Shown: positions 1 to 64,000 of the stretch, piece by piece
How the letters are laid out: each line of letters begins with the position of its first letter
Position numbering within the stretch: the first letter of the stretch is position 1
Assembly: GCA_965218785.1 (NCBI GenBank)
Contig: OZ244650.1
Coordinates: forward strand, 1,888,001-1,952,000
Direction of reading: 5' to 3'
Source of the DNA: Nitrosopumilus sp.
GTDB taxonomy: Archaea > Thermoproteota > Nitrososphaeria > Nitrososphaerales > Nitrosopumilaceae
Length of the DNA: 64,000 bases
Notes under the pieces: model-generated
The model's database searches: none
The model's input: only the letters and a program-made list of their open reading frames with translations
Told to the model about the DNA's origin: nothing
Program-made: the position numbers and the translations under genes

Positions 1-200
1 GAGAAGAGCATCTCAGCTTGCCTGTTAAAATTTTCCATCCCCTCCCTTGTCGTATCTATCCAGTGAAATGCAAACAGATCTAAATTTACAGCACCTGGAA
101 TGTGTTCCTCGGAATATTCCTTGAAGGAACGGGTGTCAATAATCAAGGTATTTGAATCGTCATCCAGGATTGAATTCAGATCAGTTGTAGAAATCAGCAT
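1..200 (-). CDS. Rhodanese/sulfurtransferase, N-terminal part (runs off window)
   Basis: Hand-translated from ATG at 200: MLISTTDLNSILDDDSNTLIIDTRSFKEYSEEHIPGAVNL; contains the rhodanese motif D-x-R...Y...HIPGA. Confidence 0.8.
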   Translation of the reverse strand, partial: MLISTTDLNSILDDDSNTLIIDTRSFKEYSEEHIPGAVNLDLFAFHWIDTTREGMENFNRQAEMLF

Positions 201-240
201 GGTTTTTGTAAATTGATCAAATCTAAATTGGTTTGTATTG

Positions 241-263
241 AAAAATAAAAAGAAAAGAAAGGG
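241..263 (-). terminator. Oligo-T archaeal terminator downstream of amt
   Basis: Minus-strand CCCCTTTCTTTTCTTTTTATTTTT just after the amt stop at 276. Confidence 0.5.
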
Positions 264-275
264 GTGTGTGTTTTT

Positions 276-1886
276 CTATTCGTTAACGTATGCTCTTTCG
301 CCATGCTGAGCCAAATCAATGCCAATCTCCTCTTCTTTAGGAGTGACTCTGATTCCGCCAGGCCATACGGCATCCATTACCTTGAAGATTATAATGGTAA
401 CACCAAAGGCATAGCCTACAGTTATGCCGGCTGCCATGATGTTGATTGCCTGCTGTTCCATTCCTTCTGCAGTACCAGTCCATGCACCAATACCGTCTCC
501 GGTATCCCAAATGTGCGGACTAGCTAGTGTACCAGTCAAAATTGCACCGGTCAAACCGCCTATTCCGTGTATTCCCCATACATCTAAGGCGTCATCCCAT
601 TTGCGTGCACTCTTGAAGGCGATTGCTGCATAACAAACTGTACCAGCTGCAATACCAATTATAATCGACGCCATTGGACCTACCCAGCCTGAAGCTGGAG
701 TAATTGCTACCAATCCCGCTACTGCACCTGATGCGGCTCCTACTACACTTGGCTTTCCTGTATGTGCCCATGACATCAAGACCCAAGTTATAACAGCCAT
801 ACCGGTTGCGGTATTTGTAACAGTCCATGCGCTGACGGTAATGCCGTCTACCATTGCTTCACTTCCTGCGTTGAAACCAAACCATCCGAACCAGAGTATT
901 GAAGCTCCGAGAACTACAAATGGAATGTTGTGTGGTTCCATTGGCACTTTGCCGTATCCAAGTCTTCTGCCAAGGACTAGGGCTCCTGCCAATGCAGCGA
1001 ATCCTGAAGAAATGTGTACTACAGTACCACCAGCAAAGTCTAATGCGAAGGTCGGAGATAGATCTGGATCAATGTCGAGTCCACCTCCTCCTATTGGTCC
1101 GCCTCCCCAGACCCAATGTGCTATTGGATCATAAACGAGGGTTCCCCATAGAAGTACGAATATGACTATTGCGCTGAATTTGATTCTGTCAATCAGACCA
1201 CCAATGATTAGTGCTGGTGTAATGATTGCGAAAGTTGCTTGGAACATTGCAAACAGTTGGTGAGGTATAGTACCCGGCCAACCTTGGCTGCAAAGTTTAC
1301 CATCATCCATAGCACTCATCTGATAAGCTGCAGACCATGTATCGCTACATGCGCCGGCTTCACCTAATGGTGCGTACGGTGATACCATGTTAAATCCGAC
1401 ATAATCGAGATTTCCCATGAATTGGTTTGCATCAGAATCAACGCCACCAAATGCCAGTGAGTATCCCCATAGGACCCATTGTACTGACATTAGACCCATT
1501 ACCATTAGGGTCATGCCAAGTACATTGACAACATTCTTTGATCTGGCTAATCCGCCATAAAAGAATGCAACGCCAGGAGTCATGAAGAGTACCAGTGATG
1601 TTGCAGTCAGCATCCATGCTGTATCGCCCTGATTTATAGGGCAAGGCAATATTGTGCCTTGATCCAGCATGACGCCGCCGTCTGCATCAGTGATGATGTT
1701 ACCATCATCATCAACAGAGTACCAGCATTCGTTAGGATTTCCAGTGTAAATTCCACTGGTTCCTTTGACATATCCATCCATACCATCTTCAACACTTTGT
1801 GCAAATGCCTGAGACATTGCACCAGTTGCTGTAATGGATACTGCGACCACAAGTAATAGAGCATACTTATGGTTCCTAGAATTCAT
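276..1886 (-). CDS. amt: Ammonium transporter (Amt family) with signal peptide and N-terminal extracellular extension
   Basis: DTAWML...FMTPG, FYGGL, DFAGGTVVH, WFGWFGFNAGS, DDALDVWGIHG motifs. Confidence 0.97.
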   Translation of the reverse strand: MNSRNHKYALLLVVAVSITATGAMSQAFAQSVEDGMDGYVKGTSGIYTGNPNECWYSVDDDGNIITDADGGVMLDQGTILPCPINQGDTAWMLTATSLVLFMTPGVAFFYGGLARSKNVVNVLGMTLMVMGLMSVQWVLWGYSLAFGGVDSDANQFMGNLDYVGFNMVSPYAPLGEAGACSDTWSAAYQMSAMDDGKLCSQGWPGTIPHQLFAMFQATFAIITPALIIGGLIDRIKFSAIVIFVLLWGTLVYDPIAHWVWGGGPIGGGGLDIDPDLSPTFALDFAGGTVVHISSGFAALAGALVLGRRLGYGKVPMEPHNIPFVVLGASILWFGWFGFNAGSEAMVDGITVSAWTVTNTATGMAVITWVLMSWAHTGKPSVVGAASGAVAGLVAITPASGWVGPMASIIIGIAAGTVCYAAIAFKSARKWDDALDVWGIHGIGGLTGAILTGTLASPHIWDTGDGIGAWTGTAEGMEQQAINIMAAGITVGYAFGVTIIIFKVMDAVWPGGIRVTPKEEEIGIDLAQHGERAYVNE

Positions 1887-2001
1887 TAAATTAATCGAAT
1901 TTGGAACTTATTTAAGGGTATGAGATACTAAAATTTGGAAAAAAGTAAATTGTTATATTTTAGTATATTCTGATATTAACATAGAATATGAAAATAAAGT
2001 C

Positions 2002-2685
2002 ATGGAGAATCCAATGAAAGTGAGGGAGGCCAACAGATTAGCAATTTTTGATACGTTCAAGACCAAGGGCGATCATCTGACAGGAGAAGCAGTCAGGCAG
2101 CGGGCAATTATTACCATACTTGCCAGTAATGCCAATCCTGCAGAAAGAACCAGGACTGGGATCTCTCAAAGAATGGCAAAAAAACAGGGAACGACTTGGA
2201 AGAACATCTATTCAGGCATATTCCGCGATATGGACAAAATTTTACTTCCCATGGAGATCGCAGAGGAGAAGGGAAGATTGCCCCTAAAAAGAGGTCCAAA
2301 AGCTCTTCAAGAAAAAGGAATTCCATACTATAATCTAACCAAGAAGGGTGTTCTGATCGCATTATCAATTAGCGAGGATAAAAACAGGGAAAAATTATTT
2401 AACGAATTTTTCTCAGAGTCTGACCCTGTTGAAAAAGAGTTTGAAAAGATTCTCTCCAGTCTTTTAAAGAAATGTCCCAACTTTACACATTTAATTTTTC
2501 AAAAATATGTCAAGGCTTTTTGTGATCAAAAAATCAAGGATCTTCTTCCTTTTGAACTCTCAAAATTCAGCGAGTTTTCTGACGATTCATTTGGGATTCA
2601 AAAGGAGGTTTTAGAGGCATTTTTAGAACTATCAAGGCAGGAAAAAGAGGGCGTCATAAAAGTCCTCAATAAAATAACCGGATAA
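2002..2685 (+). CDS. Conserved thaumarchaeal protein, probable winged-helix DNA-binding protein
   Basis: 227-aa ORF divergent from amt; helix-turn-helix-like segment followed by the wing motif YYNLTKKG. Confidence 0.6.
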   Translation: MENPMKVREANRLAIFDTFKTKGDHLTGEAVRQRAIITILASNANPAERTRTGISQRMAKKQGTTWKNIYSGIFRDMDKILLPMEIAEEKGRLPLKRGPKALQEKGIPYYNLTKKGVLIALSISEDKNREKLFNEFFSESDPVEKEFEKILSSLLKKCPNFTHLIFQKYVKAFCDQKIKDLLPFELSKFSEFSDDSFGIQKEVLEAFLELSRQEKEGVIKVLNKITG

Positions 2686-2737
2686 ACGCAGGATAACGCC
2701 AAACATTAAAATCAGTTATTCATTGAGAACAGTCAAA

Positions 2738-3772
2738 ATGGGTGGATCTAAAAACGTCTATGCATCTGTAAAGTCATACAGCAAAAGAGGAAAACTACTA
2801 AAAAAAGCAGATTTTCAAACTTTGGCAGAATCAAGGGATCTAGATGAATTAATGACTAGAATCAAAAATACCGTTTATGGGGATGCAGTATCAGATGTGG
2901 AAAAACCCTACACGTCCCACGGCATTGAATCTGCCCTCAGAAGCTCCCTGGCAGACGTTCATTACAGCATAGGCAAAACCGCAGGTGGTGGAATCATGGA
3001 TGCATATTATTTGAAATTCATCATCTCCAACCTGAAACAGATTCTAAAAGGAAAGGTTTTAGAAAAATCCCAAAAAGAGATTGAATCCCACATTAATCTT
3101 CATGCCGAGGAGCTAATCAAACAAAGGGATGTGGTTCTCAAGGCACTTGTTGCAAAAGATCTAGAAGAGGCAGTGGCAAATTTGAGCCAGACAGAGTTTG
3201 GAGAAGAGATTGCCAAGGCCGCGGCTTTGTATGCAGACAAGAAGAATCTTCAGATCTTTGATACGTATTTTGATAAAATCTTGTATTCACGTCTTGTAAA
3301 GGCATTAAAATCAGGAGATATTGATGCAGGCAAGTTAGTTGGAATGGATATTGATTTTTACAATATTCTTAGTGTGATTAGGGGAAAATTCTGGGGATTA
3401 GATGAGCAGCAAATTCAGGATTTGATCGTGATCCAGTCCCCGGCTGCAAAGGATCTGCTAGGAAGAATGATGTCGGCAGCAACAATAAGGGATGCGTTCA
3501 ACGAGCTTTCCAATACCAAATACAGGGGTTTGGTTCCACCCCAGGTTGAAAATGAATTGGATGCCATAGCAGAGTTTGAGCGGGCTTTTGAAATAGCGAT
3601 TTATCAGGCATCACTGAACTCTTTTACAAAAATGTTCAGTTTGGCAACAACGGTAGGAATTACAAAACTAACTGCATACGAGGTAAGAAATCTCGCAGCA
3701 ATCGCCTATGCAGTCGAACAGAAAATACCAACAGAAACTACAATGTCAAAATTGATTTTAGAGACAGAATAA
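2738..3772 (+). CDS. atpC: A/V-type ATP synthase subunit C (V0D/AC39 family)
   Basis: N-terminal YASVKSYSKRGKLL, internal DIDFYNILSVIRGK, C-terminal YEVRNLAAIA, all typical of AhaC. Confidence 0.9.
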   Translation: MGGSKNVYASVKSYSKRGKLLKKADFQTLAESRDLDELMTRIKNTVYGDAVSDVEKPYTSHGIESALRSSLADVHYSIGKTAGGGIMDAYYLKFIISNLKQILKGKVLEKSQKEIESHINLHAEELIKQRDVVLKALVAKDLEEAVANLSQTEFGEEIAKAAALYADKKNLQIFDTYFDKILYSRLVKALKSGDIDAGKLVGMDIDFYNILSVIRGKFWGLDEQQIQDLIVIQSPAAKDLLGRMMSAATIRDAFNELSNTKYRGLVPPQVENELDAIAEFERAFEIAIYQASLNSFTKMFSLATTVGITKLTAYEVRNLAAIAYAVEQKIPTETTMSKLILETE

Positions 3773-3782
3773 CTGATAAAAC

Positions 3783-4013
3783 ATGGATAAAACTCCGCCA
3801 GAAAAAACTAAAGCGCCAATTAACGTTCTGACAAATTGGGTCAGTATTTGTATGGCACTGATTTTTGCTCTGCCGTCACTTGGGGTATTTTTGGGGATTT
3901 ACTATGGAACCGGAGATCTGCTCGTCGGGGCGGTCCTGGGATTTGGAATTCATTTTCTCATGCTTGCATTTTCAGGCAGGATTTCAAGGCGTCTGGACAG
4001 AATCATGAATTAA
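3783..4013 (+). CDS. Small two-TM membrane protein
   Basis: 76 aa with two hydrophobic helices, 10 nt after atpC. Confidence 0.7.
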   Translation: MDKTPPEKTKAPINVLTNWVSICMALIFALPSLGVFLGIYYGTGDLLVGAVLGFGIHFLMLAFSGRISRRLDRIMN

Positions 4014-4045
4014 CCTATATTGATCTAGTTGTGAGATGATTTACC

Positions 4046-4684
4046 ATGATGGGCGATAGGGATTTTCGAAGTATTATTAAAAATTCAATTGACTCCCTAG
4101 GAAGGGAATTGGAAGTTGAGATAGATTCCAAGGATGTTCAGACCATTCATCTCAAAGAGGTGACCCAGTGTCTAAGACGCTCATATTTTGACAGGGTGGA
4201 TCCCACCGAAATTGAGAGGAGGGGATTTAATGATCTTCTCTCAGGACTGCTAAGAAAGTTACAGTATGGAAGCGAACCAAAAGAGTTTGCAATTGAAGAC
4301 ATCAAGCTGAGGGGACATGCAGACATGATAGTCGATGATTACATCATCTTATTTAGATCAACGTCTGATAAATTGGAAAATCCCCTGGCCAATGATATTC
4401 TATATCTGAATGCGTGTATGTGGATATATGGAAAAATCGATGGAATGATCGTGTACATCACAGGAGATAGAAATGAAACAAGTTTTTCATTGACACGTGA
4501 CAAAAAGATGTTCGAAGAGCTTATCAGAAGGATCAGGGTACTAAATGATCTTCTCAAGGAAAAGAAAACACCCATCTTAGAGCCGTCATCAGAATGCTCT
4601 GATTGTCAGTATTATGAAAGATGTTTTGTAAAGAGGAAAAATACCAAGCAGGTGTTTCTATCAAAAATATTCGATATGGAATAA
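4046..4684 (+). CDS. cas4: Solo Cas4-like protein (Fe-S cluster), nuclease motif degenerate
   Basis: QCLRRSYF near N-terminus and ECSDCQYYERC at C-terminus give four Cys; LRGHAD motif II. Confidence 0.75.
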   Translation: MMGDRDFRSIIKNSIDSLGRELEVEIDSKDVQTIHLKEVTQCLRRSYFDRVDPTEIERRGFNDLLSGLLRKLQYGSEPKEFAIEDIKLRGHADMIVDDYIILFRSTSDKLENPLANDILYLNACMWIYGKIDGMIVYITGDRNETSFSLTRDKKMFEELIRRIRVLNDLLKEKKTPILEPSSECSDCQYYERCFVKRKNTKQVFLSKIFDME

Positions 4685-4727
4685 AGATTAGAAAAATGAA
4701 AAATATGAAAGGGGATTATTCCTTTGT

Positions 4728-4838
4728 TTATTCGAGTGGTTCGGGATGTCCCTTACCACGAAGAGCGAAACACACTACTGCTAGTGCAATTGCGACTCCT
4801 GCTGCTGCGCCAAATGCGGCCATACCTGCTTCTGCCAT
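4728..4838 (-). CDS. 36-aa single-TM microprotein (not in ORF track)
   Basis: MAEAGMAAFGAAAGVAIALAVVCFALRGKGHPEPLE; TTATAAAA box ~25-30 nt upstream, T-rich tract downstream. Confidence 0.7.
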   Translation of the reverse strand: MAEAGMAAFGAAAGVAIALAVVCFALRGKGHPEPLE

Positions 4839-4934
4839 TTGATAAAAATCCTCTTTACGGGCTTTTATAACTTTGTCAATATTTTTCTTCTGAAAATAAA
4901 TTATCACAATTTTGAAATTTTATGATACTATAAT

Positions 4935-5492
4935 CTATCTGAAAAACTCAAAGTGAAGGATATTTTCCTGACCGCTAGTCATGGAACTTAGATTGTAAAA
5001 TACGTCACCAGAGACACTCCAGGATGCGGTATTGTCTGTAAGATCGTCCCATAATTGGGGAGTATTTCCAGAGTTTTTCAGTGAAATGACGTCCTTTAGT
5101 ACGATGGAATTATTACCAAGCAGGGTAAAGTAGTTTGAACCAAATTCCACCATTCCCGTAGGCCTGCTTCCAATCTGACCGCCTGAGATTTGCTCGGATT
5201 TGGAATAATTTGTCTCAAACAACTGATAATCCATTGTTTGGACGATTACTGCACCGGGATTGGGATTGCTGATCTTAAATGCAATGTTAATCGTGGCTGC
5301 CCGTTCTGAAATTCTTGCAACCAAGATATCATCCAATTCAACTTTGAGGGGTTTGGCCTTGATGATGCCTGGAGCATCAGAGGATTCGTATTGTGATGGT
5401 ATGATTACCGAGGGACCAGTTAGAAGAATTCCACCCAATATGGCCACAAGTGCAACAGTTGCGATACCAATGAAGATTTTAGGATTCAACAT
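4935..5492 (-). CDS. Membrane-anchored LEA_2-like protein
   Basis: N-terminal TM; FKISNPN...V..MDYQL motif. Confidence 0.7.
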   Translation of the reverse strand: MLNPKIFIGIATVALVAILGGILLTGPSVIIPSQYESSDAPGIIKAKPLKVELDDILVARISERAATINIAFKISNPNPGAVIVQTMDYQLFETNYSKSEQISGGQIGSRPTGMVEFGSNYFTLLGNNSIVLKDVISLKNSGNTPQLWDDLTDNTASWSVSGDVFYNLSSMTSGQENILHFEFFR

Positions 5493-5559
5493 ATTTGTTC
5501 AATCATTAGATGTCTTAAATGTTGAGATAGTTATTATATCATCAGAGATAGAAAAGATC

Positions 5560-5916
5560 ATGCAATATTTTCAGGCAGTACAAGAAGGAAAACGAAGGGC
5601 AGGCAAATCACAGATGAAGATGTTTGAAGCGGCCGGATTTGGAATGCTGACTTTGACTACCAAAAAAGTCGATGGGGAATTTCAACCAATCGGAGAGGAG
5701 GAATTTACTGCTGTAATAAATTCTCCTGACGGACATGTGGTGATAATTACTGATAAGGACGGATTTACAAAAGCCCAGTCAAAGGCAGTAAAAAAAGAAG
5801 ATGCAATGTCAATTTTTAAAAAACTCAGAGAGTCAGGAATTGCCGAATATTCAGGAAAAGAGATTCAGATTTGGTCTGAGACAAGACCCACAATTCAGGA
5901 TAAAATTTCCGAGTAG
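5560..5916 (+). CDS. Conserved hypothetical protein
   Basis: ATG at 5560 after TTATAT box (MQYFQAVQEGK...); the upstream extension in the track overlaps the opposite gene. Confidence 0.7.
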   Translation: MQYFQAVQEGKRRAGKSQMKMFEAAGFGMLTLTTKKVDGEFQPIGEEEFTAVINSPDGHVVIITDKDGFTKAQSKAVKKEDAMSIFKKLRESGIAEYSGKEIQIWSETRPTIQDKISE

Positions 5917-6597
5917 TTACTTTGGAAGAATGATTTCAGTACCTACATTGCCGCCTCTAATGGCCTTTTCAATGATTTTTGGAGTGGCCTTTAAAATTCT
6001 GGTTTTGATTTTAGAGCGTTCAATGATTTTCAGAGCAACAATGTCCATCAAGTCATATCCTCCTGCAACAGAATCCTCATGAACCAGCATGTTTTTCAGG
6101 TTTTTTAATTCGATTCGTTTGAATTTTTTTGCGTTTTTGAATTTGTTAGGATCCATGTCATAAACCCCGTCAACATCAGTGGCGTTAAGAAACTGTTCGG
6201 CTTGCACCTTTTCGGCAATCAATGCAGCTGTACCATTCGTACTTTGACCAGGATGCAGGCCCCCGGTTACGACGATTAATCCATCATCTACTGCATGTCT
6301 GACCTCTTGTAAGGTGGATGGTGGATGTGAGTATGCCCTGTTCTTCAAGGCATAGATCAATAATTTTGCGTTGAGTCTGGAGATTTCAATTCCAAGTTCG
6401 TCAAGTGTGGACTCGTCTGCACCAGAAGATCTCGCATGGGAGATGTAATGCCGCGCAATAGTGCCGCCTCCGGCAACAACAATTGGCTGGCAAATTTTGC
6501 TGATTTTTACTAGGAATTGGGCATAATCCTTGAGAGATTTCACATTATCAGTACCAAAAATTCTTCCAGATAATTTGATGACAATTCGTTTTTTCAT
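5917..6597 (-). CDS. pyrH: UMP kinase
   Basis: [27 protein letters not shown]. Confidence 0.95.
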
Positions 6598-7829
6598 TTT
6601 AGATTACCAATAACTGATTTTACGGCAATTTCAACTTTTTTTCTGTTCTTTTGATGGGTATAAACCCTAAGAATATTCATGAATCCAGAGATTGCAGAGA
6701 CTAGGGGTATTTCAGATATTGGCATCTTGCGTGCCGAGGATCGTCCATTATCATGTGTAATCAAAATTATTGATTTTGATTCATTTTTGGAGGGTGTAAG
6801 GGAGATGGAGGATGTAACAGAACTGTCAACGAAAATTTCATTTTCATCGACTCTGGATTTTTTAGAAATGGCAGTTCTGAGTTCTTCAGTGCGGGTTTTT
6901 TTCAGATTGGTCCTGCCAGTCAGGATTCGCTCATATACGCATTTTAGCAGTCTTCTGTTCTGATAATCCAGGACAAATTCTCTGGCACGTTTTAGTTTCG
7001 GGGATGTAGATGAGGAGAGCCTTGATAAAATGGATTCATCAGTGAGTTTTACAAATTCGTCGATATTAAAAGTGGTAAAACCAAATTCATCATCAGAGAG
7101 TCTTAATGCCTCAAGCAACATGACTTCTGCTGCCCTTACAGTTTTGTGGAAATATACTGCCTTGAACATCTGGTATCTGGAATGCATCATGGATTCAAAA
7201 GAGTACAGTGCAGAGCGCTCCAAGGCTAATCGTTTCTGATGTACGTCAAATGATTGCGTGATTCTTTTGTGGTCGATTTTTGCATGTTCTGCTCCCGTGA
7301 AATACCCGTCTCGAAGCAGATAATCCATCATATCCGCACTCAGCGCACCGGATATTATCTCATTCATGTATGGTAGTTTGGAATCCCCAAAGGCGATTTT
7401 TGTAACGAATTTTTTATCAAAACCGTTTTTTGACAGGCTGTCACCAATTTCAGATTTTAAAACAAGTTCCCGGCCAAAATCCTCATGTGAAATTTTTTTT
7501 CCGCGTATTATTTCCTCAAAAAGATGTGAGAATGGTCCGTGACCGATATCATGCAGGAGACCGGCCAATCTGAGAATTTCAATCTCGTCTGATTTGATGA
7601 TGCCTTTTTCATTTAATGCATGGCCTGCAAGACTGGCAATATGCATGACCCCCAACGAATGCTCAAATCTTGTGTGCTGAGCCGCAGGATATGTCAGATG
7701 GGCGCCGGAGAGTTGTCGGATCCTCCTTAATCTTTGAAAGATGGGACTGTCAATTATTGATAATTCATGTCTGTAGACCCGGATAAAATCATGAATTGGA
7801 TCAATTATATCTAGATAATTTTTTTTCAT
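6594..7829 (-). CDS. HD-domain phosphohydrolase (dNTP triphosphohydrolase-like)
   Basis: [44 protein letters not shown]. Confidence 0.9.
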
Positions 7830-8407
7830 ATCCCTATCTTCTTTGAGAATGTTTTTAAAATTTCTTCGTGTATCTCCTGTTTGGATTTTGAGGCATCAAT
7901 TATCTTCCAATGTTTTTTTGTGGCAGTTCTTTTGTATAATTTGGAGATGTTTCTTAAAAATTCCTTATTTTTTTCAAATTTGTCCCTGTGGGTTTTCTGC
8001 CTGCGGAATGATTCCTTTTGTGTGACATCAAGCAGGATTACAAGATCGGCCTTTGGCAGACCGACATCAAGATTTTCAAGCCATTTTTGATTCATGCCGT
8101 TTGCCAGACCGTAAACAAGATTAGAGTGATAGTAACGGTTCATGATAAGAACAGAGTTTTTCTCCTGTGCAGATAAAATTTCATCACGTTTTTCCCATCT
8201 ATTTGCCGCCAAAAGACAGTGAATTACCTGTGGGGGAAATTTTCTTTTGCCGTCCAGATACTGCCTAATCTCTTTTCCTACGGGAGTTTTGTAATCAGGA
8301 AAATGGAATGATTTTGTCTTTATCTTTCTTTTTTTGAGCGCCTTTTCCAGTAGCGTTGACTGCGTCAACTTGCCTGCCTGATCTCCGCCCTCTATTACGA
8401 TTATCAT
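7826..8407 (-). CDS. tmk: Thymidylate kinase
   Basis: IVIEGGDQAGK, ANRWE, RYYHSNLVY. Confidence 0.93.
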   Translation of the reverse strand: MIIVIEGGDQAGKLTQSTLLEKALKKRKIKTKSFHFPDYKTPVGKEIRQYLDGKRKFPPQVIHCLLAANRWEKRDEILSAQEKNSVLIMNRYYHSNLVYGLANGMNQKWLENLDVGLPKADLVILLDVTQKESFRRQKTHRDKFEKNKEFLRNISKLYKRTATKKHWKIIDASKSKQEIHEEILKTFSKKIGI

Positions 8408-8501
8408 GTCATAAAAACAGAGGGAGTAATTGATTAAAAATCTATCAAGTTGGGCTTTGCTATGTTGGTATCATCAAATAATGGATAAATTGGATAATTA
8501 T

Positions 8502-8611
8502 GCGAATTTGCCGCCCGATCTAAAAGCAGGGAATCCCCCAGCCAATCCATGTGGCGTGTTTTACCGCATGCTGCCAGATCCGCCGTGAGGTGAGGGTCGT
8601 GTCAAGACACA
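8502..8611. ncRNA. Putative structured non-coding RNA/regulatory element
   Basis: GC-rich patch in an AT-rich intergenic region, with several potential stems; family not recognised. Confidence 0.3.
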
Positions 8612-8716
8612 ATCAGAATTTCTGTACAAATCGAAAATCACAAAAACAACTCCAATGACGTAAACACGCATCTAAATCCACCAAGGTTTATAACCAAAAA
8701 TTGAGTAAATAACAAA

Positions 8717-9097
8717 ATGGGACTAGTCAAGGATGTAATCAAGGAGATTGGAAACAAATCAAGAGAGTTCTACGAGTTTGTCCTGCCGCCAATTGACATG
8801 TACCTAAATGACGATGAGCTCAGGGTCGTAATTGATATCCCCGGATTTATCAAAAAAGATATCGAGCTTGCCTTATGTGGAGACATCCTTTCAATCAAGG
8901 CCCAAAAAACAGTACCTGAAAAAGAATCAGAATCGTTAATTTCAAATCAGAGACCCAACGTAATTGATAAAAAAATCAGGCTTCCCATCGATGTAAAACA
9001 GGGGGAGGAGAAAATAAAATCTGCAAAGTATGAAGACGGTATTCTTACATTAATTATTCCTGTAACAAAAAAAGGAAAGAATATCGCAATAGAATGA
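8717..9097 (+). CDS. Small heat-shock protein (Hsp20/alpha-crystallin)
   Basis: PPIDMY, DIPG, AKYEDGILTLIIP; TTTATAA box upstream. Confidence 0.93.
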   Translation: MGLVKDVIKEIGNKSREFYEFVLPPIDMYLNDDELRVVIDIPGFIKKDIELALCGDILSIKAQKTVPEKESESLISNQRPNVIDKKIRLPIDVKQGEEKIKSAKYEDGILTLIIPVTKKGKNIAIE

Positions 9098-9098
9098 T

Positions 9099-10643
9099 CT
9101 AATACTTTCTAAAGAGTCCAGAAGATATCATTATCAAACCAGACGCGATTATTCCACCCAGACCAAGAGACTCGTTTGACTGATACAAAAATACCGAACC
9201 AAGAAAAACCGCAGAGGCAAAGATACTTCCGCCAACTAAAATCATGGGCCTTCTTTTTTTCATTAGTATCTTGGTTTCATCCATAAATTTTTCCATCTCC
9301 GGTGCCAGTCGAAATACAGAATCAATTGATTTTGAAAAATTTTCAAATGAGATTTTCAATTCTTCGACGTATGCTTGTGGAATAAGATTTTCTTCCTGTA
9401 AAATATTTTTTAAAACCTTGACAAATTTAAAATCCACATTGTGTGTCTTGTAGATTCCCTCGATTATTGATGCCATTCTCATGTACAAAGCCAGGTTCTT
9501 TGGCAATACAAATGGGAACTTGCTCATCGTCTGATTTGCAAGCTCCATCAGACTTTGCACTTCCATTTCATCTGGTCTGTTTCCATGCATGGCACGAATC
9601 GAGAGTTCAATTCCCTTTTCAATTACCGTTCTGTTGTAGCCAGGAGTAAGCATTCCCAGATCACTCATGGCATTAACTACCCTGGGAGGGTTTTTTTCAA
9701 CTAGTGCAAGATACAGCCGAATCAGCTTGTATCTTGTCTCATTATTTATGCGTCCGACCATTCCATAGTCGTATAAAATGAGTTTTCCATCATCAGTTAT
9801 TGAGATATTTCCGGGATGGGGATCTGCATGAAAAACCGAGTACTTTAGCAGCATGGTAAAAAATACCTTGTGCACATCAATGACTAGTTGTTCCCTATCA
9901 ATTCCCTTCTCATCAAGTGCCCTCACATTTGTGACTTTGATGCCCGGAAGGTATTCCATTGTAAGGACGTTTTTTGAGGAAAAATCATCAAAAACCGAAG
10001 GTATGATTACCTTCTTGACTCTGGCCATATCTTTTTTTATTTTTTTGAGATTTGTGGATTCGATGGAATAATCCATTTCCTCGTAGATGGTTTCAACAAA
10101 TTGGGAGAGCATGGCTTTTGCCGAATAGCGTAAATTTGGATCAACGAATCTCAATGCCAGCGGAAGGAGTTTTTTCAGAACTTTGATATCTTCTGCTACA
10201 ATTTTTTCAATGCCGGGTCTTTTTACTTTGATGACAATCTGCTGGCCGGAAATGGATCCGCGATAAACCTGTCCTAGTGAAGCGCCGGAAATTGAATTGG
10301 TGTCTATTTCATCAAATTTTTCATCAATTGGTCCAAGATCGTTTTCAATTATGGGTCTTACCTGATCAAAGGGAGCCGCAGGTACACTGTCTTGTAGCTT
10401 TGATAGTTCCTCCAAATATGGCTGGGGCAGGATGTCTGCCCGGGATGAAAGCCACTGGCCTAATTTTATGTAGACGGGACCTAGTGAAATAAACGTGTCA
10501 AGTACCTTTCTGGCGTTTTTTCGAAATTGTTCTGAATCAATCTCGCTTTTCTCCTGATGAATCCATGTTTTTCTGTCTTTACGTAATGCAAAAATTGACG
10601 GCAGCAGTTTAACAAGTACTTGGAAGGTTCTAGATACGGACAT
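9099..10643 (-). CDS. AarF/ABC1/UbiB-family atypical kinase
   Basis: LGPVYIKLGQ, ASLGQVY, FHADPHPGN, DYGMVG. Confidence 0.93.
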   Translation of the reverse strand: MSVSRTFQVLVKLLPSIFALRKDRKTWIHQEKSEIDSEQFRKNARKVLDTFISLGPVYIKLGQWLSSRADILPQPYLEELSKLQDSVPAAPFDQVRPIIENDLGPIDEKFDEIDTNSISGASLGQVYRGSISGQQIVIKVKRPGIEKIVAEDIKVLKKLLPLALRFVDPNLRYSAKAMLSQFVETIYEEMDYSIESTNLKKIKKDMARVKKVIIPSVFDDFSSKNVLTMEYLPGIKVTNVRALDEKGIDREQLVIDVHKVFFTMLLKYSVFHADPHPGNISITDDGKLILYDYGMVGRINNETRYKLIRLYLALVEKNPPRVVNAMSDLGMLTPGYNRTVIEKGIELSIRAMHGNRPDEMEVQSLMELANQTMSKFPFVLPKNLALYMRMASIIEGIYKTHNVDFKFVKVLKNILQEENLIPQAYVEELKISFENFSKSIDSVFRLAPEMEKFMDETKILMKKRRPMILVGGSIFASAVFLGSVFLYQSNESLGLGGIIASGLIMISSGLFRKY

Positions 10644-10647
10644 GATA

Positions 10648-11025
10648 TCATCCTAGATAGCTTTTGATTTTTTTAGTTGCGAGATATCCCACATACCCGT
10701 AGATCACCGATGAGATAATGCCGGAAGTTAGCGGTAATTTTTTTGTATTGACAATTTTTTTAACAGCCTGTGAACTGCCAAAAATCGCACATGCCAGACC
10801 GATTAAAACCTCGGGTGCATCATGAATCAGATGTCCGATGGGATCTTTTCTTGGATCAATTTTATCTGTATGAATTAAAAATTTATCATCATATTCTCTA
10901 ATGTGTAGATTACCATAGCGATACTGTCTGAATGCCCCGTTTTTTTGTCCAAGGAAGGTCTCCTCTGCATCTTCTAGCATGAATTCTCTTAATTCCTTTG
11001 GGACCATGATCTCATCTCCGGGCAT
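10648..11025 (-). CDS. Conserved archaeal hypothetical protein
   Basis: QYRYGNLHIREY...H.D..DP....GHL..DAPE followed by a C-terminal hydrophobic segment. Confidence 0.7.
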   Translation of the reverse strand: MPGDEIMVPKELREFMLEDAEETFLGQKNGAFRQYRYGNLHIREYDDKFLIHTDKIDPRKDPIGHLIHDAPEVLIGLACAIFGSSQAVKKIVNTKKLPLTSGIISSVIYGYVGYLATKKIKSYLG

Positions 11026-11147
11026 AATCGCAAGATCCTGTGATTGCTTATAATCTTACGGTCTGCAGATGCCGCATGTCTTTGGGTGTTGAAAAACATC
11101 CGAGTTCCAGTTGACCTCACGGGTTTTTGATTCTCATTATATAATGA

Positions 11148-11342
11148 CTAGGATGATCCCAGCCGGTCTTTTGTAAATACGATAAAACTGATGGAAAAAG
11201 CTGCCAGCATTGCAATCCCCGGAATATATGCATAATTAAATCCGATTCCGGAATGATCCACCTGGTGGTTATAGTTGATTAGAAATGTTACAGCCAGCAG
11301 GATCACGCCAATAATTGTCAGCTTTCTATGTATCTCCAACAA
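11148..11342 (-). CDS. Small two-TM membrane protein
   Basis: 64-aa hydrophobic ORF in an intergenic gap. Confidence 0.6.
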   Translation of the reverse strand: MLEIHRKLTIIGVILLAVTFLINYNHQVDHSGIGFNYAYIPGIAMLAAFSISFIVFTKDRLGSS

Positions 11343-11440
11343 ACATGATACGGCAGATATCTATATGAATTTAGAAACAACTGTAGGCCAGATTGTGTGT
11401 GTATCCCTCTCTCTCTTCTGCTTTAGATTTTAAATTTAAT

Positions 11441-12751
11441 CTAGTTTGCCTCTATTGCAGTTTTTTTACGCCTGCGCATTATGTAGACCCCGACAGCTGC
11501 TGCTAGTACAACTGGTATGACTAGCAACATCGGATCAGAATTGCCCTCATCATCATCATTTGATGGCTCGTTGAGAAGGATGGTCGTATCATGGGTCAGA
11601 AAGATCTCATCCCGAATGCTGTCTTTGTATCTTACAGTGATGGTAATATCATGCTCACCGTAACTTGGATCACCATCAAATTCAATGGGAACGTTAAATG
11701 GTACCGGCGCATCCACTTCAATTTCATCAATAAACTGGGTGTTTGATTTTATATTGGAATTTTCACGTGGTGCAACGGATACAAAACCAAACAATCCGTC
11801 CTCGTTTCCCTCATTAATTATTTCCCCAATTATCATTTGCATGCCGGAGAGTTCAATCACATCAACGTTGAAAACACGAAGATCAATGAGTCCTTTGACG
11901 TAAAAGTCCACAATCTTTGAAACCTCGTATAGATCACCGTGTGCATTATAATATGAAATGGATAAAGGAAGTCTCAGAGTATCCCCCTTTAATGATTCAG
12001 GTACGTATATTGTCGCGGCAATCTCTCTTGTAGATTTGGGATCAAGATGACCTACATTCCAGTTGGATTCCAAGATAACGACGTTCTCCAAATTCGTAGT
12101 AGATGAGGATGTAGATGCAAGCTCAGTTTGGGTGTTGCTGGCAACAATATCCACGCCGGAGATCGGAGCGGTGCCATCATTGGCAATTTTAATTAACACG
12201 TCATTGGACCTTAGAGATGTAAGAAACGGTTCAAGTGCCATTACATTGATAATGCTGTCGCCTGTCACTTTGAAATCAAAGTTGGCAAAGGTTGTTCTAA
12301 CTCCGGATTCCCTAAATCTGGAATAATCAACTTTGACGGTTCCAGGATACAGCTGAATTTGGACATTGTTATCTAGATTGACAAAAAATGTCAGGTGAAA
12401 ATTCTCCCCTGCCAGGGAATTAGAGTCACTGTCAGAATAAATTATCGAGTCCGGACCATCAGATGCAGAAAATCCAAATGGCAGCGATAACTGACCCCTG
12501 ATTCCGGTAATGTCCTGTGTTCCAACATTTGCAAGGACTACGGTAAATGGGACGTTGCTGTCTCCTGCGTCGACTTCGATTTTTTCATCTAATGTACCAA
12601 AGTACGCATCCAAAAATTTGACATCAGCATAGTCACGCTCAAAGGGGGAGTTGCCAAAACCTCCAGAGACAATCTGTGCATGGGAATCATCAAATGCAGC
12701 TGGACCAAGTCCGATGACAAACAACGGCACCAGGAATTTGAGATTCATCAT
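11441..12751 (-). CDS. COG1361/S-layer-domain cell-surface protein associated with ABC exporter
   Basis: Signal peptide, repeated Ig-like N-x-G segments, C-terminal TM plus RRRKK; overlaps the ATPase gene by 4 nt. Confidence 0.8.
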   Translation of the reverse strand: MMNLKFLVPLFVIGLGPAAFDDSHAQIVSGGFGNSPFERDYADVKFLDAYFGTLDEKIEVDAGDSNVPFTVVLANVGTQDITGIRGQLSLPFGFSASDGPDSIIYSDSDSNSLAGENFHLTFFVNLDNNVQIQLYPGTVKVDYSRFRESGVRTTFANFDFKVTGDSIINVMALEPFLTSLRSNDVLIKIANDGTAPISGVDIVASNTQTELASTSSSTTNLENVVILESNWNVGHLDPKSTREIAATIYVPESLKGDTLRLPLSISYYNAHGDLYEVSKIVDFYVKGLIDLRVFNVDVIELSGMQMIIGEIINEGNEDGLFGFVSVAPRENSNIKSNTQFIDEIEVDAPVPFNVPIEFDGDPSYGEHDITITVRYKDSIRDEIFLTHDTTILLNEPSNDDDEGNSDPMLLVIPVVLAAAVGVYIMRRRKKTAIEAN

Positions 12752-13452
12752 GCCAGGACCCCCACTTTTGCTGGCAGATCGCCTTCAAATGCCTTGCCGT
12801 CTTTTATCGTAATCACCCTGTCTACATCGCCAAAGTGTTCTCTTTCATGTGTAACTATGATAAACGTCTGATGAAGTTTTTTTGCCATGTTTTTCATCAG
12901 TTGGACTATTATATCTGAAGTCACCGAATCAAGATTTCCGGTGGGCTCGTCGGCCAGAACAATAGAGGGGCTGTTGATTAATCCTCTTGCAATTGCAGCC
13001 CGCTGAGCCTGTCCGCCTGAAATCTTGTTTGCCCGTTTATACATCTGATCTTCTAGTCCGACTGCCTTTAGCAGATCTCTGGCATCCTTCTGGGCAGAGT
13101 CATTAGTTGATGCAATCTGTCTGGGCAACAACACATTCTCTAAAACCGAAAGATCACTGAGTAAATTGGAAAATTGAAAGATGAATCCCAGTTTTTTATT
13201 TCTAAATGAAGAAATTTTATTGTCATCAAGCGTTGTAGTGTCGACTCCATCAATGAGGATCTTTCCATGTGTGGGACGATCCAGCAGCCCGATCATGTTA
13301 AGCAGTGTGGATTTGCCAGAACCGGAACTTCCGACAATTAGGACGACCTGGCCCTGCTCGATTGAAAATGTGGCATCATCAAGGGCCATAACCTTGTTTT
13401 CTCCCCTGCCGTAAATCTTGGTCAGATTACTAATCTCAAGTACTTTAGACAG
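12748..13452 (-). CDS. ABC transporter ATP-binding protein (LolD/MacB type); probable CTG start
   Basis: GSSGSGKST, ISGGQAQR, LADEPTGNLD; frame is open upstream to CTG at 13452 (LSKVLEISNLTKIYG). Confidence 0.92.
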   Translation of the reverse strand: MSKVLEISNLTKIYGRGENKVMALDDATFSIEQGQVVLIVGSSGSGKSTLLNMIGLLDRPTHGKILIDGVDTTTLDDNKISSFRNKKLGFIFQFSNLLSDLSVLENVLLPRQIASTNDSAQKDARDLLKAVGLEDQMYKRANKISGGQAQRAAIARGLINSPSIVLADEPTGNLDSVTSDIIVQLMKNMAKKLHQTFIIVTHEREHFGDVDRVITIKDGKAFEGDLPAKVGVLA

Positions 13453-14632
13453 TTCTCATCGCCTCCACAGGTAATAGCTTAGTCGCCCTATAGGACGGGT
13501 ATAATGACGCAATAATTGCCAGTGTAAACGAGATAAGGGCTGTTTGGATGATCTTCTCCCAGTTGTAGCTGACTTCGAGAGGTAGGCTGTTGTTAAATGA
13601 CATCTTTGTCTCCTTTGCATAAAACGTATAGCCCAGCCCTGCCGCGGTTCCCACTCCTGCCCCGATTGCACCAATTATCATTCCTTGGAAGATGAAAATT
13701 ATCAGGATGTCCTTTCTCCTGGCTCCAATTGCCCTCATGACGCCGATCTCTCTGGTTTTTCCATTGACTAACATCATCTGTATCGTAACAATGGCAAAGG
13801 CCGACGACATCATTCCAAAGTAGCCTATCATGTTGATCATTGCAATGCCGGATCTAAAACCGGCAAGCTGCTCCTCAGCTGATTCCTCTATGGTTTCTGC
13901 AAGAAAATCATCGTTTGGAAATGACTGTAAGAAGAATTCCTTTACCTCAAGTGCCTTTGTGGGATCGTTTAACTTTACCATAAATGACTCCGTATCACCT
14001 GGTCGTTTCAACATGTCACGAAGTGTATCAATGTGGATAACAGCAGAATAGTCAAACCCCTGACCGCCTGGAGATGTCGCAATTCCAGAGATGGTAAACC
14101 GTCTTATCTCGTCTTTGCCATTTCTATCAACTACGAGAACTTTGACACTCTCACCGACCTGTGCTCCTCCAAGATCCCCTGCCACATTGGATCCCAAGAC
14201 AATGGAATTTCTTGAGAAGACATAGCTGCCTTCTGAAACGGTTTCATGGACGGTAGATGCCCTAATATCATGGAGTGGATCAACGCCGACTAGCGGAACT
14301 CTGGTCTGTTCAATTATCCTGCCGTTTTTTGTCATGTTCATTTCAGCCGTCGACGAAAGCCGCGGCGTAGCCGCTTCGACAAACGGGATTCTTTCAAACC
14401 AGTTTATTAGCGTCATGTCTGATTTGTCGATATAGTCTGCATCATCAGTTACAAGAATGTCGCCGTTTCTGTAATCACTGATGTCTCTGACTATGGCATC
14501 AAAAAGTCCCTGAAATATTACAAAATTTACGTGAATAACTAGAATTCCGATCGTTACAGCTAGAACCGCACCAATCAAGCTGCCTTTTTTGTTAAAGAGC
14601 ATTCTTTTTGCCAGCCGCAGCCGATATTCCAT
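13445..14632 (-). CDS. ABC transporter permease (LolE/MacB/FtsX)
   Basis: KTREIGVMRAIGA, ASLYPSYRA..L.PVEAMR. Confidence 0.93.
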   Translation of the reverse strand: MEYRLRLAKRMLFNKKGSLIGAVLAVTIGILVIHVNFVIFQGLFDAIVRDISDYRNGDILVTDDADYIDKSDMTLINWFERIPFVEAATPRLSSTAEMNMTKNGRIIEQTRVPLVGVDPLHDIRASTVHETVSEGSYVFSRNSIVLGSNVAGDLGGAQVGESVKVLVVDRNGKDEIRRFTISGIATSPGGQGFDYSAVIHIDTLRDMLKRPGDTESFMVKLNDPTKALEVKEFFLQSFPNDDFLAETIEESAEEQLAGFRSGIAMINMIGYFGMMSSAFAIVTIQMMLVNGKTREIGVMRAIGARRKDILIIFIFQGMIIGAIGAGVGTAAGLGYTFYAKETKMSFNNSLPLEVSYNWEKIIQTALISFTLAIIASLYPSYRATKLLPVEAMRTV

Positions 14633-14688
14633 GAATTCATTAAATTAGTCTAATATTTAATATATATGGTACATAGTGCTAGTATTCC

Positions 14689-14775
14689 AGACAATTTTAT
14701 ATCATATTAGTTGTTTATGTGTTCTAAAAACGACTAATAGATGGTAAAATAGACAATTTTATATCATATTAGTTG
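14689..14775 (+). repeat. 25-bp perfect direct repeat containing a TATA-like box
   Basis: AGACAATTTTATATCATATTAGTTG at 14689-14713 and 14751-14775. Confidence 0.9.
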
Positions 14776-14809
14776 CTTGTACATTCAAGGAGTACAATCA
14801 GATCATAAA

Positions 14810-15712
14810 ATGGACAATTTAGATATGAAGATTTTAAGCAGACTGCTAAACAACTGCAGGGAATCAGACAGGCAGATAGGCATGGAACTAGGTGTCTCCG
14901 GCGGGGCAGTACGGGCCCGAATCAGAAAGATGGAGGAAAAAGGCGTAATTGAAGAGTTTTTTGTAAAGGTCGAACCGCCCGTACTAGGTTGCGGCATCTT
15001 GTACATTGTCGTATCAGGGCAGAATATCGATGAGATACTAGAACAGGTCAGTCTTGTAGGCAAGCCATACTTTGTGGTTCCATGTATAGGCGGGATCACA
15101 GTCTGCAGTATTGTCGTAAAAGAAAATCTGGAACAAAAGATCGAACTTGCAAGAAAATTAATGAGGGATGTCAGGGTCTTGTCTATTTTTGAAGCAAAGA
15201 ATCCTGAATTTAACTCAAATCTTACAAAAACTGATCTGGAAATTCTAGGAGAACTAGTCAGGGATCCCAGACAGAAGATCGAAAAAATTGCCAAGAGCAC
15301 CAGCATGTCGACAAAAACAGTAACAAGATGCATTGAAAAATTTCATGAAAATGACGGAATTCAGTTTACATTGATTTATGATCCCAGAAAGATCGAGGAT
15401 TTCATTCCTCATGTGATACTTGCCTTGATAGAGGGGGATCAAAAAGAAACATTGAAAAATCTCAATGACTTGTTTTCCGAATCGTATCTGCAGAATCCAT
15501 TTATTGCAGAGAATCAGATTGTTTTATTCATGTATAGCGACAGTATCTTCAAGATGGACGAGCTGACACAAAGAGTCAGAACTGTTAAAAATATAAAATC
15601 AGCCGACCTGTTCATACCAAAAAAACTCTCGTTTTATCTCAAATGGATAAAGAAGGCCATCACGGATTCCAAAAAATCACCCAGGTTACATCTGACATAT
15701 CAAACAAATTAA
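14810..15712 (+). CDS. Lrp/AsnC-family regulator with two tandem HTH-RAM units
   Basis: MDNLDMKILSRL..NCR..IGMELGVS..AVRARIRKM and a second copy, LTKTDLEILGELVRDPR..IAK. Confidence 0.88.
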   Translation: MDNLDMKILSRLLNNCRESDRQIGMELGVSGGAVRARIRKMEEKGVIEEFFVKVEPPVLGCGILYIVVSGQNIDEILEQVSLVGKPYFVVPCIGGITVCSIVVKENLEQKIELARKLMRDVRVLSIFEAKNPEFNSNLTKTDLEILGELVRDPRQKIEKIAKSTSMSTKTVTRCIEKFHENDGIQFTLIYDPRKIEDFIPHVILALIEGDQKETLKNLNDLFSESYLQNPFIAENQIVLFMYSDSIFKMDELTQRVRTVKNIKSADLFIPKKLSFYLKWIKKAITDSKKSPRLHLTYQTN

Positions 15713-15736
15713 ATAATAACAGTTTTCAGGATTTTT

Positions 15737-16252
15737 ATGAACAAAAAGAGGATCTATGAGGGGAAGATTTTGGGTCTTAGTGTGTATGACGGAAAGATAG
15801 AGGGAAGAAAAGTAAGGCGTGAAATGATAGAACACAGGGGTGCAGCGGCAATGCTTGCATTTGATGAGAAAGACAGGGTGATTCTTGTCAGACAGCACAG
15901 GTTTCCCCACGGATACGTATTGGAGATACCTGCCGGGACGTTGGAGAAAAAGGAAGAGCCGATAAAATGCGCATTTAGGGAATTGGAGGAGGAGACAGGA
16001 TACAGGGCATCAAAGATGACTCCGTTGATTACCTATTATCCGTCAATTGGTTACAACACCGAGGTAATTCACTGCTTTGTAGCCTCGGGATTAAAAAAGA
16101 CTGCCGATTTGAAACTAGATGCTGATGAGATATTATCAGTAGTAAAAATGGATATGAAGAGGCTGCTACAGATGATCAGAACCGGAAAGATTCAGGATTC
16201 AAAGACGATTTGTGCGGTTTTAACATATGCCAGTAAAAAGAAATTATACTAA
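15737..16252 (+). CDS. NUDIX hydrolase (ADP-ribose pyrophosphatase-like)
   Basis: EIPAGTLE..E....CAFRELEEETG Nudix box. Confidence 0.92.
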   Translation: MNKKRIYEGKILGLSVYDGKIEGRKVRREMIEHRGAAAMLAFDEKDRVILVRQHRFPHGYVLEIPAGTLEKKEEPIKCAFRELEEETGYRASKMTPLITYYPSIGYNTEVIHCFVASGLKKTADLKLDADEILSVVKMDMKRLLQMIRTGKIQDSKTICAVLTYASKKKLY

Positions 16253-16256
16253 CTAA

Positions 16257-16427
16257 CTATGAAGAAAAAACGAAATTCAGATGGGGCTGAGATATAGGAT
16301 CAGATACCGTAACCCAGAATGCATAGTCGCCTGGTGCATAGCAGTTGGGATTTATACACAATGCGGATACATCAAGAAAAGTTACACCAAAGCCTGCAAT
16401 TAATAAAATCAAAAGTAGGAATTTCAT
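16257..16427 (-). CDS. Small secreted protein or truncated remnant (56 aa)
   Basis: MKFLLLILLIAGFGVTFLDVSALCINPNCY...; signal peptide, TATAAA upstream. Confidence 0.4.
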   Translation of the reverse strand: MKFLLLILLIAGFGVTFLDVSALCINPNCYAPGDYAFWVTVSDPISQPHLNFVFSS

Positions 16428-16530
16428 TGCCTGTCCAAAATTTCCAAAAAGATTTCTTTATAGGTTTCCAATGGTAATCCCTTACCGCCCACACCCAACT
16501 TATACTCTGATGTGTAAAGAGAAAAATCTT

Positions 16531-16659
16531 TTATGTTTGGATTTGTGAATAACAGGAATCATAAACGCTACAGTCTGTTGCAAACGCATCCGGATAACTG
16601 GCAGACAGTACAAAAAGTGCAGAGACTGCAAAAAATAATAACAAAAGATGTTTTCTCAT
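16531..16659 (-). pseudogene. Truncated secreted protein (signal peptide plus 15 residues)
   Basis: MRKHLLLLFFAVSALFVLSASYPDAFA-TDCSVYDSCYSQIQT*; ATG overlaps the upstream stop (TGATG). Confidence 0.45.
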
Positions 16660-17729
16660 CAGTTCATCATACTCTCAAACACCGGGATTAGTTCATCCAA
16701 GGTATGGTAAGCTGAATTTACACGCACAATTGTGTATTCATCAGGATGAAAACTAACTCCCGATTGATAATAATTCAGATCGTTTCCCCCAGCATAAGCA
16801 TAAACCGTCTTGCCATCCCGGATCATCTCCCTAAAACCGCCATAATTTCCACTTTGGGATTCTCTGCTTTCTCTAAATTCCTCTTTTATGTCTTCTATTT
16901 CATCGTGTTGGACATTGCTAATTTCTACAATAGCAGCATAACCATCGGATCTATTAAACAGAGTGTGATAAGTAGCATCAGGTTGCAACACATAATCAGT
17001 TGGAACAAAATGATACCCCACATAGTGCACGTTTTCACCTGATTTGTATTCTTCATACCCCGTATGGGCATACAGCAACCTATACCCATCAAGAATATGC
17101 GCTGGCATCCAGTCCTCAATGTATAATCCGACACCAGGATTCTTTGAATATTTTGTATGGGGCACGGATGTAAACGTGGTTGATCTGCTGGTCTCACCGC
17201 TTACATCACTACCTGGGAAATGCAAAATCATATGACATTACTCTGTCATAGATTGGGGGGCTTGGAGGTCTTCTCTGATGTGCTGGTGGATACTCCCTGC
17301 CGTCATCTACAAACTCTACAGGGATGCAATGTTTAGTGTGACAGTTGTTATCTCTGAAACAACATCATCATCCGTATGGGCCTGTACCACATTAACTGAC
17401 TCTCCGCCTATTTTCACGCTGTCTTGTACTGATACGGTATCCTGAAGATCCGAGTGCTCAGAGACTGATGCTGCCAAGGGCTCGGTGCTCTCAGCAACTA
17501 ATATCCTCCACCCCTTCTTTTCGGCAGTCTTTTCTGATACACATGCAGGAGATCCGTTATCCCGAATCACCAGGACTCTATTCACTTTACACGTCACATC
17601 CTCTGGTAACACACCTGATTCCAGCTGTTTTTTTGGAGATATGTAATCAGAATAAGATGGCATGGTAATGCCTGAGAATAAAACCAGTGAAAATATCACA
17701 CTTGTAAGAATGATGCCTGTTTTTCCCAT
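16659..17729 (-). pseudogene. Frameshifted secreted protein (two ORF-track pieces)
   Basis: The 17316-17771 piece has a signal peptide and SPKKQ..C..C domain; the 16659-17231 piece has no credible N-terminus; the linker reads as protein in shifting frames. Confidence 0.55.
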
Positions 17730-18142
17730 TATCATCAAATTTATCTCATACATTAAAAGAATTAGGATCAAAAGATAACTCTGATTATATGGATGAATAA
17801 ACAGCCGCCAAAATCACGGTGTTTGTATATCCCGCATTGCCATTGTTTGCAGCCAGTCATAAAACGCTGCCTTGAATTCTCACATATATTGGAATGAGAC
17901 TTTGGATCCCCCGATATATCTTCAGATATCTCATCTGGAAACATGGATACATTTGACGTAATGTTTTGATTCCAACATTTTATGTTATCAAGGAGTTTCT
18001 GATATGGTACACCATCCCGATACTGTCTAGATCTATCCAACATTCATATTTTATTGCCTGAATCAAATAAGCACCATAGGAGAATGAATCAATGTCTATA
18101 CATTCAGGATATTAATCTGGGATCAATTACACACAAACCCTA

Positions 18143-19123
18143 CTATTTATTGTAAATGGGTTTTACCAGATCTGCAACATCTGCCCAGGACTGTACTATC
18201 CTCTCAAACATGTAAATCAGATCAAGAAAGTCCATTGGAATCTGTTTTTTATTACCCAGTACCGTCCTTAGCTTGCTTAGTTTTTCTGCAAATTTTTTAT
18301 GCGATGATATTGCCTCAATTGCCAAAAGTCTGTCAGGCTTTGTAAAAGCATTGATGGATTTTTCTGCAAGTTTGCCAAAATCTTGGACCACATCAAAGAT
18401 TTTCTTAGAGTACTCCCGTGATAACGATGAATTGAATATGAAATTAGAGAGTTCAACAACTGAATCGCCGGCATTTTCAAGTATGTTTGCCGCCACCCTG
18501 TAATCGAGCACGTCAATATTTTCCAGATTAAACACGTTGGCCAGTCTCCGGTCAACGAGGGTGCTGCGGATCAAACGAACAAGTAAAAAGTACTGCCTGT
18601 TTACTTCGACATCACGGTTTGATATTGTCTTTAGGTTTGATTTGTCATCCAAAACCAGTCCGTTTGAGACATCATCATACATGCCAATTGCAAGTGAGCT
18701 CATTCGTTTGAGGATTTTTTCCGGATTTAACGTGGTTGCATCCAAAAGAAACTGCATGTTGATATGGGACGCATCCTCCTCGATGATTTCCATTCCGACA
18801 AGCCGTCTCATTGAATTACGGATTTTTTCCCTTTCGTCTCCGGGAATAGTTGATTTGGAATTAATCTCAATTACGTCATATCCCAGCAGGTAGGCTCCTG
18901 TTATGTCAGCTACGATGTTTTCTTCTCTTGGCAGCGGATATGAAATTACAAGCTCTTTTGTTGGACGTGTCTCCGCATTTGCAGATATTGAGATGCTGTC
19001 ATGACCCGTCTCTAGTTCCACCTGATTGCCCTTGTCTAGATTGTTTGCATCCACCCACTCTTTTGGCAGGGATACAAGGATGCTGCTTCCTATTCGTTGC
19101 AGGCGTCTAATGAATTTAGTCAA
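18143..19123 (-). CDS. phoU: AbrB-PhoU phosphate uptake regulator
   Basis: RRLQRIGSSILVSLPKEW AbrB domain, AYLLGYD, PhoU repeats. Confidence 0.9.
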   Translation of the reverse strand: MTKFIRRLQRIGSSILVSLPKEWVDANNLDKGNQVELETGHDSISISANAETRPTKELVISYPLPREENIVADITGAYLLGYDVIEINSKSTIPGDEREKIRNSMRRLVGMEIIEEDASHINMQFLLDATTLNPEKILKRMSSLAIGMYDDVSNGLVLDDKSNLKTISNRDVEVNRQYFLLVRLIRSTLVDRRLANVFNLENIDVLDYRVAANILENAGDSVVELSNFIFNSSLSREYSKKIFDVVQDFGKLAEKSINAFTKPDRLLAIEAISSHKKFAEKLSKLRTVLGNKKQIPMDFLDLIYMFERIVQSWADVADLVKPIYNK

Positions 19124-19182
19124 TTTATACTAATTTAATTAGTTTAAGCCATATTCTTATATTTTGTGTAAAATTTAAACTC

Positions 19183-20100
19183 ATGTTAATGGAGGCAAAA
19201 GCATTTTGTCCGGCTCATATTACGGGTTTTTTCAAGGCTCATTTAGATGATAGTCAAGACGCATTAGAGGATTTGGGATCAATGGGTGCCGGATTTTCAA
19301 TCAAGCAGGGTGTCACAACCAGGGTAAGAATCAACTCTGTGGATAACAAAGAATCAAACTTTAGAATTATTACAAAGGGGTATCAAACAGACAAGACGGA
19401 TGTTTCAGAATTTGTTTTAAATGAATTTTTAAAGCTGGGGGATTTTTCGACAAAGTTTTTTGATATTGAACATGACATATCAGTTCCAGTCGGATACGGC
19501 CTGGGTTCTAGCAGCGCTGTTGCCCTGTCACTATCATTTGCATTAGATGAGGCCCTGCAGACAAAATTAAACAGGACGAGAATCGGACAGATAGCACACA
19601 ACGCGGAGGTAAGCTGTAAAACGGGACTGGGTGATGTTCTGGCATCGTTTCACGGGGGTTTTGAGGTTCGTGTAAAACCCGGTGCTCCCGGTGTAGGCAG
19701 CGTCAAAAAAATCAGCACTGAAAAGATCTCCATAATCATGATATGTTTTTCCCCGATTTCCACAAACAGATTCATCAGGGAGCACCTCTCAAAGATTAAC
19801 GGTCTTGGCGGAAGAATGGTGGATGATTTATTGACATCAAAAGACTATAGGCATTTCCAGGACATGTCACTGGAGTTTGCAAAATATATTGATGTGATGA
19901 CTCCAAGAATGCAAAAGCTAGTAGATCAGTTGTATCACAACGGCATTAAATGCGGAATAGCGCTATTTGGGGAGACGGTTTTTTCAATGGTTCCAAAGAG
20001 AGACGAGCAAAAAGTTTTAGAGATTTTACGGGAACATCCTGATGGAATACTAATAAAATCAGAATTAGACGACGTTGGAGCAAGAGTTCTAAATAATTAG
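19183..20100 (+). CDS. Pantoate kinase (GHMP family)
   Basis: FCPAHITGFF, PVGYGLGSS, TGLGDV; first gene of the CoA operon. Confidence 0.9.
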   Translation: MLMEAKAFCPAHITGFFKAHLDDSQDALEDLGSMGAGFSIKQGVTTRVRINSVDNKESNFRIITKGYQTDKTDVSEFVLNEFLKLGDFSTKFFDIEHDISVPVGYGLGSSSAVALSLSFALDEALQTKLNRTRIGQIAHNAEVSCKTGLGDVLASFHGGFEVRVKPGAPGVGSVKKISTEKISIIMICFSPISTNRFIREHLSKINGLGGRMVDDLLTSKDYRHFQDMSLEFAKYIDVMTPRMQKLVDQLYHNGIKCGIALFGETVFSMVPKRDEQKVLEILREHPDGILIKSELDDVGARVLNN

Positions 20101-20109
20101 CAGAGATAA

Positions 20110-20877
20110 ATGTCTTCAATTCCCAAATCACATCCAAGGGCCAAATCACTTTTGATTCGTGAGAGGTTGGTGAGTGGGTTTGATAATGGACTGGTTGCAA
20201 AAGAAGGGCTTTTGGCCCAGGGAAGGGGGGAGGCCTTTGATTACCTGCTAGGGGAGAAAACCAGAAGAACCGCAAGACGGGCACTCAAGGCGGCTGCCGC
20301 ACAGCTGCTTCTAGCAGAGATGCCGGTGATCTCAGTTAATGGCAATATTGCAGCGTTGTGCCCGGAACAAATTGTACGATTATCAAGGCAGATCAATGCA
20401 AAGTTGGAGGTGAATCTGTTTTATGCAGACAAAAAGAGAAGGCAGGCAATAGTCAGGACGCTCAAAAAAAACGGCGCAGACAAAGTCCTGGGGACAGAGC
20501 ATGCGGCATTAACGAGGCTGTCTGGAATAGATTCTGCAAGGAGGCTAGTCGACAGAAACGGGATATTTGCATCAGATGTGGTAGTTGTCCCCCTGGAGGA
20601 CGGGGACAGGACGCTGGCACTAAGAAGGGCAGGCAAGGTCGTCATCACGTTTGATCTAAATCCCCTCTCTAGGACTTCGCAGACGGCTGATATTACAATT
20701 GTGGATAATGTCACACGGGCAGTTGATCTGTTGATTGCAGAATCCGGCAGATTATCCAAAAAGAGTCAAAAGGCACTCCGAGAGATTGTTTCTGGCTTTG
20801 ATAACAAGAAAAATCTCAGCGAAGATGTGATTCAGATAAGAAACAATCTGACAAGGAGGGCAGCCGGCATTGCATAA
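20110..20877 (+). CDS. 4-phosphopantoate--beta-alanine ligase (phosphopantothenate synthetase)
   Basis: IPKSHPR..SL..RE, GRGEAFDYLLGE, VPLEDGDR, DLNPLSRT. Confidence 0.95.
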   Translation: MSSIPKSHPRAKSLLIRERLVSGFDNGLVAKEGLLAQGRGEAFDYLLGEKTRRTARRALKAAAAQLLLAEMPVISVNGNIAALCPEQIVRLSRQINAKLEVNLFYADKKRRQAIVRTLKKNGADKVLGTEHAALTRLSGIDSARRLVDRNGIFASDVVVVPLEDGDRTLALRRAGKVVITFDLNPLSRTSQTADITIVDNVTRAVDLLIAESGRLSKKSQKALREIVSGFDNKKNLSEDVIQIRNNLTRRAAGIA

Positions 20878-21709
20878 ATCGGTTCAGGATATTACCAGTA
20901 TGAAAAGAGAAAAGAGAAAGATCACAGTCATTACAAGCTATGATTATACGATGGCTTCACTGTGTGAAAAGGCGGGAATTGACGTGTTGCTAGTCGGGGA
21001 TAGTGCGGGAATGGTAATGCTGGGTTATGAGAATACGATTCCGGTAACAATGGATCAGATGTGCATGTTTACAGAGGCAGTCAGCAAGGCAAGAAAGAAC
21101 GCTTTGCTGGTATCAGACCTGCCGTTTATGTCATACCAGGCAAGTATTGAGGAGGCAATCAAGAATTCAGGCAGATTGATCAGGGCAGGTGCGGATGCCG
21201 TAAAACTTGAAGGAGGTTCAGCCATGGCCGAGACAGTTAGTGCGATCGTGGATGTTGGGATTCCGGTGATGGGACACATCGGGCTGCAGCCACAAACAAC
21301 GATGCTTTCACAGGGATACAAAGTACAGGGAAGAACAAAAGATGCGGCCATGAAGCTAATCGAGGATGCAAAAGAGCTTGAAGAGGCAGGCGCATTTGGC
21401 ATTGTACTGGAGATGATAAGTCACGAGGTATCTGAGATAATTTCTGAGACTATTAGCATACCGACCATCGGAATCGGGTCCGGTGCCGGCTGTGACGGAC
21501 AGGTACTGGTGATACAGGACCTGCTGGGAATGTATGACAGGATAAAGCCGAAATTTGCAAAAAGATACATGAGTCTGTCCAAAGATATCGTAACATCACT
21601 TGAAAGTTACAAGAGGGACGTGGAATCAGGCGAGTTTCCTGCAGAAGAGAACTGGTTTTCAATGGATATGAAAGAACTAGAAAGATTACGTGGGAAGATT
21701 GGCAGCTGA
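20870..21709 (+). CDS. panB: 3-methyl-2-oxobutanoate hydroxymethyltransferase
   Basis: LLVGDS, DLPFMSY, VKLEGG, GHIGLQPQ, GIGSG..CDGQVLV. Confidence 0.97.
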   Translation: MHKSVQDITSMKREKRKITVITSYDYTMASLCEKAGIDVLLVGDSAGMVMLGYENTIPVTMDQMCMFTEAVSKARKNALLVSDLPFMSYQASIEEAIKNSGRLIRAGADAVKLEGGSAMAETVSAIVDVGIPVMGHIGLQPQTTMLSQGYKVQGRTKDAAMKLIEDAKELEEAGAFGIVLEMISHEVSEIISETISIPTIGIGSGAGCDGQVLVIQDLLGMYDRIKPKFAKRYMSLSKDIVTSLESYKRDVESGEFPAEENWFSMDMKELERLRGKIGS

Positions 21710-22961
21710 AAAAAAACCAAGTAAGAAGAGCCATCCGTCACTGGATATTGTCAGTTCGCACGGCACCGAATTATCAGGAAGGAGAATCGTGCTTTGTGTG
21801 GCCGGAAGTGTTGCAGCATACAAGGCAATCGAGCTTGCAAGACTGCTGATGCGGCACGGCGCAGATGTCACGTGTGTGGCAAGCAACGCCGTTACAAGAT
21901 TGATACAGCCTGATTACTTCAAGTGGGCCACGGGAAACAGCGTAGTTACAAGGCTTACAGGCAATCTTGAGCACATCAGACTGGCAGATTATGGCCAATC
22001 AGATCTGATAATCGTGTATCCCGGCACTGCAAACACGCTGGGAAAGTTGGCAAACGGCATTGATGATACGCCGATTTCCACGGTACTTACAGTGGGATTT
22101 GGATCAAAGATTCCAATCCTGATGTGTCTTGCCATGCATGAATCAATGTATGGGAATTCGGCGGTGCAGAGGAATATGAAGTTTCTAAAAAACAGGATTG
22201 AGTTTGTTTTGCCCAAAATGACTGAGGGAAAGGCAAAGGCGCCAGAACCAGAAGACGTGCTTGATTACACCCTGATGAGGTTTGGGGCATCACCGGTTCT
22301 AAAGAAGCAGAGGGTCCTGATAACTGCGGGACCGACAATGGAATACATTGATCCCCTCAGAGTGATTACAAACATCAGTTCAGGCAAAACCGGCGTTCTT
22401 CTGGCCTCGGAGCTGGTTTCAGCGGGAGCAAAAGTTACAATGGTGTACGGTCCTGCAGGCCTGAATCCGCCACGGGGGGCAAAGACGATCAGGGTGAGGA
22501 CCGGCAGTGAGATGTTTGATGCTGTAAAAAATCAGTTAAAAAAGAAATTTGATCTCATAATCATGGCAGCTGCCGTCTCTGATTATACCCCACAGAAAAA
22601 AGCAGGATCAAAGAAGATCAAAAGTGACCGGAGAACGCTGACAATTAAACTCAAAAAGGCGCCAAAGATAATAGACCACGTAAGAGAATCCCAGAAGGAT
22701 GCGTTACTAGTTGGATTCAAGGCAGAGACGAACATATCAAAAAAGTCGCTTGTCAAATCAGCCCAGAAAAAGATGAGGGAGAGCGGGGCAGACATGATAA
22801 TTGCAAATGATATCGGCGCGAAATATCAAAAAAATCCAGAGTATAACCAGGTGGTAATAGTAAGTTCAACAGGTATGGTTTCATCGGGGCGAAGAAAGAA
22901 GGAACATATTGCAAAATTCATCAAAAGGGAGATTGAGAGGAAGCTAAATGAAAAACTCTGA
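21699..22961 (+). CDS. coaBC: Bifunctional phosphopantothenoylcysteine decarboxylase/ligase
   Basis: GSVAAYK, TANTLGKLANGIDD, TAGPT.E.IDP.R.ITN.SSG, AAVSDY, VGFKAE. Confidence 0.96.
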   Translation: MAAEKKPSKKSHPSLDIVSSHGTELSGRRIVLCVAGSVAAYKAIELARLLMRHGADVTCVASNAVTRLIQPDYFKWATGNSVVTRLTGNLEHIRLADYGQSDLIIVYPGTANTLGKLANGIDDTPISTVLTVGFGSKIPILMCLAMHESMYGNSAVQRNMKFLKNRIEFVLPKMTEGKAKAPEPEDVLDYTLMRFGASPVLKKQRVLITAGPTMEYIDPLRVITNISSGKTGVLLASELVSAGAKVTMVYGPAGLNPPRGAKTIRVRTGSEMFDAVKNQLKKKFDLIIMAAAVSDYTPQKKAGSKKIKSDRRTLTIKLKKAPKIIDHVRESQKDALLVGFKAETNISKKSLVKSAQKKMRESGADMIIANDIGAKYQKNPEYNQVVIVSSTGMVSSGRRKKEHIAKFIKREIERKLNEKL

Positions 22962-23103
22962 GATTAAAATTGGCATCATCAGATATAAGATCAGAGAAGA
23001 GCGCAGAAAGAAACGTGCAGGCAGTCAAATACAATCAAGGGGATTGAACACTTCATGAAACGGGAAGAACATTAAAATCTGATTTGAATAATTTTAAAAA
23101 AGA

Positions 23104-23952
23104 TTGAACCAGATAAGATCGTCTGAATATAAAAAACGAAACATGGCAGTTTGGAACGAGGTCGCGCCAAGATATCACAAAAGGTGGGCCTCCTCCTCTA
23201 ACTGCGGCCCGTTTCAGAGTACGCAAAAGCTAGTAGAGTCAGTCAATGTCAGAAAAGGCGACAGGATTCTAGATATGGCGTGTGGTACGGGCGTTGTAAC
23301 CAAAAGACTGCTCAGGGGCATTGGCAGGTCAGGTTATGTGGTTGGTGCAGATACATCCATCACTGCAATAAAGATTGCAAAAAAGTCGAATTTAAAACCG
23401 CCAAACCTTGTTTTTGTAAATGCCGATGCAGAAAATTTTTCCTTTAAAGAAAAATTCGACATCATAACGTGTCAGTATGCGTTGTTTTTCTTTCCAAACG
23501 CCCTCAAGGCACTAAAAAACATGCGAAAAAGTCTCAGTGAATCAGGTACCATGGGCATATCCGTGCACGGTCACAAAAACAAGGTGCCGTTTTTTGCAAG
23601 TATCCTAGATGCAGTAACCCAGTTTATTCCAGATTACGTTGCCCCAGGTACCCCCTCCTTTGACAGGTATGGGACAAAAAATTTGCTGCGCAATGAAATT
23701 ACAAAGTCCGGATTCTCAAGAGTTACAGTCAGGGATTACACCTTCCAGTATAGTCCGGGAAGTTTTGAAGAGTACTGGAGGGATTATTTCAGATATGTTG
23801 CAAGACCGATCAGGGAGAAACTGGACCTGCTTGAAAGATCGCAGCGAAGGGAACTCCGGGGGATGGTAAAGGAGAATACAAGGCCGTTCACAAACAAGGA
23901 TGGAATAATACGGTTTCCTTGGCAAGTTTTAATTTCAACTGCAAAACACTAG
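23104..23952 (+). CDS. Class I SAM-dependent methyltransferase (UbiE-like)
   Basis: ILDMACGTG motif I, DAE, FDIITC. Confidence 0.88.
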   Translation: MNQIRSSEYKKRNMAVWNEVAPRYHKRWASSSNCGPFQSTQKLVESVNVRKGDRILDMACGTGVVTKRLLRGIGRSGYVVGADTSITAIKIAKKSNLKPPNLVFVNADAENFSFKEKFDIITCQYALFFFPNALKALKNMRKSLSESGTMGISVHGHKNKVPFFASILDAVTQFIPDYVAPGTPSFDRYGTKNLLRNEITKSGFSRVTVRDYTFQYSPGSFEEYWRDYFRYVARPIREKLDLLERSQRRELRGMVKENTRPFTNKDGIIRFPWQVLISTAKH

Positions 23953-23967
23953 ATTCAGGGAAGAGAG

Positions 23968-24471
23968 ATGGGAAGAGACGCAAGAAAGAAAAAGAGGAAG
24001 AATGATGAAGATAAAGAAAGGCCGAAAGGATCAGATTTCAAGGCGTTTCTCAAAAAAAGAGCCCCGATCTATCTTGGCGTGATCGCCTTGTTTCTGGTCT
24101 TTGTAATTCCCGAATTGACAAAGGGGGATCTGCAAGGCAGTCTGCCGGAGCTTTCAGCAGGGGAGCAACAGGCAGCAGACATCATAATGGAGTATGACGG
24201 ACCAAACAAGACGGGATTGAGCGTAATGGATGCAATTACAGATGAAATTAGCGAGACGTATCCCAATGAGAAAATATTTGACAACAAAAAAACCAGCGTG
24301 TCCCTGACGGTTTCAGATATTGATGATGAGAACCGTCATGTTGTTTTTAATTTTCAATCACACAAGGGGGAGATACGTTATGACTGGAATGTCAATATTA
24401 ATTCGGGGGAGATCACGCCAAATGACCCAGAGTCAGAATACATTATTGATCTGGTAGACTATTACGACTAG
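23968..24471 (+). CDS. Membrane-anchored hypothetical protein
   Basis: Basic N-terminus, one TM, acidic C-terminal domain. Confidence 0.7.
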   Translation: MGRDARKKKRKNDEDKERPKGSDFKAFLKKRAPIYLGVIALFLVFVIPELTKGDLQGSLPELSAGEQQAADIIMEYDGPNKTGLSVMDAITDEISETYPNEKIFDNKKTSVSLTVSDIDDENRHVVFNFQSHKGEIRYDWNVNINSGEITPNDPESEYIIDLVDYYD

Positions 24472-25535
24472 CAGACTGTAACCAGGTCTTTGGTGAATTT
24501 GTGCATTACAACGGGTCTTTCCCTTACAATAACAGAGTCCTCGATTCTGATTCCGAACTTGTTTTCAATGTAGATCCCAGGCTCCACGGTAATTGCCATG
24601 TCTTTTTTTAATTTTGTACCGCTTTGATATGAGACGGCCGGGGGCTCGTGCACCTCCAGACCGATTCCGTGTCCGGTGGAATGGATAAAATACCGGCCAA
24701 AGTTTTTTTCCTTGATGTAATCCCGGCATGCAGAATCCACATCCCTGCAGTACGTGTTTGGTCTGACTGCCTTGAGGCCCAGCTTTTGTGATTCCCTGAC
24801 AACTTCATATGCCTTGCTTGCCTGGGACGGGATTTTTCCAACTGCAAAAGTTCTTGTCGCATCAGAGACATACCCCCTGTATCTTAATGTGAGATCAGCG
24901 ACAATCAGATCACCTTTCTTGAACTTTCTTTGGCCCACCTGGGCATGAGGTAAGGCGCCGTTTGGACCTCCGGCAATAATGAGGGGGTTGAGCGTGGATT
25001 TGTATCCGGTATCAAACATCTGCTGTTCCATCGCATATGCCATCAGAATGCTCTGCAATTCCGACTCTTTCTGGCCTTCTCTGATCCTCTCAGAGCAGAT
25101 CTCGAACATTTCATCAATAATTTTTGAGGCGGTTTTGAGGATCTGAATCTCTTTTTCATCCTTGATTATCCGAGAATTGTAAAACGGTTCAGTTGAGGCC
25201 TTTATTTTTGGAACGGATTTCTTCAGCGACATCATGGTGTGGTAGTTCTGAGAGTCGGTGCAGACCTGTTTTTTCTTGATCCGCCCGGGAAGCTGGGAGG
25301 CCAGGCCGGTTCGGCGCTGCGCTGTAATCACGGTACAGTCTTTGGATTCTGCCTTTGCCCTGCCCACCTCGAGTTCCGGGGCAATGATGGTGGTTTCCCC
25401 GCTGCCTTCAAGCAGTCCTACTGCCTCGCCCCAGAATCCAGTCATGTAAAACAAATTTTCAGGCTCAAATGCGACTAGCGTATCACAGCCAATCTTCTGG
25501 GCATGTTTTAGAAGATTCTTTCTTCGAGGCCTCAC
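24468..25535 (-). CDS. Xaa-Pro peptidase (M24)
   Basis: ALPH, YVSDATRT, HSTGHGIGLEVHE, TVEPGIY, GIRIED. Confidence 0.95.
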   Translation of the reverse strand: MRPRRKNLLKHAQKIGCDTLVAFEPENLFYMTGFWGEAVGLLEGSGETTIIAPELEVGRAKAESKDCTVITAQRRTGLASQLPGRIKKKQVCTDSQNYHTMMSLKKSVPKIKASTEPFYNSRIIKDEKEIQILKTASKIIDEMFEICSERIREGQKESELQSILMAYAMEQQMFDTGYKSTLNPLIIAGGPNGALPHAQVGQRKFKKGDLIVADLTLRYRGYVSDATRTFAVGKIPSQASKAYEVVRESQKLGLKAVRPNTYCRDVDSACRDYIKEKNFGRYFIHSTGHGIGLEVHEPPAVSYQSGTKLKKDMAITVEPGIYIENKFGIRIEDSVIVRERPVVMHKFTKDLVTVC

Positions 25536-25605
25536 ACAAAGACACGCCAGCCTTGCAATTTATGTATGGTGCAAAGTTTGTATATGGAAATTCATGTAGA
25601 TCGTC

Positions 25606-26619
25606 ATGGCAGAAGAAAAAGAGAAGAAGAAAGTAGTGGCGCTACTCTCAGGCGGTCTTGACAGCCAGCTTGCAGTAAGAATGATGCAGGAACAGGGTTT
25701 TGATGTATCGGCTGTTGCAATAAAGACCCCCTTTTGTGATTTTGATTGTGGCAGGGGATGCGGATTTGAGATCAGGGAGAGGGCCGATGATCTTAATGTA
25801 AATCTAAAGACTGTTTATCTTGGTGATGAGTATATCGAGATGTTAAAGCATCCCAAACACGGAATTGGCGCGGGTTTTAATCCGTGCATTGACTGCCGTG
25901 CCATGATGTTTGATGCTGCAAAAAAACACATGAAGGAGATTGGCGCGGAATTTATTATTTCAGGAGAAGTGCTAGGCCAGCGTCCGATGAGTCAGCACGG
26001 ACCGGCGTTGAGGATCATTGAAAAAGAATCGGATCTGGTTGGAAAGATTGTAAGACCGTTATCTGCCGCACTGCTGCCGGTAACAGACCCCGAGAGGGAC
26101 GGGCTGATCAAAAGGGAGAACCTGGGAATGATCAGGGGCAGAACCAGAAGGGGCCAGCTACAGATGGCAAAAGAGTACGGCATTGAAAATCCGCCCAATG
26201 CCGGGGGAGGATGTCTGTTAACAGAGCCACAGTTTGGAGTCAAGGCAAAGGATCTGTTTGGACACACCGAGACTCCGACGATCAACGATGTTGATCTGTT
26301 AAAGATTGGCAGACATTTCAGATTGGATGAGGAGACAAAGTTTGTAGTCGGAAGAAACAAAGACGAGAACGAGATGATCAAGGCAATAGCGCTGCCAGGT
26401 GATATATTACTTGAGGCCAGGGATTACATGGGACCGGTTTCAATTCTGCGCGGCAAGAACGCAGAGACACATGTAGGATTTGCATCATCTGTGACACTAA
26501 GATATTCAGACGCTCCAAAGGACCGACCCGGAACCGTTCTAACAAGAGATGGCAGTACATCTGAGGAAATAAGCATTCAGAACGCATCAGAAGAGTCCTA
26601 CATTAAATTTAGAATTTAG
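25606..26619 (+). CDS. PP-loop tRNA thiolation enzyme (ThiI/MnmA-like with DUF814-type C-terminus)
   Basis: LLSGGLDS, NPCIDC, GEVLGQRPMSQ, GGCLLT, GRHFR. Confidence 0.85.
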   Translation: MAEEKEKKKVVALLSGGLDSQLAVRMMQEQGFDVSAVAIKTPFCDFDCGRGCGFEIRERADDLNVNLKTVYLGDEYIEMLKHPKHGIGAGFNPCIDCRAMMFDAAKKHMKEIGAEFIISGEVLGQRPMSQHGPALRIIEKESDLVGKIVRPLSAALLPVTDPERDGLIKRENLGMIRGRTRRGQLQMAKEYGIENPPNAGGGCLLTEPQFGVKAKDLFGHTETPTINDVDLLKIGRHFRLDEETKFVVGRNKDENEMIKAIALPGDILLEARDYMGPVSILRGKNAETHVGFASSVTLRYSDAPKDRPGTVLTRDGSTSEEISIQNASEESYIKFRI

Positions 26620-26692
26620 GCGTGAAATTTTTTAAAAATTAGTTGGAGCTAGGGAAGAGTTTTTGAGCAAGTAGATATCATTTTCATCAAGG

Positions 26693-26971
26693 ATGCAAAA
26701 ACAGGAAAACCCAACATATCTGAAGGCCATAACAATCAGGGATATCAGCGATGTTCACTCCATCAAGGAGGACATCAAGAAGGGAATGATTCTGATTCTA
26801 AGGGTGACGCCGCTTGCGCAAAAGGATGTGAATCAGCTTCGCAAGGTCGTCGAGGAGCTGTACACCATTGCAAAAACTGCCGATGCCGACATTGCAAGGC
26901 TCGGAGAGGAGAGAATCATTGTTACGCCATCAAGCATAAAAATCTGGAAGCCAGAATACGATCTAAAATAG
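26693..26971 (+). CDS. sepF: Cell division protein SepF (archaeal)
   Basis: DIARLGEERIIVTP C-terminal motif. Confidence 0.8.
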   Translation: MQKQENPTYLKAITIRDISDVHSIKEDIKKGMILILRVTPLAQKDVNQLRKVVEELYTIAKTADADIARLGEERIIVTPSSIKIWKPEYDLK

Positions 26972-28903
26972 TTTTATTGCTTCTTGAACCTGCGGATAGT
27001 GTGCCGGAATTCTGTACATTCGTCTGATATTCATGGCCAGGTTTTCTGATTTTTTACGTTCGCCGTGATTGACCAGGATTCTTTTGAGTTTTGGCCGCAG
27101 TCTTTGTACAAACGACATTAGCTGGTTGTAGTCGCTGTGACCGCTAAACCCGTCCAGTTTTTCAACGCTGCAGTTGATGGTGACCACCTCGACTTTGCCC
27201 TCTCTTCCCAGCATTGATACCTGCTTGGAGCCATCAAGGACCCTTCTTCCCATGGTTCCATTAACCTGATATGAGACAAACAACACCTTGTTCTTTTTGT
27301 CCGGGGAGATATTTTTAAAGTATTCCAGAACGGGACCGCCCTCCAGCATTCCGGATGTTGCCAGGATGATACATGGCGTGTTTGCCCGCATCGGCTCCTC
27401 TCTGGCATCTGAGTGTTCGATGTTTGTAAAGTATTCCGAGTCAAACGGATTGTCATCAGTCTCCAGTATTTTTTGTTTGAGCTCCCTTGCCAGATACTCC
27501 GGATAGGATTCATGGATTGCCGATGCCTCTGAGATCATGCCTTCGGTAAACACGGGGGCCTCGATCATCTCGCCGGATTTCATATAGTGATCAATTACCA
27601 TCATGATCTCCTGTGCACGTCCGACTGCCGGGATTGGTATCAGGACTTTGCCGCCGTCAGCCAGGGTGTTGTTTACCGCGTTGATGAATGCGGATTCCAC
27701 CTCCTGTCTGCTTGGTTGAATGTCCTCTTTTAGGCCATACGTGCTTTCAATTAGCAGCGTCTCCACTCTTGGAAAGTTCCAGCTGGCTGCCTCAAAGAGG
27801 ATGCTCTTTCCAAACTTTATGTCGCCGGAATAAACAAAGTTGTGATTGCCATTGCCAATATGAAAATGACATAATGCAGAACCCAGGATGTGGCCCGCGT
27901 TTGCAAGAACCAGTTTTATGTCAGGGGAGATGTCAGTTACGGTTCCGTATGGCAGGGTGATTGTCTGTCTCATGACCTGTTTGACATCCCGGTCTGAATA
28001 AATCGGGGATCTGCCCTGGGCTGCTGCCACCTTGATTGCATCAAGCTGGATTAGATTCATCATGGGAAGTGTCGGCTCCGTACAGTAGATGGGGCCCTTG
28101 TAGCCGTATTTGCAGAGAGCCGGCAGGAATCCCGTGTGATCCAGGTGCGCGTGTCCGATTACCACCGCATCAAGTTCGTCTAGCGTCAGACTCAGGGAAT
28201 CCAGTCTAGGATACGCATCCATCGGCGAGCGTGCGCCTGGATTGATTCCGCAGTCAATTAGGATCTTGCTCTCGGGGGTGGATAACAGCATGGAGGATCT
28301 GCCCACCTGGCCGAATCCGCCAAGCGTGTAAAGGGAGACCTCGGTCCGCGGGGAGAGTCTTGGCCTGAAGATGTCATCGCCTACCTGCTTGAGCTGCTTG
28401 CTTCGCTCAGAAGAATACTGTTTTAGCGTGGAGTTGATTGTCTGAATAGTACGTGATGGTATGGTGGTAGCTTTTCTGACGCGTATCTTCCATCCTATTT
28501 TTTCTGTAATCTCGGCGTGATTGAACTCCTTTGCGTCCCTTTGCAGCAGCCACGGTCTTTTGGCCTCAATTGAAACCTCGCCTGTGGCAGTATCAAAGGT
28601 GGTTCCCTGCAGGGCCGCATCCTTTGGAACACAGTCCTTAAGAATCCGTCCCGCCTCGACTTCGGGTTTCCTGATTGATTCGTCAGTCCTTACAACGATT
28701 CTTTTTTTTATTACGTTGACCAGATTTGATATCGTCTCGTTGTTTTCCATCAGAAAGCGGGGGGTGTTTGTGTAAAGGGCAATCCGCGGTCCCTCATATT
28801 CAATTTTTGTGACGTTTGCATCCCTGGGAATACTTTGCAGTATGGTGGCCATTATATTCTGGCTAGTAGGTATGTCTTTTTGTTGTTGTTGTTTTCGTTG
28901 CAT
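26963..28903 (-). CDS. beta-CASP ribonuclease aCPSF1 / termination factor FttA
   Basis: N-terminal KH domains, HAHLDH, AGHILGS, GFSGHSD, NHGE. Confidence 0.96.
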   Translation of the reverse strand: MQRKQQQQKDIPTSQNIMATILQSIPRDANVTKIEYEGPRIALYTNTPRFLMENNETISNLVNVIKKRIVVRTDESIRKPEVEAGRILKDCVPKDAALQGTTFDTATGEVSIEAKRPWLLQRDAKEFNHAEITEKIGWKIRVRKATTIPSRTIQTINSTLKQYSSERSKQLKQVGDDIFRPRLSPRTEVSLYTLGGFGQVGRSSMLLSTPESKILIDCGINPGARSPMDAYPRLDSLSLTLDELDAVVIGHAHLDHTGFLPALCKYGYKGPIYCTEPTLPMMNLIQLDAIKVAAAQGRSPIYSDRDVKQVMRQTITLPYGTVTDISPDIKLVLANAGHILGSALCHFHIGNGNHNFVYSGDIKFGKSILFEAASWNFPRVETLLIESTYGLKEDIQPSRQEVESAFINAVNNTLADGGKVLIPIPAVGRAQEIMMVIDHYMKSGEMIEAPVFTEGMISEASAIHESYPEYLARELKQKILETDDNPFDSEYFTNIEHSDAREEPMRANTPCIILATSGMLEGGPVLEYFKNISPDKKNKVLFVSYQVNGTMGRRVLDGSKQVSMLGREGKVEVVTINCSVEKLDGFSGHSDYNQLMSFVQRLRPKLKRILVNHGERKKSENLAMNIRRMYRIPAHYPQVQEAIKLF

Positions 28904-28910
28904 TAAATCA

Positions 28911-29543
28911 CTAAAGTTCGATGACGGCTTTCTTTTGCTCGTCAGTCAAAAGACGGAATCCGTCCTTGTCCATTACTGCGACGTTTATTCCGTCGCCAGT
29001 ACCGATATTTCTGATAATTGCGGCCTTTACTGCCCGCAGGGCGATCTTTTTTGCATCATCAACTGTAAGATCGTTCCGGTACTCCTCCTCAAGCAGACCG
29101 TATGCCACAGGTGAGCCGCTGCCGGTTGTAACATATGATTTTTCCTCGACTGAACCGAACATGTCGATGTTAAAGAGTGCCGGACCGTCTGCATCATAAC
29201 CGCCGACTAGGATGTCGGCCATGAAGGGATAGCCCCTGTTTTGATGGAATATCAAAGAGCAGAGTCGTGCAAGGGAGTGAATCGGGATTGGACTCTGTTT
29301 TTGAACCCTGTGAAGATTGGAATGATAGCGCAGGATATCAACAATGTTTTGAGCGTCTGCCACGCCTCCTGCCAGCGTCAGTCCGGCATGCAGGTCGATT
29401 TTCTGGATCTTCATCGTGTTGTTGTTTGCAATGAAATAACCGGCACTTGCCCTCATATCGGCACATAATACAATACCATCGGTGGCCTTGATACCTACAG
29501 TGGTAGTCCCGTGCAGAATTTTTTCTTCAACATTGTTCGACAA
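28911..29543 (-). CDS. psmB: Proteasome subunit beta
   Basis: Propeptide followed by HG|TTTVGI; GSGSPVAYG. Confidence 0.96.
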   Translation of the reverse strand: MSNNVEEKILHGTTTVGIKATDGIVLCADMRASAGYFIANNNTMKIQKIDLHAGLTLAGGVADAQNIVDILRYHSNLHRVQKQSPIPIHSLARLCSLIFHQNRGYPFMADILVGGYDADGPALFNIDMFGSVEEKSYVTTGSGSPVAYGLLEEEYRNDLTVDDAKKIALRAVKAAIIRNIGTGDGINVAVMDKDGFRLLTDEQKKAVIEL

Positions 29544-29619
29544 AAAATACACCTATTAAGATAAGTATGTGTCATTACACCCTTTTAAATAACTTTTTGA
29601 TCCCTTGAAATAATAAATA

Positions 29620-30684
29620 ATGACAAAAAATCAGGATCGCATGCGACCTCACACCATGGAACTGCCTAGGCTCATCGAGATCGGCGAGAAGAATATCGGG
29701 AATTTCGGGAAATTTCTGGTTTCATTAAACAAGCCAAAAAAGGTCTCCCTGATATCAGGGGTCAATGTTCAAAGGGTTCTAAAAAAGAAGGTAGAGAGAT
29801 CGCTTGAATCAAAAAAAATTCAGTGTATATGGCATACGTCAGGGGACAACCAGGTAAAATCATTAAATCTGATCCAAAAGGCCGTCAAAAAAGACAGTCC
29901 GGATCTGATTGCCGGAATCGGCGGGGGCCGTTCGGTGGATACAGCAAAGATGATCTCGTATAACCTGGACAGGCCGTTTGTAAGCCTGCCGACTGCGGCC
30001 TCGCACGACGGAATGGCAAGCCCGTTTGTCTCTGTAAAGAGCGACAAGCCGCACTCAATCGTGGCCTCTGCACCGATGGGCGTCTTTGTGGATATTGACG
30101 TGATCAAAAAGGCCCCTGCCAAACTGCTGGCTAGCGGATGCGGGGATTTGATTGCAAACATCATTGCAGTAAAAGACTGGCAGCTGGGTCACAAAAAGAA
30201 GAAAGAGTACTATGGGAGGTATGCGGCGGATTTGGCATTGATGAGTGCCAAGATAGTTATGGAGAATTCGGCCAGGTTTGCAAGGAACGGGCCGGATGCA
30301 AGGGTGATCGTGGAGGGATTGATAAGTGCGGGAGTCGCCTCGTGTATTGCAGGAAGCAGCAGGCCGTGTTCGGGTGCAGAGCATCTGTTCTCACACGCAC
30401 TTGACAAGATTGCACCGGGTGTGGGACTGCACGGGGAAAAGTGCGGGATTGGATCCATAATGATGGCAAAGCTGCAGGGACAGGACTGGAAAAAGATTGC
30501 AAGGACGCTAAAGGACGTCAGGGCGCCGACTACTGCGAGGCAGATTGGTCTCAGCCCCGACGTGATAGTGGAGGCTCTGACTATTGCACAGGATCAAAGG
30601 CCGGAGAGATATACGATTTTAAAGGAGATAAGGATGACTGGAAAAAAAGCGTACAGTCTTGCTAAAAGTACAAAGGTAATTTGA
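29620..30684 (+). CDS. egsA: sn-glycerol-1-phosphate dehydrogenase
   Basis: GGGRSVDTAK, PTAASHDG, SRPCSGAEHLFSH, LHGE, RPERYTIL. Confidence 0.96.
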   Translation: MTKNQDRMRPHTMELPRLIEIGEKNIGNFGKFLVSLNKPKKVSLISGVNVQRVLKKKVERSLESKKIQCIWHTSGDNQVKSLNLIQKAVKKDSPDLIAGIGGGRSVDTAKMISYNLDRPFVSLPTAASHDGMASPFVSVKSDKPHSIVASAPMGVFVDIDVIKKAPAKLLASGCGDLIANIIAVKDWQLGHKKKKEYYGRYAADLALMSAKIVMENSARFARNGPDARVIVEGLISAGVASCIAGSSRPCSGAEHLFSHALDKIAPGVGLHGEKCGIGSIMMAKLQGQDWKKIARTLKDVRAPTTARQIGLSPDVIVEALTIAQDQRPERYTILKEIRMTGKKAYSLAKSTKVI

Positions 30685-31521
30685 CTAGGGCGTGGTTTGT
30701 TTTGTTTCAGGCTTTGATTCTGGTGTAGTTTGTTTTGTTTCAGACTTTGTTTCCGGTGTAGTTTGTTCTGATGTTGTTGTCGCTGTTGTTTCTGGTGTGG
30801 TTTGTTTTGTTTCAGACTTTGTTTCCGGGGTCTGTTTGTTTAGATATGTTTCAACAAAACTTAGCTTGTTTAATGTTGGAACAAATTTGAATACATCCTG
30901 TTGAATAAAGTACTTTGTTATTTGCAAACTCTCTGCACGGAAAAACTCTTCTGGAATTGCAATATCTACGTCATTGTCTTTCAGGTCAAATATGATTTTT
31001 GCATCCTCGACATCAAATCGGTTTTTAAGGATTCCATCAATTTTATCATGGGGAGAATCAAGTGATTTTATCACGTGTACATCAAAGAGGATCGTTTTGC
31101 CTGCATATCTGTGGTTGTAATCCATCTGTACCCTGCCAGAGCCAATAAAACGGATAATTCCCTTTTTGTTATCAACTTCGATTGTATCACCTACTGAAAC
31201 TTTTTCGGCATCCTCGCCTAGTTTTCTGATTGGAATCATTCTGACTTTTTTGGAGTCTCTTTGGCCAAATCCCTTATCGGGCGTGACTTCGACTGTAAGT
31301 TTGTCTCCGACAGATGTTTGTGCAAGCGCCTCGTCTAGTCCTTGTAGAACAGAAAAGGACACCTCGCCAATTGAGACCAGCTTTGGTCGATACGTGATGT
31401 GTGATTCATAAATGGAATGTTTTTTTGCTGTCTCTTCATTGGTGGTATCAAAGACCTCGTCATTATCTTTTATTTTTGCAGTATAATCCACCTGGATCAG
31501 CGAACCCTTATTGAAAGTCAA
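30685..31521 (-). CDS. slyD: FKBP-type peptidyl-prolyl isomerase (long archaeal type)
   Basis: VDYT...FDTT, GLDEAL, DYNHRYAGK. Confidence 0.92.
   Translation of the reverse strand: MTFNKGSLIQVDYTAKIKDNDEVFDTTNEETAKKHSIYESHITYRPKLVSIGEVSFSVLQGLDEALAQTSVGDKLTVEVTPDKGFGQRDSKKVRMIPIRKLGEDAEKVSVGDTIEVDNKKGIIRFIGSGRVQMDYNHRYAGKTILFDVHVIKSLDSPHDKIDGILKNRFDVEDAKIIFDLKDNDVDIAIPEEFFRAESLQITKYFIQQDVFKFVPTLNKLSFVETYLNKQTPETKSETKQTTPETTATTTSEQTTPETKSETKQTTPESKPETKQTTP
30690..30838 (-). repeat. Tandem repeats coding KQTTPE(T/S)K(S/P)ET in the FKBP tail
   Basis: Repeated GTTTGTTTTGTTTCAG(A/G)CTTTG units. Confidence 0.85.
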
Positions 31522-31783
31522 TGTGATCGGTCTTGAATTTCCTTATATTAAGTTAAACCTAGATGAGCTCTAATTTAGCACCGTAAATCAGAGATGAATG
31601 TTTTATCAAAATTTATCATGAGATTAGCCGTTTGGCTGGAAATAACGGGAAAACATTAAGATGAATCACAAGATATCAAATATTGTTAAAATTTCCAAGA
31701 AAGATCATTGAGAAAAAATATCCGTCAAAAAATATGTACATATCTTAGAAAATTATTTAAAGATAGAAATTCAAGTCATAAAA

Positions 31784-32701
31784 ATGACCATTTTTACTAT
31801 AGATTCAGAAAAACTATCTCCTGTGTCAGAAATTCTCTTTAAACTAGAAAAGGATTTGCAGAAACTTGTTGAAAGAAATCTCAAAGAGGTATTTGGATAC
31901 AATTTTGTAACAAGTGAATTTCAATTATCTGGGCTACGAATAGATACATTAGCTTTTGATAAAGAATCTAATTCTTTTGTAATCATAGAGTATAAACGTG
32001 AAAAAAGCTCATCTGTGATAGATCAAGGATATGCTTATCTTTCTTTATTATTAAATAATAAAGCAGAATTTATTCTCAATTACAATGAAACGCAATCTGT
32101 GCCACTAAAGAAAAAAGATGTAGATTGGACACAAACTAAGGTAATTTTTGTTGCACATTCTTTTACGCCACATCAACAACAGGCAATAAAATTTAAAGAT
32201 TTACCAATAGAATTATGGGAGGTAAAAAAATTTTCAAATAAAACAATTCTTTTCAATCAGATTAGATCATCAAAGAAAAATGAATCAATAAATAAATTAG
32301 ATTTAAAAAGTGATGTTGTTCGTTCAGTAAGTAGAGAAATAAAAACATATTCTGAAGAATATCATTTTGATAAAAACGGTAGTAAAAAAACTATTACACT
32401 TTATGAAATACTCAAAGAGAAAATTATGACATTAGGTGATGAAATAGAACCTGTTTTTAGAAAACATTACATTGCATTCAAATCAAAATCCAATTTTATA
32501 TATGTTAACATACAGAAAAATGTCTTACATGTGGATATATCATTGCAGCTAAATCAACTAATTGATCCTAAAAAAATTGTAAGAGATATGTCTAAAATTG
32601 GTCATTATGGTTCTGGAAATTCAAGAGTAACAGTAAAAGAGACTAAAGATATTCAATATCTTATATTTTTAATTGAACAAGCCTACTCAAAATTAAAATA
32701 A
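31784..32701 (+). CDS. PD-(D/E)XK endonuclease (NucS/DUF91-like) with DUF5655-like C-terminal domain
   Basis: EKDLQ, RIDTLA...IIEYK, VIDQGYAY; C-terminal KHYIAFK...RDMSKIGHYGSG. Confidence 0.8.
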   Translation: MTIFTIDSEKLSPVSEILFKLEKDLQKLVERNLKEVFGYNFVTSEFQLSGLRIDTLAFDKESNSFVIIEYKREKSSSVIDQGYAYLSLLLNNKAEFILNYNETQSVPLKKKDVDWTQTKVIFVAHSFTPHQQQAIKFKDLPIELWEVKKFSNKTILFNQIRSSKKNESINKLDLKSDVVRSVSREIKTYSEEYHFDKNGSKKTITLYEILKEKIMTLGDEIEPVFRKHYIAFKSKSNFIYVNIQKNVLHVDISLQLNQLIDPKKIVRDMSKIGHYGSGNSRVTVKETKDIQYLIFLIEQAYSKLK

Positions 32702-32849
32702 TTTTTTAATCAAGATATCACTGCTGTATAATCATAATTTTTTTCTTTTAGAAATCTATGAAATCATATTAAAGCATATTACAATCTCCAACATCATTTT
32801 GATAATAACAATCCAAATCACATTTATTTTTAGAACTGGTTCCCCAAAA

Positions 32850-33710
32850 TTAGATTATAGTTTCTTTTCTTCTTTTTTTGTTGACAATTTCATATCCCAG
32901 TCTTTTGATGATGGCATCCAGTAATTGGTACAAGTCGGTTTTAGTTGTGTATTTTCTTGAATAAGGTCCTACCGTGGTTCTTTTTCCCCGTGCAAGTTCG
33001 TATGCTTTATGAACAGACCCATCTCCAAAAATCCCTATGGCATTTCCATGATTTCCTTTAACTGCAGAAAAGCATGGAATATCAGTTGGTCCGTCACCCA
33101 GATAAATCATGTACTCAAACGGTATTCTTCTATTTTCAGGAGCGATTGAATCATTAACACTGTATGGATTTTTTCTCATCATTTCTACCGGGATTCCCTT
33201 GTTAATAGCATAAAGAAATTTTGTTTTTTCTGTAAATGTAACACTTGATTTTATTCCAGTGATTTTTTTTGTTTTTTGATCTTCTAGAAGCTTTGCAGCA
33301 TAGATATCATCAAAATGTTTGTTTAGTGGACTTCCTTTGATGATGTCTTCAATTCCTGAGGAGATGATATAAGATTCTAATTTTATTCCGGCATCAACAA
33401 AATCACTGTTTTTATTGACGGATTTTTTTAATTCTGAGATAAACTTGGTTACCCCCTTGTACGGTTTGACTTTTTTTCCAAAATCAAAAAGTTTCTGATT
33501 GGTATTTTGCTTGATTTCTCCGGAATTCATCATATCTACAATTGCAGTCATCCAGGCCAATGGTGGATCCCATCCCTGTTGGACCTGTTTTGCAATTTTC
33601 TTGTTCCAAAACGACTCTATGTCTATTCCGTTACTTTCTAAAAGTGCACTTGTAGTATCTGGCGCCAAGGTATCATCACAGTCACAGATTATTGCAATAA
33701 TATTTTGCAT
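32850..33710 (-). CDS. HAD-superfamily phosphatase
   Basis: DCDDTL (motif I), IISSG (II), K (III), YLGDGPTD (IV). Confidence 0.88.
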   Translation of the reverse strand: MQNIIAIICDCDDTLAPDTTSALLESNGIDIESFWNKKIAKQVQQGWDPPLAWMTAIVDMMNSGEIKQNTNQKLFDFGKKVKPYKGVTKFISELKKSVNKNSDFVDAGIKLESYIISSGIEDIIKGSPLNKHFDDIYAAKLLEDQKTKKITGIKSSVTFTEKTKFLYAINKGIPVEMMRKNPYSVNDSIAPENRRIPFEYMIYLGDGPTDIPCFSAVKGNHGNAIGIFGDGSVHKAYELARGKRTTVGPYSRKYTTKTDLYQLLDAIIKRLGYEIVNKKRRKETII

Positions 33711-34263
33711 ATTGACCTACTCTAAAGTTTGAATAAAAACAGTTTGCTTTTGATTTTACATCTCATTATGACATGCTAAAGGGGTGGGTATACAAATTGT
33801 CAGGTTATGTTACTTGGAGTAGTAACAGGAATAGAAATTCAACATCAGTTATGGAGATTGATTTTACAATGGAAATTCCAGCAGTAATAAAAGATGTTAA
33901 AATTAACACAAGGGATCGATACCCAATTGGTCTAGAGTATTACTAGCAGGTTTTCGGCGTGGTCCCATTAGCCTCAAGGGTACAAGTATCGATGTATGCT
34001 ATACTAAATCCTCCTATTTAGGAATTTCGTAGGACACCTGAATCTTGATATTTCCATCCATATCAAAAAGACGTTAAATGAGGGTTGTTCATGACATGAT
34101 TATCGTAATAATAGAACCATCATACGTGAATTATTATCAGACTCTAATAGAATATGTTGCTAATCGTTGTTGCAAAAGAGATCCAAAATGAGCTCAAAAA
34201 ACAACATTTTCCTCTCCTCCCCCTCAATCGGATATCAAAAGTGGAATATGTTTCCAATCTCAC

Positions 34264-35124
34264 TTAGCAAAAGTTCTGAGTGGAATAAACACCTTCACCA
34301 CCATTAATTATTACGCCGACTCCGATTCTATCATACTCTTCATCCAGAATATTTTCCCTATGTCCGGGACTGTCCATCCAGCCATCAACTAGTTCCTTTG
34401 CAAGTGTCTTCTCATCAGCTATCCAATTGTAAAATATTGCAATTCCAACAGTGGTATATGAATAATATGTATGACTTTGGTAAATGTTCTCGGCTAGTCC
34501 CTCCGTATAATATGAAAGGTATTCTTTCTTACATGAATATCCTGCCTTGTTTCCCCTGTCTGTTGAATCCTCTCCTTCAGGGGAATAATGTGAAAAATAA
34601 TCCCTGTCGGACATGTCCCAGCTGTGGTCTCTGGCAATAGAGTCGATTTCTGAAATTCTGGTTAATTTTTCAATTCCTCTCTGTTGTCGTTCATCATTTG
34701 TAAAATTGTAAATATGTTCTTCAATTAATGAAGGATTAAATTCGGACTTTAATCTTACTGGCAAAGTTGAAACATCCGGAATCTCAATCTGGGATATGGG
34801 GTATGTGGAATTATTAATTATATCATCAATAGAGTCTGGAAATTCGATTTTAGATATTGTGGTAATGGTACTGTCTGGAATATGGATGGTGACAAAATCA
34901 GTTATTTCCTGTATAATCTGTTCTAATTTTTCTTGATCTATTTTGATGATTTCATTGGAATAGCCAAAAACTATGATTATGGTACACATCACGATTGTAA
35001 TAGTTAATAATGCCGCAACCTTCTTTCCCGACTGCCTTCTCTGAGAGCGACGGTATGATTTTTTCCCACAGCTTGTACAAACAAAATATTCTGGAGTATA
35101 GACGTAACTATGATTACAGCCCAT
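34264..35124 (-). CDS. CAP/SCP-domain membrane-anchored protein with N-terminal Zn-ribbon
   Basis: N.ER...G, ARDHSWDM...YFSH, AENI, WMDSPGHRENIL, TQNFC; CNH...CTSC before a TM. Confidence 0.9.
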   Translation of the reverse strand: MGCNHSYVYTPEYFVCTSCGKKSYRRSQRRQSGKKVAALLTITIVMCTIIIVFGYSNEIIKIDQEKLEQIIQEITDFVTIHIPDSTITTISKIEFPDSIDDIINNSTYPISQIEIPDVSTLPVRLKSEFNPSLIEEHIYNFTNDERQQRGIEKLTRISEIDSIARDHSWDMSDRDYFSHYSPEGEDSTDRGNKAGYSCKKEYLSYYTEGLAENIYQSHTYYSYTTVGIAIFYNWIADEKTLAKELVDGWMDSPGHRENILDEEYDRIGVGVIINGGEGVYSTQNFC

Positions 35125-35413
35125 TGATTCTCTTTACAAATTATGAACTTAAACATATTGGATGTTGCACTGGTAAGTTAGTGGGTGTTTTGACTGCTAG
35201 TAAAGTTGGGACGTTTTGCAAAATTTTATCCCAAATAGCGATCTTCTTTGTATTGAAAAATTGAGGGCACGATATATCCTGATGATCAGTTCCATTTTAC
35301 ACCAGTCGGAATTGAGCTCACGCATGATCTGAAAAACTTGCCCGTGTGTTAGTTTCTTCGGAGATGGGTTAATTACACACAAATTCTATTAGATAGATGT
35401 GAGATTGCATAGA

Positions 35414-36205
35414 TTGAAAACCAGAATTAAAATCATAATTCCAATAATTATCGCAATTTCTATTTTAGCAGCTGTATTATTTGATACGGCATATTATACT
35501 GTACATAAAGACTGGGAGGGATTTATTCTGGATTATTTTTCTGATAACGAATTCCAAGAACTACTCAAGGGGGATTACGTGCAGGAAGCAGATATTGTAA
35601 CTATTACTGACAAAGATCTGGAGGAGGTTCCCAAATTAAAGGAGTTGATGGACATGGTAGTGATAAAGGAATTCCCATTTAATGAAATCGGTAGTGTCGC
35701 ATCTACGGTTGATACGATAAAAGAATATCACAGATACTATGCAATCATTTTAGCAGAAAAATATTCAAAAAATTCTGAGGACTTTTTTAGAACATCCACT
35801 GTGTCCGCCGATATATTGGAAAAATATCCTAATGCATATAGATATGAGTTTGATGGCGCACACTATGTATACAACGGAGTGCAGTATTCCTGGTTCAATG
35901 GATCTATGCTCATCCGTGAAGAGGGAGAATTGACAAATATTAGCACTGCAATAATGAATCATCCCCTAGATCCAAATCGCGACATATGGGCCACTATCAC
36001 CGATGAGGATTTGGAAAAAATGCCGCTGCTCAAAGAGGCAATTGGCAAAATTGGAACCATAGAGAAAAATATTCAGGTTCGCAGTGATAACATGTTACAT
36101 GCGGAATATCTCTCAACATATCAAAGATGGTTAGATGAAAAAACCTCCTCTTCCGTGTTTGAGTATGATGGGAAATATTTCCACGTGGGATGGTGGATGG
36201 AATAG
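35414..36205 (+). CDS. Membrane-anchored/secreted hypothetical protein with an internal repeat
   Basis: TTG start MKTRIKIIIPII; ITDKDLEEVPKLKE and ITDEDLEKMPLLKE repeat. Confidence 0.7.
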   Translation: MKTRIKIIIPIIIAISILAAVLFDTAYYTVHKDWEGFILDYFSDNEFQELLKGDYVQEADIVTITDKDLEEVPKLKELMDMVVIKEFPFNEIGSVASTVDTIKEYHRYYAIILAEKYSKNSEDFFRTSTVSADILEKYPNAYRYEFDGAHYVYNGVQYSWFNGSMLIREEGELTNISTAIMNHPLDPNRDIWATITDEDLEKMPLLKEAIGKIGTIEKNIQVRSDNMLHAEYLSTYQRWLDEKTSSSVFEYDGKYFHVGWWME

Positions 36206-36206
36206 A

Positions 36207-36500
36207 ATGAAAACTAGATTTTTGATAATTATCATCACGATTCAATCCCGGTGTCATTTTCCGGTGCTACACAATTCTTAGAGACATTTCATTTTCTCTC
36301 AATTCTGTAAACTGGGATGAACCCGAGATTATGAGTTTTGATAGATTAATCAGATATTCAACTGTTGAGAGGTTTCCTTTACAGACGTTAGTGTAACGCA
36401 TTAATACAGATTTGGCACAGAGTAAGTATGGAAAAATCTAAACTCAAAGATGAGGAACCGTGGGGGAAAAGAGATGATGAAGTATTTGAGAGATATGAAA
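36207..36500 (+). pseudogene. Degraded remnant of an MKTRFLII-type secreted protein gene
   Basis: ATGAAAACTAGATTTTTGATAATT directly after the previous stop, followed by early stops. Confidence 0.35.
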
Positions 36501-37110
36501 AAAGCCTGAAAAAATCAAAGTAATCTAATGACTCATGTTCTTCATGTACAATTTGACAAAGAATTCAACAAGTACTAAATACGCCTGATTCAAACTGCAA
36601 AATTGATACTGTAGCAGTTGTTCTGCCGATATAATTAGTTCAAAATTTGCCAATATCCGTTGTCCGGATTTAATTAATGATAAAATAAGAAGAAGAGAGC
36701 TACTGAGAATTTGTATGTTTATGCCATTCTCAAAAAATATAATTTGATTTTTGTAGGAGTCAGAAAAATCGGAAAGAAAGTACAACTGTATAACGATAAT
36801 TAAAAAGTTATAGCGGTCACAGAAATCATCGGTTTTACCATTATGATCAAAATAGATCATACTGATCAATGAATAATGGATATCCAAGGCATATCAACAA
36901 ACACTACGCATGATACGTATCATGCAATCATATCAGGAAAAACACTGTCTCTTTTTTGCATCCAAAATCAAAGCACACATTTTCCACATGTTAGCATGAA
37001 TAGCCATAATAAAATATGAATCATAATCAAATGAAAGATCCCGTCAAAATCAAGCAATTAAATGCAAGGATTTACCGATTAATACTGCTGATTCCAAATG
37101 GTAAAATACA

Positions 37111-40100
37111 ATGAAATTTGATGATGAAAAACTAGCGGCAATAGAGCATACCGGTTCTGCCCTACTAGTTACTGCAGGTCCCGGAAGCGGCAAGACCAGG
37201 GTAATTACAGAGCGAATAAAATTTTTGATAAAAACGGGATTAAGACCAACAGAGATTTTGTGTTTGACATTTTCAGAAAAGGCCGCACACGACCTCAAAG
37301 ACAGACTGGAAAACGATGATGAGATTAAGGAAAAAATCGACGTCTCTGAGATGCAGATTAGTACCTACCATTCGTTTTGCAGGGATTTACTAATAGATAA
37401 CACAACATCTACCGGACTGGGAATGAGGGGCGGGATACTAGACCGTCCGGTGTTTCTGGTGTGGGGCGTTCAAAACATCGACAAGTTTGGATTCGATGAT
37501 CACATAGAGATCGGAAACAATGCAGTTGATCTGATTGAAAAGATGGTTGACGGAATCAGTACGTTTACCAGTGAGTTGGTGACCCCCGACGAATTAGAGG
37601 AATACGTCAAAGCAAAATTCGACGGTTCTAAAAAGATAAAAGACGAGGAGGAAAGGGAGTATCTTCACATGCTGGAGAATCTCGTAAAGATGTACAGGGA
37701 GTACATCAGATTCAAAAAGGAAAACGACATTATGGACTTTGATGATCTCATAGTAGAGGCAAATAATCTGCTTGGCAACGAATCAAAACCCCACGCGTTA
37801 AACCAGGCCCAGAAAAGATACAGGCACATCCTAATTGACGAGTTTCAGGACAACAACTTTGCCCAGTTTTCAATTGTAAAAAAGCTGGCCAAAAACGGAA
37901 ACGTCACTGCAGTGGGAGATGCGGATCAGAACATCTACAGATTCCAGGGGGCATACACCCAGATCTTTGAGGATTTTGAAAAATCATTTCCGGATCACAC
38001 CAAGGTAGAACTGTTAAAAAACTGGAGAAATCCCAGACATGTAATTAGCTTCTCAAACCAGCTGTTAAGGCAAGACCGGCTTCGAGTACCAAAGGAAATC
38101 ACACCTACAAAAGACGACCCCCAGAAGGTGGGCGTAGTGGAATGCTCATCAGAGTATGCCCAGGCAGAATTTATCAGAAAAAAGATTCGTGAGTTGATGG
38201 ATGGTTCAGACTACAAATTCAGTGATTTTGCCATCCTATCTAGAAAACAAAAAGACGGGCTCAATGTCGCGCAGATTCTGGTATCAGATGGAATACCTGT
38301 AAAATACATTGGAAAATCAGAGATTCGAAACTCTGCCAAAGCAAGGATGCTGTTTGCATTTTTACGAATAATTGCAAACCCAATGAGATCCATGATCAGT
38401 ATCATCAGGATTTTACAAGAGTATGGAATATCAGAGCAGAACATCTCCAAGATAAATCACGAGGCCAAGATCAGGGCACAAGGCAGAACCGATGGAGATT
38501 ACGCCTATGACGTGCTCTCGGATTTGAAGATAGCGGATCTTACTCAGAAAAAAGAGCTGTCTGACATTTTTGCCATGATTCAGGATTTTATCAATCTTGC
38601 AAAAAACTCATCCCCGTCACAGACCATCTATCAGATAATTCGAAACAAGACAGATATTTACAAAAATATTGCAAATGACGACTCTATAACTAATTTCATA
38701 GAGCGCTCGATTCTAAATGACATTATAGAAAGTGTATATGATTTTGAAAAGATAAACACCCAGGCGGGAATCAAGGAATTCCTGGAATTTGCAGATGAAT
38801 TAGATAAATTCGACATTGAGATAAAACATGATACAGTTGATTCTGATGCGGTGCAAATATCCACAATTCACAAGAGCAAGGGGCTGGAATTTAGAACCGT
38901 CTTTATCATCGATGTTGCAACATACAAGATCCCGCTAAAGTATACTGAAAAACCGTTTTTTGTGCCAGAAGAACTCTCAAAAGGCGTAAAACCCGCATCT
39001 GATGCAAAGGAGGAATTTCTGCGAGAGGAAAGAAGGATATTCTATGTGGGCATGACTAGAACCATTGATAATCTGTTTTTGATGTATCCCACACAGTATG
39101 AGAGCAGAAGCAAGGCAAACAAGGCATCAAAGTTTCTTGTAGCGTTAAAACCCGAAGAAAATGACGATGTTGATTTTAAAAGACATGATTCTATTGCAAA
39201 TCCAGAGGTTTCAACCACGTTTGATGCAATAGAGATTCTCAAAAACGAAAAGCTCGAGCAAACAATCAAGAACCTTCACAGTGAACAGTATGAAAGTGCG
39301 GTTCAGAGAATCCAAGATTTGGCAAGGATTAGCTACTTTCAAAAAAACCAAGAGTCAGATGGATTCTCTTTTGGTGGATTGCTAGAGCAGTCACAGGGCA
39401 AGGAACTTGAGGCACAGTTACTTGGAACACAGCCAGAGAAATTGGGGTTTTCAAAAAAGAATCTCTCCTTTTCCAAATTTGATACGTACGAGAGATGTCC
39501 AAAACAGTTTTGGTATCAACACGTACTCAATGCACTGCCTGAAAACCAGGAGATGCCCGCACTATACAAAGGAAGTACGTTTCATGAGATCGTAGAGAAC
39601 TCGGCTAAAAGACAGAAGGAGGGCAAGATGGATGATGCAGAAGCGCTGCTAGGCGAACTAGAATCAATATGGGATCCAAAAAAATACCTTACAAGCTCGG
39701 TTCAAAAGCAACAGCAGGATAAGAAATCCCTTGCACCGGCACTACAAACATACCAAAGGTGGTCCAGATCAAATCCCAATGAGATCGTTGCGTTGGAGCT
39801 GCCATTCTCAATTCACATCGGAGGATTCCCCGTAAATGGCGTGATAGACAGAGTAGAAAAGACCCCCGAGGGCGAGTATGTGGTAATAGATTACAAGACA
39901 GGCGGGAAAAATAAGAAAGTTGATGCTGCAAACAGTGTGCAGTTGAACCTGTATAGCATGGCACTAAAGGAAAATCCGGATTTTGGTAGATACCCCATCA
40001 AGGCCATGTTTTTCTATGTGGAAAAGCCAGAAGGCGGGCAATTCTTTGAGTACAAGGTGGATCCTGCCAAAGTTGACGAGATAAAAAGCAAGTTGGAAGG

Positions 40101-40203
40101 GTATGTCAGCGCAATTCAAAACAAAGATTTTGATGCAAAGCCCGGATTGTTTACTTGCAAATGGTGTGATTACTCGGATATTTGCGATGAGGCTGAAAAA
40201 TAG
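37111..40203 (+). CDS. UvrD/REP SF1 helicase fused to a C-terminal PD-(D/E)XK nuclease (AdnB/AddA-like)
   Basis: AGPGSGKT, LTFSEKAA, IDEFQD, VGDADQNIYRFQGA, TIHKSKGLEF, EERRIFYVGMTR; then CPKQ, GVIDRVE, IDYKTG, QLNLY, CKWCDYSDIC. Confidence 0.93.
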   Translation: MKFDDEKLAAIEHTGSALLVTAGPGSGKTRVITERIKFLIKTGLRPTEILCLTFSEKAAHDLKDRLENDDEIKEKIDVSEMQISTYHSFCRDLLIDNTTSTGLGMRGGILDRPVFLVWGVQNIDKFGFDDHIEIGNNAVDLIEKMVDGISTFTSELVTPDELEEYVKAKFDGSKKIKDEEEREYLHMLENLVKMYREYIRFKKENDIMDFDDLIVEANNLLGNESKPHALNQAQKRYRHILIDEFQDNNFAQFSIVKKLAKNGNVTAVGDADQNIYRFQGAYTQIFEDFEKSFPDHTKVELLKNWRNPRHVISFSNQLLRQDRLRVPKEITPTKDDPQKVGVVECSSEYAQAEFIRKKIRELMDGSDYKFSDFAILSRKQKDGLNVAQILVSDGIPVKYIGKSEIRNSAKARMLFAFLRIIANPMRSMISIIRILQEYGISEQNISKINHEAKIRAQGRTDGDYAYDVLSDLKIADLTQKKELSDIFAMIQDFINLAKNSSPSQTIYQIIRNKTDIYKNIANDDSITNFIERSILNDIIESVYDFEKINTQAGIKEFLEFADELDKFDIEIKHDTVDSDAVQISTIHKSKGLEFRTVFIIDVATYKIPLKYTEKPFFVPEELSKGVKPASDAKEEFLREERRIFYVGMTRTIDNLFLMYPTQYESRSKANKASKFLVALKPEENDDVDFKRHDSIANPEVSTTFDAIEILKNEKLEQTIKNLHSEQYESAVQRIQDLARISYFQKNQESDGFSFGGLLEQSQGKELEAQLLGTQPEKLGFSKKNLSFSKFDTYERCPKQFWYQHVLNALPENQEMPALYKGSTFHEIVENSAKRQKEGKMDDAEALLGELESIWDPKKYLTSSVQKQQQDKKSLAPALQTYQRWSRSNPNEIVALELPFSIHIGGFPVNGVIDRVEKTPEGEYVVIDYKTGGKNKKVDAANSVQLNLYSMALKENPDFGRYPIKAMFFYVEKPEGGQFFEYKVDPAKVDEIKSKLEGYVSAIQNKDFDAKPGLFTCKWCDYSDICDEAEK

Positions 40204-40357
40204 AGTTGGCTGGAAACTAGTTAATTTCTCTTCAATAATGTATTTGTCGATTTACAAGTGTAAAAATCTAGAATTAGTAGTAAACTTAGTCTTTGCCCAC
40301 TTGCTACAGATTTTTGGAGAAATTCTATTTCATTTCTATATTCTCTCATAACCCAAC

Positions 40358-41579
40358 GGCGTTGTCCATAAATTCATAAAAATCACCAATTACGAGGCAT
40401 CATAACCTACCCATATCCTTGGATTTCATGCCGATTCATCATATTCCAAATGACAATGCAGTATTTACAGATATAATTCATGCTTTGATAATGCCACAGG
40501 CTAGCGATGTAAATGCATTTTCACATTTATAAAATCACACGATCAGATTATAGCTGATACATCGCAGACCAAGTTCTACAGTTATGCCCTTATTTGATAT
40601 TGTCTTTACCGCGCTGCCGAGTCTCTTCTTCATTGATGAGAATGCCATCTCCACAAGACTGCATTTGGGATATACCTTGTCAAATGATTCCCTGTCTTTT
40701 TCATACCAATCCAGCATGTTTATCCGTGCACTATATCCTTTTTTGACGTATCCTTGTTTGGGATATATCACAGGCATTCTTCCGGAACCTACAATCTTTG
40801 TACAGTTGTCATTGCAAGTATGCCGCATCAAGTAAAACGTAACCATCCCCATCGAGTATGTCTAACAACATCTTTCGAAATACCGGAGAGTCGTGTGCGA
40901 TTCTCTCTGTCACATAAAACGCAGAGATCATTCCCTTTGGTTTGCAGAGTATGTGCAGTTTTACAAATTCGTGCCTAGATATGAGGCCTTTTTTTGCATC
41001 TTCCCATTCCTGATATCTGTTCTTTGAGAGTCCACTTGAATCCTCGCAGTGTTCCTACCACATGTCTTATGGCATGTATGCCCGCATTTTCCGTATGATG
41101 ATACGATCCAGACGATGTCGAATCGTTTAGGGTGGATTTTGAAGGTATCTTTTTTAACTTGAAGAGTAGTATCTGTGTGGAGTTCAAGAATGATACAGTA
41201 TCACGATAAGATAAATTGTATCTTTCTCGAAGTATAAGACACATTACCATGGATGCCGGATCAAGATCTTGACGTCCACGGTTCTTTGCCTTGAAAAAGG
41301 GCTGGAGTATGTAAAATAGTTTTCGCATTCGTCGGAGCATCTTCTTGCTCTCCTGTTTGTGCTTTATTTCATAGGATTTGCCATATCCTGGTTTTCATGT
41401 CCATTTTTTCTGACTGGTAGTGATTCCTGTATGATCTGTTTTTGTATCGTTTGTTTCTGCATTGAACTTTTACTTGTCATTATATTGGGTAGAACATACT
41501 GATTTTTAGCTTTTCGGTCGGATGTTCTTTTGATCTTTAAGCTTTTCGGCATATTTTGATTGAATTTGCGGACAACGCC
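40358..41579 (-). mobile_element. IS5-family (IS903-like) insertion sequence, 1222 bp, transposase decayed
   Basis: TIRs GGCGTTGTCCATAAATTCA (40358-40376) and reverse-complement GGCGTTGTCCGCAAATTCA (41561-41579); 9-bp TSD TAACCCAAC at 40349-40357 and 41580-41588. Confidence 0.9.
40535..41462 (-). pseudogene. Frameshifted DDE transposase
   Basis: Fragments RGR....SMVMCLILRERYNLSYRD...KKIPSKSTL and YPKCSLVEMAFSSMKKRLG...ELGLRCISYNL in different frames. Confidence 0.82.
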
Positions 41580-41595
41580 TAACCCAACAAAACCC

Positions 41596-41601
41596 TTTAT
41601 A
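41596..41601 (+). promoter_or_regulatory. Candidate TATA box for the three-gene operon
   Basis: TTTATA between the IS right end and the TTG at 41647. Confidence 0.35.
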
Positions 41602-41646
41602 GAAAAGTATATCACTTTGACTTCTCGTAATAAATTAAGATACAAA

Positions 41647-43014
41647 TTGACGGATAAGATTTCTTGGACCAATCCTTCTGTAAAACTATTAGCTAAAGAT
41701 CAAGATCCTGTAGATGTTGTTGTAGGTAAAACTAGAGAACTTATCTTTGATGCCATAGATGGAGGATGGAAAGGTCCGCCATACGATCCAGTGAGTCTTG
41801 CAAAAAATTTAGGTTTTGATGTAATTCCTAATGAAGACGTGTTGGATGCACGGGTAATTTCAAAAGGAACCAATGTACAAATCGAGTATAATCCTAATAA
41901 ATCTAAAACAAGAATTAGATTTTCTCTTGCACATGAGATAGCTCATACTCTATTTCCAGATTATAAAGAATCTATTAGAAACAGATCAAAACAACACAGT
42001 AGACCTGATGGCTGGCAATTAGAATTATTATGTAATATTGCTGCCTCTGAAATACTAATTCCTGTTGTACCTCCATCTAATTTAGGTCATTTAGTAATCA
42101 CTATGAATAATTTGATTGAGATAAAAAAAAGATATGATGTTTCAATGGAATCAGTACTTTTACGAATGATCAAATTAACAACACAGCCTATTACATTTTT
42201 CTCAGCTGCAAGAAAAATAGATGATAAAAATTCATCTTTCCGTATTGACTATGTAATTAATTCCAAAACTTCCTTGTTGAATATTAAATCTGGAATGGAA
42301 ATTCCATCAGATAGTGTTCTATCTGAATGTTCTGCTATTGGTTTTACTGCCCAACGGAAAGAAAAATGGTTTAAAGAATTGCCTTCCTTAGATATTGAAT
42401 GTGTAGGTGTTTCACCATATCCAACTAATGTTTGTCCCCGTGTTATTGGAATTATTAAAACAAAATCAAAAAAAAATACTGAACCATTACGTATTCAATA
42501 TCTTGTAGGTGATGCAACAGAACCACATGGAAATGGGGGGAAAATGATTGTACATATTGTAAATGATCAAAGCAAAAGATGGGGGAGAGGTTTTGGATTA
42601 AACATTTCTAAAAAATGGCCCAAACTTGGAACCAATTTTGTTAAATGGGCTAATCTGGATTCATTGACTCTTGGAACATGTCATATTTTTAATGCTTCTA
42701 ATAATTTAGTAATAATTAGTATGATCACTCAACATGGTTATGGGAAATCTAAAAAACCTAGAATTCGTTATAGTTCTCTTGCAACTTGTTTGGAAATTGT
42801 TGCTATTGAAGCTAAGAAAGAATCAGCTAACGTTCACATGCCTAGAATTGGTACAGGATATGCAGGCGGTGATTGGAAAATTATTAGTGAAATGGTTGAT
42901 GATTTATTAATTAAACGAGGTATTGAGGTTACAGTATATGATCTGCCTGAAACACAACGACCCAGAGAAAATTATAACTTGTTAGATTTTTCATCTCCCG
43001 AATTACTTTGTTGA
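41647..43014 (+). CDS. ImmA/IrrE-family Zn metallopeptidase fused to a C-terminal macrodomain (DarG-like)
   Basis: RFSLAHEIAH (HExxH), ELLCNIAASEILIP; C-terminal YLVGDAT, IVHIVND...WGRGF, HMPRIGTGYAGGDW..I. Confidence 0.88.
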   Translation: MTDKISWTNPSVKLLAKDQDPVDVVVGKTRELIFDAIDGGWKGPPYDPVSLAKNLGFDVIPNEDVLDARVISKGTNVQIEYNPNKSKTRIRFSLAHEIAHTLFPDYKESIRNRSKQHSRPDGWQLELLCNIAASEILIPVVPPSNLGHLVITMNNLIEIKKRYDVSMESVLLRMIKLTTQPITFFSAARKIDDKNSSFRIDYVINSKTSLLNIKSGMEIPSDSVLSECSAIGFTAQRKEKWFKELPSLDIECVGVSPYPTNVCPRVIGIIKTKSKKNTEPLRIQYLVGDATEPHGNGGKMIVHIVNDQSKRWGRGFGLNISKKWPKLGTNFVKWANLDSLTLGTCHIFNASNNLVIISMITQHGYGKSKKPRIRYSSLATCLEIVAIEAKKESANVHMPRIGTGYAGGDWKIISEMVDDLLIKRGIEVTVYDLPETQRPRENYNLLDFSSPELLC

Positions 43015-43018
43015 GGTG
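43012..43018 (+). promoter_or_regulatory. Shine-Dalgarno-like TGAGGTG before the kinase-synthetase gene
   Basis: Overlaps the previous stop codon, 8 nt upstream of TTG 43027. Confidence 0.55.
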
Positions 43019-43026
43019 GTTCTTAA

Positions 43027-44625
43027 TTGCCCGATAAATTCATACTAATATCAGGACCAATATCTTCTGGAAAATCTAAACTCTCCAATCAACTTTCAGA
43101 TAAATTAGATGCTCGTTTGATAAAAACACGAGATATTTTGATACGTACAAAAAAAATCAACTCAAATGATCGAATATCTTTGCAAAAAGAAGGAGATAAA
43201 CTAGATAAAAAAACTGATGGAAAATGGGTTTTAGAAGATTTAGATTGTGTAGTTAGAAACAATACTAAAGAAAATACTATTTTTGTTGTTGATTCTGTAC
43301 GTATTTCTCAACAAATTGAAAGAATTAGAGATGCATTTAAACCCGTCATTCATTTACATCTCACAGCTCCAAATGATGTATTAAAAAAAAGATATCAGCA
43401 ACGTTACAAAAAACAAGAAAATGTTCCATCATATAAACAAGTCAAATGTAACAAAACTGAAAAAAATATTGAAACTTTAGCACCTATAGCTGATGTCGTT
43501 ATTGATACCAATCGTTGCAATGAAAATGATGTTTTTGTACGTGCTGCAAGTAGGATGTCCTTATTTGGTGAAAATGGAAATGGAATAGTTGATGTTGTAG
43601 TTGGAGGAGAATATGGAAGTGAAGGCAAAGGTCAGATTGTAGCCTATTTGTCTAAAGAATATGATCTTCTAGTTAGAGTTGGAGGTCCAAATGCAGGACA
43701 TAGGGTTTTTGCAAAACCTGAATCTTACACACATCATCATCTTCCATCAGGTACAAAAAAAAGTACTGCTAAACTTTTGTTAGGACCCGGTATGGTTATC
43801 AATCCTAAAAATTTACTTACTGAAATTATGGAATGTGATGTAGAATCTGACAGATTAAGTATTGATCCCCAAGCTATGATTATTGATGAAGAGGATATTA
43901 AATCTGAAATTGAATTGGTAAAAACTATAGGTTCTACGGGTCAAGGTGTAGGCGCTGCAACTGCTAGAAAAATTCTCAAACGAAATAAAAATACACTTCT
44001 CGCTAAAGATGTTCGTGACTTAAAACAATACATTAAACCTGCCATTAAAGTACTTGAAAAAACATTTGCAAATAATGGACGAGTTTTATTAGAAGGGACT
44101 CAGGGAACGGGTCTAAGTATTCATCATGGTTCATACCCATATGTAACATCTAGGGAAACTACTGTTTCAGGATGTTTGGCAGATGCTGGAATTCCACCAT
44201 CTCGTGTAAGAAAAGTGATAATGGTATGTAGGACATATCCCATACGAGTTAAAAACCCAGAAGGTAAATCGTCGGGACCTATGAGTCAGGAAATCAGCTT
44301 AAACGAAATAAGTAAACGTTCTAAAATTCCATTAACTGAACTAAAAAAAACAGAAAGAACTTCTACTACTAACAAAAAACGAAGGATTGGTGAATTTGAT
44401 TGGGATCTGATAAAAACAGCTACATTCTTGAACAGTCCTACGGATATTGCATTAACCTTTGCTGATTACTTGTCAATTAAAAATCGAAGTGCAAAAAGAT
44501 TTGAACAATTAACAACAGATACAATAAATTTAATTGAGGAAATAGAACGTGTTACAAAGGCCAAAATATCTTTAATTGGCACTGGTTTTAATTCTAGAAG
44601 TATTATTGATAGACGGGATTGGTGA
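43027..44625 (+). CDS. P-loop nucleotide kinase fused to an adenylosuccinate synthetase homologue of PurZ/PurZ0 type
   Basis: N-terminal ISGPISSGKS, VVDSVR; C-terminal GGEYGSEGKG, GPNAGH, HLPSG, IGSTGQGVG, EGTQG, YPYVTSR, RTYPIRV, TSTTNKKRR, LTFADY. Confidence 0.85.
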   Translation: MPDKFILISGPISSGKSKLSNQLSDKLDARLIKTRDILIRTKKINSNDRISLQKEGDKLDKKTDGKWVLEDLDCVVRNNTKENTIFVVDSVRISQQIERIRDAFKPVIHLHLTAPNDVLKKRYQQRYKKQENVPSYKQVKCNKTEKNIETLAPIADVVIDTNRCNENDVFVRAASRMSLFGENGNGIVDVVVGGEYGSEGKGQIVAYLSKEYDLLVRVGGPNAGHRVFAKPESYTHHHLPSGTKKSTAKLLLGPGMVINPKNLLTEIMECDVESDRLSIDPQAMIIDEEDIKSEIELVKTIGSTGQGVGAATARKILKRNKNTLLAKDVRDLKQYIKPAIKVLEKTFANNGRVLLEGTQGTGLSIHHGSYPYVTSRETTVSGCLADAGIPPSRVRKVIMVCRTYPIRVKNPEGKSSGPMSQEISLNEISKRSKIPLTELKKTERTSTTNKKRRIGEFDWDLIKTATFLNSPTDIALTFADYLSIKNRSAKRFEQLTTDTINLIEEIERVTKAKISLIGTGFNSRSIIDRRDW

Positions 44626-45287
44626 TTGAATTAGATTTAATCGCACTAGTAACACAATATCCTTTCTTATATCATATGGCTGAATCTGGTAGTTGGTCAA
44701 ACATAAAAAAAAATGGACTTTTGAGTACATCTGCTCTTTTGGATTTATTTGAGATTAAAGGAGAAGAAAGAAAAATAATAGAATCCAATTGGAGACCCAA
44801 AAATGTGACTATTAACCATAAAAAATATGGTAAAGCTGTTATTAGAGATCAAAAACCATTACCTGAAAATAAACTTGAACCACTTTTAGACAATATATCT
44901 ACAAAATCATTTTATAAATTATTGAATGGAAAAACATTTTTTTGGTTAAGCAAAGAGAGATTACAACGATTGCTAAATGCAAGAGCATATAGAGAAAGTT
45001 CTCATGATGTATTGACAATAGATGCAAAAAAACTAATCGATAAATACGAAGATCAGATTGCTCTTTCTCGGATTAATTCTGGTGCAGCTATTTTTGGCGT
45101 GGGTCGTCGCGGTCGATATACATTTCAAAAAATTAAGGATTATTCCTATGACGATATTAAGAAAAAACAAAAAGAAGCAATTGCTGAATTGGCGGTTGAT
45201 TATGCAGTGCCAGATATTGTTAATCATACACTTCGTGTAGAAACATGGAAAGGTAGTTTTCCTACGAGAGTCATATGGAAAAAATAG
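44622..45287 (+). CDS. DarT-like ADP-ribosyltransferase-fold protein (DUF7002-like)
   Basis: LYHMA....W.NIKKNGLLS, TFFW, LSRINSG, IAELAV...VPDI parallel the DarT motifs YH.T...NL.SI...GLLS, PFYF, N, AE.LV...VP; GTGA overlap with the upstream stop. Confidence 0.7.
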   Translation: MIELDLIALVTQYPFLYHMAESGSWSNIKKNGLLSTSALLDLFEIKGEERKIIESNWRPKNVTINHKKYGKAVIRDQKPLPENKLEPLLDNISTKSFYKLLNGKTFFWLSKERLQRLLNARAYRESSHDVLTIDAKKLIDKYEDQIALSRINSGAAIFGVGRRGRYTFQKIKDYSYDDIKKKQKEAIAELAVDYAVPDIVNHTLRVETWKGSFPTRVIWKK

Positions 45288-45683
45288 TATTTGATATTTG
45301 ATTGTGTATAATTTCTACGTTTCTTCTAAATACAATAAGCTATAATCTACACATAAAAAAGCCCAAAAAAATCAATATTCAGAGTCAACTCCAACAAATT
45401 CTTTCTTTTTTCTTGTAATTACTTGACATCTCTTATGATACATATCTAATTGAGACGGGCATAATAATTTACAAAAATAACTTTCAGTTATTCTCTAGTA
45501 ATAAAGCATTCTCTTTATAATCCTCGAATTCTCCAATTACCAAATTATAATAAACTATACTGGTAAGAATTTTTATTTAACAGAATTTCAGAGCAAGCAG
45601 TCATAAATTAAGAGTTGATTCTTTAGACATGTTATAATTCAAGAATATAAGCACAAAAGAATCACGATGTCAAGCTAGCAGAG

Positions 45684-46829
45684 TTACAACGCTTTTAGTT
45701 TTTCTTCGGCCGTCTTGAGGCCTGCCTGTGTATCTATCTTATATCCCATCATTGCCAGCGTAGACGAGATTGCAGAGATGGTCCTCATTACGTGGTACGG
45801 ACTGACCTCACCCATGCATCCAACCCGAAACACCTTGCCTTTCAGATCACCGAATCCGCCTGCAACTAGAACCTTGAATTTATCAGCCAGCGTGCTTCTA
45901 AAGATTTTATCCTCTAGTCCGTCCAGATAGTTCAGTGCAACAATTGAGATGGAACGATCTTCTGGTTTTGCAAACGGAGTAAGACCAATCGCACTCAATC
46001 CCGCGTATAACGCATCAGAGCAGACCTTGTGGCGGTTAAAGACATTTTGCAGTCCCTCTTCGAGCATAATTGAGAGTGCCTCCCTGTATGCATACAGCAA
46101 GGGCAAAGCGGGTGTAAACGGAGTGTGTTTTTCCTCGTCATAATACTTGAAGTATCTTGCCAGATTGAAATACATGGTGGGTGGTGGATTTTCAATCATG
46201 TATTTTTTAGCTTTGGCACTGACAGATATCGGTGAGATGCCAGGAGGGGCAGCAATTGCCTTTTGTGCGCCGGTCATACATACATCTACATTCCATTTAT
46301 CCACCGGGAGATGGGCACCGCCCAGCAGTGATACGGAATCTACAACATAGAATGCATCGTTTCTTGATGTCAGATCAGATATCCTGTCAAGATAGTTCAC
46401 CATTGTTCCAGTCGAGGTTTCATTGTGAACGACATAAAATGCCTTGACATCCTTGTTATTATCAAAGGCCTCTTTTACCTGATCAAATGTCGCATTCTCC
46501 CCTGGTGGGGTCTCCAGCCGGATGATGTTGGCGCCCTGACCCTCAATAAGTTGTGATAACCTGTTACTAAATTCCCCATTTACGGGAATGATAATTTTAT
46601 CGCCTTTTTTAACCAGATTAATAACGCCTGCTTCGACTGCACCTGTTCCTGATGCGGATAATGCCACAATGTCATTCTGTGTTTCAAACACCTGCTGGGT
46701 TTTTGCAACCACATCAGTATACAATTCTACAAAATCATCGCTTCTATGATTGATAATGGGTGCAAGCATTGCCCTCATAACTCTGTTAGGTACATTTGTC
46801 GGACCGGGAAGCATTGAAAGATATTCCAT
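45684..46829 (-). CDS. Class V aminotransferase (alanine-glyoxylate/serine-pyruvate family)
   Basis: MLPGPT, HNETSTG, VDSVS, TGAQKA, FRVGCMG. Confidence 0.93.
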   Translation of the reverse strand: MEYLSMLPGPTNVPNRVMRAMLAPIINHRSDDFVELYTDVVAKTQQVFETQNDIVALSASGTGAVEAGVINLVKKGDKIIIPVNGEFSNRLSQLIEGQGANIIRLETPPGENATFDQVKEAFDNNKDVKAFYVVHNETSTGTMVNYLDRISDLTSRNDAFYVVDSVSLLGGAHLPVDKWNVDVCMTGAQKAIAAPPGISPISVSAKAKKYMIENPPPTMYFNLARYFKYYDEEKHTPFTPALPLLYAYREALSIMLEEGLQNVFNRHKVCSDALYAGLSAIGLTPFAKPEDRSISIVALNYLDGLEDKIFRSTLADKFKVLVAGGFGDLKGKVFRVGCMGEVSPYHVMRTISAISSTLAMMGYKIDTQAGLKTAEEKLKAL

Positions 46830-46869
46830 GTACTGTCTAGTGTCAGTGGGATACGGGGTTTATTTATAA

Positions 46870-47364
46870 TTAGAGATTCTTCAGACGTTCTCTGGCACCA
46901 GTCTCAATTAAAAAATTCCTTGTCCCCTCCGGTACCAGATCGTCCCATTTTTGATCGCCGGCAATCAGATCCCGGATGTGGGTTCCAGATAGTTTGTCCC
47001 TGTTTAAAAACGGGATGGGTGCCACCGGAACTCCCCTCCTTGAGTACAGATGTCCGGCAAGTTCGTCATTTGAGAAGACCATGTCAAATTTTGGGACGAT
47101 GGCATCTATCTTCTCAATCCATTTGATGTGGTTATCCAGATCCGGTATATGGTAAATCCAAACCCTCTGCCTTGAGTCATCATCTATCGAGGATAGAATC
47201 ATCTCCGTTCTCTCTTGGGCGGAAAACGGGTTGTTTTTTTCTACAGGTCTGTTGGAGCTGCCCAGACCTATCCACAGTTTTTCGACTCTGGATAACGCAA
47301 ATCGTAGTGCCTCAAGATGGCCCAGGTGAAAGGGCTGGAATCTTCCTATCAATAGGCCGTTCAT
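46870..47364 (-). CDS. nadM: Nicotinamide-nucleotide adenylyltransferase
   Basis: IGRFQPFHLGH, NPFSAQER, SGTHIR. Confidence 0.93.
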   Translation of the reverse strand: MNGLLIGRFQPFHLGHLEALRFALSRVEKLWIGLGSSNRPVEKNNPFSAQERTEMILSSIDDDSRQRVWIYHIPDLDNHIKWIEKIDAIVPKFDMVFSNDELAGHLYSRRGVPVAPIPFLNRDKLSGTHIRDLIAGDQKWDDLVPEGTRNFLIETGARERLKNL

Positions 47365-47413
47365 ACAGATATCAGGAATGTCTTTTTAAAAAAACTATCA
47401 TAAAGAGTCGTGA

Positions 47414-48478
47414 TTGGAAGAAACGGTGGATTTTCTCAAAATCAACGGGGGGCACGGCGAGGGAGGCGGACAGATAATCCGCTCTGCAGTTACGCTTTCA
47501 TGCATTACAGGCAGGCCTGTCCATCTAGAAAACATAAGAAGGAATAGAAGGATCCCCGGACTGCAGGCACAGCATCTAACGGTGATAAGAATCCTGCAAA
47601 AGATTGCAGGTGCCAGGGTAGCCGGAGCGGAGTTGGGCTCTGCTGAATTGAAATTTATTCCAGGCAACATCAAGAGTCTGGAGCTAGTCGAGGATGTCAG
47701 AACTGCCGGAAGCATCTCCCTGATTTTACAGGCCTTGATTCCGGTGGTATCTGTTTCACAAAAAAGACTGAACCTGACAATCAAAGGAGGAACAGATGTG
47801 TCGTGGAGCCCCTCCACGGATTACACCCGGCACGTGCTAAGGGAGGCGTATTCAAAAATGGGCATAGAGTTTTCCATCCAGTTACACAGGCGCGGCTACT
47901 ATCCGAAGGGCGGCGGTCAGATCAGTCTGCAGGTGCATCCATCCCGTGTAAGACCGGTATCGTTTTCAAAAAGAAGAACAAAATCCGCCAGGTTGATCTG
48001 CACGTTCTCAAAACTCCCCGCAGAGACAATCAAGAGTCAGATAGCAGATATTGAGGAGAGACTGACAAGAGAGGGCTTTGCTGTCAGAACGGAGATTCAA
48101 AATCAGGACGCAGCAGACCCGGGGGCATCCCTGCTGATTTACAGTGCTGATGAGCATTCAGTAGTGGGAAAGAACACGCTGTTTGATAAAAAAACGCAGG
48201 GGTTTGATGTGGATCTCAAAGAGTTTGCCGGGGATTGGCATGGCGTCGATAAGAACCTGGCAGACATGATCGTGGTTCCTGCGAGTCTGACCAGTGGAAA
48301 AACGGTGTTTCAGGTCGGGGAGATCACAAGGCATCTAGAGACGAACCTGTTTGTGGCATCAAAGATCACCGGCTGCAGATACGGCATTGGAAAGACTGCC
48401 AGCGGATTTGAGGTAATCATAGAGGGTGTCTCAAACCCCGGCATCAAGCAGGGATGCAAAAAACAGGATGGCAACTGA
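47414..48478 (+). CDS. rtcA: RNA 3'-terminal phosphate cyclase
   Basis: GEGGGQIIRSA, GL.AQH, GGTDV, RGYYPKGGG, HLETN. Confidence 0.93.
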   Translation: MEETVDFLKINGGHGEGGGQIIRSAVTLSCITGRPVHLENIRRNRRIPGLQAQHLTVIRILQKIAGARVAGAELGSAELKFIPGNIKSLELVEDVRTAGSISLILQALIPVVSVSQKRLNLTIKGGTDVSWSPSTDYTRHVLREAYSKMGIEFSIQLHRRGYYPKGGGQISLQVHPSRVRPVSFSKRRTKSARLICTFSKLPAETIKSQIADIEERLTREGFAVRTEIQNQDAADPGASLLIYSADEHSVVGKNTLFDKKTQGFDVDLKEFAGDWHGVDKNLADMIVVPASLTSGKTVFQVGEITRHLETNLFVASKITGCRYGIGKTASGFEVIIEGVSNPGIKQGCKKQDGN

Positions 48479-48931
48479 CAGGACCACCGTAACCTCGCCG
48501 AGGATGATTATCTTTTTTCTCAGTTTTCGAATCTCGGATTCGGGCATCTGGTTTGACATGATCTTCTCCTCAACGTCGCTGCGGATTATCCTGACATGGA
48601 CGGCATAAATAATGACTAGGATGACAACCAGGATGATTTTGACGGTTAGAAACGTTCCATAGCTTGTTGTTACAAGAAGATCAGGCCTGCCAAACAACAG
48701 CGTGTGTGAACTGTATAGTCCAGTTACCATTAGGATAATCAGTGACGGAACAGCTATTTTGTTGAATCTTCTTCCAACGCGGATCATTATCTGCATTCTT
48801 TCCTCAAGGGAATCAGTCATTGTTTTGAGAAGCGGCGAGAATACGATGCCAATGAAGAGTGCGCCGCCGACCCAGATTGCAGCAGAAACCAGGTGAATCC
48901 AGGTAAGAATTGCCTGTTCCAGCGCAGCCAT
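48431..48931 (-). CDS. CopD-family copper resistance membrane protein
   Basis: WIHLVSAAIWVGG, TGLY, YG..L.VK. Confidence 0.82.
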   Translation of the reverse strand: MAALEQAILTWIHLVSAAIWVGGALFIGIVFSPLLKTMTDSLEERMQIMIRVGRRFNKIAVPSLIILMVTGLYSSHTLLFGRPDLLVTTSYGTFLTVKIILVVILVIIYAVHVRIIRSDVEEKIMSNQMPESEIRKLRKKIIILGEVTVVLSVAILFFASLLDAGV

Positions 48932-49013
48932 GGAATACGGTATTTTGGATCAAATATTATGTATTTGGATCTTAACAACGTTTTTTAGTTGTACATGGTC
49001 TGAAAGCATTGAA

Positions 49014-49529
49014 ATGGTTGCACTTCAAAGCAAAATGACAGTATATGCCGCACTAGCCGCGATGCTAGCTTTGATGGGGGGAATAATTTACTATGCCAGC
49101 CTGGATAACGTGGATCTAGAAAAAGTCGAGATTCACTTGACGGATGTAGTATTGAGTAATGTCAACACGGTAGATAACAAGGCAGAATTTGACGTTACGT
49201 TTCTTGTAAGTAATCCAAGCGAAAAGACGTTTACAGTCTCGGTAATTCAATACCAGCTTTGGGGGGGTAACACACTGCTAGGTTCTGCACAGTATTCCAA
49301 TACGGACAGGGCACTGCCAGGCAGGGTGTTGTTTTACCCGGATGCAGAAATTCCCTTAAAGAGCACGCTTGTTCTTAGTAAATCAACACTTGATGAAGGG
49401 GTTTATCAGAGTATCATAGACAGTGAAGGCAAGTTCTCCAAGTTATCAGCAGAGGGAAGCATCACCACCGAGTCTTCTTGGAGTACCATTGATAAGGAAT
49501 TCAAAACTGAACTTTACGCCCCCGACTAG
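49014..49529 (+). CDS. Membrane-anchored LEA_2-like protein
   Basis: N-terminal TM, FLVSNPS..T.TV..IQYQL. Confidence 0.7.
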   Translation: MVALQSKMTVYAALAAMLALMGGIIYYASLDNVDLEKVEIHLTDVVLSNVNTVDNKAEFDVTFLVSNPSEKTFTVSVIQYQLWGGNTLLGSAQYSNTDRALPGRVLFYPDAEIPLKSTLVLSKSTLDEGVYQSIIDSEGKFSKLSAEGSITTESSWSTIDKEFKTELYAPD

Positions 49530-49781
49530 GTTCTTCAGACCTCTTGGAGTACGTTGATGGGAAATTCAAAACGAGATACTGGTTTGTACCAAACACCGGA
49601 CGGGATTTGCTGGCTTTGGTCCTTGGCCACATCTGATGAATTGGCAAAGGCAATGGTCTCACATTTGAGCTTTGATTAAATGATTTGACTGATAATCACG
49701 TAACGTATAATGGCACATCAATTCCTTGGGTTTTATGAAACTAGTGGCAGGCAGCAGATGATTCGGCCTGAATTGATGGAG

Positions 49782-49855
49782 TGGGCCGAGAGAGATTCGA
49801 ACTCACGATCACCGCCGTGTCGAGGCGGTATCCTAACCAGCTAGACTACCGGCCC
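49782..49855 (-). tRNA. tRNA-Val(GAC)
   Basis: GGGCCGGTAGTCTAGCTGGTTAGGATACCGCCTC-GAC-ACGGCGG...GTTCGAATC...GGCCCA cloverleaf. Confidence 0.96.
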
Positions 49856-49935
49856 ATCAAAAGAAATACCGGATGCGGGATTATTAACGTTTAACAAAAG
49901 AAAGAATGAATACAAAGTAGGAATGTGTAAAATAG

Positions 49936-50646
49936 TTGAGCGAGGATTTTACTGAGGAAGAAAAAAGAGGGTTCTACAAGGCAATTTACTCAAGAAGAGA
50001 TGTAAGATCTCATTTTACCTCAAAGCCCGTAGGGGACGATGTTTTATCAAAAATTCTGCATGCCGCCCATCATGCTCCATCGGTGGGATTCTCCCAGCCA
50101 TGGAACTTTATTTTGATAAGAGACGCCGGGACAAAAAAGAGGATCAAAAAGTCTTTTGAGGAAGAAAAAGATCGTTCATCAAAATTAGTCGAGGAGCCAA
50201 AGAGATCAAAATACCTCTCATTTAAGCTCGAGGGGATACTGGAATCCCCGGTGAATATCTGTGTAACATATGATCCGACCAAATTCGGCCCCTTTGTGAT
50301 CGGCAGATCAAGTATTCCAGAGGCGGGACTATACAGCGTGTGTTGCGCGATTCAGAATTTGTGGTTATCGGCAAGAACAGAGGGCGTGGGTCTTGGCTGG
50401 GTAAGCATTCTATCAAATGAAATTCTAAAGGAGGCTCTGGCACTGCCAGAACATGTTGTTCCCGTTGCATATCTATGTCTGGGATATGTCGATGAATTCG
50501 CAGAAAAACCGGATCTTGAGACTGCCGGTTGGCTGCCAAGACTTGATCTAAAGGATGTCGTATATTTTGAAAAATGGGATGATAAGGACAATAAGGACTG
50601 GAATGCCATCAGAGATCTGATTAAAGACGGGTCGGATTACGCTTAA
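49936..50646 (+). CDS. bluB: 5,6-dimethylbenzimidazole synthase
   Basis: RRDVR, AHHAPSVGFSQPW, KLEGI, CAIQNLWLSAR.EG.G.GWVS. Confidence 0.95.
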   Translation: MSEDFTEEEKRGFYKAIYSRRDVRSHFTSKPVGDDVLSKILHAAHHAPSVGFSQPWNFILIRDAGTKKRIKKSFEEEKDRSSKLVEEPKRSKYLSFKLEGILESPVNICVTYDPTKFGPFVIGRSSIPEAGLYSVCCAIQNLWLSARTEGVGLGWVSILSNEILKEALALPEHVVPVAYLCLGYVDEFAEKPDLETAGWLPRLDLKDVVYFEKWDDKDNKDWNAIRDLIKDGSDYA

Positions 50647-50670
50647 ATAATTAGAAATGTTTTTTCTGCT

Positions 50671-50762
50671 GGGCTTGTGGCGCAGAGTCATTTGACGCGA
50701 AATATGGATAGCGTGGTAGCCTCCTAAGTTGCAGGTCGAGGGATCGAAGCCCTCCAAGCCCG
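50671..50762 (+). tRNA. tRNA-Arg(CCT) with a non-canonical D-loop intron (~50686-50702)
   Basis: Acceptor stem GGGCTTG/CAAGCCC, anticodon arm GTAGC-CTCCTAA-GTTGC, ~17 extra nt in the D-loop. Confidence 0.88.
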
Positions 50763-50909
50763 TCTACCTATACGATCAAAGGTGCTGTAATCTGAGACCT
50801 AAATGAGGTTTTATTCCATTGCAAAAAAATAATTATCAAGGACCTCAATATACAAATTATCAGAATCTGTTCCCAACCTTTTTTTAGTTTGAAAATATCT
50901 TAATTCTAA

Positions 50910-51233
50910 ATGTTAACTAGAAAATATCTCATACTGTGTACAGTAATGATTCCCACTCCTCTGATTTTCTTTATTCCAGGTTTGGATGATATTGTCGGAC
51001 TCCTCACTAATGATTTTTCGCATATGGGTACATCAGCTTTACAGTATATTGGAATATTCCTCCTTGGACCAATGTCTATTTTTGCTGTATCAGTTATAGG
51101 ATTGTCATTTACCAAATTATCTAGAAATAAAATTATAATAATTTCATCATATCTAGTGGTTGCTCTTCCTTTTATTTTTGGTTTTCCTATTTGGTTTCTT
51201 ATAGGAGGTATATTGGGAGGAGGTTTTCATTAA
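50910..51233 (+). CDS. Small three-TM membrane protein
   Basis: Hydrophobic, AT-rich 107-aa ORF. Confidence 0.6.
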   Translation: MLTRKYLILCTVMIPTPLIFFIPGLDDIVGLLTNDFSHMGTSALQYIGIFLLGPMSIFAVSVIGLSFTKLSRNKIIIISSYLVVALPFIFGFPIWFLIGGILGGGFH

Positions 51234-51468
51234 ACAGGACACTGCCGTCATTATCCATTGCCCCTATCTGAGAAATTCCTTGTGTGGGTAGATTCCCACA
51301 GGTCATCGATTTCGTCTTTTTTTCCATAATGATTTTGTTTGCCTTTTTCTTGGAAACTGTCTTTTTTCCGGCAGGGGGTATTCCTAGTACCATCTGAATT
51401 TCGTTTTCTTCACATATAGTTACAAATAAAATTATAAAACACAGGAATGTCTTAAGAATTGTATCTTT

Positions 51469-52398
51469 ATGAGACTAGTCTGGGCGGTAATTTCACTGGT
51501 TATGATTGGAGCAGTAGTTGGAATCTCCGAATCATTTGCAGAAGAAAAAACCTGGCATTCCGGAGAAAACCTACAACCGGGGGATTACTTTTCTTTTTAT
51601 CTGTGTTCTATTAGATACAATGATTGTACGCCACTTCAAATGGATTTATGGATAGAGGCTGAAACTCTGGAAGAAGATGATTTAAATTATAAATGGATTG
51701 CAAAAGCTATGGTTTTTGATGGATCTGAGATTGTAGAAACAGAGATGAAATTAGAATCGTTTGGTGCTGATCCACTTCATGCTACATTTAAAATAGAACC
51801 ATATGTAGACGCATTTGGAGTAGTAACTGCAGTAGGTGGATTTTCAAGTCTGACACCTCCAGGGGGTAGGGATTATGGACCAAGATCGTTGGAAGTAGGA
51901 ACAGAATGGCAACATGCTGGCACAGGCGGCCCGACAGGACACATCGTTGGAACCCCGATAATACAAACTCCTGCTGGCATATTTGATTCAGTGCTGTTAC
52001 AATATAAACATGCAAATGCGAACAAGATTTGGATAGTTGATGAAATACCATTTCCAATCAAAGCAGACATAAGTAGGACCTTTAATGGCGTTTTCACACA
52101 GTTATACAAATTTGAATTATTAGATTACAAGAAAAATATACATGAAAATCCGTTTATCAGCAGGGTCAACCCCTCAGAATTTCGTTACGAATTAGAACGT
52201 CCGTCAGAACATGGACTGTCAGTTAAAGAACAACTAGAGGAGAAAATTTCACCACACAACATAACATGTGCAAAGAAACACATATTGCTTTTTAAAACTT
52301 ACACCTACTCCCCCATGTGTGTATATCCGGATACTGGCAAAAAATTGATTGAACTTGGAATTGCAACTAGAACCACATCATCGGCAAATTATCCATGA
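51469..52398 (+). CDS. Secreted thaumarchaeal hypothetical protein
   Basis: Signal peptide (SFA), W..GE.L..GDYF.Y..C, TPAG.FD, IWIVDE.PFPIK, C-terminal Q...C..C module. Confidence 0.75.
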   Translation: MRLVWAVISLVMIGAVVGISESFAEEKTWHSGENLQPGDYFSFYLCSIRYNDCTPLQMDLWIEAETLEEDDLNYKWIAKAMVFDGSEIVETEMKLESFGADPLHATFKIEPYVDAFGVVTAVGGFSSLTPPGGRDYGPRSLEVGTEWQHAGTGGPTGHIVGTPIIQTPAGIFDSVLLQYKHANANKIWIVDEIPFPIKADISRTFNGVFTQLYKFELLDYKKNIHENPFISRVNPSEFRYELERPSEHGLSVKEQLEEKISPHNITCAKKHILLFKTYTYSPMCVYPDTGKKLIELGIATRTTSSANYP

Positions 52399-52742
52399 AT
52401 TGATTCAGGTCAAGATTTCCAGAATCTGTGTGTTATTGTGATGGGTTACTTGACGGCTTCCCTGAATGTGGCAAAATATCAAGTTCCGATACTGCCTCAT
52501 GAACTTTTGATCGTCAATATAAATATGGATTCCGTCAGAAATAGATAGATTGCCTGGTCATCTCCAACAAATTAAAACTTGTAATGGTTCTCTTTTTATC
52601 ATTTCTGATGCGCGCCAGCATTTCATTATTATCAATTCCGTTCAACTTCAATCTTGCAAAATTCATGGGTACGATTACTCTGCTAGTTCTTGCAGTGTCA
52701 CTGACCGTCTGGCTGTAAGGCCGTTATCATATGGGTGTAAAC

Positions 52743-52964
52743 ATGGCTTGTGATAACGAAGCCAGGGTGCCACTCTTCTGGATACCGGTAGCACTGTGGG
52801 TAATATGGGCTATATGCATTCTAGTCTTCATTTTATTACAGTCCGGAATTTTTTTCATATTTACAATTCCCCTCCTTGTTCTGGCAGTCACAGTATCTGC
52901 GTTCTGGTGGAGGGATCATAGTCGTAGTAATCGCCGCAATCATGACCTGCAAGAACAAACTTGA
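52743..52964 (+). CDS. Small two-TM membrane protein
   Basis: Two hydrophobic helices and a basic tail. Confidence 0.5.
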   Translation: MACDNEARVPLFWIPVALWVIWAICILVFILLQSGIFFIFTIPLLVLAVTVSAFWWRDHSRSNRRNHDLQEQT

Positions 52965-53195
52965 GGTCGCCAGATATTGATATTATGAGTCATCCTTGTA
53001 TCGTCATTAATATGATATCATGGGCTTGGCATCATCTGCAGTCATTTCCTGTTCCAACTAGATTCTGTCATGGTAATGCCCGAGCCTGGTTCTGTGCCCC
53101 CTCCCTCTACTACGGCAAACAGTCTTTCCTCCCTCCCTCAGCCTGCCAAATTCCACATTATGGAAATTTAAATACGGAGATATGCAGTCTGAGAT

Positions 53196-53726
53196 ATGAA
53201 GGTTGTAGTTATTTCCGGCAGTCCAAGAAAAAACGCCCTTACACAGGTTGTAATGAAGCATGTTTATGAATATGCAAAATCCAAAAATCAGGATACAAAA
53301 CTGATCAATCTGTCAGATGGTCAGATTGAGTGTTATCGGGGACCAGATGAGGAATATAACGAAGCTACAAAGAATGCTGCAGTAGACATTACGGATGCGG
53401 ATGTCTGGCTGATAGGATCTCCGATCTATAATTCATTTTTTAGTTCCGCATTAAAAAATTTGTTTGAATATATCAATTACAAAAAGACCGAAGGAAAGGT
53501 TGCAGGAATGGCGATTTTGGCTGCAGGGAACATCGGATTTATAGACGTCCAGACATTGATCACACAGTTGCTATCATACTTTAGAGTAGTGGCAAATCCC
53601 AAGGCCGTATTTTTAACCACCGAATCTGTTTCTGGGAATTCCGTCTCTGATGCGGATGCTCAACGCAGGCTAGAAGAGATGGTGGATGAAACCTTGAAGA
53701 TTGCCTCCAAACTACAGCGGGATTAA
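53196..53726 (+). CDS. NADPH-dependent FMN reductase
   Basis: VISGSPRK, GSPIYN..FSSALKN. Confidence 0.9.
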   Translation: MKVVVISGSPRKNALTQVVMKHVYEYAKSKNQDTKLINLSDGQIECYRGPDEEYNEATKNAAVDITDADVWLIGSPIYNSFFSSALKNLFEYINYKKTEGKVAGMAILAAGNIGFIDVQTLITQLLSYFRVVANPKAVFLTTESVSGNSVSDADAQRRLEEMVDETLKIASKLQRD

Positions 53727-53985
53727 TTGGTTTGTCAACTGATTGATGAATACTTTCTGGGTTACATATCACGGTCGTTAGCATTATTTAGAAAGTTCTA
53801 TTCATGCAACTCGGAAATTTGAATAGCATGAATTATTTAATAATCCCAAATTAAAAACGTGGCTGCCGTATTCTTGGAAGAGTAGTATTTTCATATAATT
53901 GCAATATTTCCCTCAAACTACCTGTGCAATTTATTCCAGTTCACCGGATTGAAAAAGACAAATAGCTACATGTGGAATGTTTGTC

Positions 53986-54105
53986 ATGAGTCTAAAAAAA
54001 GATCCGACTGAATTGTGTTCATGTAAATGCCATTTTGGCGGTGCCGTAAGCTGTCCTGGCTGCAAGGACAATCACGGCATTGTATGTTCTCATTGTGAGG
54101 GCTAG
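53986..54105 (+). CDS. 39-aa Cys/His-rich metal-binding microprotein (not in ORF track)
   Basis: MSLKKDPTELCSCKCHFGGAVSCPGCKDNHGIVCSHCEG. Confidence 0.55.
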   Translation: MSLKKDPTELCSCKCHFGGAVSCPGCKDNHGIVCSHCEG

Positions 54106-54107
54106 GA

Positions 54108-54587
54108 TCATTTGCCCCTGGTTTTTCGTTTAGAAGCTAGCATTTTGAGGTTGGCCAGCTCGGTTTTCAATGATTCAATCTGAACCAAGGTTTGCAGATT
54201 GGAAATTTCTTGATTCAGTCGCTGAATTTCACTGTCTTTTAGTTTTACAAATTCTTTTATTTCGTTTAATTCGGAGGATAACTCATTTTGAATCTGTTTT
54301 ATTTCTAAAGCGGTATCACGGTTGTTTGTTGTAGTTACAACGGTCTGCGCACTATTCAAGCTTTTTTTTTCGTTATTGGCATGCTCTGGGGCGTGTTTAT
54401 GGATGTAATCGGTGCTTTTCTGGGCTAGCCAGCACATCAATGTGAGAAACCACGTGATGAGAACGGCCATCAAAAATATGAAATTCAGCGCCGGTGCAAA
54501 ATCAGCAAAATACGACCAAAGACCGGTCAGAACGGCGGCAAATATTCCAGTTATGATTGTTGCCAGATGATTTCTCATATATCCCAT
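54108..54587 (-). CDS. Two-TM protein with C-terminal coiled coil
   Basis: Hydrophobic N-terminus, heptad-rich C-terminus. Confidence 0.7.
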   Translation of the reverse strand: MGYMRNHLATIITGIFAAVLTGLWSYFADFAPALNFIFLMAVLITWFLTLMCWLAQKSTDYIHKHAPEHANNEKKSLNSAQTVVTTTNNRDTALEIKQIQNELSSELNEIKEFVKLKDSEIQRLNQEISNLQTLVQIESLKTELANLKMLASKRKTRGK

Positions 54588-54671
54588 AAATTATTTGAAA
54601 AAATCATTGTTTATAACAGTAATGCTGAAAATCAGAAAATAATATAATTAAAAATAAAAAAAGAGCCGAAA

Positions 54672-54899
54672 TTACTCGTCTGTTTCAGAGGTGGTTGTTT
54701 TTGGCGCATCAGACTGCAGAATTTCTATCTTTTGTAGTAATTCAGTCCTTAGATCTCTTGCAACTCTTCTTACAGTTGGTCTTGGGACACCAAGTTGATC
54801 AACTACTTTGGTATAGATGTCGTGCTTGTCTGTAATTCCTTTGTCAAGATAAGAATTAATCGCTTCTTTAATTACCGTGCTTTGGTTTGTACGATTCAA
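54672..54899 (-). CDS. Small HTH protein
   Basis: IYTKVVDQLGVPRPTVRRVARDL helix-turn-helix-like segment; TATA upstream. Confidence 0.7.
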   Translation of the reverse strand: MNRTNQSTVIKEAINSYLDKGITDKHDIYTKVVDQLGVPRPTVRRVARDLRTELLQKIEILQSDAPKTTTSETDE

Positions 54900-55143
54900 T
54901 AAACTCTAGACTTTATTTGTTCTATATAAGACTATAATTTCCTGACTTTGAAAATGTCATATCAGATGAATCCTGATTTTTTTCAAAGTCGGAGAAGAAT
55001 AAAAAATCCGGTCTTTAATTGTAAATTTATCAACGAAAAACGTATCGATGATATGGATATTCCAACTTACTTGAAATATTTATTAAAAAATTTACGGGGA
55101 TCTTCACAAAAGACTCTTATGATAAGATATCAGATTAATTTTG

Positions 55144-55620
55144 ATGGGTACAATCAACATAGAAACCAGTCTTGGAAAGATTTCCTTCAAACTTATACCA
55201 GAGTTGGCGCCAGAAACGGTTAGAAATTTTGAAAAACTGGCAAGAGACGGATTCTATGATGGAACTCTCTTCCACAGGGTTATCCCGGGATTTATGATTC
55301 AGGGAGGGGATCCGAATACAAAAACCGACAACAAGGGTTCGTGGGGAATGGGAGGACCAGGATACAACATCAAGGCCGAATTTAGCTCGAGATCCCATCT
55401 GCGAGGCATGGTTTCCATGGCTAGATCGCAGGATCCGAATAGTGCAGGCTCGCAGTTTTTCATCGTAACCTCAGATAGTACGTTTCTAGACAAACAGTAC
55501 ACCGTATTTGGTGAAGTGACAGATGGCATGGACATTGCAGATAAAATTGTAAATCTCAAAAGGGATGGTAATGACTGTCCTTTAGAAAAAACACAAATGA
55601 CTCGCGTGACCGTGGAATAA
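55144..55620 (+). CDS. Cyclophilin-type peptidyl-prolyl isomerase
   Basis: FYDGTLFHRVIPGFMIQGGDP, SMAR, SAGSQFFI, YTVFG. Confidence 0.96.
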   Translation: MGTINIETSLGKISFKLIPELAPETVRNFEKLARDGFYDGTLFHRVIPGFMIQGGDPNTKTDNKGSWGMGGPGYNIKAEFSSRSHLRGMVSMARSQDPNSAGSQFFIVTSDSTFLDKQYTVFGEVTDGMDIADKIVNLKRDGNDCPLEKTQMTRVTVE

Positions 55621-56519
55621 TGATTGGAAAAAATTTTGGGTTTTTGGCAATTGTGTTGATCATATCTGCCATTCCCGCAGTTAGCGCACAGATTGAAATC
55701 GGTGAAAAAGCCGTACAAAGATCAGTAGAAGTCAGCATAAATCCAGCCGGGGATGTCCATGTTATACATGTCATTGATTCATCAAATCAATTACAATATC
55801 TTGAATTGATTGAAGGTACGGTCTCAAACATCACAGTAACAGACGAACAAAAAGAAGAGATCCAGTTCATAGATGTTGGAGGTAGTAACAGAGTATCAAT
55901 TTTTCCCTCACAGGAGGATTCCATTGTCGAGTACGATCTTGAACAGAGAGTTGCCCAGACAGATGATGGAATATGGACGTGGAATTTCAGATATCTTGAA
56001 AAAACCGTCTTTATTTTTCCCGACAAAGTGGATTTGATCTTTATCGATGAACGCCCCATCTATTTCGAGGAAAAGAGGACTATTGCCTGTCATGGATGCC
56101 AGATGGTTTTAGAATACACCACTGACGAACCGAGAATTTTTGAAAACGTAAAATGGGAAGACAGGGAGTTTGTGGTGGAAATAGAAACCTATTCTGATGT
56201 CGACAAGTTTGTTTTTGATCAACCGGCAAAAAGTATTACTTTTGATGTTAATAGCAATGACAATTATGTTATTGTAGTAATTCCATTGGAGCTGTTATGG
56301 CAGCCATATGGCGTATTTGTTGATGGTAAAAAGACATTCTCCCACGAATACACCAGCAATGGAACCCATGTTTGGCTCAGCATGAAGCCAGATACGGCAG
56401 GAGAGGTAATGATTATAGGGACAACAGTAATTCCTGAATTTCCAATAATTGCTCCCCTGGCAATAGGATTTTTAACGATTCTTGCTTTGCCGTTAATAAG
56501 AAAATTCAATCTCCGCTAG
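55620..56519 (+). CDS. PEFG-CTERM (archaeosortase-type) surface protein
   Basis: Signal peptide; C-terminal IIGTTVIPEFP + TM + basic residues. Confidence 0.85.
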   Translation: MIGKNFGFLAIVLIISAIPAVSAQIEIGEKAVQRSVEVSINPAGDVHVIHVIDSSNQLQYLELIEGTVSNITVTDEQKEEIQFIDVGGSNRVSIFPSQEDSIVEYDLEQRVAQTDDGIWTWNFRYLEKTVFIFPDKVDLIFIDERPIYFEEKRTIACHGCQMVLEYTTDEPRIFENVKWEDREFVVEIETYSDVDKFVFDQPAKSITFDVNSNDNYVIVVIPLELLWQPYGVFVDGKKTFSHEYTSNGTHVWLSMKPDTAGEVMIIGTTVIPEFPIIAPLAIGFLTILALPLIRKFNLR

Positions 56520-56685
56520 AGCCACACGAGCAAAAACCGTATTCATCAATCCTGACATCACAGATTGGGCACTTTTCCCCATAATTTACCTCCCACGGTT
56601 CCTTTCCAAAAAGCTTGAAATGATCATCAATTTCTAATGGGATCTCCCTCTTCTTTTCCAATGGGATCTCCCTCTTCTTTTCCAA
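56506..56685 (-). CDS. Small Zn-binding protein (59 aa, not in ORF track)
   Basis: MEKKREIPLEKKREIPLEIDDHFKLFGKEPWEVNYGEKCPICDVRIDEYGFCSCGSSGD. Confidence 0.65.
   Translation of the reverse strand: MEKKREIPLEKKREIPLEIDDHFKLFGKEPWEVNYGEKCPICDVRIDEYGFCSCGSSGD
56636..56683 (+). repeat. 24-bp perfect tandem duplication
   Basis: AATGGGATCTCCCTCTTCTTTTCC x2. Confidence 0.92.
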
Positions 56686-56731
56686 TGATTTGTATATGTA
56701 TTACAACTATACAACATTATCGGAGAAAGAT

Positions 56732-56938
56732 ATGAAGGTTGAATGTGGCTGCCACTGCATAAAATGCAAAAGTACGGATCTTAAATCAGACAGAACCGGC
56801 GAGGTTGAGGGGGACGGATATTTTGACATGCACCACACTTGTAACCGGTGCAATACGCATTTTGATCATTTAGATGGGGAGATTTTTTCTGATTGTGAAA
56901 AATGCAACTATTCTTCTTCTTCTTCTTCCTCTAGCTAG
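56732..56938 (+). CDS. Small multi-Cys/His zinc-binding protein
   Basis: CGCHCIKC, HHTCNRCNTHFDH, CEKC; TCT microsatellite gives a poly-Ser tail. Confidence 0.7.
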   Translation: MKVECGCHCIKCKSTDLKSDRTGEVEGDGYFDMHHTCNRCNTHFDHLDGEIFSDCEKCNYSSSSSSSS

Positions 56939-57416
56939 CCACCAGCGGCGCTTTGACAAAATAATGAACCAGGCACTCATCGGAGTTTTTCATGATTTCC
57001 TTGTTTGATGCCATTTTTGCCAGGGTTTTTGACACATCTAGCGGACTTGCAGCCCAGCCGTATTCCCGAAGCTGTTCAACGGTTTGAGTGACGGTTCTTG
57101 GCAAATCAAAGAACCTGCCAGTTGTCAGAATTCTCAGCTTTGATTTGATTTCATGGGGTGCAGTATACTTTGGCTCGCTAAATTCCGGCTCGTATGCTTC
57201 TGCATCATCTAGATATTCCAAACCATGCTGGCCCGGGTCTTCAGAGCCGGATGGCCCTGCGGCAAATTCTGAATCATGGACGATCTTGGCATGATTTTCC
57301 GGCAGATGATGTGAGATATTTTCTATGATCTCGCCAATTGTCTTATTATCAACATAGAAATCTCTAGAGTCAACTTCGATCTCATTTTCTCCAAGCTTGA
57401 GTTTAATCCTTGCCAA
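56931..57416 (-). CDS. Hypothetical protein with C-terminal winged-helix-like domain
   Basis: RIKLKLGENEIEV N-terminus; FFDLPRTV..L...GW. Confidence 0.7.
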   Translation of the reverse strand: MARIKLKLGENEIEVDSRDFYVDNKTIGEIIENISHHLPENHAKIVHDSEFAAGPSGSEDPGQHGLEYLDDAEAYEPEFSEPKYTAPHEIKSKLRILTTGRFFDLPRTVTQTVEQLREYGWAASPLDVSKTLAKMASNKEIMKNSDECLVHYFVKAPLVAS

Positions 57417-57548
57417 TGATTAATTATCGCATAATTTTGATTTATTTTGTTAGCTCTAATGAGGTTTAAGATTAGATCAAAACTTTTACACAATTTATTG
57501 GAATTTTTTTCCTTTTTCAGTTAAAATGTAAATTTGTAGACACTAGGC

Positions 57549-57998
57549 ATGGATTCGTCTAAAAAAAGGGGTATAATCGTACTGTTTGTGCTAGGCATTG
57601 CCATCTTTGGATATTCACAGTATGCATCAGCGTCACAAATCGGGGTAAGTGTCACCCAGAGTGAGTTACTGTATGAAAATGAAGGGGGATCAGACTATAA
57701 CATAGAATTAGAGTTTCAAAACCCCTCACTACTAATACTGACTGCCGGCGAGACCGAGTTCTTCATTATTAATAATGACAGGACGGTAGGAGAGGGTCAG
57801 TTGGAACCATTCACGCTAGGACCACTAGACAGCAGTAATGTCAAAGGGACATTCCATACGGGCTCAGACGGGGACAAGGCCCAGTCCGTGAAAATTACGG
57901 GAACGACAAAGTATGATGTGTTCTTTACGTCTCTGGATATTCCATTTGTCTACTATCCAACAGAAGAGCAGGCAAGAGAATTTATACATCAAGACTAG
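57549..57998 (+). CDS. Membrane-anchored LEA-like protein
   Basis: N-terminal TM, LEFQNPS. Confidence 0.65.
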   Translation: MDSSKKRGIIVLFVLGIAIFGYSQYASASQIGVSVTQSELLYENEGGSDYNIELEFQNPSLLILTAGETEFFIINNDRTVGEGQLEPFTLGPLDSSNVKGTFHTGSDGDKAQSVKITGTTKYDVFFTSLDIPFVYYPTEEQAREFIHQD

Positions 57999-58009
57999 TT
58001 TTCTTTCAA

Positions 58010-58903
58010 ATGCTAACTGTTTTTGGTTCAACCGCACTAGATACGATTAGGACTCCGAAAAAAACATTAAAGAATGTTCTGGGGGGAGCGGCAACCTTTG
58101 CGGGGATTTCTGCAAGCAATTTTGTAGATACCGGACTGATAGCAGTGGTTGGAAGTGATTTCCCGGATCAGCATCATAAAACCTTGTCCAAATATCTGGA
58201 TCTGCAGGGATTGACAGTCAAGGACGGCAAGACGTTTCGTTATGATGGAAGATACGACAGTACGCTAAGCGTCAGATCCACATTAAAGACAGAACTAAAC
58301 GTGCTTGCAGGCTTTAAAGCAGTCGTTCCCGAAGCTTATAGGAAATCACAGTTTGTATATCTTGCAAACAATGATCCCGAGCAGAATATTTCGCTGATCA
58401 AAGAGTTTGATAAAGTAAAATTTTCCATGTGTGACACCATAGATTTTTGGATATCAACAAAACGGGAGGCGGTAATCAGGATGATAAAGGCAGTTGATGC
58501 AGTTGTAATAAATGATGAAGAAGCCAAACTCCTTACAAAGGAATTCAATTTAATTAAATGTGCAAAAAAGCTGATGCAGTGGGGGGCAAGATACGTAATC
58601 ATCAAAAAGGGGGAGCACGGTTCCCTGATGTTTTATGATGATATGATTTTTCCAACTGCGGGATTTTCATTGGAGGATGTCGTGGATCCCACCGGTGCCG
58701 GGGATTCTTTTGCAGGGGCAATGATTGGATATCTGGCAAGCAAGAGATCAACTAGCCAGTCTGAGATCAAAAAAGCAGTCGTTTATGGAAACGTCCTGGG
58801 ATCATTTGCAGTGGAGAGATACGGTCTGGAAGGACTGCTGAGAATCAAAAATGGCGACATTGCAAAAAGAGTCAGACAGTATGAAAAAATGATCAGATTC
58901 TAG
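58010..58903 (+). CDS. PfkB-family carbohydrate/nucleoside kinase
   Basis: GGAA, KKGEHG, VDPTGAGDSFAG. Confidence 0.93.
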   Translation: MLTVFGSTALDTIRTPKKTLKNVLGGAATFAGISASNFVDTGLIAVVGSDFPDQHHKTLSKYLDLQGLTVKDGKTFRYDGRYDSTLSVRSTLKTELNVLAGFKAVVPEAYRKSQFVYLANNDPEQNISLIKEFDKVKFSMCDTIDFWISTKREAVIRMIKAVDAVVINDEEAKLLTKEFNLIKCAKKLMQWGARYVIIKKGEHGSLMFYDDMIFPTAGFSLEDVVDPTGAGDSFAGAMIGYLASKRSTSQSEIKKAVVYGNVLGSFAVERYGLEGLLRIKNGDIAKRVRQYEKMIRF

Positions 58904-59069
58904 TCCTAGGTGTTTTGCCGCCGTCAACTGCCTTCTGGAATTAAGAGGATTGGAATGATGTTCCTGCTTTTGCATGACGCAAAAATCATAATTCGTTGAG
59001 ATCTAAATAAGTGGATGATCCCAATTTTAAAAAGATTTAAGTTCAATTATTTCCAAAGATGATTCGTCG

Positions 59070-59417
59070 TTGTCGCAAGAAACTTCTAAAGATCGATTAG
59101 ATACCATATTCAGACTTCAAATGGGTCTGGCAGAAATGATGGACCCTGATAGATATCCCAAGGATTCTCAAGGCAGGGTTTCTGCCCTGTCTACTGCAAT
59201 TATTCACGAGGCAGTGGAGCTGCAGCGAACTACAAACTGGAAGTGGTGGAAGGTGCCAACACACTTTGATGAGGCAGAGGCCAGGGAGGAATTAATCGAC
59301 ATATGGCATTTTGTTATTCAGGCATCCCTTGAGCTTAATCTTACACCAGATGACATTGTAAAAGAGTACAAAAAGAAAAACGAGATTAATCGGGAAAGAC
59401 AGAGAAGCGGGTACTAA
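59070..59417 (+). CDS. Dimeric (all-alpha) dUTPase
   Basis: HEAVEL, WKWWK, EELIDIWHF, YKKKNEIN.ERQ..GY. Confidence 0.88.
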   Translation: MSQETSKDRLDTIFRLQMGLAEMMDPDRYPKDSQGRVSALSTAIIHEAVELQRTTNWKWWKVPTHFDEAEAREELIDIWHFVIQASLELNLTPDDIVKEYKKKNEINRERQRSGY

Positions 59418-59451
59418 TTTTCACAGCAGAATACTGCCCAAACCTAATTAT

Positions 59452-60534
59452 CTACAGCACATCATGCATGGCCTTGGCAATGAATCTGATGTTTTTTTGA
59501 GTTACTTTTGGATGGATTGGCAGGGAGATGACATGCGAGGCGGCCCAGTCAGTGACAGGCAGTCTAATTTTTGATTTGTAAAGGGGGGTTTTGTGGACCG
59601 GGGTCTGGTAATAAGACGCCGCACCAATGCCTTTTTTGTTGAGTTCGTTGAAAAGTTTTTTACGTTTTGTAGTTGCAATCGTATAAAGATACCAGTTGAG
59701 ATTTTCATTCTTTCGCTGGGAGGGAAGTTGTACATTGAGATCAGAGATCAACTCTGACAAAAGTCTTGCATTGTTTTTCCTAGACCTTAGAAAATTTGGA
59801 AGTTTTTTCATTTGGATGTTTGCAATTGCGGCGCTAATTTCAGGCAGCCGCAGATTCAGACCGAATCTTTTAGAATCATATCCGTGTACCATTCCATGAT
59901 TTCTAATCATCAGTAATTTATCCCGCAGTTTTTTGTTGTTAGTAACAATAAAACCGCCCTCTCCGGCAGTCATAACTTTTGCAGGATACATGCTGTAACA
60001 CCCCATTTCAAAGAAGGTACCGGTATGTCTTCCCTTGTAGGTGGATCCCAGAGACTGCGCCGAATCTTCAATGACTGGTATGTTGTATTTCCTGGAAATT
60101 TCAGACAGTCTTTCCATGCATGCCACGTTTCCATAAAGGTGGACCGGAATAATGGCGCGGGTTTTTTTTGTTATCTTTTTTTCCAGATGGTCCGGATCCA
60201 CGGTATAGTTCTCCCTTTGAATATCGACAAAAACAGGTCTTGCCCCCGTTGAAGCAACGGCATTTGCAGTGGCAACAAATGTAAATGACGGAATTAGAAC
60301 TTCATCACCTCTTGTAATATCCAATGCGTAAAGGGCGGCCTGCAGCGCCGCAGTGCCGGAATTGACGGCAACGGCATACCTTGATTTTACAAAAGAACTC
60401 ACGGATTTTTCAAATGCCCGGACGTGTATACCTCCCTGGTTGGCAGACGAGGTCAGGGCGCCATCCCTGAGAATGGAGGTGACTGCGGAAATCTCTTCTG
60501 TTCCCACGATGGGTGCGTTAATTGTTATTTTCAA
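59452..60534 (-). CDS. DegT/DnrJ/EryC1/StrS aminotransferase
   Basis: NSGTAAL, FTFVATAN, PVHLYG, EDSAQ, K.MTAGEGG. Confidence 0.94.
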   Translation of the reverse strand: MKITINAPIVGTEEISAVTSILRDGALTSSANQGGIHVRAFEKSVSSFVKSRYAVAVNSGTAALQAALYALDITRGDEVLIPSFTFVATANAVASTGARPVFVDIQRENYTVDPDHLEKKITKKTRAIIPVHLYGNVACMERLSEISRKYNIPVIEDSAQSLGSTYKGRHTGTFFEMGCYSMYPAKVMTAGEGGFIVTNNKKLRDKLLMIRNHGMVHGYDSKRFGLNLRLPEISAAIANIQMKKLPNFLRSRKNNARLLSELISDLNVQLPSQRKNENLNWYLYTIATTKRKKLFNELNKKGIGAASYYQTPVHKTPLYKSKIRLPVTDWAASHVISLPIHPKVTQKNIRFIAKAMHDVL

Positions 60535-60609
60535 TAGTAATTCTGTCCATAACTAGTCTATAAATTCCGTTATGCGTGGACTTATATTTCAAAACTTGAT
60601 AGGCGACAT

Positions 60610-61185
60610 ATGAAATCCCCACACCTTGAAAAAACAGATCCGGGTTACAGGGTTTATCTGTATATCTTCTATATTTGCGCCCTGATGATGGTGACATCGC
60701 TTGTTTTTGGCATTTATGTAACAATGATAGAATGGATAGAGAACGGGATTTACGTGATGGGCGAGGCAATTCACAATACAACCATCCCATTTGAAAATTT
60801 TGCAAGGGTGTCAACTTGGATATTTTTTTCCACCATAATTGGATGGTACTGTGTTACTAGAATCGGCTGGAGGAGAACAGCCGGAGAGAAGATTGTCGGA
60901 ACAAGGATGGCGCTGCTTCAGTTAATGCTGCTGGGATTCTCAATTATTGCATTCTATGAGGTATTATACAATTTTACGGTGCTAAACGCACAGATATCTG
61001 CCGGAATCATTAATGGGATGGTTCCAGATATCGATAGATTATCAGTCGCCTATCCGGATCCTGACAGGCCGTGGAATCTGGTTTTTGCAACCAAGGTGTT
61101 TCTGGCAGCATTCATTATTAGCAGCCACGCATTTTATCTGAGTATAAAACCCAGAAAGAGCCTGGATATGCCAGAGGATAGCTAG
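60610..61185 (+). CDS. Four-TM membrane protein
   Basis: Hydrophobic helices, FYEVLYNF, PWNLVFATK. Confidence 0.75.
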   Translation: MKSPHLEKTDPGYRVYLYIFYICALMMVTSLVFGIYVTMIEWIENGIYVMGEAIHNTTIPFENFARVSTWIFFSTIIGWYCVTRIGWRRTAGEKIVGTRMALLQLMLLGFSIIAFYEVLYNFTVLNAQISAGIINGMVPDIDRLSVAYPDPDRPWNLVFATKVFLAAFIISSHAFYLSIKPRKSLDMPEDS

Positions 61186-61248
61186 CAGATCGGCATTATT
61201 GGCGGTTTTACGTAAAAACTATTTTTTCTAGTATGCAGATGAATTCAT

Positions 61249-61437
61249 ATGGGATTATTCGGCTCGGGCAAAAATGAATTAAAATGCAAAAAATGCGGTA
61301 CTATTCTTTCTGATCCTGAGAGGCTGAAAAAGCACCAGGAGAAGGCACACAACAAGAAAAAAGAAAAGTGCAGGGTATGTGGAACTGAATTTAACACCCA
61401 GGACGACTTGCGGAAACACAAGAAAAATTGCAGATAA
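61249..61437 (+). CDS. C2H2 zinc-finger protein (two fingers)
   Basis: CKKC...L.KH...H and CRVC..F...L.KH...C. Confidence 0.85.
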   Translation: MGLFGSGKNELKCKKCGTILSDPERLKKHQEKAHNKKKEKCRVCGTEFNTQDDLRKHKKNCR

Positions 61438-61480
61438 TTAGTATAACTTTATAGGCTCTGATCTCAAAAGTTGTTTTGAT

Positions 61481-62527
61481 TTGGATGTCACAGAAAAGGT
61501 AGAGTTGGTCCAAAGACCGCCAACAGAGGAAGTAGTAACACACGATGAATTAACCGAGCTATTCAAGACAAACTCATCGCCAAAACATTATATCGGTCTG
61601 GAAATTTCGGGGTTTTTGCATCTTGGCAGCCTGATTAGTACCGGCTTGAAGATTAATGATTTTGTAAGGGCCGGCATCAAATGCACGGTTTTTCTTGCAG
61701 ACTGGCACACCCTGATCAACGACAAACTAGGCGGGGACTGGGAGACGATAGCAAAAGTCTCAAAATATTACCAGGACGCATTCAAAATTGTTTGTCCTGA
61801 TGCAGAGATCGTCCTGGGATCAAAACTGTACGAAGAGAAAACAGAGTACTGGTCTGAGCTTGTCAGGTTTACAAAACACATGTCTCTGGCCAGAACAATG
61901 CGGACACTCACAATTATGGGTCGCTCTGAAAATGAAGAAAAAATTGACGTGGCAAAATTGCTGTATCCTGCAATGCAGGCAGTTGATATTCATTCATTGG
62001 ATGTGGATATCGCTCATGCGGGAATGGATCAGAGAAAGATCCACATGCTGGTAAGGGAGGTTTTTCCCAAAATGAAGTGGAAGGTGCCAGTTGCCGTCCA
62101 TCACAAGCTGCTGCCCGGACTTTCAAAGCCTGCAGATTCCGGTGATTCAAAGACTGTGACAAAGATGAGCAAGTCGGATCCGAATTCAGGTATTTTTATC
62201 CACAATACAGACGATGAGATAAGGAAAAAGATCAACAAGGCATGGTGTGAGGAGGCAAACACCCAGAACAACCCGCTGTTGGAGATGGCAAGAACCGTAA
62301 TTTTTCATGAATTCAGTGAAGTAACTGTCAGCAGGCCGGAAAAATTTGGGGGCAACGCATCATATGCGGATTACAACCAGCTGGAAGCGGATTTTGCCAG
62401 AAAGATGCTGCATCCCGGAGACTTGAAACAGACTGTCGGGGATTACCTGGTAAAGATAATCTCCCCAATCAGAGACACGCTGAACCTTGATAAGGAACTA
62501 GAAGAGACGATAAGAAAAAGCTTTTAG
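61481..62527 (+). CDS. tyrS: Tyrosine--tRNA ligase
   Basis: YIGLEISG.LHLG, ADWH, YPAMQAVD, GMDQRKIH, KMSKS. Confidence 0.96.
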   Translation: MDVTEKVELVQRPPTEEVVTHDELTELFKTNSSPKHYIGLEISGFLHLGSLISTGLKINDFVRAGIKCTVFLADWHTLINDKLGGDWETIAKVSKYYQDAFKIVCPDAEIVLGSKLYEEKTEYWSELVRFTKHMSLARTMRTLTIMGRSENEEKIDVAKLLYPAMQAVDIHSLDVDIAHAGMDQRKIHMLVREVFPKMKWKVPVAVHHKLLPGLSKPADSGDSKTVTKMSKSDPNSGIFIHNTDDEIRKKINKAWCEEANTQNNPLLEMARTVIFHEFSEVTVSRPEKFGGNASYADYNQLEADFARKMLHPGDLKQTVGDYLVKIISPIRDTLNLDKELEETIRKSF

Positions 62528-63318
62528 ACCTTGAGATCCGGATTGGTCTGCTCCTCTAAATTATATTTTGATTTGTATCCCCTTGGATTTATCATCAAAT
62601 CCTTGTAGGTATATGTGGATGAATTTCCAACAATTACAGTGGTAATCATTCCCAGTTTGTCTGAATGGCTGGGCAGATTTTCCAGATCCGTCATTACAAC
62701 GGTCTCAGATTCCCTAAATGCCCCCTTGATGATTGCGACAGGTGTTGTGGGTTTTCTGTATTTTAAAAGAAGGGTTCTCGTATCTTGTAATTGATGGATT
62801 CTTTTTTTGCTTGCGGGATTATAAATGACAATTACAAAATCACCCCGTGCGGCAGCCTCGACTCTTTGCTTGATGATCTCCCACGGCACCAGCAGATCAC
62901 TCATGCTAACGACTGCAAAATCAGTCATTAACGGCGAGCCGACTATTGATGCACAGGAATTCAGTGCAGATACGCCTGGAATGATCTCGACTTTGAGATC
63001 ATCTTTTGGATTCCAGCCGCCTTCTGCGAGTGTCTCATAGATTAGTCCGGCCATTCCATAAATTCCAGGATCCCCGCTTGAGACAAGTGAGACGGTTTTT
63101 CCTGATTTTGCAAGATCGATACACTGGTGGGCCCTTTCAACTTCCTGAGTCATTGCATAGCGGTAGACTGTCTTGCCTTCAATCAGATCTTGGACCAGAT
63201 TAACGTATGTCTCGTATCCGACAATCGTATCACTTTGAGCGATTACGTTTTTTGCCCGAAACGTCATGTGGTCATGATGTCCGGGACCAACACCTACGAT
63301 GTAGAGCTTGCCTGTCAA
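62524..63318 (-). CDS. cobJ: Precorrin-3B C17-methyltransferase
   Basis: VGVGPG, SSGDPGIYGMAG, DFAVVSMSDLLVPW, IYNP. Confidence 0.95.
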   Translation of the reverse strand: MTGKLYIVGVGPGHHDHMTFRAKNVIAQSDTIVGYETYVNLVQDLIEGKTVYRYAMTQEVERAHQCIDLAKSGKTVSLVSSGDPGIYGMAGLIYETLAEGGWNPKDDLKVEIIPGVSALNSCASIVGSPLMTDFAVVSMSDLLVPWEIIKQRVEAAARGDFVIVIYNPASKKRIHQLQDTRTLLLKYRKPTTPVAIIKGAFRESETVVMTDLENLPSHSDKLGMITTVIVGNSSTYTYKDLMINPRGYKSKYNLEEQTNPDLKV

Positions 63319-63359
63319 TTAAAACAGGTACTTTGCAAAGTAATTTATCCGTTTAGTGT

Positions 63360-64000
63360 TTACTGGAACGGATCTATAAACGGGCAGTTAACTATATGAT
63401 CACTGCTGGTTGGTCGTGCAATACTTACAGATAACAGGTCATCTGCATGAAACGAGTCAATATCGGATTTTGTTTCCAGAATCTTTGCCGAATTTTCATC
63501 ATTCCATTCAACTAGGTAAATTCGCCACATCGGGCTGTAATTTTCATCACCTAGGACGGCACCTGCAACTCCTGCCTGGAATCCCAGCGGACCGGATCCC
63601 TTGATTCCGTTTTTGAACTGAAAGAGATCAACTGCCCCTGAATGGGCTATGAGACTGGCAGATGAGGGCGAGGAGACAACGCCCATGGTTTGGGCAGGTC
63701 CTGACGGAGTGGCATCAGTGACGATATAGTAGACGGTTCTTCCATCATGGCCCCAGCCCCTGTGGGCGACAAATGTTACAGTCATGTCCTGTTCGTTAAT
63801 TTCAGTTATCTGGCCTCCGTCATACGGGATTTCATCTGTAATTTCTTTATCAGGACGTACCGGCATTTGTCCATCAGGCCAAACAATTTGGGGGGTGTTA
63901 AGGACGACTCCCGTTTCATTGAATTCAATTCTGCCGGCCTTGTTTGCAGCCATGACATCAGCTGCGGATTCAAAGACCGTCTCCTTTTGGCCTGTCTTCC
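63360..64000 (-). CDS. Conserved thaumarchaeal protein, C-terminal part (start outside window)
   Basis: GRTVYYIVTDATP, GPLGFQ, YSPMWR, VNCP; frame appears to continue to the window edge. Confidence 0.75.
   Translation of the reverse strand, partial: KTGQKETVFESAADVMAANKAGRIEFNETGVVLNTPQIVWPDGQMPVRPDKEITDEIPYDGGQITEINEQDMTVTFVAHRGWGHDGRTVYYIVTDATPSGPAQTMGVVSSPSSASLIAHSGAVDLFQFKNGIKGSGPLGFQAGVAGAVLGDENYSPMWRIYLVEWNDENSAKILETKSDIDSFHADDLLSVSIARPTSSDHIVNCPFIDPFQ

Follow-up and report, generated by a model that had tools for sequence, protein, structure and literature searches.

A three-gene cassette of an archaeal genome combines a predicted DarT-like ADP-ribosyltransferase, a peptidase-macrodomain protein and a kinase-PurZ-like synthetase

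An archaeal low-GC island harbors a compact three-gene cassette (41647-45287; coordinates refer to the window, the 64,000-nucleotide stretch of DNA analyzed here), which we interpret, with a probability of roughly 0.5, as a mobile conflict cassette coupling reversible ADP-ribosylation to the synthesis of a succinylated 2-aminopurine nucleotide. It is probably a virus-defence or toxin-antidote system. What the sequences show is which domains are present, that catalytic residues are conserved, how the genes are ordered and linked, and that the distribution is patchy with mobile surroundings; substrates, reaction order and role are inferred. The locus comprises the following features:

31500-45650, no strand: low-GC island, GC 0.27-0.43 inside vs 0.43-0.50 outside, with Pfam matches
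40535-41340, minus strand: fragments of a broken IS transposase (N-terminal DUF772, C-terminal DDE_Tnp_1)
41596-41601, plus strand: TTTATA, candidate archaeal TATA box 46 nt upstream of the g1 start (from sequence)
41647-43014, plus strand: g1, open reading frame with TTG start, 455 aa
43013-43019, plus strand: GAGGTGG, Shine-Dalgarno-like, 7 nt upstream of the g2 start (from sequence)
43027-44625, plus strand: g2, open reading frame with TTG start, 532 residues
44619-45287, plus strand: g3, open reading frame with TTG start or GTG at 44622, 222 aa

According to ORF calls, all three genes are intact, tightly packed and on the same strand. The g1 stop codon (TGA, 43012-43014) is overlapped by GAGGTGG and followed 12 nt downstream by the g2 start, a position at which homologues start with ATG (64), GTG (20) or TTG (16). 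The g2 stop codon (TGA, 44623-44625) shares bases with the g3 GTG (44622-44624), resulting in a GTGA overlap that extends to 7 nt when g3 starts at TTG 44619. A second open TTG start lies upstream of g1 at 41560, and the TTTATA sequence is a possible TATA box of g1. Cassette GC is 32% vs 44-48% in the flanks (0.32 across 42001-45000 vs 0.445-0.48 across 46001-49000). ORFs, junctions and GC thus agree with the original prediction of three co-oriented, AT-rich genes with a Shine-Dalgarno sequence over the first stop and a GTGA overlap.

Genes for an FKBP (30685-31521) and a class-V aminotransferase (45684-46829) border the island; besides the cassette, Pfam searches identified in it a NucS/DUF5655-like gene, a gene with a CAP domain, a helicase-nuclease of UvrD-PD-(D/E)XK type and IS remnants. 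Neither a tRNA at its edges nor a flanking direct repeat was found. The cassette had been placed in an island next to an IS: the low-GC island is present, but the IS persists only as broken transposase pieces, whose Pfam matches (7e-4 and 0.0055) are weak and under cut-offs, and of which short fragments but no second full copy recur in the genome. DUF7002, the family of g3, was found in 0/60 relatives of the host genome, and the host encodes its own Asp-type PurA with TKLD, separate from g2. The cassette is best explained as a self-contained operon that was acquired horizontally and is foreign to this archaeal genome.

The g1 product fuses an M78 zinc peptidase of IrrE/ImmA/CapP type to a middle domain and a macrodomain, matching Peptidase_M78 in Pfam (PF06114, E 1e-11) as well as capP (1.4e-17) and DarG (2.3e-7) in PADLOC:

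41932-41946, plus strand: HEIAH, the HExxH zinc-binding motif, g1 residues 96-100 (translation)
42487-42954, plus strand: macrodomain, g1 residues 281-436 (phmmer against the PDB)

Among 47 aligned g1 proteins, each of the two histidines and the glutamate of HExxH is conserved in 90% or more. M78 peptidases of CapP/IrrE/ImmA switches are DNA damage- or ssDNA-responsive. The intact HExxH peptidase resembles those of CapP/CapH, IrrE/DdrO and ImmA/ImmR, whereas in g1 it is fused to a macrodomain and no cognate HTH repressor gene is present among the ORFs and Pfam matches of the cassette, a point against our preferred reading. The macrodomain retrieved 2afc (5.1e-34), 2fg1 (8.6e-34) and 5e3b (SCO6735, 1.8e-28) from the PDB and, judged by sequence, falls within the ALC1-like macrodomains, in their SCO6735/BT1257 subclass. 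The residues corresponding to SCO6735 N27, Q85 and G128 (VND, QHG, GxxxG), whose roles are given in the consulted passages of PMC9411070, are each conserved in 90% or more of the 47 homologues compared. According to the same passages, the ALC1-like class takes in DarG, TARG1 and SCO6735, and one SCO6735/BT1257-class member strips ADP-ribose off thymidine in DNA (PMC9411070).

The g3 product belongs to DUF7002 (PF22531, 8.3e-62). Foldseek searches with its AF2 model (pLDDT 93.8) returned M. tuberculosis DarT (7yk3_C, 2.9e-4) and E. coli DarT1 (8baq, 4.2e-4), the best PDB folds being DarT2 and DarT1; the modelled fold is that of an ADP-ribosyltransferase (ART) nearest to DarT, at a modest match (TM 0.41 to 7yk3_C). 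Three sites stand out:

44673-44675, plus strand: H19, conserved in 147/147 homologues
44937-44945, plus strand: F107-F108-W109, F107 in 142/142 and W109 in 142/142 homologues
45186-45188, plus strand: E190, conserved in 135/136 homologues

Together with the Foldseek result, these invariant or nearly invariant residues uphold the prediction of a DarT-like ADP-ribosyltransferase. A g3 sequence profile searched against solved structures found no ART, which, like the modest fold match, counts against our reading. Similarity to DarTG extends to the combination of such a transferase with a macrodomain and to tight gene coupling. The cassette differs from DarTG in that g3 does not match the DarT family PF14487 and carries an H / F-F-W / E motif vs H-Y-E in DarT, in that g1 has an M78-fused macrodomain from the Gln-type SCO6735 subclass while DarG has its own C-terminal domain, and in an obligatory third gene, g2. 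The view of an extended DarTG-like system thus stands as regards the DarT-nearest fold and the ALC1-like macrodomain, but not in family membership, as PF14487 is not matched and g1 scores only 22.6 bits against the DarG model (cut-off 250).

The g2 product is a fusion of two enzymes:

43027-43581, plus strand: N-terminal NMP-kinase domain, residues 1-185, Walker A GPISSGKS (Pfam, profile search, AF2, Foldseek)
43582-44625, plus strand: C-terminal short PurA-like ligase of Ser type, residues 186-532 (Pfam, NCBIfam, PDB, tree)
43615-43632, plus strand: GSEGKG loop of the ligase (sequence)
44455-44466, plus strand: T-F-A-D motif of the ligase (sequence)

The kinase part matches AAA_18 (6.9e-10) and AAA_33 (5.7e-6) in Pfam and, by profile, the adenylate-kinase-related proteins 3lw7/3h0k (about 1e-10); its AF2 model (pLDDT 91.9) is closest to 3lw7 (TM 0.68-0.73), followed by UMP/CMP and adenylate kinases. 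It also matches the PADLOC dCTPase model (9.8e-7) and, weakly, the NCBIfam anti-phage deaminase model. Anti-phage dCTP deaminases likewise fuse an N-terminal P-loop kinase to a nucleotide-converting enzyme, but what g2 has in common with them ends with the kinase part, its catalytic domain being a PurA-family ligase rather than a deaminase. This ligase matches Adenylsucc_synt (PF00709, 5.3e-59), 2d7u (2.3e-53) and phiVC8 PurZ (6fko, 1e-38). Catalytic Asp13 is replaced by Ser in 120/120 g2-family members, as in phage PurZ, while the other catalytic residues K, H and Q known from PurA are retained. Taking the 150 closest representatives of 50%-identity clusters, Ser is found in 106 and Asp in 3, and in the tree g2 clusters with Ser-type enzymes, away from Asp-type PurA. 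The donor motif T-F-x-D (F 120/120, D 120/120) is unlike both PurZ (N-F-x-N) and PurA (T-K-L-D), and g2 remains below the cut-offs of the curated NCBIfam models for archaeal PurA (294 vs 368 bits) and PurZ (about 212 vs 300 bits); motif and model failures both weigh against our reading. Of the predicted kinase-PurZ-like synthetase, the kinase fusion, the Asp-to-Ser exchange and the Ser-type grouping hold, whereas membership of the PurZ model (211.7 bits) does not.

With PurZ and PurZ0, the N6-succino-2-amino-2'-deoxyadenylate synthases with which Z-genome phages begin to make 2-aminoadenine, g2 shares the short archaeal-type PurA fold and the Asp-to-Ser exchange, and with PurZ0 (GSEAKG, T-M-x-D) also the Asp of the guanine-binding motif, because of which its phosphate donor is probably GTP. 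PurZ0 reportedly uses GTP, as stated in a 2023 paper. Donor preferences as listed in the consulted part of PMC12884076 read opposite to this. Unlike PurZ and PurZ0, g2 forms a clade of its own (SH-aLRT 99-100) and is kinase-fused in 49/49 cassette loci; unlike PurZ, it is cellular and lacks DatZ, MazZ or DpoZ partners. As we read it, g2 is without precedent in any cellular system.

Co-occurrence of the trio was confirmed: all parts are present in order at 49/80 genome loci fetched with g3, and g3 lies directly downstream in 69 of 80 metagenome loci fetched with g2, the rest having a weak g3-like match in place (8) or a contig end (3). That other genomes carry the complete arrangement puts it beyond chance. 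The peptidase-macrodomain fusion is retained in 46/49 ordered loci, and in most loci a few bases are shared by g2 and g3. A HAD gene, proposed as a further component, is not a recurrent part of the loci. Hosts are hundreds of unrelated microbes from two archaeal and many bacterial phyla, the nearest copies being found in other archaeal phyla.

No g2 without g3 was seen among the loci fetched, whereas g3 stands alone at 22/80 genome loci, beside housekeeping-type genes; in five of five solo-g3 genomes searched, a g2-type gene and a g1-type macrodomain were both absent. On the g3 tree, the solo state requires 8 or more changes and so originated repeatedly. As g2 was not seen apart from g3 in the loci fetched but g3 is sometimes alone, g2 depends on the ART and not the reverse. 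Solo g3 is hard to reconcile with a lethal toxin needing this antidote, and burdens our reading as much as that of an addiction module, which would stabilize its carrier element without acting against viruses, with the ART or the g2 nucleotide as poison and the macrodomain-peptidase as labile antidote. We consider pure addiction unlikely: the DarTG-like pair, tight coupling, foreign and patchy occurrence and location in a prophage-like contig and beside IS remnants speak for it, but the antidote would be encoded by the first gene, and by a large one, unlike the usual small labile antitoxin, and HerA and STAND contexts suggest immunity over plasmid maintenance. The two readings overlap, since anti-phage activity is common among toxin-antitoxin systems.

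These contexts, which also favor our reading, come from variant loci. In Myxococcota variants, g2-g3 come after genes for M78 peptidase, a protein of unknown type and HerA ATPase (PADLOC HerA, 5e-29); there the macrodomain is lost while M78 stays with g2-g3. In a Sorangium locus, g2-g3 follow STAND, WD40 and EAD1-trypsin genes. Some cassettes are flanked by restriction-modification, HNH, mads, ArdC or AbiEii-like genes, but flank families are heterogeneous, none being common to more than 4/134 flank proteins, which again tells against our reading. Retention of M78 without the macrodomain, a peptidase lacking an HTH substrate gene, and the strict dependence of g2 on g3, fitting two steps of one synthesis, would be compatible with a signalling system, in which ART and g2 build an ADP-ribose-nucleotide conjugate that is sensed by the g1 macrodomain, upon which the M78 effector cuts cellular or viral proteins. 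Thoeris effectors that sense via a macrodomain provide a precedent. Nevertheless, this too appears unlikely: the macrodomain retains the SCO6735 hydrolysis residues, so that an eraser fits better than a sensor, we know of no conjugate of the proposed kind, and there is no computed sign of the ART acting on a small molecule.

In viral contigs, g3 relatives are rare (3 among 2.9 million), compared with 420 stretches encoding one in the genome_contigs set (one genome per species, 185,579 species). Two of the three hold the entire trio, which in one prophage-like contig adjoins CI-like, CII and NusG-like genes. Phage-borne macrodomains neutralizing DarT are known, and mobile elements could by analogy carry the cassette for offence or counter-defence, disarming host immunity or a competitor instead of shielding the host. 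The viral counts, and the chromosomal position of most copies with phage genes not nearby, leave this reading a very small probability, the smallest we assign.

In line with the original prediction, neither PADLOC, where g2 and g3 both lack a model, nor the searchable literature contains a characterized system with this combination, or, in the literature, a test of the cassette. A link between an ART and adenylosuccinate synthetase is already in print, in the consulted passages of a bioinformatic survey of Legionella ARTs (BMC Genomics 2025, PMC12522546). There, the ART-like family Lmac_3114 is described as distantly homologous to DarT, with Hxx / FFW / xxE as its motifs, and is recorded in bacteria only, with an adenylosuccinate-synthetase gene nearby in 60% of cases and a proposed regulation via purine synthesis; a Pseudomonas operon combines ART, AAA, adenylosuccinate synthetase and NUDIX genes. 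Motifs and neighbours, rather than sequence, suggest that this family corresponds to DUF7002, although these passages contain no peptidase-macrodomain gene and no Ser-type (PurZ-like) synthetase. The NUDIX gene could yield the monophosphate, a task that falls to MazZ in the case of phage PurZ (PMC8342488), and, with the predicted Ser-type chemistry of g2, would suit self-directed modification, i.e., 2-aminoadenine-type nucleotides made for nucleic acid or metabolism of element or host and regulated by ADP-ribosylation. We regard this as very unlikely, given that DpoZ, DatZ or other Z-genome genes are missing from the cassette, that only 3 viral contigs hold g3, and that occurrence in cellular genomes of many phyla with close relatives lacking the cassette does not indicate housekeeping.

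In the conflict cassette that we favor, g3 would be an active ADP-ribosyltransferase, most likely transferring from NAD+ to a nucleic-acid base or nucleotide, and the g1 macrodomain the eraser of the ADP-ribose added. The g1 peptidase may serve as a switch tying the system to DNA damage or infection. The ligase of g2 would join aspartate to a guanine nucleotide, its kinase phosphorylating substrate or product, to give a succinylated 2-aminopurine nucleotide that may drain or poison the nucleotide pool, or on or with which the ART may act.

The cassette at 41647-45287 of the window is filled by three intact plus-strand ORFs: g1, a fusion of an M78 peptidase, a middle domain and a macrodomain; g2, an NMP kinase joined to a PurA-like ligase of the serine type; and g3, a DUF7002 protein. 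The original prediction had described the ORFs, their junctions, the GC content and the surrounding island correctly. The g1 stop codon (TGA, 43012-43014) lies inside a GAGGTGG run, with the TTG start of g2 12 nt further on at 43027, and the g2 stop codon (TGA, 44623-44625) overlaps a GTG at 44622 and lies 4 nt past a TTG at 44619, a possible start of g3. At 32% GC, compared with 44-48% in the housekeeping genes on its right, the cassette forms the final part of a low-GC island of ~14 kb between an FKBP gene and an aminotransferase gene. The other genes of this island are the following:

31784-32701, plus strand, gene for a NucS_C/DUF5655-like protein
32850-33710, ORF without family match
34264-35124, minus strand, gene with a CAP (cysteine-rich secretory protein family) domain
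35399-36205, ORF without family match
37111-40203, plus strand, gene for a 1030-aa fusion of a UvrD-type helicase and a PD-(D/E)XK/Cas4-like nuclease

The helicase-nuclease strongly matches the GajB-type and DRT-associated helicase models of PADLOC (5e-76 and 5e-73). The island also holds broken transposase pieces, a remnant without a second full copy in the genome. Short pieces at the ends of this remnant (40358-40452 and 41382-41581) recur elsewhere in the genome at 71-88% identity and may be IS termini or a MITE-like repeat; its body does not recur. Neither flanking direct repeats at the island borders nor a tRNA at its edges was found; the sole RNA family match in the window is a tRNA-Val (GAC) at 49781-49855 on the minus strand, ~4 kb outside the island and off its edge. 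A 33-39 nt unit is repeated in four tandem copies at 30681-30831, at the 3' end of the FKBP26-type gene (30685-31521, minus strand). A HAD gene had been put forward as a fourth component, but the ORF concerned (32850-33710) has a DxDxT motif at residue 10 and no match in Pfam (1e-3) or the PDB; with no homologue in 160 cassette loci it was rejected as a cassette gene. No other recurrent fourth gene was found among 134 flank proteins.

The three genes recur together. A search with a DUF7002 alignment of genome contigs, one genome per species (185,579 species), returned 420 stretches encoding a relative, the best 80 of which were kept and sorted by local tblastn, the queries being six segments of the window proteins (peptidase, middle, macro, kinase, PurA-like and DUF7002). 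Recurrence of the trio, which had been named as a check, was borne out in 49 of these best 80 of 420 loci: 47 carry the full colinear set and two (L007 and L013) the full set with an insertion or rearrangement. Of the remaining best 80, six have kinase-PurA-like plus DUF7002 without g1, three a PurA-like piece only (one at a contig end) and 22 DUF7002 alone (two too near a contig end to judge). In the 49 ordered loci g1 is a single ORF in 46 and g2 in all; an overlap of a few bases between g2 and g3 is seen in most loci. A g2-based search found 530 relatives in metagenome contigs, 80 of which were kept. DUF7002 lies directly 3' of g2 in 69 of these 80, the contig end cuts three, and eight have a weaker DUF7002-like match at the g3 position (five at E <1e-3, three at E 0.004-0.37). 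Upstream of g2, at least the macro part of g1 is present in 73 of the 80, with five cut and two lacking it. Across the fetched loci g2 was never seen without a g3-type gene, and g3 does occur alone. In one subgroup (loci L114, L117, L129, L132, L137, L154, L159 and L171) the gene that follows g2 shares only 22-27% identity with the g3 of the window and represents either a divergent ART branch or a replacement. One metagenome contig (L099, 6001-11348) holds two facing copies, g2 and g3 on the plus strand and g1 and g2 on the minus strand.

The g3 protein matches DUF7002 alone in Pfam (8.3e-62), nothing in NCBIfam or PHROGs, and nothing better than 0.011 in PADLOC. A sequence profile of 22 homologues retrieved no PDB chain at E up to 10. 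The AF2 model (pLDDT 93.8), compared with the PDB by Foldseek, matched Mycobacterium tuberculosis DarT (7yk3_C, E 2.9e-4, TM 0.41) and Escherichia coli DarT1 (8baq, 4.2e-4), followed by cholera-type ART subunits and Tpt1. Among 147 homologues from the fetched loci, H19 (147/147), F107 and W109 (142/142 each) and E190 (135/136) are conserved, and R59, R76, D77, N153 and G155 are likewise invariant. Model and alignment fit an ART that is active and uses a His / Phe-Phe-Trp / Glu set. The protein shares with DarT (PF14487/DUF4433) the ART fold and the His/aromatic/Glu set, without a sequence match to the family model. Only two longer DUF7002 proteins emerged from a domain-fusion search. In the first (P0391), a candidate natural g2-g3 fusion, the last ~35 residues of the g2 part are unaligned, and the join was read as a frameshift; in the second (P0392), a C-terminally cut DUF7002 is joined to a UDG domain, a single sequence too weak for use. 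Complex prediction for g2 and g3, run without controls, scored 0.00 against a mark of 0.32, a value that speaks neither for nor against binding.

The N-terminal half of g1 is an M78 (IrrE/ImmA/CapP-type) peptidase (PF06114, 45.2 bits with a cut-off of 22, 1e-11; PADLOC capP, 1.4e-17) with the zinc-peptidase motif HEIAH at residues 96-100; of 47 aligned g1 proteins, at least 90% retain HExxH. CapP, IrrE and ImmA switches share this domain and motif but have an adjacent or fused HTH repressor, whereas no HTH domain was found in g1 and no HTH gene in the cassette that could provide the substrate. In the ESM Atlas the middle domain of 100 residues scored 0.83 at best, against unnamed clusters and too low for a lead. 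The C-terminal 155 residues match the solved macrodomains BT1257 (2afc, 5.1e-34; 2fg1) and Streptomyces SCO6735 (5e3b, 1.8e-28). According to PMC9411070, SCO6735 reverses DarT-made thymidine ADP-ribosylation in DNA, lacks the catalytic Lys of DarG and TARG1, and requires Asn27, Gln85 and Gly128. Of the 47 proteins, at least 90% also conserve the g1 residues aligned to these three (in VND, QHG and GxxxG), and close similarity together with this Asn, Gln and Gly places the domain in the SCO6735/BT1257 subclass of ALC1-like macrodomains. The Pfam Macro model stays below its cut-off (15.1 bits versus 22), as does the DarG model NF048014 (22.6 bits versus an equivalog cut-off of 250). DarG combines a macrodomain bearing the catalytic Lys with a C-terminal DarT-binding domain, whereas g1 has a Gln-type macrodomain in the order peptidase-middle-macro. 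With the SCO6735 residues kept and the DarG model so far below its cut-off, g1 is, judged by sequence, an eraser of the DarG/TARG1/SCO6735 class, yet not DarG.

Residues 1-185 of g2 have an NMP-kinase fold. A profile of 26 homologues matched the Sulfolobus adenylate-kinase-related structures 3lw7 and 3h0k (~1e-10) ahead of adenylate kinases, and the AF2 model (pLDDT 91.9) superposes best on 3lw7 (TM 0.68-0.73), then on UMP/CMP and adenylate kinases. Residues 186-532 form a short archaeal-type adenylosuccinate synthetase that matches both Pyrococcus horikoshii PurA (2.3e-53) and phiVC8 PurZ (1e-38) in the PDB and falls below the curated cut-offs of the PurZ model NF038379 (211.7 bits versus 300) and of the housekeeping PurA models TIGR00184 and NF003295 (294.4 versus 368 for archaeal PurA, and 214.5 versus 395.55). 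Its P-loop reads GSEGKG instead of the GDEGKG of PurA; at the PurA Asp13 site, the window protein and 120 of 120 family members have Ser, and the remaining catalytic positions are kept across the family. PMC8342488 lists the P-loop Ser among the residues that distinguish PurZ from PurA and contact the substrates. Whereas housekeeping PurA has the catalytic Asp13 and is a sole genome copy, g2 has Ser and is second to the separate 333-aa PurA of the host genome, which carries GDEGKG and TKLD. At the donor-base motif the g2 family reads T-F-x-D, F and D each being present in 120 of 120 members; the Phe is shared with the N-F-x-N of PurZ, the Asp with PurA and with the T-M-x-D of translated PurZ0 proteins. 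Because of this Asp, the phosphate donor may be GTP.

To place the ligase, 1.84 billion cluster representatives were searched, giving 9408 proteins at E <=0.001. The best 150 of these comprise 42 kinase-fused and 64 unfused proteins with Ser at the site, three with Asp, three with Gly and one with Asn; 45 fragmentary or motif-less rows were dropped. In quick maximum-likelihood trees (LG+G4, SH-aLRT only) with Asp-type host PurA as outgroup, the g2 of the window falls inside the Ser-type radiation, in a clade of 50 rows (40 fused, nine unfused or cut; SH-aLRT 99-100) separate from phage PurZ (SH-aLRT 100) and PurZ0 (SH-aLRT 100). PMC12884076 places four PurZ-related sequences from archaea, which have Ser or Gly here, at the base of the phage groups; their gene context is not mentioned in its accessible text. 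The closest phage relative of the ligase, a protein of Bacillus phage vB_BpsS-140 (L091, 2950-4071; 37% identity, 1e-52), is annotated purA, and its GSEGKG and N-F-A-N make it a likely PurZ-type enzyme. The phage PurZ pathway has the partners DatZ, MazZ and DpoZ, whereas none of these was found in the cassette or among its recurrent flanks.

No DUF7002 was found in 60 related genomes, 36 from the same genus and 24 from the same order. In the g3 tree the window copy groups, with support, with copies from Nitrososphaerota and Bathyarchaeia bins, and bacterial phyla are interleaved elsewhere. Among the two nearest genes per side of 34 cassette loci (134 ORFs), no family occurs in more than four cases; those represented include type I and II methylases, HNH nucleases, mads genes, ArdC, AbiEii-like ATPases and HTH-M78 proteins. 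Such flanks suggest surroundings that are mobile and rich in defence genes, but a family tally over 134 proteins is not a statistical test and we claim no enrichment. A Myxococcota variant (L044, 1226-7818; also L046 and L058) has a stand-alone M78 protein, a 395-aa protein of no known kind and a HerA ATPase with similarity to defence-type HerA models (5e-29), followed by g2 and g3; it has no macrodomain. On a Sorangium chromosome (L069, 272-10633), g2 and g3 are preceded by a STAND/HerA-like NTPase, a large WD40 protein and an EAD1-trypsin-like peptidase, a layout reported for NTP-dependent conflict systems of multicellular bacteria. Only three viral contigs carry g3, two of them with the whole trio. 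On one (L082, 3435-10672) the full trio comes directly after a CI-like repressor (HTH and S24), CII, an HTH_36 replication-type protein and a NusG-like gene. That the cassette is counter-defence cargo appears very improbable to us.

Solo DUF7002 genes bear on the relation between ART and partners. They have ordinary genes as neighbours: ten such proteins, scanned in eight of the 22 solo loci, comprise alcohol dehydrogenases, DnaE, thiolase, a STAND NTPase and proteins of no assigned function, with no partner in common. In none of five solo-DUF7002 genomes was a g2-type gene or a g1-type macrodomain found, the only PurA found there being the housekeeping enzyme. The solo state requires at least eight changes on the g3 tree, and solo copies retain the catalytic residues. 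These results speak against a simple toxin-antidote reading: on its own, g3 is either not lethal or restrained by other means. A pure addiction module is an unlikely account of the cassette. This one-sided dependence, with g2 needing g3 and not the reverse, suggests a role for g2 downstream of the ART or controlled by it.

From the observed domain identities, conserved active sites and linkage, we infer a mobile conflict cassette, and give the whole proposed chain a probability of about 0.5. In this chain, g3 would ADP-ribosylate a nucleic-acid base or a nucleotide, the g1 macrodomain would remove this mark, and the g1 peptidase would serve as a stress or infection switch. From a guanine nucleotide and aspartate, the g2 protein would produce a succinylated 2-aminopurine nucleotide, changing its phosphorylation state as well, and the product would drain or poison the pool, or furnish the substrate of the ART. 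A signalling system in which the macrodomain senses and the peptidase is the effector seems to us improbable, and a self-directed modification pathway distinctly more so. We regard as possible, on a tentative basis, that cells and not phages alone use PurZ chemistry, the cassette making a 2-aminoadenine-type nucleotide (N6-succino-2-aminoadenylate or the de-succinylated Z form) for an immune or toxin mechanism in which the DarT-like ART works on or with the modified purine. If so, the kinase-fused cellular clade would be a sister lineage, and possibly the source, of the phage Z-genome enzymes.

Whether the cassette already has a name was checked in PADLOC-DB 2.0.0, and no matching system was found there: no model covers g2 or g3, g2 matches in its kinase part only, and g1 has domain-level matches to capP, RmrA and DarG. 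Sequence tests place the cassette in neither DarTG nor the PurZ pathway; it has one part taken from each of these and, in addition, an NMP kinase and an M78 peptidase. We class it with reversible nucleic-acid ADP-ribosylation systems, one component, g2, being truly unprecedented in cellular systems. In the literature searched, which covered subscription journals in part, neither DUF7002 by name nor an experimental study of the cassette was found. The Legionella ART survey PMC12522546 was the only paper found on Lmac_3114 and likewise on an association of an ART with adenylosuccinate synthetase; PMC9503650 mentions neither adenylosuccinate nor PurA or PurZ. According to PMC12522546, the Lmac_3114 family has the same three motifs and the same neighbour as DUF7002 here, adenylosuccinate synthetase lies near the ART in 60% of cases, and a Pseudomonas operon combines an ART with AAA, adenylosuccinate synthetase and NUDIX proteins, for which a general regulation idea only is offered. 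On these motifs and this neighbour, compared by description, Lmac_3114 and DUF7002 are taken as one family.

The question is directly testable, because the cassette parts are small, conserved and easily expressed. If our reading is true, this would be the first cellular system to couple nucleic-acid ADP-ribosylation to the synthesis of a non-canonical purine nucleotide, adding a mechanism to the nucleotide-based immune strategies. It would also give a function to the large DUF7002 family (2195 clusters in one search; 420 genome stretches) and bear on the origin of the enzymes of phage 2-aminoadenine DNA.

Follow-up and report, generated by a model that had tools for sequence, protein, structure and literature searches.

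A kinase–PurZ-like fusion gene in a conserved, horizontally mobile cassette with ImmA-Macro and probable DarT-like genes on a Nitrosopumilus chromosome

The window analyzed here, a 64,000-nt stretch of Nitrosopumilus sp. (GCA_965218785.1, contig OZ244650.1, positions 1,888,001 to 1,952,000), carries three consecutive genes in the order ImmA-Macro, kinase–PurZ-like fusion and DUF7002 (Table 1). The first-pass annotation, made from the letters of the window, had singled out the middle gene, and its description of the reading frame and of the motifs was confirmed: a P-loop kinase domain lies at the N-terminus and a short adenylosuccinate-synthetase-fold domain at the C-terminus, with a Pfam Adenylsucc_synt (PF00709) match of E 5.3e-59. 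Judged from its sequence, the gene product is a two-domain nucleotide enzyme, in which a (d)NMP-type P-loop kinase is joined to a ligase of the PurZ/PurZ0 lineage.

Table 1. Positions of the cassette genes, their domains and motifs, and the surrounding island in the window
Feature	Position	Strand	Details
Low-GC island of 14.2 kb, cassette at right end	31522..45683		GC 0.31–0.38 vs 0.40–0.47 in flanks
Transposase (DUF772) fragment just upstream of cassette	40975..41340	-	Weak match to PF05598, E 7e-4, 20 bits < 23.1
ImmA/IrrE (M78) metallopeptidase fused to DarG-like Macro domain	41560..43014	+	Peptidase_M78 E 1e-11
Kinase–PurZ-like fusion gene	43027..44625	+	TTG start, ORF of 532 aa
P-loop nucleotide-kinase domain	43036..43536	+	aa 4–170; AAA_18 and AAA_33 (Pfam)
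Short adenylosuccinate-synthetase-fold domain, PurZ/PurZ0 (Ser/Ile) clade	43588..44625	+	aa 188–532
P-loop GSEGKG (Asp to Ser)	43615..43632	+	aa 197–202; S198 invariant in 42 fusions
RTYPIRV strand (Thr to Ile), then insertion relative to canonical PurA	44230..44250	+	aa 402–408
Aspartate loop TSTTNKKRR	44359..44385	+	aa 445–453; R452 and R453 invariant
TFAD, purine-specificity motif for the phosphate donor, Asp kept	44455..44466	+	aa 477–480; F478 and D480 invariant
DUF7002 protein, probable DarT-like ADP-ribosyltransferase	44619..45287	+	222 aa; PF22531 E 8.3e-62

The kinase domain has a Walker A motif, GPISSGKS (aa 10–17), and a DSVR motif (aa 89–92), and it passed the Pfam cut-offs of AAA_18 (E 6.9e-10, 39.9 bits over 29.4) and AAA_33 (27.1 over 27). 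Its best PDB match was the AdkA-like SSO1041 (3lw7/3h0k, E 0.007), and it also matched the PHROG thymidylate kinase (E 7e-6) and the N-terminal part of the PADLOC dCTPase model (E 9.8e-7). Homologues of the whole fusion form more than 120 clusters of about 530 aa with 56–68% identity. The homologue search returned 642 cluster representatives at E ≤ 1e-30, a tally that includes solo PurZ-like and PurA proteins, and relatives were encoded on 577 of the 598 matched metagenome stretches. When 42 fusions were aligned, kinase D89, P405, I406 and R407 were invariant, as were the ligase residues so marked in Table 1, while G10, G15, K16, R92 and R122 of the kinase domain were conserved in at least 90%.

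In phages, enzymes of the PurZ lineage condense dGMP with aspartate to N6-succino-2-amino-dAMP, the precursor of 2-aminoadenine (Z). Among the nearest relatives of the ligase domain (135 sequences kept out of 169), Ser stood in the P-loop in 124, P-I-R was read in 125 and the Asp of TKLD was kept in 127. As the motifs are conserved both in these relatives and in the 42 fusions, they are features of the family and not chance. GDEGKG together with (T/S)RV is read in the PurA of this genome and in 17 further archaeal PurAs, and Ser at the P-loop position was present in 100% of 147 phage sequences according to the available text of PMC12884076. PurZ-like features are also seen in the residues that surround the base and in the insertion that follows the RV strand. 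At the donor-base position, the ATP-using PurZ has Asn (Q308/N297, PMC8342488, in the part available), where the fusion retains Asp in LTFADY, as do PurA and PurZ0, so that GTP, which the first-pass annotation had named as the probable donor, is a reasonable expectation. PurA Arg303 contacts the ribose 2'-OH, as stated in the same part of PMC8342488, and since Arg or Lys is kept at this column of the aspartate loop, a ribonucleotide substrate is also possible.

In database comparisons, the best-scoring single model and the best PDB match of the fusion were archaeal PurA, with phmmer scores for the ligase domain of 186 bits for P. horikoshii PurA (the best) and 137 bits for phiVC8 PurZ. The fusion stayed below the canonical PurA equivalog cut-offs (PRK04293, ~294–296 bits under 368; TIGR00184, 214 under 395) and below that of the curated NCBIfam PurZ model NF038379 (211.7 bits under 300); its ligase domain scored 251 bits with PHROG_1211, the PurZ family named '2-aminooxy adenylosuccinate synthetase'. 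In the phylogenies, most sequences had been chosen as the nearest matches to the query and the archaeal PurAs all came from one phylum. FastTree with 150 taxa placed 128 tips in a Ser/Ile clade (SH-like support 0.90) sister to archaeal PurA, IQ-TREE with 72 taxa gave 92% UFBoot to the Ser/Ile clade and 91–100% to a group that joins all 22 fusions with a few solo forms, and a careful 41-taxon tree gave 100/100 for the Ser/Ile clade and 100/99 for the fusions. Forcing the fusion to the canonical PurAs was rejected by the AU test (dlnL 51.8, p-AU 0.0047), which upholds the first-pass view of a PurZ/PurZ0-like enzyme against the canonical clustering that it had named as its counter-case. The branching order of the fusion clade, PurZ and PurZ0 received 43–49% support in IQ-TREE and differed in FastTree.

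The housekeeping PurA is a different protein from the fusion and has its own gene in this genome. This canonical protein of 333 aa, whose presence the first-pass annotation had left to be settled, scored 524 bits with PRK04293, compared to the far lower score of the fusion, and purB is present in the genome as well. Among 60 relatives, the fusion was found in none and a PurA of ~337 aa in all 60; the fusion gene is accessory.

The gene upstream of the fusion scored 45.2 bits with Peptidase_M78 (Pfam cut-off 22), and in its HExxH motif H125 and H129 were invariant and E126 was conserved in at least 90% across 71 sequences. The true start of this gene may lie about 30 codons downstream of the annotated ORF start, and one homologue (L006) aligned from aa 30. 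PADLOC models matched both parts, capP the ImmA part (E 1.4e-17) and DarG the Macro part (E 2.3e-7), and PHROG_335 gave 82 bits. For the Macro part, the NCBIfam DarG model reached E 5.9e-5 and 22.5 bits, far under its cut-off of 250, and the Pfam Macro match (E 0.0038) fell short of its cut-off. The Lys of the DarG 'FPTK' motif was absent from the Macro domain and replaced by Gln in 13 of the 13 sequences shown, with Q391 invariant in 71.

The DUF7002 frame downstream shares 7 nt with the fusion gene, and its product is a probable DarT-like ADP-ribosyltransferase, as suggested by remote profile similarity. In hhalign, DUF7002 and DarT aligned with a local probability of 84% (P 7.2e-6) over 29 columns only and a global probability of 50%, and the FFW, NSG and E motifs were colinear in the extended alignment; H19, F107-F108-W109 and E190 were conserved in DUF7002. 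Pfam DarT (PF14487) did not match the DUF7002 protein of the window even at E 10, its best score among DUF7002 relatives was E 0.011 (15.9 bits, under 22.5), and PDB and PHROG searches with DUF7002 returned no match.

The three genes form a conserved and horizontally mobile cassette. Counted over 80 metagenome loci, with the loci having room on the relevant side as denominators, ImmA-Macro lay directly upstream of the fusion in 64 of 66 and DUF7002 directly downstream in 58 of 74 by tblastn, 66 of 74 by HMM and 71 of 74 by either, leaving only three missed by both; the full order was present in 55 of the 62 loci with room on both sides. The gene order was identical in a Cenarchaeum MAG and in genomes of Acidobacteriota, Gemmatimonadales and Binatia. 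In Rhizobium and Neorhizobium, a phage-type HD dNMP phosphatase takes the place of ImmA-Macro; the constant pair is the fusion with DUF7002, and the third gene varies. DUF7002 was found in 5 of 401 Acidobacteriota genomes, and each of five cassette-bearing genomes had exactly one DUF7002, adjoining the fusion; DUF7002 also occurred without the fusion (L225, L227). Neighbors of the cassette elsewhere included an MmeI-type restriction-modification enzyme, AAA ATPases and a Schlafen/AlbA_2 protein, in few examples and with no baseline. Within the cassette of the window, no DatZ, MazZ or DpoZ-type partner was present. No system model of PADLOC-DB v2.0.0 covered the cassette, the matches being partial and at the level of domains (dCTPase N-terminal, capP, DarG, RmrA), with none for DUF7002.

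The 14.2-kb island that holds the cassette sits at an insertion hotspot. The flanking FKBP and aminotransferase genes were 45–258 bp apart, that is, adjacent, in 19 of 23 congeners, and two other congeners had different insertions at the same spot. When 10 ORFs of the island were scanned, no capsid, terminase or integrase match was obtained, four ORFs having no Pfam match of any kind. The same fusion was also detected on virus contigs, located after PolA (L132), between DnaB and primase (L128) and beside NDT-like genes (L127, L136), and two IMG/VR contigs (L129, L134) carried the whole cassette. L132 and L136 fell outside the 99%-supported clade of the remaining fusions. The position of the fusion beside PolA, DnaB/primase and NDT-like genes gives indirect support to a kinase serving the ligase pathway.

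An accessory gene on an island, tied to ImmA-Macro and to the DarT-like DUF7002 and not to DatZ, MazZ or DpoZ, has the signature of a mobile conflict cassette. We favor, with moderate confidence, the reading that the fusion converts guanine nucleotides in the service of a mobile module for conflict or defence. Activation of the cassette would come, for example, from a phage infection that the ImmA-type peptidase senses. The ligase would then condense a guanine mononucleotide, dGMP being likelier than GMP, with aspartate at the expense of GTP, and the fused kinase would phosphorylate some nucleotide of the ligase path. As a result, deoxyguanosine nucleotides would be drained, succino- or 2-aminoadenine nucleotides would be made, or both, poisoning replication, while DUF7002 and the Macro domain might act as writer and eraser of ADP-ribose on DNA or on the pathway itself.

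A bolder proposal, to which we give little weight, is that cells, archaeal and bacterial, captured a phage Z-pathway enzyme as a two-step immune weapon that marks by synthesis and then modifies. Upon infection, deoxynucleotides of 2-aminoadenine or N6-succino-2-aminoadenine would be produced in great excess by the kinase–PurZ-like enzyme and would enter replicating (phage) DNA. DUF7002 might ADP-ribosylate the altered DNA, perhaps at the 2-amino group common to Z and G. Protecting or resetting the host would fall to the Macro domain, with the ImmA peptidase as the trigger.

It is unlikely that the kinase–ligase, with or without the ADP-ribosyltransferase, makes a nucleotide signal that the Macro domain senses, activating the ImmA peptidase as effector or derepressor. 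The Gln at the catalytic Lys position of DarG would fit binding better than DarG-type hydrolysis, and the ImmA part resembles CapP of CBASS, but the cassette contains no HTH repressor or other obvious target of the peptidase, and PurA-fold enzymes are not known to act as signal synthases. Such signaling could also draw on the available text of PMC12522546, in which Macro domains can read as well as erase and the accessory gene is a NUDIX in P. aeruginosa, like the rhizobial HD a nucleotide-cleaving replacement.

We think it quite improbable that an integrated or degraded Z-genome virus left the cassette behind as a fragment with no cellular function of its own. The virus contigs, two of them with the whole cassette, the two phage-context fusions at the base of the fusion clade and the adjoining transposase fragment would suit such a leftover. 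However, all three genes are intact, with frames that overlap or are closely spaced, their active-site residues are invariant over 42–71 homologues, and the three-gene order is maintained across most of the metagenome loci. Moreover, the cassette stands in four distant genomes without surrounding phage genes, and the 10 island ORFs scanned gave no capsid, terminase or integrase match. Just as improbable is a regulatory switch, in which DUF7002 and the Macro domain would reversibly ADP-ribosylate the kinase–ligase in a DraT/DraG-like manner, leaving the nucleotide enzyme as the only effector. The enzyme gene is indeed flanked by a writer (ART-like) and an eraser (Macro), its frame overlaps that of DUF7002, and these two genes are the constant ones; yet DUF7002 occurs alone too, and DarT, its nearest ART relatives, act on DNA according to the available text of PMC12522546.

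Ordinary purine metabolism is very improbable. A paralogous adenylosuccinate synthetase would tune the AMP/NAD supply for the adjacent ADP-ribosyltransferase, as suggested in PMC12522546, whose available text reports adenylosuccinate synthetase domains near 60% of the genes of the Lmac_3114 family, with purine synthesis as the proposed route of regulation. The databases label the fusion family 'adenylosuccinate synthase', but every one of the 42 aligned fusions has Ser in place of the catalytic Asp, the scores lie under every PurA equivalog cut-off, the domain belongs to a PurZ-type clade with canonical placement rejected, and a canonical purA is already present. Finally, the suggestion of the first-pass annotation that the host itself makes Z-type nucleotides, read here as synthesis for its own DNA and hence a Z-containing cellular genome, is scarcely credible: a PurZ-clade enzyme on a cellular chromosome, an available purB to complete dZMP synthesis and the failure of most polymerases to discriminate Z from A (PMC8342488, in the part available) would allow it, but the gene is accessory and absent from all 60 relatives, lies on an inserted island and is coupled to ImmA-Macro and to a DarT-like gene, the cassette having no DatZ, MazZ or DpoZ-type partner, and expression of the Z cluster is reported to be toxic in E. 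coli (same source).

Cellular genomes and metagenomes commonly encode a PurZ-type lineage joined to a kinase, with ADP-ribosylation-type genes as its fixed companions in a mobile cassette. PurZ-type chemistry has so far been treated as a phage invention to escape host nucleases. Should the cassette prove to act in defence or abortive infection, it would bring a new mechanism of nucleotide conversion into immunity and link the fields of Z-DNA and DarT-type DNA ADP-ribosylation. The phage-borne fusions suggest, in addition, that the Z pathway has an unrecognized variant equipped with a kinase of its own. PMC12884076, as far as its available text goes, reports a few archaeal sequences of the Ser type placed near the PurZ/PurZ0 base, and kinase–PurZ-like fusions may explain them. 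For the operons of the 'ART + adenylosuccinate synthetase' kind, which the available text of PMC12522546 notes and leaves unexplained, our favored reading of a conflict or defence module also provides a concrete hypothesis.

Compared with known systems, the fusion shares its Ser/Ile clade with phage PurZ (phiVC8, VP5, S-2L and Acinetobacter phages), the ATP/dATP-dependent dGMP–aspartate ligase. Common to both are the short PurA fold, the P-loop Ser, the P-I-R-V strand, IGSTGQG, TSR and the insertion after the RV strand. Phage PurZ, at ~30–33% identity to the window protein, differs in having GSTGKG where the fusion has GSEGKG and Asn (LNFxNY) where it has Asp (LTFADY) at the donor-base position; it has no fused kinase and lies in a phage cluster with datZ, mazZ and polymerase genes. 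PurZ0 (Gordonia phage Archimedes, PDB 7VF6; Arthrobacter and Microbacterium phages) is like the fusion in its P-loop Ser, PIRV and donor-base Asp, but has GSEAKG, TSS and xMxDQ motifs, forms a separate clade with 100% support and is not fused to a kinase. Tong et al. in 2023 reportedly regarded PurZ0 as a GTP-type intermediate between archaeal PurA and PurZ. The same view is given in the available text of bioRxiv 10.1101/2025.10.22.683976, and PurZ0 occurs in phages with dutZ/dmtZ (PMC12884076, in the part available). The archaeal short PurA (P. horikoshii 2D7U/5K7X; PRK04293) has the same length class and C-terminal end as the ligase domain of the fusion; canonical PurA differs in GDEGKG, (T/S)RVG and TKLD and in forming a clade separate from the fusions.

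The link between an ART family with the motifs of DUF7002 and an adenylosuccinate-synthetase domain is already published: the Lmac_3114 ART-like family (PMC12522546, 2025), which we matched by motifs and neighbor, has the Hxx / FFW / xxE triad of DUF7002, and in the available text of that paper it has an adenylosuccinate-synthetase operon partner and occurs in rhizobia, as in our loci L009 and L011. In that text, the partner is taken for ordinary purine synthesis, the family is described from bacteria only, and neither PurZ-type residues nor an ImmA-Macro gene nor copies in phages are mentioned. The cassette also resembles DarTG, a toxin-antitoxin or defence system in which a DNA ADP-ribosyltransferase is paired with a macrodomain eraser, in that one operon encodes both a DarT-like protein and a Macro domain like that of DarG. 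In contrast to DarTG, DUF7002 resembles DarT only distantly and carries FFW where DarT has its Tyr motif, the Macro domain shows Gln at the position of the catalytic Lys80 of DarG and is fused to an ImmA peptidase and not to the DarG C-terminal domain, and a nucleotide enzyme gene lies between the ART-like and Macro genes. AvcD is an anti-phage dCTP deaminase with a kinase-like domain, and enzymes of this type, like the fusion, join a P-loop domain to a nucleotide-pool enzyme, the catalytic partner being a deaminase in AvcD and a PurA fold in the fusion.

Three plus-strand genes lie close together in the window, and the one in the centre, the kinase–PurZ-like gene, encodes a two-domain enzyme. 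In Pfam, its N-terminal part matched AAA_18 (aa 6-131, E 6.9e-10, above the cut-off) as well as AAA_33, indicating a P-loop kinase-type domain, and its adenylosuccinate-synthetase domain matched PF00709 (E 5.3e-59). The motifs that the first-pass annotation had quoted by eye were all found in the translated frame, namely GSEGKG (aa 197-202), RTYPIRV (402-408), TSTTNKKRR (445-453) and TFAD (477-480), together with the kinase motifs GPISSGKS (aa 10-17) and DSVR (aa 89-92). A word-indexed search showed that the fusion family is large and well conserved, with more than 120 clusters that have a protein length of about 530 aa and identities of 56-68%, and the P-loop Ser, P405-I406-R407, R452-R453, F478, D480 and the kinase residue D89 were invariant across 42 aligned fusions. 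The catalytic and aspartate-loop residues of the enzyme are intact and the kinase is conserved. A chance ORF was ruled out by the Pfam domain matches and the homologue clusters, and a pseudogene by the intact and conserved frame.

The C-terminal domain, searched exhaustively, matched 9377 representatives at E <= 1e-3, 642 of them at E <= 1e-30. The Ser-type domain also occurs in other architectures with extra N- or C-terminal regions, as in the relatives P0252 (746 aa), P0303 (629 aa) and P0346 (644 aa). On a bacterial chromosome of Paenibacillus sp. (contig NZ_QZCF01000002.1, locus L012:4305-9585), a solo 349-aa Ser-type PurZ-like gene (GSEGKG, PIRS) has as neighbours a NUDIX gene, an AdoHcy-hydrolase-like NAD-binding protein and a DegT-type aminotransferase, and the setting resembles that of a cluster for nucleoside natural products or modification rather than that of a phage.

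Curated models left the choice between PurA and PurZ undecided, as the fusion scored 294 bits against the archaeal PurA model PRK04293 (cut-off 368) and 212 bits against the PurZ model NF038379 (cut-off 300). Among solved structures compared by sequence, P. horikoshii PurA was the best for the fusion (186 bits), and phiVC8 PurZ reached 137 bits. At the level of residues, the fusion has in common with PurZ and PurZ0 the Ser replacing the catalytic Asp, the Ile in P-I-R-V, IGSTGQG, TSR and an insertion past the RV strand, whereas the canonical PurA of this genome, like 17 further archaeal PurAs, has GDEGKG, (T/S)RVG and TKLD. After the removal of 34 incompletely covered sequences from a set of 169, 124 of the 135 nearest relatives kept carried the Ser and 125 carried P-I-R. 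According to the accessible part of PMC8342488, the PurZ Ser adjoins the 2-amino group of dGMP, the insertion past the conserved Val pushes that Val against the 2'-position, and the adenine-specific donor contact is Q308 in S-2L or N297 in phiVC8. The donor column holds Asp in the fusion, as in PurA and PurZ0, but Asn in PurZ. The donor preference of PurZ0 and PurZ is given as 'ATP and GTP, respectively' in the accessible text of PMC12884076 (section 24), which is the reverse of both the introduction of bioRxiv 2025.10.22.683976, in its accessible passage, and the Asp/Asn pattern seen here. That wording may be an error of the paper, and we adopted the assignment of the bioRxiv passage and the motif pattern.

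For the trees, the PurZ genes of VP5, JeffCo and Ochrobactrum phage OH and the PurZ0 genes of Archimedes (PDB 7VF6 in the accessible part of PMC12884076), Wayne and TurboVicky were combined with Bacillus phage BpsS-140, archaeal PurAs from the phylum of the window and bacterial PurAs. Of 23 archaeal loci, 17 were kept and six dropped, the ORF filter giving no PurA, and the rows P0270 and P0370 and additionally that of locus L142 were left out. Throughout the trees, the relatives were the top-scoring matches of the query, and the archaeal PurAs represented a single phylum. FastTree (150 taxa) recovered a clade of Ser/Ile-type enzymes of 128 tips (support 0.90) with archaeal PurA as its sister; within it, 45 fusions and 8 solo forms made one clade (support 0.94). 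IQ-TREE (LG+G4, 72 taxa, 335 columns) gave the Ser/Ile clade 92% UFBoot, grouped every one of the 22 fusions together with 5-8 solo forms at 91-100% and supported PurZ and PurZ0 at 100% each, but the branching order among fusions, PurZ and PurZ0 reached only 43-49%. In a more careful tree of 41 taxa, the Ser/Ile clade was supported at 100/100 and the fusions at 100/99. Constraining the fusions to group with the canonical PurAs cost 51.8 log-likelihood units and was rejected (p-AU 0.0047, the rows of the tested group having been fixed after the first trees had been viewed); the fusion does not cluster with canonical PurA. The fusion domain very probably belongs to the PurZ/PurZ0 clade.

In its clade, its residues and the AU test, the enzyme-level reading of the first-pass annotation has largely held. 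The substrate of the ligase is probably a guanine nucleotide; the enzyme would join a guanine mononucleotide to aspartate with GTP as the donor, and the fused kinase may work on a nucleotide of the same path. The annotation had gone further and suggested that the host makes Z nucleotides for itself, which we consider very improbable. A separate canonical purA, which it had proposed to look for, is present in the genome and encodes a 333-aa protein scoring 524 bits with PRK04293, compared to 296 bits for the fusion, and purB was found as well (432 bits). The fusion was absent from all 60 relatives (36 belonging to the genus and 24 to the order), each of which carried a PurA of about 337 aa.

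The cassette lies in an island. The flanking FKBP and aminotransferase genes are separated by 45-258 bp in 19 of 23 sampled congeners holding both, but by 14.2 kb here, indicating that the stretch at window positions 31522-45683 is an insertion; in two congeners, the two genes were on different contigs. The GC content falls to 0.31-0.38 over about 32-46 kb of the window. The junction is an insertion hotspot, and in two congeners (G009 and G014) it is occupied by other insertions, one about 5 kb and one about 2.8 kb long. Besides the cargo genes in the table, the island carries a CAP-domain protein and a weak transposase fragment, and four more of its ORFs had no Pfam match. The sole tRNA in the window lies away from the island, and a bona fide DarT homologue is encoded about 10.8 kb past the right end of the window.

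Coordinates of the cassette, its island and other genes of the same genome (window positions unless the contig C1 of genome G000, the window's own, is named)
Feature	Positions	Strand	Remarks
FKBP gene, flanking	30685-31521		
NucS_C/DUF5655-like protein, island cargo	31784-32701	+	
UvrD helicase fused to PD-(D/E)XK/Cas4-like nuclease, island cargo	37111-40203	+	1030 aa
ImmA/IrrE M78 peptidase fused to Macro domain	41560-43014	+	M78 E 1e-11; PADLOC capP E 1.4e-17
Kinase–PurZ-like fusion	43027-44625	+	TTG start, 532 aa
DUF7002 gene	44619-45287	+	E 8.3e-62; 7-nt overlap with fusion gene
Class-V aminotransferase gene, flanking	45684-46829		
tRNA-Val (GAC)	49781-49855	-	
Canonical purA	G000 C1:~1656900-1657870		
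DarT homologue	G000 C1:1962838-1963392		PF14487, 109.6 bits

The cassette is a mobile three-gene unit with a patchy distribution across archaea and bacteria. The same gene order was found in one Cenarchaeum MAG and in Acidobacteriota, Gemmatimonadales and Binatia genomes. Of the best 80 loci among 577 confirmed metagenome stretches, 66 offered 1500 bp or more of room for ImmA-Macro, which lay directly upstream of the fusion in 64 of them. For DUF7002, 74 loci had room, and it was found directly downstream in 58 of these with tblastn and in 66 with the family HMM; only L096, L123 and L124 escaped both searches. Six tblastn misses checked by Pfam were all divergent DUF7002 proteins (92-104 bits). 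Five cassette-bearing genomes each had one DUF7002 gene, adjoining the fusion, and DUF7002 was present in 5 of 401 Acidobacteriota genomes, three times by the fusion, once solo and once as a remnant. In Rhizobium and Neorhizobium, the place of ImmA-Macro is taken by a divergently transcribed HD protein, which matched phage dNMP phosphatases (PHROG_318, 215 bits) and, weakly, DatZ-type dATPases. Elsewhere, an MmeI-type R-M enzyme, AAA ATPases and a Schlafen/AlbA_2 protein are among the neighbours. The metagenome locus L049 seemingly holds parts of two cassettes in opposite orientation, with ImmA, Macro and kinase on the minus strand (8443-10348) and PurZ-like and DUF7002 genes on the plus strand (5562-7245).

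Relatives are also encoded by 529 of 536 matched stretches in IMG/VR, which were obtained with an alignment query, a single-protein query having given 0 matches. The best 80 matches were mostly solo PurZ-like genes, and about ten carried the full kinase fusion. The fusion directly follows a family-A polymerase with exonuclease in L132, lies between a DnaB-like helicase and a primase in L128 and near an AAA_28 kinase-like gene and an NT5C deoxynucleotidase in L131, and adjoins NDT-superfamily genes in L127 and L136; L129 and L134 hold the whole cassette. At L130:5989-6546, an additional stand-alone 185-aa P-loop kinase gene is directly upstream of the fusion and DUF7002. The fusions of L132 and L136 branch outside the clade of all other fusions (99% support). 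This branching is compatible with a fusion that arose in phages and was later captured into the cassette, a direction that would depend on where the root lies within the clade.

The Macro domain has DarG as its nearest models (PADLOC, E 2.3e-7; NCBIfam, E 5.9e-5, far under the NCBIfam cut-off). It aligns with DarG macrodomains, but an invariant Gln stands opposite the FPTK Lys (position 80 in one DarG), the catalytic residue of DarG. The HExxH motif of ImmA was kept in 71 sequences. DUF7002 had 0 matches in a PDB profile search and none in PHROG, NCBIfam or PADLOC. DUF7002 may nevertheless have an ART fold. With hhalign, a profile of 61 DUF7002 sequences aligned with a DarT profile over 29 N-terminal columns (local probability 84%, P 7.2e-6), and a smaller set of 50 gave a probability of 42%; in the extended alignment, FFW is opposite YF of DarT, NSG opposite NAG and an invariant Glu (vELaV) opposite AEFLV of DarT. 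A DUF7002 homologue in the Atlas, distinct from the window's own protein, gave only a DarT lead below the threshold (rank 12, score 0.81). The conserved residues of DUF7002 are H19, F107-F108-W109 and E190. In the accessible text of PMC12522546, Lmac_3114 is an ART-like family distantly homologous to DarT, with Hxx, FFW and xxE motifs and a predicted DNA target; an adenylosuccinate-synthetase domain is near 60% of its members, operons occur in rhizobia, and the P. aeruginosa version has AAA and NUDIX domains. Since the motifs and the partner gene of DUF7002 fit this description, as far as it is accessible, we infer that the two are the same family.

DUF7002 and the Macro domain would be writer and eraser of ADP-ribose, and the whole cassette may form a conflict module, acting in defence or in an abortive-infection or toxin-antitoxin-like manner; a conflict role seems probable to us. 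As a combined statement, a PurZ-lineage ligase-kinase with a guanine substrate in a conflict module is the reading to which we cautiously incline. Among the publications searched, supplements excepted (which could hold more), we found no description of the kinase fusion, its PurZ-clade identity in the ART-adenylosuccinate-synthetase operons, its presence in archaea, the ImmA-Macro partner or phage-borne kinase-PurZ genes, and a search for DUF7002 by name found no earlier account. Already in print, in the accessible portions of the respective papers, are archaeal sequences of the Ser type at the base of PurZ/PurZ0 (PMC12884076, section 24, citing Tong 2023) and the operon of an ART with an adenylosuccinate synthetase (PMC12522546).
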